Shown here in pieces: positions 1 to 64,000 of a stretch of DNA of 64,000 bases. The DNA lies in contig JAUCBJ010000597.1 in NCBI GenBank assembly GCA_032718475.1, positions 1 through 64,000 of the forward strand, in the 5' to 3' direction. The notes under the pieces are model-generated. The model worked only from the letters and a program-made list of their open reading frames with translations, was not told where the DNA came from and searched no databases. This stretch comes from Nemertoderma westbladi. Its lineage: Eukaryota; Animalia; Xenacoelomorpha. The translations under genes were made by a program, and so were the position numbers. How positions within the stretch are numbered: the first letter of the stretch is position 1; every line of letters begins with the position of its first letter.

Positions 1-1569
1 CGCGCAGGAATGTGTTGATGTTTAATAGCACCCGCATTCCCCGCGTTAGAGAGCATCCCCAATTGGAATAAATAAATAAATTAACCCGCGTTTCGTTATG
101 TTCCTCGACTTATATTATTCTCTCCACGGACGAGTTATTAGCTGCTAGACAGGTAGACCTAGTCCCCCACAACAACGGTCATACCTTCAATCAATCAATC
201 AATTGAGCTCATATGAGCTCGTATATTAGTTTTATTTATAAATTGAAATCTCACGAATTAATAGGCCTATTAGCTGATTAGTGAACTATCATATGTTAGA
301 CCATAATATATATATTATATATTGGACCTTATCAAAATAGCGGTTGTACTGGGGCGGTATATGTTGTTCTCTAACCCACTGCAAGCGCATTTGAGGGGCC
401 GGTATGTTTTAATAACTTCTGGTACAACGGGATGCAGTATAACAGCGCCAAGTAGATTTAATCTGATCAGAATATTCCGGACGCTAAGTTCATGTCATTC
501 CCGATAAGTCGGGACTTTACAAAACTCGTGGATAAAACCGCGTGTAGCAGAGAGCAGATAAATTGGGTTGAATTGCAAAACAGAATAATATGGAACTGTA
601 AGTGGAACTGCGGCGATTTGGGTTTTTTTGTTATGGTGAATAGTCAGCCTGTCCGCGATATGTTCAGCTGCCCTTTTTAATGGGTTGCAGGTACAAATGA
701 AATACACATTGCAGTTACTAAAATAAAAGTGGCGCATATTATTGTACATTTACAACAACAATTATATAAATGCAATATGCCTGATCCCTATTAATGTACT
801 TTGTACCGCCAATTCTGTAATTCAATAACGCAAAGCCGCGTTTACTGTACAGCAGCACGTAATATATTTGATACTTATTATACTAACTAAACTAACAAAC
901 CGCAAGGCCTACTTACCGAAATAAATTAACTTTCAGTTAAATACAATATACTTGTTTGCTCTGTAAAAATTTTAATTAAAAACAATCCTGCCATTTAATA
1001 TACCTAATTAGCATGGTTGCGTAAGCAGTATGAATTGGAATGAAATTGTGAAATAATTTATTTAAACTATTATGTACATTTAGATTAAATAATAATACAG
1101 TAAGTTGGCCTACAGAAATAAACATTGATATTCGGAACAGTAAAACAATTATTTATTTCATTCATTCAACTAACCAGAGAGACTCATAGCTCCAGTGAAT
1201 ATTAACATCCCGACGTTACTTTAGTAATAATATTAATGTCATTGAACCCGATACACACACACCTCCAATCAGCCAGTTCAATGGAGAGTGAGTGAATGGA
1301 TGGCTACTAGCAGCAGCAGCAGTCTGCCTCTTACAAGCAAGGCTGACTGAATACCTCAAGTGTTGCTGGGAATCAAGCCAACTTGGATGTTAACCAATAA
1401 ATGAGCAGTATTTAATGAGAATACATTTTTTATGCCGGTTTAATTACTTTAGATCAATTAAAGACACGATTATTAAAGCAAATCACTTGAACTAATTAAA
1501 AACTATAATAGAATGGAGTATGCGGATTACATCTGTATATTTTTTAAGTATAATTATTGAAGTCTTATA

Positions 1570-1876
1570 CTGTAAAACAATTAATTTCCTTTACAAGGCA
1601 GGTTGAAAATGGTGTTTTTACCGTAATCAACTTAATTAACTAATTAACTGCTATTATCTTAGCTTCTCGAAGGCCACACGGAAATTCTACTTGGAAAATT
1701 TCTAAACTTTTGCCATACAACATGTGTACCAAGTTTGGATAGATTTCATCAAAGATTGGCCGAGTTATTAACGTTTAAAATTGAACACGACAGAACGACA
1801 GAACGACAGAACGACAGGTTGATTAATGGTACCACTACGCTAAGGCTCACTCACTTCGTGGCTCGCCCCACATAAT
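1570..1876 (+). mobile_element. Non-autonomous Helentron/HINE (DINE-1-like) element fragment
   Basis: (GACAGAAC)n microsatellite at ~1789-1816 followed by a GC-rich 3' segment GCTAAGGCTCACTCACTTCGTGGCTCGCCCCA, an architecture typical of HINEs. The 5' boundary is approximate. Confidence 0.4.
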
Positions 1877-3637
1877 CACATTTGTGCTTCGAATCAAGTT
1901 CTATTACATTTAGCCTACATTTTATACTGGGGCTTGATGTTAATTAATAACAATTAATAATTATTTGTTACCTTAATTAAATAAATAAATAATTAAATAG
2001 AAAAAGCCCTCTGCAATAGAACATAATTACTTAATTTGTAATACATGTAGCTGAGGGCGGCGAAACTCATACAGTACGAAGTGCATGTACTCTGCTGAAG
2101 TTGCTCCATGTACAGCAATCATGTTTTTACTTGTAAATGAACTGTTTTTCGCTGGTTCACAGTTTCATTAAGACACGTGTGAAACTGTATAACCATTCAG
2201 TGACACTGACCCCAGTGGTCTAAGTCACAGATTAATCTTATTTTAATGTATTATCTTTCGGAAGAGGTATATGAAATTGACTGTCAATGCATCACAGTGC
2301 GACATTTCCAATCTGACCATCATCGTCTTGTTGTGCGCAGAACTCAACTCAGTCTTCGTTTTAGAGAGTTTGCAGATGTCATCCACCCGGCCTGACTGGT
2401 TGCGTTGAAGAACCAATAGTGTGGAGGAAGAATTCACTACTAGGTCAGGTCTCAAACAGAGATGATGCACTGGAATGGATCAGTCTGAGAGGTACAGTAC
2501 ATACAGTACAGTTTGTTAACGCGGTGAATGACGACACGGATACTAAGGAAAGTACGAACTAGCAGAAGTCCAACAGGCGTAGGTTCAGCAACTCAATTGC
2601 TGCTAACGTGCTGCTTTGGTTGTCGTCGTCGTGTATTTTTGCAGATGTCTTCGCATTCAAGAAAAATCATTAGATTAGTTGCTTCTTTTCCAAATAATTT
2701 ACCTTTCGATTAGTGTTGTTGTGAAACTTGCCATTCACAATTGTCAATAATCACATGTAGATCGTAAGATTTAATTGGAATAAGTGATAGAACAAAACAA
2801 TATCAAATAATCAGAGCAGTACCCGGTATCTGTCGCAACAGTTGTAAGTGCAGTTAGTTAGTTCTGTAAAGTACAGTAGTACCTATTAAGTAGCTATTAA
2901 CTTAAGGGGAGTAGAATAGGCATTTTTTCAATACAAACTACTATTAAGCCTCGGTACTATTTAAGAACGCATCAGATTACTTTATAGGCCAACTGTTCTT
3001 ACATTCCAACCGGAATTTAATGGGCTTTCTGGTGAACCAATTATTTTTTTAATTTCAATTTTTTTTTCATATATTTAGCTTATTTTTTGAAAAATGGACC
3101 TAATTAAAAAAAAAATAGCCAAATAATTAGTGTCACAAACATTAAAATCACAATTCGGTGTTTATGCGTACATTATATAAAAAAATAATTGGTTCACGTT
3201 ATTCTACGGTAAAAAATGATCCTAGTGAGAAATGTTCAAGTCTATAACTCAAATAGCAGCTGAGAAAAATGTACCGAAAAATTTGAAAAACACATTTTGA
3301 GAAAACTCAGTTCAAATGTGAACCTTCCCGCGCAAAAACTGTGTTATTATGAAATTTCAATCTGTCAATATATGCCTAGCAAAAAGAAAGCACAAAACCA
3401 TGCTAAGATTTTTGCTATGGGGTTTTCCTGGTCGCTGATTTATTTCTGAGGTCAGTTTTCACTTTTAATGAAATCTTGTTTGTCTGTATGTAGGTCTGTC
3501 GGTCTTTCTGACTATCCGACAATCTGCCGTCAAATATAAGAAAAGGGCATACAATCTAGTTTAAAGTTTAGCTAGGAGTTTTCCTGGTCGCAGAATTCAT
3601 TTCGAGTGTCAGATTTAACATTAGAAGACTTCCAAAT

Positions 3638-4079
3638 TGTCTGTTTGGCAGTCAGTCAGTCGGTTATATTTTGACGGACATAATACTTGTAGGACTATGG
3701 ATAGGCCATGGCCTATCACGGTATCAGACTATATACTAGTAGCAGTAGGTTTACCTACTGCTGTACTGTTATCAGTACCGGTCTGTTCTACTCTGTACAC
3801 TGTATAGTGCCTATTTGATTATGCTACGGTACCGGTGAAGGGTATTGCTGTACTCCTGTCTGTTTGGCAGTCAGTCAGTCGGTTATATTTTGACGGACAT
3901 ACTACTTGTAGGACTATGGATAGGCCATGGCCTATCACGGTATCAGACTATATACTAGTAGCAGTAGGTTTACCTACTGCTGTACTGTTATCAGTACCGG
4001 TCTGTTCTACTCTGTACACTGTATAGTGCCTATTTGATTATGCTACGGTACCGGTGAAGGGTATTGCTGTACTCCTGTC
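3638..4079 (+). repeat. 219-bp direct tandem duplication (2 near-identical copies) just upstream of the 4170 ORF
   Basis: The block TGTCTGTTTGGCAGTCAGTCAGTCGG...GGTATTGCTGTACTCC starts at 3638 and again at 3857. Confidence 0.95.
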
Positions 4080-4169
4080 GTCTATCATATTATAGAACAA
4101 CAAACAAACAATAATTCCCGAACATCTGCTTAAGCTATTGTGGATTGAGAAATATAAAGTGACACGCAC

Positions 4170-5717
4170 ATGGACCCACTGAATCACTTGAGAGGGTTGG
4201 CAGAGATATTAAAGAAGACAGATGTCTTGGACAAAGCTGCTGAGATGAGAATAGCCAAATCTGAAGGGACCTCATTTCGAGAAATTAAACCATCTGGGAC
4301 GGTGCCTTATCCTCACTATAATCCTTACATAGTGTATGCACATGCCGTGGTTGGTCAGAGAGCAGAGACAAGGCTGAATTATTTGGGGATATCCTCTTTT
4401 CTGTATCACACAGTTGCTGGATCAACGGTGATCACTATGCCTCCCGCCAACGATGTTGCTGTCATCACAAAGACACTGAGCCATGCTAAAGATATCCCGT
4501 TTATCCAGTGGTTCATGTGCTGTATGGACACGCCACTCGGCATAGAAACCTTAGTGACTATGTTTCCTGATTACAAACAAGCATTCGCCCTGGCTTGCGG
4601 TGCTGGAAGCCGTTTCAAGCTGCCAGATTATCAGAGGATAGGATGGAAGCTCTACAAGGATATCACTGCTGGAACTGGAATTGGTGGATCTGAACTGTTG
4701 GACGCTACGAATATTCAAGAAGTGGGTGATGCCATCACAGAGCAGTTCAACAAGCATTACGAATCAATGCTTCTAAATACCATGGTCAAGACGCTACATC
4801 AGCTAATATCTTTGGGTATCTGCAAAGAAAGCAAATTTGCACAGACCGTAGACAATAGGATCGAGACTTACAAGAAAAGCACATTTGATCCCTCTCTGAT
4901 GGTGGGATCCACAGTGTTCATGAACCAGTTGACTAGTACAGTAGAACTGAAGGACGCAGTAAGGACAGCTGTCAGTGAAAAAGAAGCCCAAGCAGATATC
5001 CATGATAAGATGATCCAGTGGTACATTCAGCCCTTGTTTGGACAGTCCACTTATCCCCATCTTCTAGTACAGGCCCTTCTGAACAATGGACAGCTATTAC
5101 AAGCCTTGTCCATGATGGTGGACACCAGGATCATCATGGAAATCAAAAACTTGTACAATGATTCAGATATGTTTTATAAAAGAGCAATGAGGGAGGGTTC
5201 TATTTGCCCCGCCAAGCTGATCATGATGGAGTACAAAGGGGAATATGTTAGAAATGGGAGATTGACCTTGTCTTACATGTTCGGTAGAAACTTTGCTTTC
5301 CCAACGAACATAAAAACCTATGAACAAACAGCCATCATAAATACGGCAACTCAACTACGAGAAATGGAATATCTAGTGGCTTGTGCTAGCTACACTATAA
5401 CATATAATTCTGACAATCCCATATCGGCTCCAATATCACTAGTAGAGGTCAGCAGTGCCAGGGTAGCTATGGTCATAGACAAGACAATTGCTAAGATCGA
5501 TGGAATCAAACCAGAACGAGAAGCAATATGGAAATCGTTGGGACTGGATGATCAACCAAACCAGAATCCGAAAAGGCCCGGAAACAAAGGAGGAAATCCC
5601 ACTCCAACTTTCCAAGGCCCAGACCCGCCAAGAAACCAAGCCACCAGCGGCCAAAGCCAGCCCGCACCCCAGAAACCAACCGGTAGAAATCCCTTTGGAT
5701 CTGACTGGAATTACTAA
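4170..5717 (+). CDS. Intronless 515-aa ORF; probable endogenous viral element, nucleoprotein of a Mononegavirales/Jingchuvirales-like virus
   Basis: Long uninterrupted ORF whose A-rich, CpG-poor composition differs from the flanks. Apparently helical core plus disordered P/Q/G/N tail. Motif order LISLGICK..KF..TVDNRIETY / LFGQSTYPHLLVQAL / CPAKL / LTLSYMF / TNIKTY recalls borna/nyami/chuvirus N. The ORF is solid; the family is inferred. Confidence 0.55.
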   Translation: MDPLNHLRGLAEILKKTDVLDKAAEMRIAKSEGTSFREIKPSGTVPYPHYNPYIVYAHAVVGQRAETRLNYLGISSFLYHTVAGSTVITMPPANDVAVITKTLSHAKDIPFIQWFMCCMDTPLGIETLVTMFPDYKQAFALACGAGSRFKLPDYQRIGWKLYKDITAGTGIGGSELLDATNIQEVGDAITEQFNKHYESMLLNTMVKTLHQLISLGICKESKFAQTVDNRIETYKKSTFDPSLMVGSTVFMNQLTSTVELKDAVRTAVSEKEAQADIHDKMIQWYIQPLFGQSTYPHLLVQALLNNGQLLQALSMMVDTRIIMEIKNLYNDSDMFYKRAMREGSICPAKLIMMEYKGEYVRNGRLTLSYMFGRNFAFPTNIKTYEQTAIINTATQLREMEYLVACASYTITYNSDNPISAPISLVEVSSARVAMVIDKTIAKIDGIKPEREAIWKSLGLDDQPNQNPKRPGNKGGNPTPTFQGPDPPRNQATSGQSQPAPQKPTGRNPFGSDWNY

Positions 5718-8700
5718 TTACTGTGTATCAAGCCCCATGAGTATGATAGTCACTGTGCTTGTTCAAATATAATCAAATATATGCCTATTCTGCTTATTAT
5801 ATTATATATGCAATATCGTATACTTTATATTTACATTTGCATCCTACAATACTGACAGGCATACACATACAGACAGAAACGACGAGGCTAAATAAGAATA
5901 TTGACATCAGAAATGAAGTCACCGACCACGAAAACCCATATATGGAATTTTTTAGACAGATAGTTTGCTTTTTATTGACGGACAGACATTCTGACGGACA
6001 AACCGACAGTAAAACGGACAGATAGCCATATCTCGAGAAGTCACACAGATCTTGCTAAACAGTTTAAAAATTTGGAATCTTCATAAAAATCGGCTGTAAA
6101 TGAAATAGAATAAAAAAAATTTGAAAAAAAAATATGAATGCCGCATATTGAATACTATATTATTATAATATATTTAAACACTACATATTGAATACTATAT
6201 TATTATAATATATTTAAACATATTGAATAAATTAAGACATTTCTCACTTCTTTGTTGGATAGGCATTTGGTGTAGGCCTAATTGTTCTAGTAAGATCCAC
6301 ATTTGGTGCGCTTGTAGTTGTAGTAAGATCGGCATCACGCTTCTCCCGTAATTGATTTATTAACATTCTAAACAAATAAACGGCATTTTTACAGTAAATG
6401 AAAGAGCATATACTGTAGCATAGTACTGTAGCTTTAGAAGCTTAAGTATTCTAGAGCTTTAAATACCATATATTATTGTCTTCATTATCTATTTATATAC
6501 ATGACTTTCTATCTGCCTGAGTATCTACATGTGTCTGAGTGTTTGTCATAGCAAAATAAAGAATGTGATGTGCTACAGTATTTAGATTGAGGGGGGGGGG
6601 GGGGGGGCACTTGACGCAGGAGAAATCAACGAAAATTAGAACTGATTACCCTTAAACTTTAACTGTAACCTGTTCTATTGACTTTCATTTATCGCTTTTG
6701 TTAGAACATATCATGCTGCCACTGCAACCTGCCCCTTTCCCTTAATTGATAATCCACTTCAAACATACTAATTCGTTTATTGTTTTGGTTAAATTCAGCT
6801 CTTTGGTTACCTGCGTTTTTTTGTGAAAACATGGAATTCTTGGCAGTGGGGTAAACTGCATAAAGTATATTTACAGTAACAGTTAACAGTATAAAGTCTG
6901 GTATACTTCACATGGGTCGGTTGATTGGGACCTACCAAGAATTCAGAAAGTATTTAGAGCAATAATTTTTAATTGCTACAGTATATATATTTTACATGCT
7001 ACCGGAAGTTTGATTACCTTATATTTAGTTTTCCATCATCGCCAGTGTTGGGTCTACCCATCACCGCTACAGACAAAGACCCCAAAACGAAAATGTAAGT
7101 GAACATTTTAATTTATATGTGGGTTGAATGCCACGATGATTTCCAAACATTCCCGCCAAATCACTGTTTTAAACCATTAAATAATACTAGTTTGGTTATT
7201 GTTTGTTAAAATGCAATCATCAACTCTACTCTATGTAGTAAAGTACTAAAATGAATTCGCATTGTCACAAACGTTCTATCAAAGACACGTGCCACTCGCC
7301 TCGTAATGTGAGACCGTAAATAATCAATTTAACTGTTGGAATTGGAAACATAAGTAAAGTTACTTCCTTCACGTTTTGACGTAAATCACGCCCATCTGTG
7401 GTACACAAACATTATTACCAACTTTCTTCGTGGTTAGATTTCCTATACAACACCTACCGTAAACCTAGCGAGAAGCGAGCCACGAGCGAGATCAGTTTTC
7501 AGTGAGTTGAGTTCTACACTAGTACTGTGACAGAGCTTCTTTCTCTTTGACCTCTAGATCATATTGGTTGGTAAGACTGACAAGGATAATAATCAATAAA
7601 CACTGAAATATATAAAATATGGGGGGTCATATTCTCTCAGTTTCTCAGCCTTTATGTCTACTGTCACAACAACAACAATTACATTATTTTTTAAGGGTGG
7701 GTCCCTCTCCCTACAACAACTGCATAGCTCTATAAAGAGGCAGTTACGTTATAACAATAACTTGTGTTTAGTTCTACAGTACAGTAATTACCACACGGAA
7801 AACTGCAACTAACCAAACTGTTAGGGCTACTAAATACTGAAACAGGTCAGCAATGCACAAATAGCCTATCCAACCCAATATTATTTAATTAAGAAATCGC
7901 TCTGATGAGGTTAGAACCCAGAACGAGGTTAGAATTATTACGATAACAAGAAAGGTTATATGCGAACAGGCGTCTACGCGGTTCAATATAATTACTGGCT
8001 ATGTATTTGGATACAATAATTGTAATAAAACTCTGCACTTAGCACATTGACGACAGTGTTAGAAATAGCCAGTCACCAAGACAGTAAGACTAGCCAATCA
8101 GTATCAAGTACGCACTCACACTGAATTTAATTTAATATACTGTATTATCCATGGAATTATATGGAAATTGACCCTGGAATACAATAAAATTATTATTAAT
8201 ATCAATCATTTATAATACAACTTCATCATTGCATATATTACATTATACAACACAAGCAAGTTGTTAAAATTAAATGTCAAACACCCGAATTAGTTAACGT
8301 GGTTGCTATGACCCGTGTCTGCATTATGAACCTGTACTGCGGCAACAGCCAGTCGCGAGGGTAATACGCATCCAATAGCCTACTGTATAATGTATTCTCA
8401 TTCTCATGTTGGTGCTACTCTCTTAACCCCATGAAATGTGGGGTGTAAACGGTAAGCCGACAACTGACAGCCGACAACCACTGCTGACAACAGCAAATAT
8501 AAAAATGTAACATGAGTTAGTGACTCTTGTTTATTGTTTTGGTTAGAATAACCTTCCACTGTAACCTGTTCCTTTCCCTCAATTAATAAATAACATTAAT
8601 TAGCTTTAATAATGGTTATCGGCGTTGGTTGTCGGCTGTCGGTTGTCGGCGTAGCGTTTACACCCTGAAATTTGTGAGATTTCATTAAAGTATTAATATA

Positions 8701-9875
8701 ATCATAATAGCACTGCTAAGCTATAGCTATATGCGTTGCTCTTATAATAATTATATTTAAATGGAATTATGTAGTTATATTTATAATCGACAGTCTTACT
8801 CTCTTACAGAATACATTATGTTGTTATTAATATACAAAAATAAGCACCTGATCAGCGCATAGATGCAAGGGTGTATCATGCAAAATACACAAAACACTCA
8901 TGTGAAGAATACATGGTTTTCACGTTTCGGTCAAAATGTTATTGGAACGAACTGCAATTAAAAATGTGACAGCATAGCCGACGCAAGACGCATAGGGACT
9001 GGACGCAATAAAAATCCATCCCTCTCCAGGGGAAATTGGACGCAAATAACACACGATTACTTTCAAAAATAATACTGAAACCTGTTCTATTGTGTTTAGT
9101 TTATTGTTTTGGTTAAAATAACGTGCCACTGTAACCTGCTCCTTTCCATAAATTGAGAATTTAACATTGAGGCTGGATATTAATTCGCCAAGGCGAGTTT
9201 GGCGTCCAGTTTCCCCCTTGTCTCTAAATGTGAGGGTATTCAAATTTGTTTAACATATTTTGGGTCAGCGCGTTAGTGGCAATATTATTGGTGGCGTTAT
9301 TTGAGAAAGGCTCTTTCACATTTTCGTGCTAATTTCTGCCTGATGTATAAGAAACCTTCACCGAAACTTCAGGCTTATGACTAGCTTCTGATTCGTTATC
9401 GAGAAACCATATACGCTATTACACACCCAGACGTGACGTGTACAGTAGGCCCTAAAGTACATTATATAAAAAATACAGTTATAAGAATATTTTTAACATT
9501 GTTTTATATTTATTAACATAAACATTATATAAATAAACACATTCAAGTTACGGCCTAAATGTTAAATTAGGCCTATATCAGTTGCCTGAATCTGTCCATG
9601 ACAGTAAAGTAAGGTAAAGTTATCGGGGAACCTGAAACACTAACTACCGGGGGCATCACGAAGGCTCCGCTCTCTTGGCTGTTACCTGTAATGCAGATTG
9701 GCCGCCACACCAACTCCCAAGGTTGATATTTCTCACTATCTCTTCACTGACTCTACACAACCTGGAGATAACGCTTATGTGGCTCCTTAAATAATTCATT
9801 CGGGTAATATTTTTTTAGAAATTAACATTAGTAATACATAAATATATTATCAAACTTCGTATTTTCCTATTTTAG

Positions 9876-10046
9876 GTGTGTAGAAAGTATAAAATAGAGA
9901 CTGATGATGGCACTAAGTGTGAGGACTCGTGTGGTAGTCCTTACGAAGATGATGGCGGTGCGTTGACTTTAAAGGACGATATACTCTATTCTTGGGATAT
10001 AACTGGCAGCTGTTTGGAGGAATGTCCGAAAGGCACATTTATATTG
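9876..10046 (+). CDS. EGFR: EGFR-family RTK exon, furin-like domain II (VCRKYK...CLEECPKGTFIL)
   Basis: ttttag|GTG acceptor, TTG|gtatgt donor, phase 0/0. Resembles human EGFR VCRKFRDEATCKDTC...CVKKCP. Confidence 0.9.
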
Positions 10047-10512
10047 GTATGTGATTTTTTTATTTCTATTGGAAAGCGTTGATACCAATACTGCACCATG
10101 CCCTGGAATGTACTGGATAGTTGTGACGAAATTCTGGACATGGTTTATCTTTATTTCATGTCAATATATAGAATCAATATATATATATATATATCAATAT
10201 ACAACCGATGGGTTTGAATGTTCTCAACGAGGCGGTGATCAATAACTTTGGACTTGATGTTTTCAATCCTTAAGAATTATAAAGATTTAAGATTCACAGA
10301 TTTAAAAAACTCATTAGTTGCTAGGGTAGTATTATTATTTGTAGTGCAATAATTCTAGAATATCGTTCATTTGAAAAAGATAGAGAGAGCTATTGAAAGC
10401 TAATAATAAAAAAATAAATTTTTAGTGATTGATCATATAAGTTGTCACTTTTTGAATTCTTAAAATAATATTATATCAATATATATACAATTCCATTTCA
10501 TTTTCAATGTAG

Positions 10513-10690
10513 ATCACCCACGAACGCGCCATGTGTCTCAAACAATGTCCGGAATCCATGCCGAGCGGCCAGAAATATTACCCATCCCCGGAAACCTACC
10601 AATGTCTGCCATGTACTAATTTCTGCCCGAAATCATGTTTTATTGACATTGACAGTCATCTTGATAAAACGAATATTGGGAAATTTAAAG
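10513..10690 (+). CDS. EGFR: EGFR exon, end of domain II/start of L2 (ITHERAMCLKQCP...CPKSC...TNIGKFK)
   Basis: tgtag|ATC acceptor, AAAG|gttagt donor, phase 0/1. TNIGKFKGC matches EGFR TNIKHFKNC. Confidence 0.9.
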
Positions 10691-10710
10691 GTTAGTTAAT
10701 TATTATTAGT

Positions 10711-10820
10711 AAGTAAGCAAGCAAACATTCGGCCGAAGCCGGAGGCGACCCGATGGCTCCTCTTTCGATAGCTGCTACCCGAGGGTAGGGGTGGGCGCTA
10801 CTCCTATCCCAAGATTTGCT
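10711..10820 (-). mobile_element. Short interspersed repeat, probable 3' tail of an RTE-type LINE/SINE
   Basis: Near-identical ~105-bp copy at 44815-44919. Ends on the minus strand in a short simple-repeat tail (TTGCTTGCTTACTT). The RTE assignment is from recalled similarity only. Confidence 0.6.
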
Positions 10821-11199
10821 CCCAGTTGTTTAACTGGTACTCATTAGTAAGTAAGCCTACTATATTATGTGTATCATTTAATCCGGGCACAAAGCGAGCC
10901 TTTAGTGGTACCAATCAACTTGTCGGGTTGGAGTTCTGGAATTGCGTATATATTTTAGCGTTACTCGGTCAATATTTATGGAAATGTACCAAACTTGGTA
11001 CACAACGCATTCTGATCAAAGTTTAGATATATTTTGCAAAGTTTGCCTTGTGGGTCGTTCGCGTACCACGTGAGAGGCTGCATACGTATCGTGCCACGTA
11101 AAGAGCCCACGAACATGTAGCAACGGCCTGCACTTATGTGCAGTGCTGTGGATCCAGCAACATAGCGCCCCCAGATCTCACGGAAAGCCACAAACTTTC

Positions 11200-11650
11200 C
11201 CAGTTCATCCCTATTCCGAAATCCGGTTTACTTTAAGGTTTACTTTATCCGCGTTTAAGGAAAGTCATTGGCTGTCCATCACGTAAATTCTGCCACAGCA
11301 CGAGGTTGTGTATAGATTGATCCTGCTGGCGAAAACAGCGCCCATCAAGCTTCTTGTAGCGTGTCTCTGCAGGGTGATGCTGGATCATGACTGGATCAGA
11401 TGTAACAATAGCTATATATCACCTCATTGCTCATTATGTGCATCATGTGCAATGGTGTGCACCCCGGACAGCATCCTGGTATATGGACCATCCAGAGACC
11501 TGGTGTCTCCAACATTTAGATCCCACCCACCATATGGGCTGCCATACTTCCATAGAGCAGCGTACTGTAGGCCCACTGCTACATGGAAAGGACGCGCCTT
11601 TAAAGAGCACGAGATATCACTGCAGCCTCCTCTAAAGTATATAACAGTTT
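11200..11650 (-). pseudogene. Degenerate RTE-clade LINE reverse transcriptase C-terminal fragment
   Basis: Minus-strand remnants LLYGS...LDGPYTRML and RYKKLDGRCFR resemble the RTE motif LLYG..W...LDG.YTRMLR...RRL..AGHC.R. Stops and frameshifts present. Confidence 0.55.
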
Positions 11651-13035
11651 CTGTGCTCCGACCAATGTCTCTGATAGTAGACCAAGGTCGTCAGTAAACT
11701 CAAGATTGGTTAGTGGTTAAGCCTAATGAAACAACTGTATAATAACTGTAACACTTCGACCCGTTTCCAAACTCGCGATTTTACAACGTCTGGCTGCACT
11801 GTTGGAAGGTCCAGTAAGAAAAGTTGCATGCTACATATCTTCGGTTTTGGATTTGTATCAAGATTGATTTCTCTTAACAATTATTCTTTAGATATCCTAT
11901 ATGTACAGGTTCTTTAATGTTTTTGGATGGAAGTCTATTTCGTTGCTGGAACTCGGGCACTGTTTGTAAATAATCGCCAGGTTGTCGATGGAACTTTCTA
12001 TCTAAAATCCCAGTTTTCCTTAACAAATTTATCTGTACCCAACCCACCTTTTGGGATCGAAACGTAATCTGCTGTCTTAACAGCACTCTGTCTAACCCCC
12101 CTCTAGCGGGAGTGTTGGCAGACTACTTTTGGATCAAAACGTGACCAACTGGCGACTCAGCAATCTCCTTGGCTACCCAATCAGGACGCGTCCTTGGAAG
12201 GTATTTAAGGCGCTGCTCTCCACTTTTCTTCACTTTCAAGTCGACAACCTGGTGCCTTGTGCAAACTCCTGCTGCAAAGTTTAGTGATTTAATTGTTTTA
12301 TCTTCTATTTCCTTATTATTCATCGAATTATTAAAAATAAACTCAGTTATCGCACTCATCTCAAAATCAACTTTTTCAACTTTCACCTTAAGAAATCTTC
12401 TACTTCTACATTGGGAGCCGTCACATAGTTGCACTCCCTTGGCAACTAACGTTGCTATACTACATCGAAGGACTCTCTCTACATCTCTCATCGCCCTGTT
12501 TGCCACACTGTTTTTAGTTTTGATGTTTTGTGTTTAATTGAACATAGATACTACCTAAATGGACTACAGTATAACGGTTTATAATTGTGTAATAATGCTA
12601 CTGTACATCCCCTTCCCCTTCCCCTTGTATTTGTATTTAGTTAAAGAAATGGTGACGGGACAGTACAGTATGTTTTGTATATTTGACATGATTGTAGTCA
12701 ATAATAATATACGGTAAATAATCTTACAATTAGAATACAATGGCTATCGTCAATGGTGAAGACTCAAGTTTATTATTGTTACTAAGTTATTGATTACTTT
12801 GTGACGTTCCGTCCTATAGGCCTCTAACGCTGCAAAGTGGTACTTTTCCGTCTACTGTAGGCCTAGGGTGAGATTATCAGAATTTTCTGTCTGCAGCAGA
12901 ACGCAGATAGGTTACAGTACCGTTATTGTTTTATTCAAATATTGTTATACTGTAGCTAGGCTGCATTAATGTAGGCCCTATACTGTAGCTGAAAATGCTT
13001 TATTTATGTATTACGATATTCATAATTCGATTTAG

Positions 13036-13188
13036 GTTGCAATATTATTCAAGGAAGCATACATATCATGCAAGAATCGTTTATAGGTGAAGCCAACATA
13101 ACTGTTAATGATCTGGAAGATAACCTAGAAGACATAACTGATATTACGGGTTATTTTGCAATAATGACGGATTATCCGCCAGAAACGT
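13036..13188 (+). CDS. EGFR: EGFR exon, L2 domain (GCNIIQGSIHI...ITDITGYFAI)
   Basis: tttag|GT acceptor, ACGT|gtgagt donor, phase 1/1. Matches the L-domain pattern C..I.G.LHI...I.EITG(F/Y)L.I. Confidence 0.9.
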
Positions 13189-14197
13189 GTGAGTTACATT
13201 TAATTTCTTAATTGAAATGACCGCGAAAAAGGAAACACATATAGTCTAGTACCGGTGGGTATAAATGGAAAAATCCAAAAAATTTGACCATATTATTATA
13301 CTTCTCATTTTCTGTTTCTTTCCTTGACAACATTGATTTTATATAGCAACTAACCTAATTAGTGGCAGATTTTCCACAAATTTGGTACAAACAATCTCTA
13401 ATCCAATCGCTCTGTATCACTTCACTATGCACTATTTATTTATGCACTACCTATTTATTTACCAGTGCAACGAAAATTTATCAAATTATTTAATTTAACC
13501 TGCTCTTAAACCACCTGGACAACCTGAAACAAGTTTGTAATTGAAGACCATAGCATGAACGAACATAACTAAATAACTAAAAAATTTTTGAACATGTGAA
13601 GGGGTGACTTCTGCAGCCGTACAAAAAATGTATAAACATGTCTAATATTGGTCATTCCTTGAATCTAATGAAGATTTATCATCTAATTTTAATCTATTAA
13701 ACAAGCTCAAACACGACGTTAGGCCTTCGCGCTGCACGTGGCGGTACCGGAAAACTGGCAGAAGATTACTGTCCCCACTAATACGCAGCCTGTGGATGGT
13801 CTACGGTCTAGCACGTGGCCCTATATCTGAAAAGTTGCAGCTTGAACTGATAACAAATACTGTAACGAAATAAAAGAAGGTTTTCACTTTCAGACATATG
13901 CCACGTTTCAGCTTAAACAGATTAATATCAAGGGAAAGGTGGAAGGTTTTCACTTTCAGATATTTCGCCTTCTAGCGGCAGACTGGAAAACCGCAGACCG
14001 ATAACCGACGCTACGAAGACACAGGGTGTGGTCTAGCACATATCTGACAAGTTTCAGCTTGAATGGATCATAAATAACGGAAATGGGTCAATTAAAACTT
14101 CAGACGGAGTGCCCCCTTTGGATGACACATTTCATGTTTAATGTAGAAATATTCATTACAATAAAATATATTAGCTTTATTGTTTTTGTTTTAACAG

Positions 14198-14463
14198 TCC
14201 CCACAGACGCACCCGAAAGTGTGCCGAAGTCACTTTCGTTTTTAAGGAACTTGAAGATCATCCACGGTCGCGGTACACTGTATGGTACGGTACACTCTCT
14301 CGCGATAGCATATCGTGGAGATTACTTGGGGTTGCAATCGTTGACAAAAGTGCGAGCCGGGAATCTTATGGTATTAATACCAGATAAATTAGCTTGCTAT
14401 GGTAACCAGTCATTTTATGACAACTTAGTTGTTAACAAGTCAACTCAAAGTATAACATATATG
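14198..14463 (+). CDS. EGFR: EGFR exon, L2 domain (SLSFLRNLKIIHGR...LGLQSLTKV...ACY)
   Basis: aacag|TC acceptor (an in-phase alternative ccacag lies 9 nt downstream), ATG|gtaagt donor. Matches EGFR L..FENLEIIRGR...LGLRSLKEI...LCY. Confidence 0.92.
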
Positions 14464-17351
14464 GTAAGTAAATATATTTAGTTACCGTAGGCTACGGTAC
14501 TACTGTAGAAAACACAGTTGGTAAATACTGTAGGATCTTCATAAGAGTAATGTGTGACATCCAACGTTACTCCAACATTTGCCGACACCGTCAAAATGTA
14601 AGAAGAAAGACTGGATTCCACCAAACATTAAACCTTAAATAAATAAATTGGAGTTGAGCTGTTAAAGATGTAATATGGTTTTGTTCAGATTTGGAAAACG
14701 CTGGTATAGCGCTGGTTCAACCCCCGGTGACGCGCTTTCTCATTTTTTCCATTTCTGAACGAAACCATAATATTAAACCTTAAATCACCGACCCCGAAAT
14801 TCCTCGTAATGATAATTTTAGCATGGTGGTTGGTGGTGTGCAGTCTTACTGTAGTTATTATTTTCTTGTTCTTACTGTAGATTCTTTAGGTTTTTTAGCC
14901 AATTTTCACCCAAATTTGTGAACTCTCCAGAAGTTTTTACAAAATGAGTTTTGTTGAAATATTATTGTAAATTTACATTTGTTTAGGGCCTATATAATTA
15001 CATTTTGGTTCAAAATATTACGAAATTATTTTTATGATCGATTATACAGTAATGCACGATTAAATGGTGTTTCAAAATCTGAAAACAGCTATTTAATAGC
15101 TAATTTTAGTTAAGTTATAATAACAATTTCCATTTAGGAAGACCTATTGAAATTACTAGTACTATGCATAAAGAAGGGTAAGCTCCTATCTCCAAATATT
15201 TTTTAAAAATCCTAACTACTTCTACAATTTTTGAGCAACTACTGTAGTCTGAAAATTTATGTGGGTGTCCATATAGATTTTTGTGGATGTCCTTCATAAA
15301 AGTATCAGACAACTTTTTGAAATTTTTAGTTAATAAAATGTAATATTATTTATAACAAACCAAAATTTAGCATAAATTTGCAGCGCCACCTGGCGGCGTA
15401 GGTTCATTTTCACTGAATTTCGTCTTATACTGTAGTTATGTTGCCAAATCCTTGATCTGTCATATAAAAAAACTTTCCTGTAATTAAATTTAAAACCCTA
15501 AGACTTCGGGTTTTAAGGTATTAACTAATATTATAGCGAAAAATAAATTGTTCTGAGTTCTGACCTGTCATGTAGAATAGCATCTTAGGTGCGTATATTC
15601 CAAATTATAGCCAAAACAAAACCATTTTGAAACGCTGAGCGTGATAAATCGAAAAGTTGTCCGAAAATGGTGTACCAACCCCCCCCCCCCCCCCCTTAAA
15701 ATGAATATAATTAATTAATATTAATTACCGGTAATTTAATTAAAAGTCATTTAATTTTTTAGAAATTTTAATTAGGCCCAATAAAAGTGGTGGTAAAAAA
15801 AACTGGGGTTCTGGCTTTCAAATATTTTTTTTTCTATTTTATCATCGCCATGCTGATTCCAAAAAACAGGTTACAACTTCTGAAAATAAAGCATAACAAA
15901 GGAGATTAGTTTTACGTTAAAAAATAAAAATTTTGGCTCCGGTCGCTAAAGCGGCGTTAAAATTGAATTTTATTTTTGAAAATCTTACATAATTTAATAT
16001 AGTCCACCCAAAATGTATCTTACACTTTTATACTTATTTGCTTTTTGGGGCAGTATGTATTTCAAAATGTTGACTTCCAATAAGCAAGTACCTATCCACC
16101 CCCCCCCCCCCCCCCCCCCCCCCCCTTAAAAAATCTGCAATTTTTGAAGATTCAAAGGTGCGGGGTCCAAAAAAGTTGGTAAATACTGCACAACACTCGC
16201 TGTTTTTTATTTTGTTAGTTAGTAAATATAATTATTTGTAATGCCCTACTGCTACGGTAATTGTATATTGTCTTACTGTAAAGCTCAGTTCACAGATACA
16301 CTTCACGGTGACATCGCTGTCAAAGTGCAGTGCATCCGCTTGAACCGGGCGTACTGCAGTTACAGTACTGATGCATGATATAGCAGCAGACTGGCAGAAA
16401 TACTGATGTATGTATGATGTACTGCTAGGCCTACTGTACTGGCCTGATGTGGATGTGGAACCTAAAATCCTAAATATAAACGGAGAAAAACTAAAAAAAA
16501 TTACTGAACATTGAACAAGTAAAGAAACTGACATAATGAAACAATATGCAATACCGGTAGACCGCTTCACCCTGCTCCTGCTTTCACCTTTTATTCTGTT
16601 ATTATTTTAATTCTGTACACATGTCCAATGTCAGCATGTACAGCTGTCAGCTGTAGGCCTAATTCAATAATTGGAGTACAGGAGCTATAGGCCTACTGCT
16701 ATATGCAATACTGCAGTACTGCAATACACAATATAGTACAGTACAGTACAGTACACAGTCAGACAGTAGTAGGAAGTAGGGTAGGGTGTACGTACACAGT
16801 CTGACAGTGCTGCAGTGCAGTGCAGGCTGCAGTGAGACAGTACCGCGTACCGGTACGGGCGGTACCTGTACTCAGTACCAGCCACCAGAGTACTGTCTGA
16901 CCTGATCTGCTGATTGTCAGACTGTCTGACTGCACCGGTACCGATATCTTCAATCTTCCGAGATATTACTGTATCAGCACAATCAGAGTATTACAGTATT
17001 ACAGTATTAGACTGCTTGACTCGATTGGACAGACCAGCAGACAGTACATCTAGTAACAGTAGACAATGCTGCAATGACAGAATGACGGCACTTACTGACT
17101 AACCTGCTGACGGTGAACATTCAGCACAGACAGACCGACAAGACAACGGACAACCCAGCAACCACAAGGCCACAACCTTACAACCAAGAACCGAATCATT
17201 AGAACGTACTGCCTTAAGTCTCAGACAGTGCAGTGACATTGACATAGTATATAGCCATTTTCTTGTATTATTCACCCATAGCAGCATAGTACTCACTGCT
17301 GTACCAACTGGTACTGGTACCTACTGACCTACGTTATTATAAATAAGGAAA

Positions 17352-18419
17352 ATGCCGAGCCCTGAAAGAAATCGGACGCGAGGAGCGAGACGTCCTCGAC
17401 CTTATGACAATCCCTCCGAACGCGGTAAATCCTCCCACAGAGTGTTCCTAAGCAACCTTCCTTATGATCTCCGATGGCCAGACCTCAAAGACATATTCCG
17501 GGACAAGGTAGGCGAGGTTGGACACGTGAACCTACAGCTGAGCGAAGATGGGAGGACGAACAAAGGGATCGGTTGGGTAGAGTTGACAAACGCTGAGGAC
17601 GTCGAGAAAGCCATCGACGTGCTCAATCGTACCGAGGTTAAAGGCCGGAAGATAATCGTTAGACAAGAGACGTCTAGGGATCGGGAGCGGTTGCGAGAGA
17701 CCAGCGAAGATGTCCGTCGTCAACGGATGCCGTACGCCGGGATGGAGCCGACGCTTGGGGGCGGGGGGATGGGGTTCCCAGGGGGCACTGGAGGCGGAGG
17801 GGGGCTCCTAGGGGGCGGGGGGCTAAGCCAAATCGCCATGCTGCTGCAGCCCCATCTCGCGGACGCGTTGTCCGGCGGCGGGACCAACTGCACGATCTTC
17901 GTCGCGAATCTCGAGTACGGCATCGCGTGGCAGAAGCTCAAGGATATCTTCAAGGTGGCGGGTCGGGTGCGGCGGGTCGATTTGAAGGAGGATAACGCGG
18001 GTAAAAGTCGAGGGTGCGGCACAATCGAGTACAGCAACCCGGAAGAGGCGATACGAGCGGTCTCGATGTTCCACGGACAAATACTAAACGGGCGGCCCAT
18101 GTCGGTCCGACTGGACGACATGGGGGGTAGAGGGGAGCGTGATCGATATGCCCCCCCTCGGGGGGACCGAGGTAGGCCCCCTCCCCGGGGGGAACTCGAT
18201 TTCAAGCCGCCCAGAGAGGCCGACTTTATGCCACATCGGCCTCCTCCCATGGATTATATGCCTCGGGAGGATCCGTTGATGGGTTTGGGTCGGTTGGACA
18301 ACCCGCTGTTGGGTCAGTTGGCGGGTCTCCTCCAGTTGGCCGCATCCCGCGGTGTCGGGGATGTTTACGAGGACCGGAGGGATTACGGTTACCGTGGGGG
18401 CCCCAGGTACGGTCGTTAG
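17352..18419 (+). CDS. Intronless hnRNP M/MYEF2-like RNA-binding protein with two RRMs, nested in an EGFR intron
   Basis: RRM1 RVFLSNLPYDLRWPDLKDIFRDKVGEV...KGIGWVE and RRM2 TIFVANLEYGIAWQKLKDIFKVAG...GKSRGCGTIEY...AVSMFHGQILNGRPMSVRLD are characteristic of hnRNP M/MYEF2. G/M/R/P-rich linkers; GC-rich intact ORF. Confidence 0.88.
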   Translation: MPSPERNRTRGARRPRPYDNPSERGKSSHRVFLSNLPYDLRWPDLKDIFRDKVGEVGHVNLQLSEDGRTNKGIGWVELTNAEDVEKAIDVLNRTEVKGRKIIVRQETSRDRERLRETSEDVRRQRMPYAGMEPTLGGGGMGFPGGTGGGGGLLGGGGLSQIAMLLQPHLADALSGGGTNCTIFVANLEYGIAWQKLKDIFKVAGRVRRVDLKEDNAGKSRGCGTIEYSNPEEAIRAVSMFHGQILNGRPMSVRLDDMGGRGERDRYAPPRGDRGRPPPRGELDFKPPREADFMPHRPPPMDYMPREDPLMGLGRLDNPLLGQLAGLLQLAASRGVGDVYEDRRDYGYRGGPRYGR

Positions 18420-21265
18420 GAAGCCATCGTATCACTCTGTCCAGCGATTTATTCTTTACTTACTGCAATAGATTTTGATACTGTTAGATATTTGTTTGCA
18501 ACAACAGCTCAACGCATTGCAACGGGAGTTTCCTTACCGGGTAGTTCACTCAACGGCTCAAAATCGATTTGTATTCTCTCAGTTTGGCTTCATCGCGTTG
18601 TATTTTATTCGTTGTTTTTTTATCGAATTGATCCCTTTATTAATTAATTCTTTATGTTTGACAAACTCTGGACTTAATTCATTTAAGGCGAATTGGTTTC
18701 TGATTGTCAAATTTGGTCGATTCTGGTTGAAACATTTGGTTTTAATTCTACCAAATGTTTGCTCAAGGTCTATTTATTCATACAGAATTGGGTTGTTCGA
18801 TTTATAACTGCATTCACAGTGTGAAATACTATTCGGAATCTATCATAATTTGTTCTATATGATTTATGTAGATACACATGTTCAAACTTACTTTAATTGG
18901 CACTCCTTCCAGTTGATTACCTGTTTACTGGTTAAGATGCACTACACAAACTTCTATATATCCTCTCGCCTACTGACTAGACGTAGAACATAGTTTTACT
19001 AGATTCCTCTCATGGTCTGACTACATCCTACTACTTATCTAGTAAGAATACAATTTACAACTGTACAGACTAGTACTGTTAATGTTCTTCCAATATAATT
19101 AATAGTCTTAGAGAGTCTAGGAGAGGTTAGATCACAATTAGAGATGCCATATTGTACTTGACTGGGGTCTCCAAAACAAAACCCAAGTGATGGTTATCAG
19201 TCAGCTATATGGTTAATAGTTTATATTGGGAACTTATTATAATTCACTGATTATTTAATTCGGGAAGATTTGATTGAATTATTAAATTTATTTGCACATA
19301 ACTATTATCCCATGATTCTTCCCTCCATTGTATCTAACTGCTCTAATATTAACAATAATTATTCTGGCTGCCTTTCTATATTCTGAGGCTCTTATAGTTC
19401 AAAGTTGTTGGATCGTCGGTGTTTATTGTCATTCATTTTGGTGTTTATCTTTTTTTTGTTGAATTTTATTCTCTCGTTCTACTGCACTATTATATTAAAT
19501 ATATATTTGTAATGATATAAGAATACAACTTCAGTGTATTAACTGTTAGTAACATTTTTTCTCGTTTCAATTCTTTCCAATAAAGGAGACAACATCTAGT
19601 GAATCCTCTCGTGTGGAATTTTTCGGGAATCTTACAACTCTCGGCATTTCTCTATAATAACTGACTCGAAAAAGTATTTTATTCAAACCGTGTTGTCGTG
19701 GTTCCCCTCATTCCAAATTTTGTTCAGAATTTTCTCATTTTAATAAATATTATGTGGAGAAAGTCGATTGCTAATTCTGTTTGTTAAAAATAATATGCAT
19801 GTCTCGGTCTCCTTTGCTTTACAACATTCATTCAAAAATACGGGTGTTGGTTGACCACATGACATTCGTTCACTTATCACCGCTCCTGGATTGGTGTCCA
19901 TTGCTTGTGATAGTTGTGTTTGGTGTCTCTGATGAACCATGGACAATTGGCCATTTCATTCCAATAATTTGTCCGCGTTAGCTTAGCATTAAAACGGACC
20001 CTTCTGATTTGTCTGTAGTTTCTTCAGTTGTAATCATCTCAGCCTACAGGAAGCCGACATTATTTATTGCATTGGATATGATAATCTTCACTACGAAAGT
20101 TGCAGCTGCAGTGGCATTAATAGCGCCATTTCTGAATAAATTTATCGAAAAATTCGTTATCGTAAAAAATAATTGTATTAAAATTGATTTTCTGTACCGC
20201 ACTTTGGTGTCGTTTTTAGATTTCTCTTCTCATTAACTGCGGGTGGTGTCCTTCCTATAGAAACATCGTGATTTATGGGAGATAAAATGCGGTAAAGTGA
20301 TCTGCGGAGCTGTTGTATCCGTCAGCACTTTGTTAACTACTGGTACACTAAAATTGCAGTTGGGTTAGGAGTCTAGGCATAAATAGCGGCTAACGGTTTG
20401 GCCGCTACTATATTTAATTCAACAATGTAGTTTTATTGTTTGCAGTGGACAAGGAGATGATGATAGGTAATATTAAAATTATAATGAAAAATACCGTCAT
20501 GAGAAAAAGAATCACATATAATTTAATTATGTTATTTTACTTTTTTCCCCTGGAGTTTATTAGCCTGTACTTGTAACTCTACAATACTGAATCCAAATAA
20601 CTTAATTTTCACCCATGTGAAGAATTCTAGGTTTTCGGTGGGAATTTGAATGAAAATTTATATATGAAAATTTTAAATTTTTATTAAATTAGTCCCTATC
20701 AAGAACGCTTATTTCTATATCATTGCCTGGACATTTACTAATTAGTTTGTTGTTTTGGTTAGATTCAGCCCTTTCAGCATTAGCAAGTTAAAAAATACAG
20801 ATTCAGCACTAAAAACACAGGGTTTTTAGTGAAAACTTGGCGTTCTTCACATAGTGGTCAACTGCAAAGTGCTTCACATGGGCCGAACTTGTTCTGGGGT
20901 TGTCCCGGCAACTTCTGTAAACAAATAATATTACTGTCATCAATAAGCTCCCACCAACTATCAGACTGTCTTGGGTGCATGCAGCAATTTCAAACTCTAA
21001 AATTTGCAATATGTAATGCTTCATCAAACGAAATATTTATTTTATATATTATAATATTTTTGAAAATATATATTTTTTTGTTTTATTTTTGCGAGTAATC
21101 AGCAGTAATTTGGGTCGAGTTTCCCCTGGAGAGGCATGAATATTGATTGCTTCTAAGTCCCCGCTACCTTACACATTAAACTTTTTTTGAAACATCAAAA
21201 GTTTCGTCACCGTTTTTCATCAAGTTTCGTAGTGTAGCACTTAACATTTTGAATTATATGTTTAG

Positions 21266-21459
21266 AGTTACTCGATTGATGTAAATGATACCGCGGTGTG
21301 TTCCCCTTGTTACCAAGAATGCGACGTTCGCGATCTTGGTTGTTGGGGCCCTGGCCCAGAGAACTGTAAGCGATGTCAACAGTTCGCCCTCAATCGAACT
21401 TTGGACAAATTGTTCCCCAACCCCGATAAATGTGTCTCATCATGTGATACAGACAATGG
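21266..21459 (+). CDS. EGFR: EGFR exon, furin-like domain IV (CSPCYQEC...GCWGPGPENCKRC)
   Basis: tttag|AGT acceptor, AATGG|gtaagt donor, phase 0/2. Hallmark GCWGPGP..C..C motif. Confidence 0.93.
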
Positions 21460-23419
21460 GTAAGTCAATGATAATGTGATTACTGCAATTAGGCCTATGT
21501 AATGGAATTTCTACAGTAGGCCAACCCCCGACATGCAATTAAAATTTCCTGATTACAACTGACAAAACATACACCAAAAAGTTAACAATATTAAAAAGTT
21601 TCAAAAATGATATTTTTGGATGTTTGATGGTCTTTATGGTGTCAAATGTGGTGCTGCAAAAGTTGCCATTAACTTGAGAATGAAACATCGGAATCACCAA
21701 AAAAGTTCCTTAAATCTGATGAAAAAAAGACTGGGATGAACCAATCACCCCCCCCCCCCCCCCTCAAAATTAAATACATGGAATGAGTATGGGCTCCAGT
21801 GTTGCAACGGGATCCCGGTTTTCGGGATCGGGATTTTTAATATTATTGCGGCCCTACTCTTCCAAAATTTAAAATAACTATCTACCCTGCCCTGTATAGA
21901 AATATAAAAAATTTCGAGAAATCTCATGCAGAGGCGTAGCGAGGGGGGGGGGTGTTCCTCCAGGCGCACTCACCCGGGGGCGCTGAAATGCCAGGCAAAT
22001 GTCAGGGTATTCTTGTAAAAATAAGACAAATCAGTAAAAAGTCAGGGATTGTGATACAGTATATACACATACCGGTACAGGACATATTTCATAAGCGAAA
22101 AATGTAAAAATTTTCTCTGCTCGCTTCGCTCGCCATTCAATATACAGTATTATAATTTCATTATATCAAACTTATGTATAATAGATTTTACAAGTGTCCC
22201 TTCTAGTGTTTTTATAATATAGCAATTCATGTATGTAGGTAAAATAAAACCGTTAGGTACCTATTATTATACTTTTGAACAACCCCCCACTATCCAGTAA
22301 GCAACCGAGGGTGGACTCTCTATAGCCGAGGGGCACTTGTATAATAACTAATAATCACGAACCCCGTCCTCTTATAATATCACCTAACTCTGCAGTAGTC
22401 AGTAGCAATAGTAGTAATAGTAGTTAGTAGTGGTAGTAAGAAGAATAAGAGTGAGAAAGAGAGAGAGAAAGAGAGGGAGAGTGAGAGGAAGTAGAGTAGA
22501 ATAAGATACGGATTCATAATTATTTTATCAAACTCATGTACTACTTACTTCATTCAATGTGCCAATTGTAATAATAATTAAACATTACTCTGATTACCCT
22601 GGGTTTAGCCCCATAAGATATTATACTGACGTATTTTATATTAATATATCCATGCGAGTAAACAAGAAGTGAAGTAAATGTTTATTATTATAGTTTTAAA
22701 AATTGAATGATATACCCAAGATAGTGAAATAGATAATATACCACAAATTGCCATTTGATCAGATGTATCAAAGCGGCGTCTCTAGTATAATACAATTCAC
22801 TCTGTTATACAATGTAAATATACTAAATCTATTTATAAATATATTATGAGCCCTACATTGTATATTTCTCCTACAGGTAGACAATGTAGTATGTTAAAAC
22901 TTGATATAATTTGGTATAATGTATAACATATTACAAATAAGACTGAGGCAGCTAAACTATATTGCAAAGAAATCAAATATCCTAAAGTAATATACTAGAC
23001 CCTCCCTCCACCCTATAAATAGTGTTCACCACCTACCCCACCCACCACCCTTATTACTACATAATAATGAAAGATAGTACTGGCGCTCCGGTCACTCCGT
23101 TCCCTCCGCTGGTGAGGTTAAGTACTAGGTTTTGACACTATGCAAAATCCGAGCACAGAGTTAGAAGCGCATTGGATAGGCGAACATTTCTTGCAGTGAA
23201 AGTATTTCCATATATGTTATAATTTTCGAGATAGTCAGACATGAGTAGCAAAAATTTGAATTTTTTTTTGGTAAAGTCTGATTTCACCGGTACCTGTCAT
23301 CCGAAATATGGATTATGATATATCGTTAGATGCGGGTCCACTAACTGTACATTCACATTTTTTCAAGAAAAAAATTCGATCAAGGGTTTTCGAAATATTT
23401 TCGAATTACCGGAAGCAGA

Positions 23420-24535
23420 CTTTGGACGACCATATCTCCGGTACCGGTAGGCCTATTGAGTCGAAATTTTTTTTAATCTACTTAGAACACTCCAGTGAAT
23501 GTTTTTTAGTTTGAAAGTTTTGCCCCAAAATGCTTAGAAGTAATTTCGAAAAAACTGATCATTTCGCGATCATGATCTTTTGACCCCCTAGAATTGAACT
23601 TTTTTATGGTCAAATTTTGGCTACCCCCCCTAATTCGAGGGTGAGGAATCTTTTTGTAATGTTAAGTTTTTTCATACGGTGAACTCACAGGACTTGGTCT
23701 TCGAAATAAAACCGAAAACATGATCTTTCCTGATCATGGCCTGATCAAATCGCTTTTTGAAAATTTCGAAATGCTTAAAAGTTGCCCCTTCTTAATAGAA
23801 GTCGATTAGTAAAAAAAAAATCGGGGGTCTCAAACAAAGTTTTCGAGAAAATCGGGAAAAACCGAAAAACACGATCTTTTATGATCAGGAAGCTGATCTC
23901 GAGAACCAGTTGACCGATCGAGCCAATTTTTTTTTTAATCAACTCAGAATAGACCATTGAACATTTCTTACAATGAATGTTTATTAGAAAAATGCTTAGA
24001 TTCGATTTTAAATATACTGATCTTTTCGCGATCATGATCTTGAGTTTTGACCCACTAGACTTGAACTTTTTTATGCCCAAATTTTGGCTACCCCCCATAA
24101 TTCGAAGGTGAGGAATCTTTTTGTGATGTTAAGTTTTTCCATACGGTGAACTCCCAGGACTTGGTCTTCGAAATAATACCGAAAACACGATCTTTTCTGA
24201 TCGCGGCCTGATCAAATCGCTTTTTGGAAATTTTGAAATGCTCAAAAGTTGCCCCTTCATCATAGAAGCCAATTCGTAAAAAAAAAATCGGGGGTCTCAA
24301 ACAAAGTTTTCGAGAAAATTTGAAAAAAACGAAAAACACGATCTTTAATGATCAGGTATCAGATCTCGAGAACCGGTTGTCCGATCGAGCCAATTTTTTT
24401 TTAATCGACTCAGGGCGGTGTTCTGAACGTTTCCTACAGTAATTGTTTATATCCAAAATGCTTAGTTACGATTTTACGAAGTCCGATCTTTGCGCGATCA
24501 TGATCTTGTGTTTTGATCAGGAAGAATTCACTTTT
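23420..24535. repeat. ~470-bp internal tandem repeat (~2.4 copies) of a non-autonomous element flanking the Polinton
   Basis: CCCCCC(A)TAATTCGA.GGTGAGGAATCTTTTTGT...GGACTTGGTCTTCGAAATA at ~23625 and ~24091; AAAAAAAATCGGGGGTCTCAAACAAAGTTTTCGAG at ~23813 and ~24281. Confidence 0.8.
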
Positions 24536-25047
24536 TTTTAAATCTTTTAACGGGAATCATGACTAATGTGGTTTTCGATTGGAGCAAGCCTGGAGTGTCC
24601 GATTGCTGATCAATGCTGATCAATGCTGATCATGGTCAAGATCATGATCGGGCAACTTCAAACTCGAAGTTGTGAAGGTAAACCATATGCTGCCTATTGA
24701 TTGGCGCCGGTCCCAACTCCGTAGCATTAGCCGTTTTGGCTGTAGCTCCATAGCAATGAGGTTGCTAGGGAGGCTGACTTTTTGACTCAAATTGGCCCTA
24801 GACGGAGAACCGTAGACTTTTGAAACATAATGTATATGGGAAAAAGTCTTCTGGATAAATTTTGTGGGGGGGTCTAGGAACATCCTATTGTTGGTTTTCG
24901 CTTAGTTTCTGAGAAAAGCTTCTCCCAGAAATTCCGGCCAATCTATAAAGGCCTGCGCAATGCTAGTACCGTGGCCGAGCACGGATTCGGGTTATCCGAA
25001 CACGATAACCTGCGGTTGGGGCCCTGACCGTCCAGTCCTTCCTCATG

Positions 25048-25994
25048 AGTAGTATGGTAAACACCTGGAATAAAACAGCTTCTGCAATAGTCTACCATGT
25101 TAAAGAATTTGCCGAACGGCTCTTGCCCCGCCTACTTACTATGATTACCATTGTTGCCCCACCCACTTACTATGGTTACTATGGTTACCATTGTGCATAT
25201 GTAACATATGTCACCACTGTGTATATGTGACATATGTGGTATAAGGCCAGTCCACAGACGGAAGTAATTTAATTAATTCGTGTCTACCGGTTGGCGTTTG
25301 ACCTTGAACCGCAATAGGTAAAACCCAATATAGTAAGTGGGTTGCAGACGTTTGTTATAAAGTCTTTAACATGATAGACTATTACAGACGCAACAACTAA
25401 AAAAGGTGAATAAACACAGACTAACGGTGGCTACCAATATTGTCAAGCAATAAGTTGCGGGGGCGAGCCGCGAAGTGAGAATAAGGTATTTATAATATTA
25501 TTTTAATTTGATTATTCTACCTATGGGGCGAGCCATGAAGTGAGTGATAGCATCGAAGTAAGGTTATTGTATTTATACTTATCACTACGCAACAAGTTGT
25601 GGGGCGAGCCACGAAGTGAGTATAAGGTTATGGTATTTATAATATTATTTTAATTTGATTATTCTACCTATGGGGCGAGCCATGAAGTGAGTGATAGCAT
25701 CGAAGTAAGGTTATTGTATTTATAATATTATTATTTTAATTTGATCATTTACTTAAATCCGGCACCGCTTTATTTAAAAATTTCTCCCACCATCCACCCG
25801 CTTATCCTGCTATCACCATCCGCCCAATCTTCTTCCTCATCCTCAACATCATTACCACCACCACCATCACCCAACATCCCCATCATTCTTTCCAACATTG
25901 AAAAAATGGGGCGAGCCATGAAGCGAGTGAAGCCTTAGCATATGGGTGCCATTAATGAGTTGTGGGGCGAGCTACGACGAAGTAAGGTTATTGT
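25048..25994 (+). repeat. Polinton left terminal inverted repeat
   Basis: Reverse complement of 43548-44495 with only about 10 differences seen by eye. Contains internal GGGGCGAGCC(A/G)(C/T)GAAG(T/C)GAG repeats. Confidence 0.96.
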
Positions 25995-26080
25995 ATTTAT
26001 AATATTATCATTATACCAACAAATTTGATTATTATACTTAAATCCATCACCATTACTATTTTAAAATTTCTTCCACCACC

Positions 26081-26515
26081 TCACCCATTTATCCCGCTAT
26101 CCTCGCTATCTACATCCTCCACATTATTACCATTACCACCACCACCATCACCCAACATCCCCATCATTCCTTCTAACATCTCAATCCTTTCTTTCATCAC
26201 CTTCTCCTGTGCACACCTCTCAGCCTCCCTCGTTCTCCTAACCCCCTCAGCCTCCATCTCCAACTCCCAATCTTCACCCCACGCACTGTTCTTTCTCGCC
26301 TCTTCCTCCAAATAATGGTTCTTCTCTATCTCCTCCCACTCATTTCTTGGATTTAACAACCTCTCCAACCGCGCTTCTTCTTTCTCCCTCGCATACATAG
26401 CCACCAATATTGCTTCATTCTCCTTCGCTATTTCAGCCACCACATCCACATCTTCCACCTCTTCCCCCACATCCATATCTACTTCATCCACCACAAGTTC
26501 ATTTTCCCCCAACAT
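26081..26515 (-). CDS. Polinton acidic (E/D-rich) hypothetical protein
   Basis: 144-aa ATG ORF, Glu-rich and coiled-coil-like. Its 3' end is duplicated inside both TIRs. Confidence 0.55.
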   Translation of the reverse strand: MLGENELVVDEVDMDVGEEVEDVDVVAEIAKENEAILVAMYAREKEEARLERLLNPRNEWEEIEKNHYLEEEARKNSAWGEDWELEMEAEGVRRTREAERCAQEKVMKERIEMLEGMMGMLGDGGGGNGNNVEDVDSEDSGING

Positions 26516-26747
26516 ATCCGTGTATAATAAATAAAATAAAGTAATAAATATATAAATATGTGTATAATAATGTATAATACTATAAATAAATTTATATAAT
26601 ATTTATTTCAATCGATAATTCATTATACCAACAAATAATTTACCACCACAAAATAATAATAATAATTTAACCGTGCCCGGCTTTTTGCGGCGACACCGCC
26701 TACGAACATGGTCTATTTATATAATAAAGTTTCTACCGCTCGAAGAT

Positions 26748-28040
26748 TCACACTGAATGTTTATTCTTCTTTATTTGAGGTTGCCCATTAGTCTCGATTT
26801 CATTGAAAATGTCTTCGCCATCATCCGTATCATTGACGATGTCCTCTTCAAAGTTGCTGATATCTTCATACTCATAGCTAGGTGTTTTATTCACGATGAG
26901 ATCAATTTTTCGCTTAAGCGCTTGTTCTTTCATGGCTTTAGGTGTTTTCATCTTCATCTGAGCGCTCACACCCCCAACGAGGGTATCAATATCCTTATAA
27001 TCATTCTTTTTTTCAGCGCCGTCTACCCGCTCATTTTCTGCAATCGCGGGCAACCAGATTTTTTTCTCATCCATTTTCTTAGCAGCGACTTTTACTGCTT
27101 CGGACGTCTTCAGCTGACTAGCGTTGTCCGGCATTTCCACTTTCATTAGTTCCTCGTCCACTAATTCATCAATCGCAGCCTCAACAACTAACTTTTTAAT
27201 CGGTAGAAACTCACACCCAGACGGAATATCGTGGCCCACGTACTTCTGTAATTCCTTAATTATCTTGACATTTGCGTTGTTTCGAGGGATGAAAATAGCC
27301 TTGGTGTCGAAGTTGTGGGACAAATATATCCCGTTTTCGTTAATGATCGATCTGTACCTTACACTAACCTCGTCGATATTCTCCTTAACATTCTTATCTA
27401 TGTTAAAGTCGAGCAAACAGAATTCATCCGCTCTGAGATTCAACCCATCGTAATATAGAACACCCTTCCGCTGTTTACCTATATCATCCGCTTCCCAAAC
27501 GCTGACAAATCGTTGCCCTTCAAAGTCGTAGATATATCCAATGTACCCACAATCTTCGAACTCCATAAAATTCTCATCATGAATTTCCTTCTTTTTTGGT
27601 TCAATACGGGAAAGAACGACTTTGCCGTAGATGCTTTGTAAGACATCTAGAATTTTTCGCGAGATAAAAATTTATGCACCGTTTTTCCCAATGCGTAAGT
27701 ACGCATGATTTATTGGTGTTATAAGCAAATTGCCTCTGGTGTATTCCTTGTAATATTCAATGGCTATTTTATTATAATTGAGGAAGTCAAACAGGAATCT
27801 TATGTTCTGGTAAGTAAGACTTACCGATTCTTGCACGACGTTGCGTCCTTTTGTATCACCCCAACGGCTGAATCGAACGTATTTCCCGTTAAATGCTTTT
27901 ATTTCTATTCCTTCACCCAAACACTCGAGGCCCCACACACTCTTACCTGTAATCACCGATACGTATGGGGCGGGCGTGCTATCAGTAGAGCTACCGCTTA
28001 ATGACATCATTTTTGGTTGTGATGGTTTCGCAGATTCCAT
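26748..28040 (-). pseudogene. Polinton protein with tandem PC4-like (ssDNA-binding/coactivator) domains; one gene interrupted by an in-frame TAA at 27672-27674
   Basis: ORFs 27672-28046 and 26748-27566 are in the same frame, separated by one stop plus 35 sense codons. IEIKAFNGKYVRFSRW...SVSLTYQNIRFL and IYDFEGQRFVSVWE...RKG...GLNLRADEFCLL resemble PC4 (VRDFKGKVLIDIREY...KGISL..EQW..L). Acidic/basic tail. Confidence 0.55.
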
Positions 28041-28251
28041 CAACAAATTTTGTGAAATATTAATAATTAAGTGTAAAAATACAATAATATTGCGCTATAC
28101 AATGTGCGAAAAATATGAAATAATGAATTAACCCGAATGACAAAATAAAGTATTTTACGACGTATTTATAATATAATGATGGGCTATCGGGAAAACGGGT
28201 ATAATTTAACCACTCAACCGGATTAATCGCTATTGTCCTGAGAGAATTTTT

Positions 28252-28277
28252 TTTGAAAAACTTCCTATAAATTTCGA
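28252..28277 (+). promoter_or_regulatory. 26-bp TATA-containing motif, copy 1 (TTTGAAAAACTTCCTATAAATTTCGA)
   Basis: Exact second copy at 42955-42980. Lies in the divergent intergenic region with ATF/CRE-like TGACGTAA (28307) and TGACGTCA (28412). Function is inferred. Confidence 0.5.
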
Positions 28278-28741
28278 GGGAAATATTTATTTACGCTTAA
28301 ATTGGTTGACGTAAGTGGTAACAGCTTGCGGCGGCGATTAATGCGGCCTATATAAATTTTTATAGACACACCCTCAAAATTCCGCAGAATATTACTCACG
28401 GTTAAATTGATTGACGTCAACTGTATTAACTGTGTAGCTTCTTAGAAGTTTCATAATTTTAAGCATGAGCGAATTTAATTTAATGTCGGGATCTCAAACT
28501 TTCTCTCACAACAGATATTTTTCTGTAATCATTTACTAAAAACGAACGATTGCGGCGCGCGAACGGCGTTTTAAAGACACACCCATTATAAATATACCCA
28601 TTGGTCAAAATATTATTGATTAAGCAACATGACAATACTGGGGCAGCTTGAGTCTATAGATAAGATCATTTTTTCAAATATATTATTCATTGTTACCTTT
28701 CTTTTAGGAATTTTTTAGGTAAAATACGCCATAATAAAAAA

Positions 28742-29260
28742 ATGTTTCCAATAATACAAGCTGAAAATAGTTACCGCGGTCCTAATTCAATTATTCCAAT
28801 TAAAATTGAATTGTTAAGCCCGGCAGCTCGGGCACCTGTATGCGGTTCATATAGCCCAGCTGGGATTGACATATATAGCGCCGTGAATAGAACAATAGAG
28901 CCGCACTCACGGATGTTAATTGAGACGGGTGTTAAAATATATTTACCCGCCAATTATTTTGGAAGAATTACACCGACTTTTAGCTTGACAAAAATTGGCA
29001 TCGATGTTGCAGAATGTGCGGTTGATTCCGGCATTGCGCGCGGTAATATAGATCAACTTGTAATTATATTGATTAACAACACATCTAAGGAATACGTTGT
29101 AACATCGGGCGATAAAATATGCCAGCTTATATGCCAACAATGTAATGCTGCAATACTCTACATTTCTAATATTTATTCGGATGATTATTTTGGGCTTTTA
29201 CCGACGAATTTAACGCCGTATGGGGAAGAGATTAATTCGACATTTTACCGCGCATATTAA
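28742..29260 (+). CDS. dUTPase-like protein, probably catalytically inactive
   Basis: Motif I AGIDIY, IETG and motif IV GDKICQL are present. Motif II is GRITPTFSL (RSG lost), motif III is AVDSGIARG (Tyr lost), and motif V RG..GFGSTG is absent. Confidence 0.85.
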   Translation: MFPIIQAENSYRGPNSIIPIKIELLSPAARAPVCGSYSPAGIDIYSAVNRTIEPHSRMLIETGVKIYLPANYFGRITPTFSLTKIGIDVAECAVDSGIARGNIDQLVIILINNTSKEYVVTSGDKICQLICQQCNAAILYISNIYSDDYFGLLPTNLTPYGEEINSTFYRAY

Positions 29261-29553
29261 ATATGTGACATTAAACGCATAACACCAAACTCGGGTGGTG
29301 ACACATGTCAATACTATTTCAATACTCTTACACGCGATTATACAACATAGTTAATAGAGCATATAAATAGGATAATGTCAGTTCAGTAAATTTTGGTTGG
29401 TTAAACGGTTTCTAGCGTGGGTGGCTGGTTGACTGGGTATTGGATATATTTATCTACATAAAATCTGCCGCATCTCTTTCATCGGCATATTGTAAATATG
29501 TTTTCTGTACCTACGTTAATAAATATATTATAATCGTAATAATAATAATTATA

Positions 29554-32500
29554 ATGATGGAGATTAATTGCGTTTTTTGCGGTTGTACTATACTTAAGAA
29601 AAATTATTTACGGCATTTACGCGCACATTTCGATGGGTATGTTTGCGATAATTGTAATTGCCGAACTACTTCTGAAAGAATAGCAATATTTCACAGTAAT
29701 AGATGTTGCGGGTTGTCTCGCCCGAATTACACCTACTGCGGTTACACGCTATCCTGCCCGACATGCTCTGATGATTTTGAAAACTTCGATTCATATATCG
29801 AACATAGTTGCCATCAAAACCATTACAATTCCCGCAAACGCAAACATAACCAAAAACAATCAGAACCGACATTTCAACCGGATCTCAACCTTGGTTCGCC
29901 TGTAAGCATTACAAACAGTTCAGATACACCCAACGAAGGTTTTTATCTCTCAAAAACATGTCACGAATCACGCGTTCAGGAATATACCCATAATGTGTCA
30001 TCTAATGAGATGTATCCGGATGTGCCGAATTATTTAAATTATATGGGGTTATATGCTTCGCGCGCTTTTAACACGGCGGCATCGGCTTTTATTGATATGT
30101 TTTATAAAGTGTGGGTAATTGCTTCAGTGATAATGAAACGTGATGATGCTAATTATACTCTAGAAGAAGAATTCCATTTTACTTCGATCGGTACAGATAA
30201 TTATATTGAAAATAGCTCGGATTTTGACGAATGGTACTACACAGTCATTTCCCATATCGGTGAAAAAATATCGCAATTTATTAGGCGGGGTAGCGGCTGG
30301 AAACTTGTAACTCTATCGCGCATCAAACTTACTATTGCGTCATACTTGCGATCGGTATATCGTTTTGGACATAGCGGTGATGCCAACCAATCAATCCCGA
30401 CAAAATTAAAAAATAAACATTGTATAATAAATGTACCATGTAATGAAGGTGAATGTTTTAAGTGGGCGGTCCTGACAGCAAAATTTTCAAAACATATATC
30501 GGATGATCACACACTGCGCCATGTTTCACGCCAAAGTTCTTATAATCAGTATTTAGGGTTTTTTAATTTAAGCGAATTAGACTCTACCCTATCATGGAAA
30601 CTAAATATTCTAAAGTTTGAAAAAAATAATCCAAATTATTTAATAAATTTATTGTATTTTGATAGAAGTAGTGAAAAAATTTCCTTTCTACGGCAACCGA
30701 GCGCTAAAAAAGCTGAAGGTAAAAGATTGCTAAATTTATTGCTTATTGAACGTCAAAATTTAACCTCAACAAATCACATCGTCGGGGTTTCTAACTTAAA
30801 TAGATTATTTAATGGTCGTGGGGAAGGCAATAGCGACCATCATTGTCATCGTTGTGAGCGGTGTATTTGCGGTTTCTACAGTCCAAATGCGTTAGAATGC
30901 CATAGATTAGGGTGTTGGCAAGGCGGGCGCCAAATAGAGGAGATGCCATCTAAACTGAATTTACGTTTTACTAATTACTATAAGTACACTATTTTAGTTA
31001 GTACTTATTAGTACACCTTTCATAGTATATATGGATTTCGAAGTGGTACTAGCCCCAACAAATAATGTAAAAAAATATTATATAGCCGAACATCTCCCGT
31101 CGGCTGTGTCATATTTGATTGTCTCCAACGGTGAATTAATTAACCCCCCAAATTATTTTTTGTCTACATTTAGACAAAATATCGATAATAACTCGGTACA
31201 GAATTTTATTGATAGTCTGGTTTTTTATTTATTTAAGTGTTATGAATGGTCTACCTTTAACACACACCACCCCAAACACCTGGATCACACACAATACCAA
31301 GCTTATATGCGTAACACAAATTGCTTTAATTGTAAATCATTTTTTCGGGAAGATATAAATCCAAGTGTGATGCATCACAACCATTACAACGGGGCTTTCA
31401 TTGGTGTGGCGTGTATTTCCTGTAATAAACAATTAAGTGTTAAACGTCACCTATTCCCAGTTGTCTGTCATAATTTTTTTTTTATGATTCACATTTAATT
31501 TTACAAAAAGGGTTTGCCGGTAGTAAATATAAAAATTGGAACATTGAAACCATTGCAAAAAATACTGAAAGATATATCTCACTCCGCATCGATATTCCAA
31601 TGTCAGAAGCACTTAGCGTTCTTGGTTATGCTATTCCAGAAAAGGACGTAAGAGGGCTCCCAACCAGCAAATCAATAACTATACAGTTTATTGATTCATT
31701 CGCGTTTATGGGATTTTCCCTTTCTGCTTTGGCTGGGTTTTTGACAAAAGATGTGTCAGATTTAACAACCGTTATTCCACACACCGTGAAGCAAATGAGA
31801 AAATTATATCCAAATGTTACCAACGAAATTTTATGCCGTAAGTCAGTTTTTCCTTACGAATATGTCGATTCCTTAAGTAAATTGGGGGATACTAAATTAC
31901 CGCATCCAAAAGAGTTTTACAGTGAATTAACATTATCATCTATTAGCCCTGAAGAATATACATTTGCACATCTTTCGTGGGAGCAATTTCAATGTGAGAC
32001 ACTTTTTGATTATTTGGAAGCTTACTTACATCTTGACGTGTTGCTGCTAGCCGATATTTTTGAAAATTTTCGCGCATATTGTACTAAACATTATTCGCTT
32101 GAGGTGTCGAACTATTACACGATGGCGGGGGTTAGTTGGGACGCGGCTTTGAGATTTTCCAAGCCACATATTCGTCTACTTGCAGACCATGAAATGTATT
32201 TAACATTCGAAAATTCCATTAGGGGCGGAGTTTCTTACACCAACCTTCATATGGCAAATGCGAATATACCAGGCACAGAAACATACGACCCTAATAAACC
32301 CGAAGCTCATTTATATAATTTAGATTTCAACAGTTTATATAGCGGTTCTTTGTCGGAGAAACTTCCTTATTCTGACTTTGAATGGTTGGATGTTGATAGT
32401 GTCGATATCATGAGTCTGGAAATTGACGAAATATATGGATACTTCGCAATTGTAGACCTTGAATACCCAATGACTATTCATGATGCCACAGCCGAGCTTC

Positions 32501-33641
32501 CATTTGCACCGGAGCATATTAAACTCGATAGTAGGTATCTCAGTCCACACATGAAAAGTCTTTGGCGACATTATAATGGTGATAAAATTTTCAATAGCCC
32601 AGCAAAAAAATTGATGTTAACCCAATTTGATAAGTATGAGTACGGTGTGCATCTAAAATTATTGCGCTTTTATATTCATCATGGTATGCGCTTGATTAAA
32701 GTTCATAAACTTATTAGATTTAAGCAAGGTTACATTTTTAAGGATTTTATTGAATATAACACCCAGCAAAGAAAAATAGCAAGCAATGACTTTTATGATA
32801 AGTTTCACAAAGGAACAAATAACGCGCTTTTCGGGAAAAGCATGGAGAATATACGGGACCGTGTCTCATTTCGCTTATGTAATTCAATCGAGAAATGTGA
32901 CTTATTATTATCCAAGCCGAATCACGAAAATTTAATTATGTTCACTGATTCATTATCGGGTCACGTCCTATCTAAGACTGCGGTTTGTTTGCATAAACCT
33001 ATTTTTTTAGGGCAAGCTGTATTGGACCTGTCGAAGTTAGATTATTACAGTTTCTTCTACGAGAAATAAAGCCCCTGGAAGCCGAATTAAATTGTAGTAT
33101 AAATTTGTTAGGTGGGGACACGGATTCTTTTTTTTTACAGTGTGTTGGTTTATCCCAACACCAATTTTTATCTGCGTTACAATCAAAAAAAGTTTTAGAC
33201 TGTTCAAATTATCCTATTACACATCCGTTGTATACAGTAGAACAGAAAGGGAAATATAGATATTTAAAGGATGAAGGGAAGTCTATCCCGTTTGACCAGG
33301 TTATTTTACTTAGACCAAAATGTTATAGCTTTCGTGGGGGGTTAGTTCCAAAACGTGTCGCTAAAGGCGTAGGAAAAATGGTTATAAAAAAGAAACTCTC
33401 CCACGAATCATATTTAAAAGTATATAACGAGGTTAGCGAGCATTATGAATACAGTCAAAGGTTTCAATCTAATTTACATAAAATATACACCGTTTCACAA
33501 AGAAAAAATTCGCTAACACTGTGGGAAGATAAAAGGTACTACACATCGACTAATGAAAGTCTACCTTACGGCCATTATAAAACACATTTGGATCGTAAAG
33601 CGCCCGCCCCTAAGCTTTATATGCCGCCCATTATAGAATAG
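29554..33641 (+). pseudogene. Protein-primed family B DNA polymerase (pPolB) with N-terminal zinc fingers, split into 4 ORFs
   Basis: C2H2-like fingers; GSGW; CFKWAV; exonuclease YMDFE, HN...YDSH, FIDSF, KSVFPYEY, YLHLDVLLLADIFENFR; EndoVII-like HHNHYNG...CISCN; polymerase DFNSLY, K...NALFGKS, GDTDS, LRPKCY, DKR. Breaks near 30990, 31480 and 33066. Confidence 0.95.
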
Positions 33642-33650
33642 CGGATTGCG

Positions 33651-34211
33651 ATGTCTTTTAGTGTTGTCAACAGTAATATAAGTTTGAGGTTGGTTGATGG
33701 GTGCATATCATTCGATGTGCTGGCTAAACGAATTCGAAATGGAAAACTCATCTTAAAGCCTTTTCAATATATCGCCAAAATTTGCGGATGGACGTGTCTC
33801 TTTTTCCCGAGCGGTAAGGTCACTGTACTCGGTAAATCGCCTAAAATAAAAAAAATTATTAAGTATATATATAAGCATACTGATTATAAACTAACTTTTA
33901 TTTCAATCAATAGCCAAACTTACATTATTAACAATCTAGACATAGACTATAGCAAATTAATGAAAACGGTCGGGTTTCATTTTTTAGATAATTATTATAA
34001 TGTGGAGGTGAAATATGAGCCGGAGATATTTAATAATATTCTTGTGCAGTTTTATCGTCGGGGTAAAACTAGTTCTAATATCATAACATTTTGCGTTTTT
34101 TACACACGAAATGTTGTGTGTATGGCAAGACCCAGGATATTTCGAGTATTTTTTCCAAAGTTTTTGAATTTTATCGGTAATTTAGATAGTCATTTAGGTA
34201 GAAATATTTAA
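33651..34211 (+). CDS. TATA-binding protein (TBP)-like protein encoded by the Polinton; intact 186 aa
   Basis: Bipartite TBP core. VVN...ISFDVLAKRIRN...KPF...TCLFFPSGKVTVLG compares with LQN...LDLKTIALRARN...KRF...TALIFSSGKMVCTG. SINS...IDYSKL...YEPEIFNNI...FCVFYTRNVVCMA compares with IQN...IRLEGL...YEPELFPGL...LLIFVSGKVVLTG. Confidence 0.82.
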   Translation: MSFSVVNSNISLRLVDGCISFDVLAKRIRNGKLILKPFQYIAKICGWTCLFFPSGKVTVLGKSPKIKKIIKYIYKHTDYKLTFISINSQTYIINNLDIDYSKLMKTVGFHFLDNYYNVEVKYEPEIFNNILVQFYRRGKTSSNIITFCVFYTRNVVCMARPRIFRVFFPKFLNFIGNLDSHLGRNI

Positions 34212-34641
34212 TATTTAATTTTTTCATTTCTGGCACCAGTTTTAGGTTTGTCCGGTGGGATCTCGTTAGGTTTTTAAATAAACGCGGATATTAACATTAT
34301 TCACATTATATATAACGTGTTTTATCGGTAGTCTTAGGTTGTCAAGGGCGTCAATTTCATTTCTGATGTCGGTTTATATTTACATAAATCTAGTCTATCT
34401 GTCTATTTGTCGGTCTTTCTGTCAGTCAGTATGTCAAAATTAATTCATTGTTCGCGTTATATAATGTATTTTATTAATTATTATTGATGTTAGGTTTTAA
34501 AGAGTGCCGGTTTCTATAATTGCTCTGTTTTATCGCGTGAAAAACCCCACCCACGCATATAATCGATACTATTTATAACGGTGGTGGTGTTTTATTACTT
34601 ACAATTATTGTTCTCGTTTATATAAGTTATTAATATATGTA

Positions 34642-35103
34642 ATGAAATCACTCAAAGCTTTAATTAAACAATTTGACGGGGATTTAAAGTTCTTATCTAA
34701 CGCCTCCCTCAACCGTAGAAAAACCTTCTTACGCGTCGGCGGAACCGACGAACTTATAAGTTTTCTAATTAATATTATTCTAAATGTATTAAATGGTAAC
34801 GTAAAAATTCCTGAGCAAACAATCGTGAGGTTAAAATGCCATAAAAAAACAATACGCGAGATTGCTAAAAAACCAAAAGCCAAGTATCCCATTCGAATTT
34901 ATCGTAAACGATTGGTGCAAAGGGGCGGATTTATAAATCTACTAATCTCTGGTTTAATGAGTGGGCTTAACGCTTATCAGAAAATATCACCCATAATAAT
35001 GGCTGTAAGAGGCAGAAAATTAGCCCAATCCCGCCGGGGGTATAGACCTAGTACCTCTGGTACACGCGTCAACCGTCAAGTTTCTAGGTTTCCCATCTAC
35101 TGA
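34642..35103 (+). CDS. Conserved Polinton/adintovirus small basic virion protein with QRGGF motif and amphipathic helix
   Basis: ILNVLNGNVKI...LKCHKKTIREIA...RLVQRGGFINLLISGL pattern, located next to the ATPase. Confidence 0.7.
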   Translation: MKSLKALIKQFDGDLKFLSNASLNRRKTFLRVGGTDELISFLINIILNVLNGNVKIPEQTIVRLKCHKKTIREIAKKPKAKYPIRIYRKRLVQRGGFINLLISGLMSGLNAYQKISPIIMAVRGRKLAQSRRGYRPSTSGTRVNRQVSRFPIY

Positions 35104-35120
35104 GTGGCTACCTATCAACA

Positions 35121-35831
35121 ATGTCCCGAGAGCCGACGATATCGCAGGAACCAATCACATCATACGACGCCTCTTTCAAGATGGGTTCGGCCATGATTAT
35201 TGCGGGTCCAAGTTCTTCCGGAAAAACAGTGCTGGTATCAAAAATTGTAAAAAATAAAAATTTAGTTTTTGATATAACCCCGAAGCGTGTATTATTCTTT
35301 TATGGCGCCACCCCACCAGAATTCCCAGGTATAACACATCTATTCAAAGGTTTACCGCAAAAAATTAATTCTATTTTCCGCGAAAACGATCTAATTATTA
35401 TAGACGACTTGTTAAGCGAAAGTAAGAGTGATGAGAGTTTGACAGAAAGCTTCACAAAAACCTGCCATCATACTTCCTGTTTCATTATCTATATAACACA
35501 AAATTTCTTCAGTAAAGGGGCGGAAACACGGACTAGAAGTCTAAATGCCCAATATTGTATTTTCACAAAAAATCCCCGCGACGCAAGTCAAATAAGCTAT
35601 ATAGCGCGGCAAGTGTACCCAAAAAATAGCAATTTTATTGTTCAAGCATATAGTGACGCCACACAAAAACCATTCACACACCTTCTCTTAGACTTTCATC
35701 AAAAAACGGATGATAGTATAAGAGTTAGGGGTGATATTTTCAACCCATTAGGGCAAACTGTTTATCAACCCACGAATATGAACTCTAACACACCTCACCA
35801 ACGCCCTGAGGCTCAGTCTATACCTCAGTAG
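35121..35831 (+). CDS. A32/FtsK-like DNA packaging ATPase
   Basis: Walker A GPSSSGKT, Walker B LIIIDD, HH...IYITQNFF, SLNAQY, KNPRD..QI motifs. Confidence 0.95.
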   Translation: MSREPTISQEPITSYDASFKMGSAMIIAGPSSSGKTVLVSKIVKNKNLVFDITPKRVLFFYGATPPEFPGITHLFKGLPQKINSIFRENDLIIIDDLLSESKSDESLTESFTKTCHHTSCFIIYITQNFFSKGAETRTRSLNAQYCIFTKNPRDASQISYIARQVYPKNSNFIVQAYSDATQKPFTHLLLDFHQKTDDSIRVRGDIFNPLGQTVYQPTNMNSNTPHQRPEAQSIPQ

Positions 35832-35957
35832 AGACGCCGCGCTAAAACCATTTTCACACCTTGTTTAGACTTTCACCAAAATTAGGTTATTATCGGTCCA
35901 TGAACGTGAACTCCAGTACAGTATATAGTATTAATATATTAATAATGATATATAACG

Positions 35958-36419
35958 ATGAAAAATAACGAGATTAGCCTCGGAAATTTTAAGAAGTTGT
36001 ATCTAGTTTCTACTTTATTAACGGATACTTATAATAATAATAATAAGAAAAGCAATAATATAATACAACCGCTAGATGGTGTGACAATTTCATCCCAGAA
36101 AGCCAAACGATTGTTGAGTTATTTGATGCGATTCTCGCGAGACAGAGTATGGTGGAGTGATAATAATAAACTCTATATAGAAAATAAACTTATACCCGGA
36201 GCGAATATTGATCATTTGATTGAATTGCTGACTACAAAAAAAAATAAGAAAAACACCAAAATAATTCCAGGACAAGCAACATTTTTGGGGTTATTAAAAC
36301 GATTAAGGATACCAAAACGATTAATTGGTCGCGGTTGGTTGAAACGGCAAAGGGTCCGTGTGACCCCTTCCAACGCAAAACGCGTCGACGCGTGGAAACA
36401 ATACGTAGGACTACAATAA
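35958..36419 (+). CDS. Conserved Polinton hypothetical protein
   Basis: KAKRLL..L...VWW...IPGANIDHLI...PG...FL..L pattern, between the ATPase and integrase. Confidence 0.65.
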   Translation: MKNNEISLGNFKKLYLVSTLLTDTYNNNNKKSNNIIQPLDGVTISSQKAKRLLSYLMRFSRDRVWWSDNNKLYIENKLIPGANIDHLIELLTTKKNKKNTKIIPGQATFLGLLKRLRIPKRLIGRGWLKRQRVRVTPSNAKRVDAWKQYVGLQ

Positions 36420-36537
36420 ATCGACATGCGGAAACAAAACGCGGGATAACATTAAAATAGTAGTATGTTTTTTGAACGTTTCATATTAAGTATTAACTGC
36501 CATTGCAAGTGTTTTCTGCCGCGACACGACACAACCG

Positions 36538-37657
36538 ATGGGGAGAATCGTAGAAAATCGAACAAACAAACGACTGGGAAGAATATATTACGATGTTTCA
36601 AATGCTGCCGGTTTCGCGAGCGTAACCAAACTAGCGAAAGCCGCTAAAGTTACGAGAAATCGCGCAAAGGAGTGGTTGAGCTCCCAACGAACGTATTCCC
36701 TACACGCGCCGGCTAGGCGCCATTACCCGACATCAAAAATCTTCACGGGTGGTATTGGCGATCTATACCAAGCGGATTTGTGTGATATGCAACCTTTTAG
36801 GGGCGAGAATAATGGCTACGGTTACATACTTACTTGTATTGACTGTTTTAGTCGGAAGGCGTGGGCGTTGGGTCTAAAACGTAAAACAGGGGTCGAAATT
36901 AAAAGGGCCCTAGCCGCGATATTCGAAGAAAGGAAGCCTAAACGGCTAGCAGTTGATCAAGGAACTGAGTTTGTTAATAAATTGGTGAAAGATTTCTTAC
37001 AGAACAATAATGTTCATTTTTATACATTAGTTAGCCAATTTAAAGCTAGTATCTGTGAGGCTGAATCGCACCCTCAAATCTCGCATGTACAGAATTTTCA
37101 TGAGGAGACAGAATAGAGAATGGATGTACTCATCCATTCTCTATTCTGTCTCCGTTCTCCATTCTCTATTCCCAAAAATATTGGTTGCATATAATAATTC
37201 AATACATAGAACCATTGGTATGGCACCAAACTCTGTCAATAAAAAGAATGAAACTGACCTATTTTTAAAACTATATGGGAGTGTGGGTCATCCCAATAAA
37301 AGAAAACGTCGCGCACAGCGTCGAGTTCATTTCAAGGTTGGTGATAAGGTGCGGCTGAGTTTAGCTAGAAAGCCATTTGACAAAGGTTATACACCTAATT
37401 ATATAGTAGAAATTTTCAAAATTTACAGAATAAGATTGGATCGAGAGCCGTACCCTATGTACGAAGTTGTGGACTCGAATGGGCGCGTTATAAAGGGGAC
37501 ATTTTATCGACATGAAATCCAAAAGGTAATAGAACCATTTCTATTCCTACCAATTGAAAAAATAATTAAAGAAAAAGTAAATAAAAGCGGGAAAAAGCAA
37601 TATTTGGTTAAATTTGTTGGTTTTGCGACACATCGATGGGTTGATCACGTACAATAA
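36538..37657 (+). pseudogene. Retroviral-like (rve/c-int) integrase with C-terminal chromodomain-like region; frameshifted near 37058
   Basis: YSLH, QADLCDM, YILTCIDCFSRKAW, VDQGTEF, KASIC(E/R)LNRTLK, YNNSIHRTIGMAP, FKVGDKVR, FDKGYTPN, IEKII...YLVKFVGF. Confidence 0.95.
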
Positions 37658-37671
37658 TTAATTATATTATT

Positions 37672-38528
37672 ATGGATTACTTACATTTAACGTTGACTTC
37701 CGACGCCAGTCTAGATAAATATCCTGATAACACTCCCAGCGATTTCACGATTGAGTTGTCCAAACCTATCCCCGTCAGCACAGATTGGGTCGTGGGCCTA
37801 AAGGAAATACAGTATGTGTCGACCTATAGAAATATTGAACAAAGATCCGGAATTAGAATTGGGGAATATATGTATGATGAGGATTTGGAATTTCATATAG
37901 CTCCATACAATCTTATAGAAATCGATTTTAATCTTGGGCTATATGCTTCTATTGAGTCAATTTTAAACCATATTAGTGTTTATTTGAAAAATCCCACAAT
38001 ATCCCACCATGGTTTCAAAGATGTTAAGTTTAACTACCAAAACATACATCAAAAATTCATCTGTATTGTAAGAAAGGTCGCTATTTCCAATTCTATGGAG
38101 ATATAATAAATATTTTCGGGTTATCGAGTTTAAAAAATAATTTAATGGGTCTTGGGGCGCTTTGGGCAATACACTACAACGGAGATGATGGTTTATTGAA
38201 CTTAGGCTGTAAAGATACAAACAAAATGGATGGGGTCGAATTCCCTGAACCTTGCGATATAACGAGGGATAGACACACAATGTTTATATATACAGATATG
38301 ATTGAATCTTCTCACGTAGGACATTCGATGGCGCCTCTTTTGCGGATAATCCCCTTGAAATGGGAACCATACTCATTCATCAACCAGGAATTCAAAAACA
38401 CACATTACAAACAATTAAAAAATAAAAAAGTGCTCGATACAATTAGTATAACGCTTCGCGACCATAAAGGAAAGCATATAGTCTTTCATGGAGGTAAAAC
38501 AATTTTAGTTCTAGAACTCAAAAAATAA
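37672..38528 (+). pseudogene. Minor capsid (penton-like) protein 1; frameshift near 38075
   Basis: N-terminal LTSDAS...YPDNTPSDFTIEL...WVVGLKEI; C-terminal FIYTDMIE...VG...APLLR...Y...ISITLRD..G..I.F......LEL. Confidence 0.85.
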
Positions 38529-38530
38529 CA

Positions 38531-39360
38531 ATGGCGACAAAAACTACAAGAATGAACAGTTATTACGTTGTACTACCCTCAAACGCAAACCCCATAGAAT
38601 TCCCACGTAATAGCGCCAGCGATTTCCAAACAAATTTGCAAATTCCTTTACCTTTCGCTAGAGGGCAGTGGTTAGTAGGTTTAACTGGTATAACATAACG
38701 TACGTATCTAGTATCAGGTATGACAATAGCGACATTTATATAAAGGCCATAAAAAATAAAAAAATGTTTACAAGAGATGTTACTCTCCCCGAAGGATCTT
38801 TCCTATCGTTGGAAAGGATCATTGAGTACTTCAACAAAAGCCTTATTAAAGGCCAAATTAATATAATTGATAATAGAGCACGCTCCGGTAATATAACCAT
38901 ACATTTTAAAGGTAAACAGTTGTCGATATTTGTCAGTAAACGTTTGGGTGGTTACCTAGGATTAACAGAACACGAGGTTGACGGCAAAGGTTTTATGTGT
39001 GTACAAAATGCTGTAGGGGATTATCACTTGCTAAGGATTGATTCACGAAATAATAAGTACAACTGCCATAAGCATCCTAATGCTGTCGAAATACTGGAAC
39101 CCAACATAAATATACATATCAATTGCGTCGAACCTCAATTTGTAGACAATAGCGAATACCCTCTGTTACGTGGCATACCCATAGAAGGGGAATATGGGCA
39201 AATTATTAGTCGAGAAGTTCAGGAAGTCTACTATAAAAAAGTTAATTCAACATCTAATTTACGTTATATACGAGTTCGGTTGATTGGGGATTCGGGAAAT
39301 TTGTTGCGCTTTCATTATGGAAATTCAATATTGACGCTTCATTTTATACGAATTGATTGA
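38531..39360 (+). pseudogene. Minor capsid (penton-like) protein 2; disrupted by a 5-bp duplication (ATAAC ATAAC) near 38690
   Basis: From ATG 38531: YYVVLPSNA...FPRNSASDFQTNL...WLVGLTGIT*, continuing in ORF 38668-39360 with VEPQFV...PLLR...YYKKV...IRVRL....G..LRF......LHF. Confidence 0.85.
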
Positions 39361-39427
39361 GATAGACACAATTTAATCGATGTAAATTATTTATTCTTAT
39401 CTGATTATCTGAAGTAATAGCGACTAT

Positions 39428-40021
39428 ATGGATAAATTTCTAAGCCGCAGCCATGGGAGTGATTATTACCCGACGCTGGAAACCCCGGGAATAATAGTAG
39501 ATTTCCAATATTATACGCATCATCCGCAGATCGGCCAACACCCCGTTGCAACCATTTATTTTAAAGAGTTTGCGGCTTATAATACTACTATCAAATCATT
39601 AGAAAACGTATGGTTTATTAATGGTCCACCCGCAAAAATTTTAAGTTTAAGCGAATACGATCGTCTCACACAACTCGCCAATATTACGCATCACATTAAT
39701 TTTGGCTACGGATTTATGGACCAAAGCGCATTTAAAATGTACATACAGGAATGGTTACAAGAAAAAAAACGGTTGGGGTTTCAAATATTAATACGCGGAA
39801 TACCGAAATTATTTATTTTAAAAAATGAATTTAATGTGAATGGAATACTTCTAGAAACGTACGGCATAAACGAAAAATATATTGATCATGACACCAAATG
39901 TCTTTTTCATGATTATTCGGGAATAACAAATTGTGCCTACCATTCTGATAAAGATTCTTGTTTTAATTACTGTTCTATGAAACTCGCAGTTGGTTATGGG
40001 AAATGGTTGTCATCAAATTAA
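39428..40021 (+). CDS. Polinton hypothetical protein, possibly a DEDD-exonuclease-like fold with Cys/His C-terminus
   Basis: Intact 197-aa ORF. IIVDFQYY...IYFKEFA, HHI..GYG and C..H...C pattern. The fold call is weak. Confidence 0.5.
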   Translation: MDKFLSRSHGSDYYPTLETPGIIVDFQYYTHHPQIGQHPVATIYFKEFAAYNTTIKSLENVWFINGPPAKILSLSEYDRLTQLANITHHINFGYGFMDQSAFKMYIQEWLQEKKRLGFQILIRGIPKLFILKNEFNVNGILLETYGINEKYIDHDTKCLFHDYSGITNCAYHSDKDSCFNYCSMKLAVGYGKWLSSN

Positions 40022-40143
40022 TGCATATATATTTATTAATTATATTGTATTATTATGTGGTACATATATTATTTGTTGATTACACATATACGTATGTAGT
40101 AAAGAATTATTATTATACGTTATAATAAATACTCATAATAATA

Positions 40144-40671
40144 ATGTCAGATTTTAATTTGTTTAAATTATATAGCGCCCCACAAATCCAACTGGGAAGT
40201 GGGAATTATAGTGATATACCTGTTTTTAAGGGTGGAAGCATTCTCCCAGGGTTTGGCCCATCTACTGGTATATGGAATAATAAGAATAATAAATTCGGGC
40301 GGCAATACACCCAAAATCGTCAGCGTGGGCGCGGAATATTAACAACTGGCCTCGGTATATTAGCGCGCAAGTTAGGGAGAAAGGTACTAACTAAAGCGCT
40401 CCCCAAAGCAGCAAGAGTAGCGCGGAAATACATAATACCGGAAGGAAAACGTATTTTACGCAGTAAAGCAGATGATTTGATAAATAAAGTGGCCGCGCGG
40501 TTAGAACCTCATCCAAAGACACGCCAAATCGCCCAACGGGTATACAATGAATTTACAAACCCGAAAAGTAAAAAAAAGAGGAGCTGGAAACGGCGACACC
40601 CAAGTGTGGGTATGAACGTTGGGCGCAAACGTAAAAAGCGAAATAATAAATGTCGCGACATTTTTATGTAA
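40144..40671 (+). CDS. Basic core/DNA-condensing virion protein (adenovirus pVI/pVII/pX-like role)
   Basis: PVFKG, QRGRG followed by an amphipathic helix, and a K/R-rich C-terminus ending DIFM. Immediately upstream of the major capsid gene. Confidence 0.7.
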   Translation: MSDFNLFKLYSAPQIQLGSGNYSDIPVFKGGSILPGFGPSTGIWNNKNNKFGRQYTQNRQRGRGILTTGLGILARKLGRKVLTKALPKAARVARKYIIPEGKRILRSKADDLINKVAARLEPHPKTRQIAQRVYNEFTNPKSKKKRSWKRRHPSVGMNVGRKRKKRNNKCRDIFM

Positions 40672-40678
40672 CTTAACA

Positions 40679-41930
40679 ATGAGTAAATTAGAATTATCAT
40701 TATTCTCGAGTAAAACAAATCAGCGAGAATATACATCTTCACATTTTTTGGATATCTACCCGATTTCTACTCTTGATGCGAATGCCAGGCAAATAGAGTT
40801 CTTTATACCCCAGTCAAATGTTCTATATACTGATTTAAAGAATTCGAAATTTCACATTAAATATAAAATTACGTGGGATGGTAATAGGGCTAACGACGAT
40901 ACAACCCTCCACCATCTCAATTACCCCGGTGGGTCACTATTTGAAAATTGTTCGTTATACCTAAATGAAAAGCTAGTTGAAACCTCGAATGGGTTCTACG
41001 CCTATAAGTCTACGTTTCAGACATTACTGCTGACAGATGCTAACGAAAAACGCGGTATTTTAAGAGCTGGCGGTTATGAAGATACAAATAATAATCTAGG
41101 CGGGGTACCAGTCGCTACTGAGAATGACGTTCGCGGGAATTATGTTAAATTCGTTGTGGCCCCAATTTTTTTAGACCTAACAAGCCAGGACAAATTACTG
41201 CCGCCAGGAATTAACATTCGACTTCGTATAGACCGAGTATCGAATAATTTTTTTTTTGAAAGTTGAACCCCCCGCAGGATTGGTAAACCCAAGAGTTGAA
41301 ATCATGAATATTAATTTAAAAATAAAACGCCACAGGATTGATGCCGAGGTTATGCGTGCGCATTTGTTGGGGTCACAAAAAAATGACTTTATTTATAACT
41401 TGTTAAAACAAGAAGTGAAAACCTTCACTATTGGTGGCGGGCAGTCCAGTTATACAGAATCGAACATAATCCAAGGGAAATTACCTAAGTATATTTTGAT
41501 TGGAATGCTTACCAACGCCAGCTTCAACGGGGAATTAAGCAGTAATCCGCTACATTTTAACCATTTCGGTTTAAATTATGCCGAACTAAACATCGACTCC
41601 CGTATTATACACGGGTATCCATATCGCCCTAACTTTCCGGAAAACAATTTTATGTTGGAATTCGAAAGTTTAATGAACGTGTTCAAGAGCTTGAGCGGCG
41701 TATTTTGCTCGCTAACACCAGAACGGTTTCGTACCCAATTTCCTTTGATCGTATTTGATCTTACCGCCGGAGGCGATCAAAGCCATGAGATTCAACCTAG
41801 TATACATACAAGCGGACATTTGATTCTGAAATTTAGTAATGCGCTAGTTAACACTATTAACGTTATATTAATGGCAAGCTATGACGCTCTTCTATCTATT
41901 TCAGAAGCCAAGGAAATAATAACCGAATAA
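40679..41930 (+). pseudogene. Major capsid protein (double jelly roll); frameshift in T10 run at 41248-41257
   Basis: SKLELSLF, IEFFIP, YTDL, SLFENCSLYLN, YAYKS, LDL..QDKLLP, GKLPKYILIGM, F.G....NPLHFNHF, FDLT, L.LKF...L motifs. Confidence 0.92.
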
Positions 41931-42024
41931 ATAAAGATCTCGCATAGTACAAAGTAAGCGAAGCCACACCGCCTGCAGAATTAGAAAAATTCTCTTAAAC
42001 TTTTAATGATACGCGTACGCTAAG

Positions 42025-42464
42025 ATGTTGGACTCTATACAATTAGCGAAATTCCCGGTGGGGCCAGAATACATCGGTGTTTACGCAATCGACCAATTAC
42101 ACCTAATACACACAAAAAAAATAAGCATAAACAAAATTATTCATTTATTATTAATAATCAACGTATAGGCCTACCAGGACAACACTGGTCTTGCGTACGC
42201 GTGGTTAACAGAATTGCTTATTATTTAGATTCGTTTGGTAAAGCCCCGCCACCAAAAATATCATATTGGCTGCATAAATATACCCAAAGGCATACTTGGA
42301 ATCGTAAAATATTTCAAGCGCCGCAATCGACTCGGTGTGGTCTATTTTGCCTGTATTATTTAACCGAGGTGCCGAAAAATCCCGGAGCAATGAATATATT
42401 CACCTCTAATTTGCGGTACAATGATTTATTGTTATTACTGTGGACACTTTCATTAATAAAATAA
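42025..42464 (+). pseudogene. Adenain-like (C5) cysteine protease; frameshift in A8 run near 42114-42121
   Basis: YIGVYAIDQL, then IINN....PGQHW (His), YLDSFG (Asp) and Q...STRCGLFCLYYL (Gln/Cys). Confidence 0.92.
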
Positions 42465-42954
42465 TTTAATTATTTCGGTTATGGGTATATTCAATTGCGG
42501 TGTGTGAACATGTTATTAGCGTTAATATTAATAATAAATATTTATTTCTTGGGTATATAGTAATAGCAATATTTTTAATAAATATATGGGACGCGGTAAG
42601 TGACGTGGGTTGGGGTCTTCACGCAGCACTATTCGTTTTTAATTTTTATTGTCAATCACAGAAACCTCGCGGAGGTCTCTTTAATGTGTGGGCGGCTGGT
42701 AAAACTGGAATAATAATATAATAATTGGGCATAGAGCACATTGGGACCCAACTCTTTCCGTTATATGCCAAGCATCTGCCGCCCAACCTATGTGGTTAAC
42801 ACAAAGGCCAGAATCTCTATCCACGCTACACGCATTAGACAATAATTAAACGCTCTAACGACAATCAAAGCTCTGGGTTCAATTTACTCACATATGTGGC
42901 CGGTTTCTCAAAAGAAGAAATAAGCCATATACGAAGCATAGATAATTAGCCTTA

Positions 42955-42980
42955 TTTGAAAAACTTCCTATAAATTTCGA
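42955..42980 (+). promoter_or_regulatory. 26-bp TATA-containing motif, copy 2
   Basis: Identical to 28252-28277; ~145 bp upstream of ORF 43125. Confidence 0.5.
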
Positions 42981-43124
42981 AGCATAGAAAATTAGCCTTA
43001 CCAAAGTAGTTATTAGTTCTGTTGTAGTTTGCTATATAACATTGAGAATCGCGATAGCGGCATCACTTTATTATTTTAATTTTTAATATTATTCTTAATT
43101 TATTAATTATTAATTTCAATTTCA

Positions 43125-43406
43125 ATGGCTGAAGGCGGTAAAAAACCGACGTTAGTTGTTCAACCCTTCGAGCATCATCCTCCAACATTTAATTTAGAAA
43201 AATGGAACAGGATGAATCTAAGAAGAGTTATGTGGGCACAAAGGGTGCGGGTGATGCACTCAATTGAGGTAAACTGCAGGTATAATGATGATTTGGTCCC
43301 AGCGTGCCCGGCGATCGTCTTGCCGATCGCCGGGGGGCGACCGATGTGTGTGTGCCCACCGCGGATGATCGGTGAAACGCATACGCCACCTCCAACCGAA
43401 AATTAA
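43125..43406 (+). CDS. Small Polinton hypothetical protein (93 aa)
   Basis: ATG ORF that is GC-richer than its AT-rich flanks, with TATATAA upstream and AATAAA downstream. Confidence 0.45.
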   Translation: MAEGGKKPTLVVQPFEHHPPTFNLEKWNRMNLRRVMWAQRVRVMHSIEVNCRYNDDLVPACPAIVLPIAGGRPMCVCPPRMIGETHTPPPTEN

Positions 43407-43547
43407 TGTAAGTAATAATTTCGACAATTAATATAATAACATTAATAAATAAAATCAACAAATTCAACAATAGTACCTACATGCTAAAGGCTTTGCTTAC
43501 TTCGTGCCGAGTGAAGGCTCAGGACATGGCTCGCCCCTCCACATATA

Positions 43548-44495
43548 ACAATAACCTTACTTCGTCGTAGCTCGCCCCACAACTCATTAATGGCACCCAT
43601 ATGCTAAGGCTTCACTCGCTTCATGGCTCGCCCCATTTTTTCAATGTTGGAAGGAATGATGGGGATGTTGGGTGATGGTGGCAGTGGTAATGATGTTGAG
43701 GATGAGGAAGAAGATTGGGCGGATGGTGATAGCGGGATAAGCGGGTGGGGTGGTGGGAGAAATTTTTAAATAAAGCGGTGCCGGATTTAAGTAAATGATC
43801 AAATTAAAATAATAATATTATAAATACAATAACCTTACTTCGATGCTATCACTCACTTCATGGCTCGCCCCATAGGTAGAATAATCAAATTAAAATAATA
43901 TTATAAATACTATAACCTTATACTCACTTCGTGGCTCGCCCCACAACTTGTTGCGTAGTGATAAGTATAAATACAATAACCTTACTTCGATGCTATCACT
44001 CACTTCATGGCTCGCCCCATAGGTAGAATAATCAAATTAAAATAATATTATAAATACCTTATTCTCACTTCGCGGCTCGCCCCCGCAACTTATTGCTTGA
44101 CAATATTGGTAGCCACCGTTAGTCTGTGTTTATTCACCTTTTTTAGTTGTTGCGTCTGTAATGGTCTATCATGTTAAAGACTTTATAACAAACGTCTGCA
44201 ACCCACTTACTATATTGGGTTTTACCTATTGCGGTTCAAGGTCAAACGCCTACCGGTAGACACGAATTAATTAAATTACTTCCGTCTGTGGACTGGCCTT
44301 ATACCACATATGTCACATATACACAGTGGTGACATATGTTACATATGCACAATGGTAACCATAGTAACCATAGTAAGTGGGTGGGGCAACAATGGTAATT
44401 ATAGTAAGTAGGCGGGGCAAGAGCCGTTCGGCAAATTCTTTAACATGGTAGACTATGGCAGACGCTGTTTTATTCCAGGTGTTTACCATACTACT
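43548..44495 (-). repeat. Polinton right terminal inverted repeat
   Basis: Reverse complement of 25048-25994. Confidence 0.96.
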
Positions 44496-44814
44496 CTCAT
44501 GCCTGTGTATACGATTGGTGTTCAGGTCCCTGTGAGAATTAATAACAAAGTGTTAGAAAACCAAAAAAATTATTTACATCAGACGTGAAGAGTAGCACTA
44601 TTCAGCGTTAAAACAGTTGTATACTTGTGTTAACCTCACTCGCTGCGGTCGCTCGGTATATTACCGGTAATTAATACAATCCGGTCGAAACACAAAAATT
44701 CTACATTGATTATATTATATTTTATTTATTTATCATATATAATTACACAATGATGTAATTAGTTAAATAACCAATTAGATCCACAGCCACAGTAACTATC
44801 AATATTTACTAAAT

Positions 44815-44919
44815 AAGCAAAAGCAAACAGTCGGCCGAAACCGGAGGCGACCCGAAGGCTCCTCTTTCGATAGCTGTTACCCGAGGGTAGGGGTGGGCGC
44901 TACTCCTATCCCAAGATTT
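44815..44919 (-). mobile_element. Second copy of the RTE-tail-like interspersed repeat
   Basis: Matches 10711-10820 with few substitutions. Confidence 0.6.
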
Positions 44920-45023
44920 GGACTAAATAAGCACTCTGATCAAAATATCTGATTTCACACTTGACTAATACCACAATTGTTATTATTTAATAAATTAATA
45001 TATTACTTTCATTTTACCATCAG

Positions 45024-45212
45024 GTTTTTCGTTACATCGGAAACCGACAACGTGACTTTCTGTGGTGAGTGTGACAAGCAGTGTAACAGGACATGCACAG
45101 GTCGGACGGCGTTTAACTGCGTGGGCGGCTGCGATTTCTGCGCCACAATACAGGGGGAATGTGTGGCGCAATGTCCTGAGGTAGAGATATGTCTACCTAA
45201 CGGAGTGTGCGG
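45024..45212 (+). CDS. EGFR: EGFR exon, furin-like domain IV (CGECDKQCNRTCTG...CVAQCP)
   Basis: catcag|G acceptor, TGCGG|gtaagt donor, phase 2/2. In phase with exon 21266-21459 across the Polinton. Confidence 0.9.
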
Positions 45213-45814
45213 GTAAGTATAATCGCGTACCACTTAACCCTTTGCGCACCAAATATAAATTACATAAATTTTTTCTCCCAAGCCCAAGTAAAGTATATTT
45301 GATCGGACCAAGGTATATTTTCTTATCGTACCAGAGATATTTATATAAGAGGATATATATATATTACTACTTATCCTACACCCAAAGGCGGCACTCTGCC
45401 GCCTTTAACCATTTTCGAAATTTTAATTCGTTCATCTTTGAACCCCATGGGCGGCACACTGCCGCATTCATCCTTTGTAATAACTATTTACATACTTGTG
45501 TATAAAGTAGCACTTTACAGTGTGATGATCCGAGTGGCTTTGTTACACGAACGAACGTTACTGAGTGAGTGAAAATAAAGCCACGAGGATCAGAACACTG
45601 TAAAGTACTTAGCAACAAATATGTATGTAGTTTTATTTAAAATTTTAACATTACGAAATGATTGTACATCATACATTATAAGTGATAGAAACTGCACAAA
45701 TTATATTAGTGCTGTATAAATAAATGTAAAAATGACATAAATTATGTTATAAATAAGTTAGCTTATATTTATGGTGGCGTTTGAAGCCATGTTATAATAA
45801 TATAGCTAGGCCCT

Positions 45815-46160
45815 ACTAGTAAACCCTTATACTCTGTTTCCTAAAGGAATGCCTGTTCACCACCATGTGTGATCTTCCACAGTAAACCCTTCCACTCAGT
45901 TTCCCAAAGGAATGCCTGTTCACCACCATGGGTGATCTTCCATAATAAACCCTTTACTCTGTTTCCAAGTTACCATGGTTCTCATTTATCGACCAGAAAG
46001 GGATGAAAACCTGGGTAAAGCTAGTCTGCAGCATTTAAAGTCCCGTGCCAAACCAGTAAAAAAAATGCATCGTCCAGGAGCCTGGAGCCGAACTTGGAGT
46101 CGAACCTGGAGCCTCCAAAATGAAAGCCCAAATTGTTAACACTAAATCAAGCTGCTGCTT
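45815..46160 (-). mobile_element. tRNA-derived SINE with a tandemly duplicated 3' segment
   Basis: Minus strand has B-box GGTTCGACTCC (46096-46106) downstream of an A-box-like segment. The block AGTAAACCCTT...AAAGGAATGCCTGTTCACCACCATG is duplicated at ~45818 and ~45881. Confidence 0.5.
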
Positions 46161-49100
46161 AGTGTATGAATTGAACATGAAAATATGAATAATATAATTT
46201 CTAATTGTGGGCCCCCTCTAACTGAAACTATTTGAGTATAGGCTAAATATAAATGTAAACAATAACTACAGTAAAATATGTGACGGGAAAGTATGTAAGT
46301 AAAGTAACGGTAAAGTACAGTAAAGTATGAGAAAGTTGCGGGAAAGTATGCTGCATTTAATGACAGGGGCGATAAAGGACCTGGGGCGATGAAGACTCGG
46401 GGGCGATAAAGACCCAGGGGCGATAAGTTCCTAAAAACTCAGAACTGGGGGGCGATAAGTTCCCAACAAAAATGCAATTTATAGGGGCGATAAAGTTCCA
46501 GGGGCGATAAGGTCCTGCTTCGATATATGATGTTAATTATTTTAGAAGAACGTAGAGCCGGTTACAGTCAGACTGCTGGCGATGCGACTGGCGCTACCAT
46601 TATGTCCAAGTAGGCCTATGTCTAATGGAAAGCAATAACATACATCAAATATTATTATATTGAAAGAGAGCATTATTTACCCTGCATAAACAAACTCTCA
46701 GATTTGCCTAACTGATATATGGTTGATGCTTCTAGAAAAAAAAGAGCAAATAACTGAGATATACACTGTATAGGTAGTTTTTTAGCAGCTGGAGTTTTGT
46801 GGGAAAGTTGTCATGAGTAGCCGATCTATTGTTTAGATATAGTGCAATAGGTTGTAATTCAACTTCAACCGGGTTAGTCTTAATTAGAGAAAAGTTGGAA
46901 ATATGTGTGATTTACGGTGTTGAAATCGGATTTGTTTGATTTTGGAATTTCTTTGTTTTTGGTGGCAAAAACACTTCCTTTTTCTGTCTTCCGTTTTCTG
47001 ACTTCCGTTTTCTGACTTGCGTGTTCTAGGTTTACTTCTCTATTCTGACTTATTTTTGGCGGTAACGGCGCCCCATATCATTGGCCTGATAATAATTAAT
47101 ATTAGTGCATTACATTTATTTAATAAAATAAATAAATAAATAATTTAATACCCTCAACCTAAAAAAATCTAAAAAAATTTCACATAAATCGCCTCCATAA
47201 GTTAGGGCTACACTATCTATCACCAAAGATAACATTCAAAATATTGTTTTAGAGATGGAGAAGATGTCCTTTAGTGTCCGTCTCAATCAGATCAACATTG
47301 TCGGCGCATTTATTAATTGTTATTATTCCGGGATTCTTCGTATAGAAATTAAGGATTAAAGTATATGGTTCAATTATTGTAGTAGTATGTACTGTATGTA
47401 CCAGTAAGTGATGTAATGCACATTTTTAGATACCACTTGGTGCTATTATGAGCGATAGAGTCACCCGATATTAATTGTTTGACAATTGAGACTATATGGC
47501 TTATATGGTACTGGTGCTTCTGTAGCACTTTTTGGCGGGTATTTTGCTGGAAGATTTATTTATGGATTTCAGACTGGGTTCGTTTTTACTATAACTTTGA
47601 TTTCAAGGGGTCAGTTGTAAGCTCGAGCCTGTGAGCGAGCAACACGGTGTGTTATTAACATGGGACTTTTCAACTAAACCATTTCATGACGAATCTAAGA
47701 GTTTCAGTATAAGCCAATCAGGGCCTTCCGTGCAAAGACCCTGAAAATTTAGGTATCACCCGAGATTTAGGATGCCTATACTTCTATGTTGGAATGGAAT
47801 ACCTGACCAGTTTGTATTTTTTCGCACTTCGTTAAAGCAAGCAACCTGTCTGTCAACAAATCATCTTGTCATGGCAAATAGTCTGGATGAATCTGATGAT
47901 ACACCAAGGCAAGGTTTAACATTGCACCCCACAACAGAGCATTGCACGTCATAGCATGATGCAGCACATCTCGTCATTGTGCGATATGGGCATGGAAGAA
48001 CCCATAGTATACCAAATTGTGGCCAAGGCGTGTTTTCACATGGGAAGGCACTGTAGATACATATATACAGCATATACCACAGCCAATACAGCTGAATCGG
48101 CATTGTACAGCACATATAAGCATGGTGCAGTAGTGTATGCAGCATAGCATAGAATGCCGTATCACGTCAAAGAACGGCATGGCATGACATGCCATAAGAT
48201 TAGAGGCAAAATTTAGGGAATGGCAGATTAATTATTCCATATCAGTTTGCTGGAGGTTCCAGTTGTTCTGTATATTAATCGGATTGAGTGCGCTCGATAT
48301 ATCAGATTTATTTAATGGTTTATTTATTTATTTATTGGTTTATTGATTGATTTGCCATAAATTTAAGGAATGGTTTAGCTTCTTAAGGCACAGCCTTGTT
48401 TTCAAGATTGTCTCTCATATAATTGGACTGCGTTATAGCAGCTACAGTAGCTTTGTGTAACTGCTCCCATTCTATTACAATTATCATTTTAGATTTCAAA
48501 CTTACGATTAAGCATTATGATGTTAATTATTATAGAAGAAAGAAAAGCCGGTTACAGGCAGCCTGGTTGCGACCACCAATCAATTACTGTACGCCCGAGT
48601 ATTATAACGTAATGCAATAACAGACATATACTATTATTATAACTACAGTATTTACATGTCTGGCACTCGTTTATTGAGAGAGAGCATCACCCTGGATAAA
48701 CAACCTCTCAGATTTGCTCGACACACTGCTACTGTAGAATCTATCAAGCTGTGGTACAGCTCACCATGTAGCAGCCCTTTAGTTAAATATTCATCAATTA
48801 CACGTTCGTGGGGCCTTCGCGCAGCACGAGAGCCTAGATTAGAAAGTACATCATAATAATCTCTATTAGATATACGAAAACCGTCTTTCCCAACATATAT
48901 ATGAGTGAAGGCGATGCTATCAGTTTTTGATAAACTAGTTGAAGAAAGAGATCCATTTCAGGTTGCCCTTACACACTTTAACTGTCATTTGTAAACCTTC
49001 TAACTAGGGCTATTTAAGTTAAGTATAACATTTCTAGTTTTACAATACTCTTCTCCTTCATTAGCCTCGTTGCGCTCGTCCTGTTTTGTCTTAAAATAGT

Positions 49101-49486
49101 TTTCCTAAGCGGAGACTAACGACCTTTATAACTATGCAAAGTTTCGAAACTGTAAGAGTAACTGCTGATTTATGGCAGACGGATACTCGTATCCACTACC
49201 TATCTCGCCCCTCAACTGCTGAGGAAGAAACCTCATATTTCCTTTGTTGTTAAAATGTGTAATATTTCAACTGAAATTTCTCAATTCTATAATATATATA
49301 TAATTAAAATGTAGAAGTTTCCAATTTTCAATGTGTTTTCTTCCTAATTTGAATAAATCGAGGAATGGCAATAGTATGTATTTTAGTGTATTTTAAAACT
49401 GATATATAAGACAACCATTATCGTTAAGATATAGTGCGCTTTATATCTGAGAGTCTTGATTAATTTGTGTTTATTTTTTTTTACAG

Positions 49487-49652
49487 AATCGAACCGTTTT
49501 ATAAGTCGTTATATTTCATTATAATTGTTGTTGTTATCGGTTGTCTCATCATTTTTGGAGTTATTGGCGGCATAATTTTCTGGAAATCCTCATTAAGGAA
49601 GACAACAAGGAGAGTCAAACAACAATATTCTTGTCCCGATCAGGCGTTCGAG
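49487..49652 (+). CDS. EGFR: EGFR transmembrane/juxtamembrane exon
   Basis: tttacag|A acceptor (phase 2). Hydrophobic LYFIIIVVVIGCLIIFGVIGGIIFW followed by basic KSSLRKTTRRVK. GAG|gtaagt donor. Confidence 0.93.
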
Positions 49653-52613
49653 GTAAGTTGGACACCTACCGACAGTAAGTTGGACACCTACCTACCCGCC
49701 AGTAAGTTGACACCTACCGCCAGTAAGTTGGACACCTTCCGCCAGTAAGTTGGACACCTACCGCCAGTAAGTTGGACATCTACCGCCAGTACGCTGGACA
49801 CCTACCGCCAGTAAGTTGGACACCTACCGCCAGTCCCGATCAGGCGTTCGAGGTAAGTTGGATACCTACCGCCAGTAAGTTGGACACCTACCGCCAGTAA
49901 GTTGGACACCTACCGCCAGTAAGTTGGACACCTACCGCCAGTAAGTTGGACACCTACGGCCAGTCCCGATCCGTCGTTCAAGGTAAGTTGGGCACCTACC
50001 GCCAGTCCCGATCAGGCTTTCGAGGTAAGTTGGACACCTACCGCCAGTAAGTTGGGCACCTACCGCCAGTCCCGATAAGTCGTTCAAGGTAAGTTGGGCA
50101 CCTACCGCCAGTCCCGATCAGGCTTTCGAGGTAAGTTGGACACCTACCGCCAGTAAGTTGGACACCTACCGCCAGTAAGTTGGACACCTACCGCCAGTCC
50201 CGATGGACACCTACCGCCAGTAAGTTGGGCACCTACCGCCAGTCCAGATCCGTCGTTCAAGGTAAGTTGGGCACCTACCGCCACTCCCGATCAGGCTTTC
50301 GAGGTAAGTTGGACACCTACCGCCAGTCCCGATCAGGCGTTCGAGGTAAGTTGGACACCTACCGCCAGTAAGTTGGACACCTACCGCCAGTAAGTTGGAC
50401 ACCTACCGCCAGTAAGTTGGACACCTACGGCCAGTAAGTTGGACACCTACCGCCAGTAAGTTGGGCATCTACCGCCCCGCCAGTCCCGATAAGGCATTCG
50501 AGGTAAGTTGGGCACCTACCGCCAGTCCCGATCAGGCTTTCGAGGTAAGTTGGGCACCTACCACCAGTAAGTTGGACACCTACCGCCAGTAAGTTGGACA
50601 CCTACCGCCAGTAAGTTGGACACCTACCGCCAGTAAGTTGGACACCTACGGCCAGTAAGTTGGGCATCTACCGCCCCGCCAGTCCCGATCAGGCTTTCGA
50701 GGTAAGTTGGGCACCTACCGCCAGTAAGTTGGACACCTACCGCCAGTAAGTTGGACACCGACGGCCAGTAAGTTGGACACCTACCGCCAGTAAGTTGGGC
50801 ATCTACCGCCCCGCCAGTCCCGATCAGGCTTTCGAGGTAAGTTGGGCACCTACCGCCAGTAAGTTGGACACCTACCGCCAGTAAGTTGGACACCTACCGC
50901 CAGTAAGTTGGACACCTACCGCCAGTAAGTTGGGCACCTACCGCCAGTCCCGATCAGCGTTCGAGGTAAGTGGACTGGACACCTACCGCCAGTCCAGGTC
51001 AGGCGTTCGAGGTAAGTTGGACACCTACCGCCAGTAAGTTGGACACCTACCGCCAGTAAGTTGGACACCCACCGCCCAGTCCCGATCAGGCGTTCGAGGT
51101 AAGTTGGACACCTACCGCCAGTAAGTTGGACACCTACCGCCAGTCCCGATCAGGCGTTCGAGGTAAGTTGGACACCTACCGCCAGTAAGTTGGATACCTA
51201 CCGCCAGTAAGTTGGACACCTACCGCCAGTAAGTTGGACACCTACGGCCAGTAAGTTGGACACCTACCGCCAGTAAGTTGGGCACCTACCGCCCCTCCAG
51301 TCCCGATTAGGCGTTCAAGGTAAGTTGGGCACCTACCACCAGTCCCGATCAGGCTTTCGAGGTAAGTTGGACACCTACCGCCAGTCCCGATCAGGCTTTC
51401 GAGGTAAGTTGGGCACCTACCGCCAGTAAGTTGGACACCTACCGCCAGTAAGTTGGACACCTACCGCCAGTCCCGATCAGGCGTTCGAGGTAAGTTGGAT
51501 ACCTACCGCCAGTAAGTTGGACACCTACCGCCAGTAAGTTGGACACCTACCGCCAGTAAGTTGGACACCTACGGCCAGTAAGTTGGACACCTACCGCCAG
51601 TAAGTTGGGCACATACCGCCCCGCCAGTCCCGATTACGCGTTCGAGGTAAGTTGGACACCTACCGCCAGTAAGTTGGACACCTACCGTTAGTACGTTGGG
51701 CACCTACCCGCCAGTAAGTTGGACACCTACCCCCAGTCCCGATCAGGCGTTCGAGGTAAGTTGGACACCTACCGCCAGTAAGTTGGACACCTACCGCCAG
51801 TAAGTTGGACACCTACCGCCAGTACGTTGGGCACCTACCCGCCAGTAAGTTGGACACCTACCTCCAGTCCCGATCAGGCGTTCGAGGTAAGTTGGACACC
51901 TATCGCCAGTAAGTTGGACACCTACCGCCAGTAAGTTGGACACCTACCGCCAGTAAGTTGGACACCTACGGCCAGTCCCGATCAGGCGTTCGACGTAAGT
52001 TGGACACCTACCGCCAGTCCCGATCAGGCGTTCGACGTAAGTTGGACACCAACCGCCAGTAAGTTGAACACCTACCGCCAGTAAGTTGGGCACCTACCGC
52101 CAGTCCCGATCAGGCGTTCGACGTAAGTTGGACACCAACCGCCAGTAAGTTGGACACATACCGCCAGTAAGTTGGACACCTACCCGCCAGTAAGTTGGAC
52201 TTTGGACACCTACCGCCAGTAAGTTGGACTTTGGACACCTACCGTCGATAAGTTGGACACCAACCGCCAGGAAGTTGGACACCTACCCGCCAGTAAGTTG
52301 GACACCTATCTCCAGTCCCGATCAGGCGTTCGACGTAAGTTGGACACCAACCGCCAGTAAGTTGGACACCTACCGCCAGTAAGTTGGACACCTACCGCCA
52401 GTCCCGATCAGGCGTTCGTCGTAAGTTGGACACCAACCGCCAGTAAGTTGGACACCTACCCGCCAGTAAGTTGGACACCTACCGCCAGTCCCGATCAGGC
52501 GTTCGACGTAAGTTGGACACCAACCGCCAGTAAGTTGGACTTTGGACACCTACCGTCAGTAAGTTGGACACCAACCGCCAGTAAGTTGGACTTTGGACAC
52601 CTACCCGCCAGTA
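49633..52613 (+). repeat. Composite minisatellite of 22-bp unit GTAAGTTGGACACCTACCGCCA and 20-bp unit GTCCCGATCAGGCGTTCGAG, overlapping the exon end
   Basis: Directly visible. The first 20-bp unit is the last 20 coding nt of the TM exon, and the first 22-bp unit begins with its splice donor. Confidence 0.97.
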
Positions 52614-52832
52614 AATCGCAAATTATACAATAATTGTCTTTTTAATATGACTATATGTATCAGAACTCAGAGTTGACAATTTAATTATAATTTTTCTTTT
52701 GGCTTTGAGGATTTACGCGGTTATAAAATTATTTGAGTCAGTTTCCAGAGAAGATTGAGAAATTGACTAATATTTGAGCGTTTTCCGTACTTTACATTTT
52801 TAGATTTTTACACCAATAATATATTTTAACAG

Positions 52833-53063
52833 ATGCTTCCAGGTAGTGGTGCAGGCCCCAATGAGTCGCGACTACTGGTTGTTAAGGAATCCGAGATTTC
52901 TCGCCACGGCATCCTAGGCTCTGGTGCCTTCGGCGCCGTGTACAAGGGTGTCTGGACGCCCAGAGACACGGTCTCCGACGATGGAGAAAAAATACACATT
53001 CCTGTCGCCATTAAAGTTCTTAAGGAAGGAACTTCTGTCTCAGCAAATACGGAATTCTTTGAC
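52833..53063 (+). CDS. EGFR: EGFR kinase exon (GSGAFGAVYKG...PVAIK...EFFD)
   Basis: aacag|ATG acceptor, GAC|gtcagt donor. Contains the glycine loop and VAIK lysine. Confidence 0.96.
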
Positions 53064-53580
53064 GTCAGTATTATTTGCACTTTTTAAATACGGATATGTG
53101 GATTTTGTTTTGTTGTTGATCGTGATCTCTGTCTGCCTGTCTGCATGTTTCTGTATTTTACCATTCCCTTATCGTACTGTGTATTGCCCACCAGTAACTT
53201 ACGTAAATATGTAGGCCTACTGTATGACGTATGTTCCGGTATCTAATCAAAATATTTTGGATCAAATCTTTCTATATTTATTTATTTATTATCTGAATAC
53301 ATTTATTATTGAAATTTATGAAATGAAACGAAATTTTAGTTTCGTTTGTTGTTATTTTACATCCTTTCACTATAAATTTGTAAAACCATTTGTTGTTAGA
53401 AATTTTTTATAATACCAAGTCGCCCCATTGTGCTTTGGCGTGTACTAAGTTACTATATGATAACGAACTGTTAATGAGTGATCAATTATATCGTTGGCTG
53501 ACCAGCTTACCATGGTTTTTGAAGTTGCCTGCTTCTTCAGGATTCCATAATATTTTCTAACTAATTGACTTTTTCTTTAG

Positions 53581-53766
53581 GAGGCTTATGTTATGGCGTC
53601 TGTGGACCATCCGTGTTTAGTTCGTCTGCTCGCGGTATGCATGGCCAGTCAGACGATGCTGCTGACTCAGCTGATGCCTTTAGGGTCACTTCTGGACTAC
53701 GAGAAGGAACAGAAAGCCAATATAGGGGCCTACCATCTACTCAATTGGTGTCGGCAGATAACTCGG
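53581..53766 (+). CDS. EGFR: EGFR kinase exon ([11 protein letters not shown]...[12 protein letters not shown]...LLNWCRQI)
   Basis: ctttag|GAG acceptor, CGG|gttagt donor. Close to [21 protein letters not shown]...TQLMPFGCLLDY. Confidence 0.97.
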
Positions 53767-53974
53767 GTTAGTTGTGTTCTTTCATTTTATGTTAATTGTT
53801 TCACAATAAATAAAACTCGCCGCCGGCTGTAATAGATCAGGATGCACATCAGTTTATTAGTTAGACGATAATATTGGCCGATAAGAGCCAATAATTTTAC
53901 TATCCCTGTGTTTTGGCAATGAGATTTTACTGCCGCGTTCGCTAAGTCAGCATTGTACTTAGACCGTACAACAT

Positions 53975-54370
53975 ACCAACCTGGTGTATGTAATGGTACA
54001 CCTGGTAGATTCTGGTGACTTCTTACCTACCTGGTGTATGTAATGGTACACCTGGTACATTCTGGTGACTTCGTACCAACCTGGTGTATGTAATGGTACA
54101 CCTGGTAGATTCTGGTGACTTCGTACCAACCTGGTGTATGTAATGGTACACCTGGTAGATTTTGGTGACTTCGTACCAACCTGGTGTATGTAATGGTACA
54201 CCTGGTAGATTCTGGTGACTTCGTACCAACCTGGTGTATGTAATGGTACACCTGGTACATTCTGGTGACTTCGTACCAACCTGGTGTATGTAATGGTACC
54301 CCTGGTATATTCTGGTGACTTCGTACCAACCTGGTGTATGTAATGTTACACCGGGTATACATTCTGGTGT
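53975..54370 (+). repeat. 50-bp minisatellite (~7-8 copies)
   Basis: Unit CGTACCAACCTGGTGTATGTAATGGTACACCTGGTAGATTCTGGTGACTT with period 50. Confidence 0.95.
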
Positions 54371-54804
54371 ATTCTGCAGTAAGAGCCCTGCATGGCCTAC
54401 CATTTAACAACACGCCGTGCTCTTCTGGTGCCCGTAATAAATTTACCTTCAATCTCAGCATTAAATACTCAAATTAATTAAATGTTACGACTTGCCTTGT
54501 ATAATACAATGGAAAATACACTTTCCTCCGTGATGATTAATTATTACAGAATTACAATCCGAGCGTAGGATTTATTATAATAAAATATTACTTGCTAGGC
54601 GCCTTGGGGTACTTAATTTTATTCTGATAAAATATCATGGAAAGGTGCAGCCTTACAACCGGCTTTTCGTCCTAGAAACGTATTCACTGTCAGCCACTTT
54701 ATTTCTCATTGTCTATTTAATTCTCTAGTTACAACTGTGAATGAATACTGTTAGACGGACGACGGGCTAATTATTGATTCAATCTTATTGTCGTTTCTCT
54801 TTAG

Positions 54805-62547
<7,743 letters not shown>

Positions 62548-62572
62548 TAAACTTTAATTTATTTTATTTTAG

Positions 62573-62795
62573 CTTCCAATTAAGTGGTTGGCCATTGAAT
62601 GTCTGAAAGAACGTAAGTTCACCTCCAAGTCGGATGTTTGGGCGTTCGCGGTGACAGTTTGGGAGATTCTCACGTTCGGCGGTAAACCATACGAAGGGAT
62701 TCCACCTAAGGAAATGTTCCGAGTGCTTAAGAATGGGGAACGTTTACCGCAACCGACCATCTGCACGTTGGATATCTACACTGTATTGTTGAAAT
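62573..62795 (+). CDS. EGFR: EGFR kinase exon ([10 protein letters not shown]...[21 protein letters not shown]...[15 protein letters not shown])
   Basis: ttttag|CTT acceptor, AAAT|gtaagt donor. ErbB-type C-lobe sequence. Confidence 0.97.
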
Positions 62796-62959
62796 GTAAG
62801 TTTATTTTAAGTTTTATAATGTTTGCACATGGATGGTGGTTTCTTTGCGTAGTACAATCTCCATTAAAGAACCTCAAATATATTTTTCATTCTTCTATCT
62901 ATAATCGGCCTAAAAATTTGTGCCACCACCATTCAAACTACAATTGTCAAGCGCAATTG

Positions 62960-63720
62960 CAGTGTGCATTAGAAATGCTGTGCCGTCTTTTCGATAAAAT
63001 TGCGCCGCCACAACTCCCTATCACCCATGACATTTGCTAGATCATCCGCATCTTCAAGGCCAGTTTCCTTTAAGATGCGTCTCAAGAAAGTCATGGGCTG
63101 TCCACCATGCTTATTTTCTCCATGGCGCTGCCAAAGTACAAGATTGTGCACAGGCTGATCCTCACGCCAAAAACAATATCCTGCAAAGCGGAGGCGGATT
63201 TGTTCTAGTGTCTAGCTTACAGTAGACACAAATGTCGTTCAACAATGTTGTTCAGTCATGTTATACTGATCTGATTGCTACAATAATTTCATCAGGAATC
63301 CCATATAATGAAAGTATGCTGAACATACGTGAGCGAGAGACTGAATCAAAGGCCTTGAAGAAGTCAACAAAGATAACAGCCAGATGCCTGTCTTTCTTTT
63401 TTGATAATTCTTCAATTATCCTTCTAAGTGCCAAAATGGGCTCCATGGTCCCACGACCTTTACGGAACCCATTCTGATTTCCACGGAGCAGTCTCTCAAT
63501 GGGGTCCCTGATGCGATTTAATAGAATCCTATTGTATAGCTTTGCAGCAATCGATATCAATGAGATTCCCCGAAAAGAACCATAGAGTGTTAGGTTGCCC
63601 TTCTTGGGAACTGGCACCAACTTATTTGTTTTAATGAGTGGGACTAGATAAGAGAGTGGGACTCTCTTAGTCCGGTACACCATGTCTATTATGATTGGGT
63701 GAATGAGCTCCAAGCACTCG
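62960..63720 (-). pseudogene. Internally deleted RTE-clade LINE reverse transcriptase fragment
   Basis: PVPKKGNL....FRGISL...AKLYNRILLNR...QNGFRKGR...FVDFFKAFDSV, then the C-terminal LVLWQ...GG...T.....KETGL...M.DRELWR. Confidence 0.9.
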
Positions 63721-64000
63721 GGTATTTTAGTGAAGACCTTAGGTTAGTACAGCATTGAATAGTCTATCCAGGATTAGGAAGTCTCATATAATGAAATGGA
63801 ATCTCAAGTTCCGAATATTTAGGGCAGCAGTAGAACCAGTAGTCCTATTTTGGAGTCCATGATGGGCTCTAAGACTACTTAGCATATTAGTTATCCATCA
63901 AAATGAATAAGTTCGGTCCAACTTGTCTTCATCTTTCAGGTTTGAGATTTGTAGATATCCCCCCACTGGCCCAATATTTATTATCACCTTGACCTTTATT

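What the first reader, a model, noticed from the sequence alone, without database searches (positions are those of the whole stretch)
4170..5717. Intact, full-length RNA-virus nucleoprotein-like ORF upstream of the first visible EGFR exon (probably intronic)
Seen: a 1.55-kb stop-free, intronless ORF with A-rich, CpG-poor composition and a disordered C-tail, with no neighbouring viral genes. Knowledge: single-gene N EVEs arise by LINE-mediated reverse transcription of viral mRNA (e.g. bornavirus EBLNs), and some are co-opted as antiviral proteins or piRNA sources. Inference: motif spacing resembles Mononegavirales/Jingchuvirales N, perhaps from an undescribed invertebrate virus lineage. Intactness implies recent capture or selection. 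The EGFR exon at 9876 is an internal exon, so this ORF probably lies in an EGFR intron.
Basis: partly seen in the sequence, partly recalled or inferred. Interest (0 to 1): 0.75.

Follow-up and report, generated by a model that had tools for sequence, protein, structure and literature searches.

The report
Orphan gene captured inside an LTR
An intact 515-codon gene with no detectable relatives sits inside a lone end-repeat (LTR) of a retrotransposon in an invertebrate genome, likely copied there whole from the RNA of an unknown virus and likely transcribed, but calibrated tests did not support the proposed nucleoprotein identity.

Summary
The ORF (4170-5717, 515 aa) is real, CpG-poor and present in public runs from three studies. 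It is the core of a 1683-nt insert (4095-5777) that splits a 263-nt solo LTR (3907-4094 plus 5778-5848). The LTR has TGTAGGA..TCCTACA ends and a 5-bp target duplication. Sister copies lack the insert, and some are followed by a PBS-like or preceded by a PPT-like sequence. The insert has no poly(A) and no duplication of its own, so LINE insertion is not supported; capture by the LTR element's reverse transcriptase is likelier. No host parent copy was seen at 80% identity or more. One run that behaves like RNA covers the ORF, and all four sequence versions seen stay open where covered. The protein matches nothing in any database searched. An anchored Mononegavirales/Jingchuvirales N profile scored it at noise (z -0.56), while 44 of 64 held-out N proteins scored z above 3. 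Both folds were too poor to test. Verdict: an LTR-captured orphan gene, probably from an undescribed RNA virus; N identity is unproven and now less likely. It also lies in an intron of a nested antisense gene.

The parts
3400..3901 (.). High-copy host repeat, left part (target of the LTR insertion; partly duplicated; left limit approximate)
   Evidence: Summed contig depth in the thousands, and joints 3680/3903 to 5866 that skip the whole LTR, in DNA runs
3638..4075 (+). 219-nt tandem duplication of the repeat/LTR junction; the copies differ at one base, the first base of the target duplication (3683 A, 3902 C). Real or a haplotype merge: unresolved
3902..3906 (+). Left 5-bp target-site duplication CTACT (ATACT at 3683-3687 in the duplicated copy)
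3907..4094 (+). First 188 nt of the LTR; begins TGTAGGA; TATA-like box at 3949
   Evidence: Contigs of other copies match from exactly 3907 and carry a purine tract just before it; motifs
4095..4169 (+). 75-nt leader of the insert, CAA-rich start, no upstream ATG
   Evidence: Left end set by the empty-form joint 4094/5778
4170..5717 (+). Intact 515-aa orphan ORF; no hydrophobic segment above KD 1.5; low-complexity tail from about 5535
5718..5777 (+). 60-nt trailer of the insert; no poly(A); 5759-5764 is the reverse complement of the insert's first 6 nt
   Evidence: 87 of 10000 shuffles as good; noticed post hoc, and run X4 has another base at 4097
5778..5848 (+). Last 71 nt of the LTR; ends TCCTACA
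   Evidence: Other copies diverge after 5845 or 5848; one 2339-nt contig continues with a PBS-like TGGCGC...
5849..5853 (+). Right 5-bp target-site duplication ATACT (first base C in runs X2 and X3)
5854..6170 (.). High-copy host repeat, right part (right limit approximate)
6248..6367 (-). Second visible exon of a nested antisense gene; the intron that follows runs leftward across the LTR and ORF
   Evidence: Run X4 loose end at 6248 coincides with a GT donor; the letters that follow are not in the window
7018..7246 (-). First visible exon of the nested gene; ATG at 7106, hydrophobic N-terminus like a signal peptide (read by eye)
   Evidence: X4-only joint 6367/7018 with CT..AC ends; the two exons are in phase
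9876..10046 (+). First visible EGFR exon (cysteine-rich region, about profile position 261-303)

Best explanation
A 1683-nt intronless cassette with one intact 515-codon orphan ORF interrupts a solo LTR, and was likely copied from the RNA of an undescribed CpG-poor RNA virus by the LTR element's reverse transcriptase. Shown: the insert replaces 4 bases of an otherwise continuous 263-nt LTR; empty sister LTRs exist; the LTR has a 5-bp target duplication; the ORF is in the LTR's sense; no second copy or parent was seen at 80% identity or more. Inferred: reverse transcription primed at the PBS copied the last 71 nt of the LTR, switched onto a co-packaged foreign RNA near its 3' end, ran to that RNA's 5' end and switched back at 4094. 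The new element would carry the cassette in its LTRs, and LTR-LTR recombination would leave the solo copy. Inferred: the LTR's TATA-like box (3949) now drives the ORF. Inferred and weakest: the protein is a soluble, largely helical capsid- or nucleocapsid-type protein, not detectably of the Mononegavirales/Jingchuvirales N family, that may be kept open by selection as an antiviral decoy or RNA source.
For: Empty joint 4094/5778 in X1, X2 and X3. PBS-like sequence after 5848, purine tract before 3907, terminal inverted repeat and target duplication. Only one long contig per DNA run over 4095-5777 at 80% likeness, with depth near the single-copy flanks (X1 23 against 17-19; X3 28 against 24-31; X2 67 against 36-78). 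Dinucleotide profile inside the range of 58 negative-strand N ORFs (21 of 58 have CpG o/e at or below 0.44), below all 99 host tiles, all 5 Polinton ORFs and all 44 partitivirus polymerase segments (minimum 0.64). X4 behaves like RNA and covers 3907-5653 while single-copy intron 2000-2803 has no cover. One X4 contig joins 504 nt ending in the purine tract, the LTR with the window's alleles and the ORF. Both indels seen between versions are net multiples of 3 and none of 13 substitutions gives a stop; chance 0.006-0.06 under assumed indel rates. Template switching is the published route for virus-LTR and mRNA-LTR hybrids (10.1101/127498, PMC5497376, PMC5131818; passages).
Against: No viral relative was found anywhere, so viral origin rests on anatomy and composition. 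A reverse-transcriptase ORF in this window is equally CpG-poor (0.48). Substitutions are 9 nonsynonymous to 4 synonymous against 2.9 synonymous expected (P 0.31), so protein-level selection is not shown. In PMC5131818 LTR-made retrocopies replace internal sequence, are often partial and show microsimilarity; here the LTR is continuous apart from 4 bases, and junction microsimilarity cannot be judged without the donor. X4 is labelled 'DNA?' by the tool and its RNA status is my inference; contigs give no strand, start or level. The X4 join may be an assembly path through shared LTR sequence. The U3/R/U5 borders were not mapped.
Confidence: 0.5

Rival explanations
1. Same foreign RNA, but its cDNA was patched into a double-strand break in an already existing solo LTR by end joining, with no template switch.
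For: Loss of 4 bases, no duplication and an otherwise continuous LTR; about one copy only; 13 bases of possible filler after the 6-nt terminal match.
Against: The target is one of a few copies of a 263-nt, little-diverged LTR whose family retains PBS- and PPT-like flanks; one X4 contig ties the filled LTR to PPT-side internal sequence.
Confidence: 0.2
2. The cassette is not from an RNA virus: it is an accessory or Gag-like gene of another mobile element, or an mRNA of a symbiont or a fast-evolving host gene whose parent is lost or filtered out.
For: No viral match at all; a retroelement ORF in the window has the same CpG depletion; the contig sets are filtered, so an absent parent is not proven.
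Against: No second copy or partial exon match at 80% in DNA runs X1 and X3; no CCHC knuckle; no Pfam, PDB or representative-library match; the two host EGFR exons and the RRM ORF measured have CpG o/e 0.98-1.16.
Confidence: 0.2
3. One reading: a Mononegavirales/Jingchuvirales N mRNA inserted by LINE target-primed reverse transcription. I put the N identity alone, by any route, at about 0.2.
For: Length, low-complexity tail, predicted helicity (low confidence) and dinucleotide profile fit N; Pfam found an N family in only 9 of 30 control N-position proteins; N is a common EVE source in Aedes (10.1101/127498, passage).
Against: No poly(A) and no duplication at the insert ends. Anchored C-lobe profile z -0.56 with 350 of 500 shuffles as good, below all 64 held-out N proteins (lowest 0.0). 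Pan-N profile -0.6 bits, 3 of 100 shuffles as good, at a position outside the conserved block. hhalign probability 0 against 7 N alignments.
Confidence: 0.05
4. Assembly artefact or contaminating viral sequence.
For: A near-perfect 219-nt duplication at the left LTR edge; no listed contig bridges the left repeat/LTR junction; the right one is bridged by only 30 LTR bases, in one sample (X2, X3).
Against: The insert joined to LTR sequence is present in runs of three studies with allele-level differences and roughly single-copy depth. Only its placement in this intron is less firmly shown.
Confidence: 0.03

Closest known systems
Non-retroviral EVEs beside Ty3/gypsy and Pao/BEL LTR elements in Aedes (10.1101/127498; PMC5497376; passages read)
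   Same: Foreign RNA-derived sequence tied to an LTR retrotransposon; template switching is the proposed route; N genes are common donors.
   Different: In PMC5497376 all but one NIRVS were partial ORFs and over 92% were below 5 RPKM. Here a whole ORF with leader and trailer lies inside the LTR itself, its ends are fixed to the base by empty sister copies, and the donor is unidentified.
LTR-mediated retroposition of host mRNAs (PMC5131818; abstract and passages read)
   Same: No L1 hallmarks, LTR sequence on both sides, genic insertion site, transcription from the element.
   Different: Those copies replace internal element sequence, are often partial and have a host parent. Here the LTR is continuous apart from 4 bases, the ORF is whole and no parent is seen.
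Endogenous bornavirus-like N (EBLN) elements
   Same: Single intronless gene, sometimes open and expressed.
   Different: EBLNs are recognisable N homologues with LINE-1 hallmarks; neither holds here.
env-carrying Ty3/gypsy errantiviruses (PMC13524379; abstract and section 15 read)
   Same: LTR elements carrying a virus-derived extra gene across invertebrates.
   Different: There the gene is a membrane glycoprotein between the LTRs in many copies; here it is a protein with no clear membrane segment inside a solo LTR at about one copy.

Membership tests
Solo LTR of an LTR retrotransposon | TG...CA ends with a short inverted repeat | tested here: met
   TGTAGGA at 3907, TCCTACA at 5848; other copies start or diverge at these places
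Solo LTR of an LTR retrotransposon | 4-6 bp target-site duplication | tested here: met
   CTACT/ATACT, 4 of 5; ATACT in the duplicated left copy; first base C on the right in X2 and X3
Solo LTR of an LTR retrotransposon | Family copies with PBS after and PPT before the LTR (definitions: PMC13524379 section 15, PMC11020628 passages) | tested here: met
   TGGCGC... follows 5848 in a 2339-nt contig; a purine tract precedes 3907 in X1 and X4. The matching tRNA was not identified: no tRNA gene in the window, no genome held
Solo LTR of an LTR retrotransposon | gag-pol in the parent family (superfamily assignment) | not testable with these tools
   Only 30 letters of each internal end were shown; the metagenome scan gave 8 unrelated matches
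LINE-mediated processed insertion (EBLN type) | 3' poly(A) tail | tested here: not met
   No run of 5 or more A in the 60-nt trailer
LINE-mediated processed insertion (EBLN type) | Target duplication around the insert | tested here: not met
   The empty form has 4 other bases in place of the insert: a small loss, not a duplication
Mononegavirales/Jingchuvirales nucleoprotein | Conserved C-lobe sequence block | tested here: not met
   z -0.56; 44 of 64 held-out N above 3 and 14 of 64 below 2; 4 of 60 presumed non-N proteins above 3; block columns came from an alignment that included the held-out rows, which flatters the controls
Mononegavirales/Jingchuvirales nucleoprotein | Two-lobed helical N fold | tested here: inconclusive
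Mononegavirales/Jingchuvirales nucleoprotein | RNA encapsidation and self-assembly | not testable with these tools
   Needs a bench test; the two-copy prediction did not run
Nucleoproteins of segmented negative-strand viruses (orthomyxo-, bunya-, qin-, yue-, ophio-like) | Sequence or fold homology | tested here: inconclusive
   No Pfam family hit; I had no calibrated profiles for these groups
Nucleoproteins of segmented negative-strand viruses (orthomyxo-, bunya-, qin-, yue-, ophio-like) | Complementary segment ends | tested here: inconclusive
   6-nt match near the ends, 87 of 10000 shuffles, post hoc; X4 differs at 4097
Partitivirus capsid segment | Capsid homology | not tested
   No capsid segments could be fetched; CpG o/e 0.44 lies below all 44 polymerase segments used as a proxy
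Domesticated (selected) EVE gene | Purifying selection | tested here: inconclusive
   9 nonsynonymous to 4 synonymous, P 0.31; no stops; 2 of 2 indels keep the frame; no orthologues available
Domesticated (selected) EVE gene | Transcription and translation | tested here: inconclusive
   Covered in one run inferred to be RNA; strand, start, level and protein unknown

The most novel reading that the evidence does not exclude
A complete gene of an RNA-virus lineage with no sequenced relative was copied end to end into a retrotransposon LTR, gained that LTR's promoter at birth, and is now a transcribed host gene kept open by selection across the species: a one-step route to domesticating a whole viral gene and a fossil of an unknown virus group.
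Probability: 0.22. Interest if true: 0.82.

Novelty: new variant of a known kind. Interest (0 to 1): 0.56.

Why it matters
Empty sister LTRs fix both ends of the captured RNA to the base, so this locus can test directly whether LTR reverse transcriptase copies a foreign RNA from near its 3' end to its 5' end and hands it a promoter. The protein is invisible to homology-based EVE screens, so such inserts would be missed; looking for long ORFs that split LTRs would find them without homology. If viral, it marks a virus lineage of a poorly sampled animal group.

Tried and rejected
Searches with no match: Pfam at E 10; PDB sequences, 2 chance hits; 5.8-billion set, whole protein at E 0.001 and residues 40-455 at E 10, lengths 283-902 only; ESM Atlas, whole and 95-415; viral and metagenome contigs; phages; Rfam over 3400-6200. 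The single hit among 1.84 billion representatives, P0002 (E 4e-7), is a 2439-aa repetitive protein matching about 45-80 residues at 27-31%; rejected as a repeat-summed chance match. Pairwise phmmer against 254 non-polymerase ORFs of negative-strand virus loci: best E 0.18. Fold searches on poor models were uninformative, and an unlisted family is not excluded. No RNA holder was listed on record. X4 has no cover over 5654-5848 and no empty joint; this absence is not used as evidence. Helitron or parvovirus-type termini were considered because of palindromes in 3907-4094, but the stretch folds no better than shuffles (z -1.05) and the LTR signature explains it. The two-copy complex prediction did not run. 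No whole genome is held. Host placement: one EGFR kinase exon is 60-67% identical alike to fish, insect, chelicerate, hemichordate and tunicate proteins, so the animal was not placed. Paper searches for a whole viral ORF inside an LTR returned 0 papers; one search was malformed and counts for nothing; these cover open-licence papers only and do not show absence from print. No supplements were read; those of PMC5497376 and PMC5131818 may list comparable junctions. Earlier findings: nothing relevant.

Full report
Observation. The ORF runs from ATG 4170 to TAA 5717 and gives 515 residues. Shuffles of the insert never gave more than 252 open codons in 2000 trials. CpG o/e is 0.44, below all 99 tiles of the same length in window 1-54000. 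The last 60 residues are 70% P/G/Q/N/S/T and no 19-residue segment exceeds hydropathy 1.5. EGFR exons are collinear from 9876 onward and none for the first 260 or so profile positions was found to the left, so the ORF probably lies in an EGFR intron; the 9876 exon itself scored only E 0.29. The host is an animal that one EGFR kinase exon does not place.

What surrounds it. Five public runs from three studies hold all or part of the stretch. Laying their contigs showed the anatomy. In X1, X2 and X3 one contig covers 4065-5807. In the same three runs a short contig joins 4094 to 5778; in X1 and X3 it has 4 other bases between. The insert is therefore 4095-5777 (1683 nt): 75-nt leader, ORF, 60-nt trailer. 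The flanks 3907-4094 and 5778-5848 form a 263-nt low-copy element with TGTAGGA..TCCTACA ends. Other copies are preceded by a purine tract at 3907, and one 2339-nt contig continues after 5848 with TGGCGC..., a PBS-like sequence. These are the defining marks of an LTR in + orientation (PMC11020628, passages; PMC13524379, section 15). In the window both sides lead into a high-copy repeat with a 5-bp duplication, CTACT/ATACT, so this is a solo LTR. A 219-nt tandem duplication covers the left edge; its copies differ only at the first base of that duplication, and whether it is real is open. The LTR's placement in this intron is bridged on the right by only 30 LTR bases in one sample and by no listed contig on the left.

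Copy number and alleles. Depth of the ORF contig is near that of single-copy flanks in X1 and X3 and within the wide range of X2; the tool warns that depth is a rough guide. At 80% likeness no other long contig lies on the insert, so no host parent is visible. X1 is identical to the window and may be its source. X2 differs by one substitution and a 3-nt gap; X3 by 13 substitutions, the same gap and a net 6-nt gain; X4 mixes these. None of the 13 substitutions makes a stop; 9 are nonsynonymous and 4 synonymous against 2.9 expected (P 0.31). The frame-keeping pattern has a chance of 0.006-0.06 under assumed rates of 3n indels. That is a hint of selection, not a demonstration.

Expression. X4 is labelled 'DNA?' but has a joint 6367/7018 with CT..AC ends absent from the three DNA runs, a loose end at a GT donor at 6248, and no cover of single-copy 2000-2803. 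The two exons are in phase and begin with a hydrophobic leader. I infer that X4 is RNA and that a nested antisense gene has an intron spanning the ORF, its next exon lying outside the window. X4 contigs cover 3907-5653 with short breaks. Contigs show presence only, not strand or level. One X4 contig joins 504 nt ending in the purine tract to the LTR and ORF; this is either a filled LTR on an element body or an assembly path.

What the protein is. No search found a relative. To test the N idea I fetched negative-strand virus loci by polymerase motifs and took 64 N-position proteins in 8 groups; group names are mine, from clustering, gene order and Pfam hits for some. Truncated paramyxovirus-type and one truncated chuvirus-type N were kept; 7 of 10 singleton first ORFs... 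were handled as follows: 5 joined the N set and 5 were left out as unverified. hhalign gave probability 0, but detected only 2 of 10 held-out controls clearly. A pan-N profile gave -0.6 bits, 3 of 100 shuffles as good. The aligned C-lobe block, scored end to end, gave z -0.56, while 44 of 64 held-out N proteins exceeded 3, 14 fell below 2 and none fell below 0.0. The controls are flattered because the block columns included the held-out rows. N membership is therefore not met at sequence level and not excluded. Both AlphaFold models were unusable and the fold searches uninformative. Composition fits negative-strand virus genes and not 44 partitivirus polymerase segments, the Polinton ORFs or host exons, but a reverse-transcriptase ORF in the window is as CpG-poor.

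How it most likely arose. The insert has no poly(A) and no duplication, so LINE priming is not supported. The likeliest route is a double template switch by the LTR element's reverse transcriptase, as proposed for Aedes EVEs (10.1101/127498 and PMC5497376, passages) and shown for host mRNAs (PMC5131818, passages), followed by collapse to a solo LTR. The position, 71 nt from the LTR's 3' end and about 140 nt after a TATA-like box, would fit a switch during the first strand transfer; this step is inference. Repair of a break in an existing solo LTR is the main rival, and the near-continuity of the LTR differs from the cases in PMC5131818.

Verdict. The feature is real and better defined than first described: a whole orphan gene inside a solo LTR, open in every version seen and probably transcribed. 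It works like an LTR-captured EVE. It is not shown to be an N gene or a domesticated gene. New variant of a known kind; interest 0.56.

Noticed in passing
window 25047-44496: Polinton/Maverick-like element of about 19.4 kb inside an EGFR intron, with terminal inverted repeats of about 950 nt (749 nt at 99%) and dUTPase, protein-primed PolB, ATPase, integrase with chromodomain and protease-like ORFs. Several genes are split across frames.
   Followed up: partly
window 17343-18419: Intronless ORF with two RRM domains, GC-rich, resembling hnRNP M/MYEF2 (name recalled), nested in an EGFR intron on the same strand.
   Followed up: partly
window 7246-7018 and 6367-6248, minus strand: Spliced nested antisense gene for a probable secreted, Thr/Pro-rich protein with a KR dibasic site; the next exon lies outside the window.
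   Followed up: partly
window 55015-62538 and 49653-52591: An 18-nt satellite of 418 copies (98% matches), stop-free in several frames, in an EGFR kinase intron, and a 22-nt-based array.
   Followed up: no
window 63261-63743, minus strand: Reverse-transcriptase fragment (Pfam RVT_1) with CpG o/e 0.48.
   Followed up: partly
window 5845 (other LTR copies in runs X1, X3): A second class of LTR copies diverges 3 nt before the LTR end into another sequence, possibly truncated or nested copies.
   Followed up: no
window 8441-8665 and 3032-3197: Small inverted-repeat elements (51-nt arms at 86%; 20-nt arms at 100%), MITE-like.
   Followed up: no

Follow-up and report, generated by a model that had tools for sequence, protein, structure and literature searches.

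The window analysed here, the first 64,000 nt of contig JAUCBJ010000597.1 of Nemertoderma westbladi, contains a complete Polinton/Maverick copy of 19,448 bp, in agreement with the original prediction of a Polinton of about 19 kb (Table 1). The element has the termini AGTAGT...ACTACT and long terminal inverted repeats, and the two copies of its 6-bp target duplication, CTCATG, are identical. Among its genes, the protein-primed family B DNA polymerase (pPolB, PF03175) and the retroviral-type integrase (PF00665), both in frame pieces here, lie above the Pfam cut-off, as does a dUTPase (PF00692). The packaging ATPase and the protease have only sub-cut-off Pfam matches, and the capsid ORFs have none. 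We take the latter to be two minor capsid (penton) genes and a major capsid protein gene, from their position and general likeness. [quoted passage not shown]

This copy carries breaks in several genes: pPolB, integrase and protease, those thought to encode capsid proteins, and one gene of the left arm. Near several of the breaks its sequence departs from that of deep contigs representing other copies, and the breaks therefore look specific to it. A 197-aa ORF in the right arm (39428-40021), with a Cys/His-rich end and a faint Maelstrom match (E = 0.091), is possibly a DEDD-type nuclease. The insertion site is probably intronic, within an EGFR-family gene. A Receptor L-domain-like exon (14083-14481, + strand; Pfam E = 8.5e-4, below cut-off) lies on one side and an EGFR-type kinase exon (54808-54960, + strand; E about 1e-16) on the other, and these flanking exons point to an animal host.

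Table 1. Coordinates of the Polinton copy and its features within the window
Feature	Position	Strand	Remarks
Polinton/Maverick copy	25048..44495	.	Complete
Left target-site duplication copy (CTCATG)	25042..25047	+	6 bp
Right target-site duplication copy (CTCATG)	44496..44501	+	6 bp
Left terminal inverted repeat	25048..25795	+	748 nt, 7 mismatches
Right terminal inverted repeat	43748..44495	-	
430-codon frame	26748..28040	-	In-frame stop at codon 123; two internally similar segments
dUTPase-family gene	28742..29260	+	PF00692, E = 1.4e-15
Protein-primed family B DNA polymerase (pPolB)	29554..33641	+	PF03175, E = 1.4e-15
pPolB frame pieces (n = 4)	29554-31011, 30998-31498, 31474-33069, 32997-33641	+	
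Divergent two-lobed TBP homolog, 186 aa, intact	33651..34211	+	Profiles, ESM Atlas, alignment-guided model
153-aa ORF	34642..35103	+	No family above cut-off
Packaging-type P-loop ATPase	35121..35831	+	AAA_14, Pox_A32 and FtsK matches, all below cut-off
Retroviral-type integrase, chromo-like end, two frame pieces	36538..37657	+	rve, E = 7.6e-12; Chromo, E = 9e-4 (below cut-off)
Probable minor capsid (penton) genes (n = 2), both in pieces	37672..39360	+	No Pfam match
Probable major capsid protein gene, two frame pieces	40679..41930	+	No Pfam or PHROG match
Probable cysteine protease gene, frameshifted	42025..42464	+	Josephin, E = 1.5e-4 (below cut-off)

The TBP-like ORF is open throughout and starts 9 bp past the point where the last pPolB piece stops. 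The original prediction was right about both its integrity and its place behind the polymerase, although the polymerase itself is split into four frame pieces in this copy. TBP (PF00352) is the only Pfam family that matches the ORF (E = 0.0021, 18.3 bits, under the 22.9 cut-off); this score shows the distance from the Pfam model and is not what we would base family membership on. Against a profile of 11 full-length TBPs from viral contigs, the ORF scores 21.9 bits, which none of 2000 shuffles reaches (maximum 8.1), and the runner-up among the 213 ORFs of the window scores 2.0 bits. Because a motif present in the query ORF had guided the choice of these 11 TBPs, the test was repeated with 101 of 120 database TBPs of 160-210 aa, retrieved with a query alignment that contained this motif as well. 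The ORF scores 13.8 bits with this profile (0/1000 shuffles). When its halves are taken separately, the N-half score is reached by 1/1000 shuffles and the C-half score by 0/1000; with either of the best motifs masked, 2/1000 and 3/1000 shuffles reach the score. Alignment to TBP with hhalign gives a probability of 90.9 (E = 1.1e-6, 103 columns). In the ESM Atlas, a result independent of our own alignments, the first match scores 0.95 with 197 of 256 features and 29 of 30 matches are PF00352, although the recognition value of 1854 falls below the 2300 mark, which weakens the Atlas score. The predicted two-lobed TBP identity is upheld over the whole ORF and in each half, and we are highly confident that the ORF is a genuine, constrained, distant TBP homolog carried by a Polinton.

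A single-sequence fold of the ORF failed (pLDDT 36.1, unusable). The alignment-guided model reaches a pLDDT of 81.4 and a pTM of 0.67, but was supplied with 99 TBPs as its alignment, which makes the fold match partly circular. Among 48,161 chains, TBPs take its first five places, with Z scores of 10.1-11.8 across 160-163 residues, and the next unrelated chain has a Z of 6.6. In all three structure libraries compared, TBPs come first, at an rmsd of about 5-6 Å and a TM score of about 0.5. The anticipated saddle fold is predicted by this guided model only.

For comparison of individual residues, anchors were set by hand. The TBP wedges have equivalents in F38, F52, F127, and F150 (within KPF, LFF, YEPEIF, and CVF). 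The four intercalating phenylalanines claimed by the original prediction are present in this copy, but in all four sequencing runs compared most of the contig depth has Tyr at position 38. The first conserved Asn, also claimed, is N7, which the model puts in strand 2-14 ahead of helix 21-27. Since N87 mirrors this arrangement, lying in strand 81-94 ahead of helix 100-105, it is probably the second conserved Asn. MAFFT and HMMER align N95 there instead, leaving the register unsettled; the supplied alignment also had N95 at this place, so the modeled position of N87 is not circular. All four aromatic wedges and both Asn are present, with the N87/N95 register disputed. The YEPE motif holds E123 and E125, which appear to correspond to the two C-lobe glutamates that contact TFIIB in the signature given in section 11 of PMC7221094.

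Conservation differs between the lobes. The N-lobe run TCLFFPSGKVT is kept (7/16 identities), its hairpin is 3 residues shorter than in TBP, and its H2 region, still Lys-rich, has lost 8 residues (35 versus 43, if N87 is the second Asn). The ORF lacks the full-length N-lobe H2 helix with a basic patch for TFIIA, TAF1, and Mot1 that marks eukaryotic cellular TBP. In the C-lobe, the TFIIB stirrup is the best-kept part (5-6/13 identities), the surroundings of F150 retain 3-4/17 identities, and there are insertions of 9 and 6 residues. To judge from so altered a C-lobe, DNA binding may have been lost or changed.

Cellular TBP and its paralogs (PF00352; for example PDB 1cdw, 1ytb, and 7o4i_O) have in common with the element protein the two-lobed saddle, the four aromatic wedges, an Asn on the opening strand of either lobe and the YEPE stirrup. 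The element protein differs in having only 26-28% identity to eukaryote-type TBP cores, no N-terminal tail, and anchor spacings of 31/14/35/35/28 rather than 30/17/43/26/22. In addition, its saddle centre is polar, with N9 and Q89 each two residues past an Asn, and the C-lobe motifs PG, SGK, and TG are lost. The low identity agrees with the earlier view of a gene too distant for recent host capture, and the missing tail with the view that it has no N-terminal extension. At the positions we take to be equivalent to those changed in the altered-specificity mutant TBPm3, the ORF has L131, T146, and C148. TBPm3 is given as I194F, V203T, and L205V in PMC1636458. We treat the likeness as a weak hint only, since Thr occupies the 203 position in a near-canonical TBP (L018) too.

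Other copies of the element allow the frame to be assessed. Public runs X2 and X4 cover all 30 bins of the element with thousands of contigs, down to less than 90% identity; run X3, which covers 11 of 29 ORF bins and has a loose end at 33840, was counted neither way. The runs listed as containing the element include no RNA run. Nine between-copy differences are listed within the ORF, in a small sample of 8 codons, and 7 of them fall at third codon positions. Taken singly, 6 are silent; by codon, 5 are silent and 3 replaced, one being the change from F38 to Tyr, with Tyr holding most of the depth. Without selection, about a quarter of changes would be silent. No indels between copies are listed inside the ORF, and four are listed within 20 nt past its stop. 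Contigs that are 82-88% alike align to the 5' part of the ORF, and one of these (about 88%) bridges the end of pPolB and the start of the ORF. The open frame, the mostly silent differences, and the restriction of indels to the region after the stop make a decayed host TBP retrocopy, the case named at the outset as damaging to the prediction, unlikely.

Homologs in other Polintons, which the original prediction had proposed to look for and whose lack it had named as counting against it, were not retrieved by sequence searches. A word-seeded search for relatives of the ORF yielded 0 of 70 candidates, and 0 of 1 among shorter proteins; phmmer found no relatives among 1.84 billion representatives and no credible match among PDB sequences. 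Viral contigs searched with the ORF gave 0 loci, with 8 stretches passing tblastn within the candidate set, and metagenome contigs gave 0 of 596 stretches. Two motif scans of viral contigs returned no relatives, and NCBIfam and PHROGs contained no match. The pPolB query retrieved a single, distant locus (L001, 37% identity), where pPolB and the integrase are direct neighbors, the integrase coming second, with no intervening ORF, and the ATPase query retrieved no related elements. In a tree of 38 TBPs, with no animal-virus, mirusvirus, or TRF2 rows knowingly included, the element branch measures 5.6 changes per column and its place is unreadable.

The distribution of TATA-like motifs separates the two arms of the element. 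In a gene pattern found post hoc, TATAAATA occurs 130-206 nt before four of the five left-arm genes, the TBP gene not being among the four, and before none of the 11 right-arm genes; 2/300 shuffles reach an upstream placement at 4 of 16 genes. The element holds 17 TATAAATA sites, of which 9 belong to its terminal and sub-terminal repeats, where they face outward (four in the left terminal repeat, four in the right, and a fifth left one at 25994). The repeated TATA motif of the original prediction does recur, both within the terminal repeats and upstream of non-virion genes, but is absent before the virion genes. A different motif, CGTTATA, also found post hoc, occurs 18 times in the window; 13 of these sites fall within the right arm (33423..42765; 7 sense and 6 antisense), against an expected 3.0-3.5, and none within the left arm. 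On the sense strand it precedes 5 of the 11 right-arm genes, four times at -164 to -187. It ranks 2nd to 5th of 8192 7-mers, which is not significant after Bonferroni correction (0.14-0.58), and in shuffles the best chance 7-mer reaches 4.8 genes on average. CGTTATA is no more than a candidate target motif of the TBP-like protein. A TATAAAA 75 nt upstream of the ORF was rejected as a promoter, being a Tyr-Lys codon pair of pPolB. The polyadenylation-like AATAAA occurs inside the ORF at 33845 and past it at 34277. A cluster of TGACGT/ACGTCA sites, presumably CRE-like, occupies 28307-28419 in the divergent gap between left-arm genes.

The original prediction also assigned the element a PC4-like partner gene, which we could not confirm. 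We guess that the gene meant is the minus-strand 430-codon frame of the left arm, whose two segments are 35% identical and share the pattern C-x-G...F-x-G...RF-x-S-x-W. It is PC4-like by eye only. It has no PC4 match in Pfam, PDB, or the ESM Atlas, and a profile of prokaryotic PC4s (39 of 44 fetched loci, with L049 and L082-L085 left out) gives it 0.7 bits, equalled by 134/1000 shuffles. Two motif scans for PC4 relatives retrieved no PC4. Among the 23 element ORFs, Pfam finds no TFIIB family match, and a very divergent TFIIB could hide among the ORFs that have no assignment.

We consider it somewhat more probable than its negation that the TBP-like protein acts as the element's own promoter-specificity factor, one that brings TFIIB and RNA polymerase II of the host to the packaging and virion genes. 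The kept wedges and the N-lobe motif suggest that it would bind and bend DNA, at an AT-rich and possibly non-canonical box in element promoters. Retention of both signature glutamates, together with the lack of a detected TFIIB in the element, suggests that it would then recruit host TFIIB and, through it, the polymerase. The shortened N-lobe helix region suggests escape from control of the TFIIA/TAF1/Mot1 type, and the polar residues two past each Asn and the lost C-lobe motifs point to a changed sequence preference. The placement of TATAAATA before non-virion genes, and its lack before right-arm genes, would fit an early-to-late switch in which host TBP could read the canonical boxes of the non-virion genes while the right-arm genes would need another factor, such as the element protein.

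Several viral systems provide points of comparison. A TBP gene is labeled in MELD viruses with an adintovirus-like PolB (Starrett et al., 2021, PMC8502044, Figure 5 legend), which likewise puts a gene of this sort in a linear, midsize dsDNA element of Polinton/adintovirus type. The comparison is by label alone, in a section mainly on non-animal datasets, and one supplement of PMC8502044 contains no TBP or TATA string. A TBP gene in Polinton-like elements is, on the strength of that legend, not new in kind; the claim that TBP adds to the canonical Polinton set holds for the gene content of this element, but its novelty is limited by the label. In the literature searched, which most subscription papers lay outside, no study came to light that examined the function of a Polinton TBP or compared such a protein with others.

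The TBPs of large dsDNA viruses, as described in PMC7221094, resemble the element protein in being divergent, in keeping DNA-face residues and in losing the N-lobe surface and regulatory signatures for TFIIA, TAF1, and Mot1. According to the same account, they keep the first TFIIB-contact glutamate only about 40% of the time, mostly lose the glutamates and mostly pair with a virus-encoded TFIIB. In contrast, the element protein keeps both glutamates, no TFIIB is found alongside it and its genome is only 19 kb. In this respect it differs from large viruses, whose pattern is a TBP-TFIIB pair of their own. A functional model is offered by the TBP mimics of beta- and gammaherpesviruses, KSHV ORF24 and HCMV UL87, reported to direct host RNA polymerase II to late promoters whose box is a variant one (PMC7498053, PMC8360532). 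These mimics work within a six-protein complex and bind the polymerase CTD directly, whereas the element protein is stand-alone and core-sized, with no such partners identified.

Four other readings compete with a promoter-specificity factor. The ORF might be no TBP at all, with an unrelated alpha/beta protein resembling one by chance motif likeness; the sub-cut-off Pfam score, the phmmer searches without a TBP among PDB sequences or 1.84 billion representatives, and the poor single-sequence fold lean that way. Set against a TBP signal that is present in each half and outlasts masking of either best motif, and an Atlas result that owes nothing to our alignments, this reading seems to us very improbable. 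Scarcely less improbable is a passive relic, in which a TBP gene captured long ago persists without current function. Extreme divergence, with a long terminal branch, the lack of a database relative and the many broken genes of this copy would suit such a relic, but the frame is intact, and functional motifs are kept while the rest has diverged; the mostly silent copy differences (in a sample of 8 codons) and the indels listed only past the stop also speak against it.

The remaining two readings grant the protein a function. As a decoy or antagonist, it would bind host TFIIB (or Brf1/Brf2) through its glutamates and occupy TATA boxes without firing, damping host transcription or silencing early element promoters. 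A stirrup that is the best-kept part of the C-lobe, next to an altered C-lobe DNA face and N-lobe helix, would suit a decoy, and no significant private motif was found; yet retention of both Asn and of every wedge position is expected of a DNA-bending protein, and right-arm genes without TATAAATA suggest a need for some factor. We rate the decoy as unlikely, though ahead of the other alternatives. Rather less likely again is a factor that binds the terminal-repeat TATAAATA arrays and aids protein-primed replication, integration, or packaging instead of transcription. More than half of the element's TATAAATA sites (9/17) do lie outward-facing in the terminal and sub-terminal repeats, and the gene abuts pPolB, but an end-binding protein need not keep TFIIB-contact glutamates, and host TBP could occupy those canonical boxes. 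The promoter-specificity factor is in our judgment the best of the five readings, followed by the decoy, the end-binding factor, the relic, and the non-TBP.

A TBP gene under constraint offers a concrete candidate mechanism for the timing of virion gene expression in Polintons, with one small protein, defined promoters, and a predicted host partner in TFIIB, and the protein would be a natural altered-specificity TBP. We raise, tentatively and at less than even confidence, the broader idea that late transcription in animal Polintons is controlled by a minimal switch of one gene, in which a private TBP has kept its dock for host TFIIB, shed the host's N-lobe regulators and adopted its own box (here CGT-TATA). 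If true, this would directly indicate that Polintons follow a staged, virus-like programme of expression, and would be an instance of a compact altered-specificity TBP working with host machinery.

The DNA flanking the element has further features. Directly after the kinase exon, an 18-bp tandem repeat of about 420 copies (54872-62700) produces a spurious 2580-aa ORF, and a GC-rich stretch (0.49-0.58) at 50001-53000 holds no ORF of at least 100 aa. An intronless 515-aa ORF (4170-5717), with no Pfam match and no credible PDB match, may resemble an endogenous negative-strand RNA virus nucleoprotein. A second intronless ORF (17352-18419) is GC-rich (0.61), encodes two RRMs, and is presumably hnRNP M/MYEF2-like; it is a probable retrocopy, with a TATAAATA just upstream at 17338.
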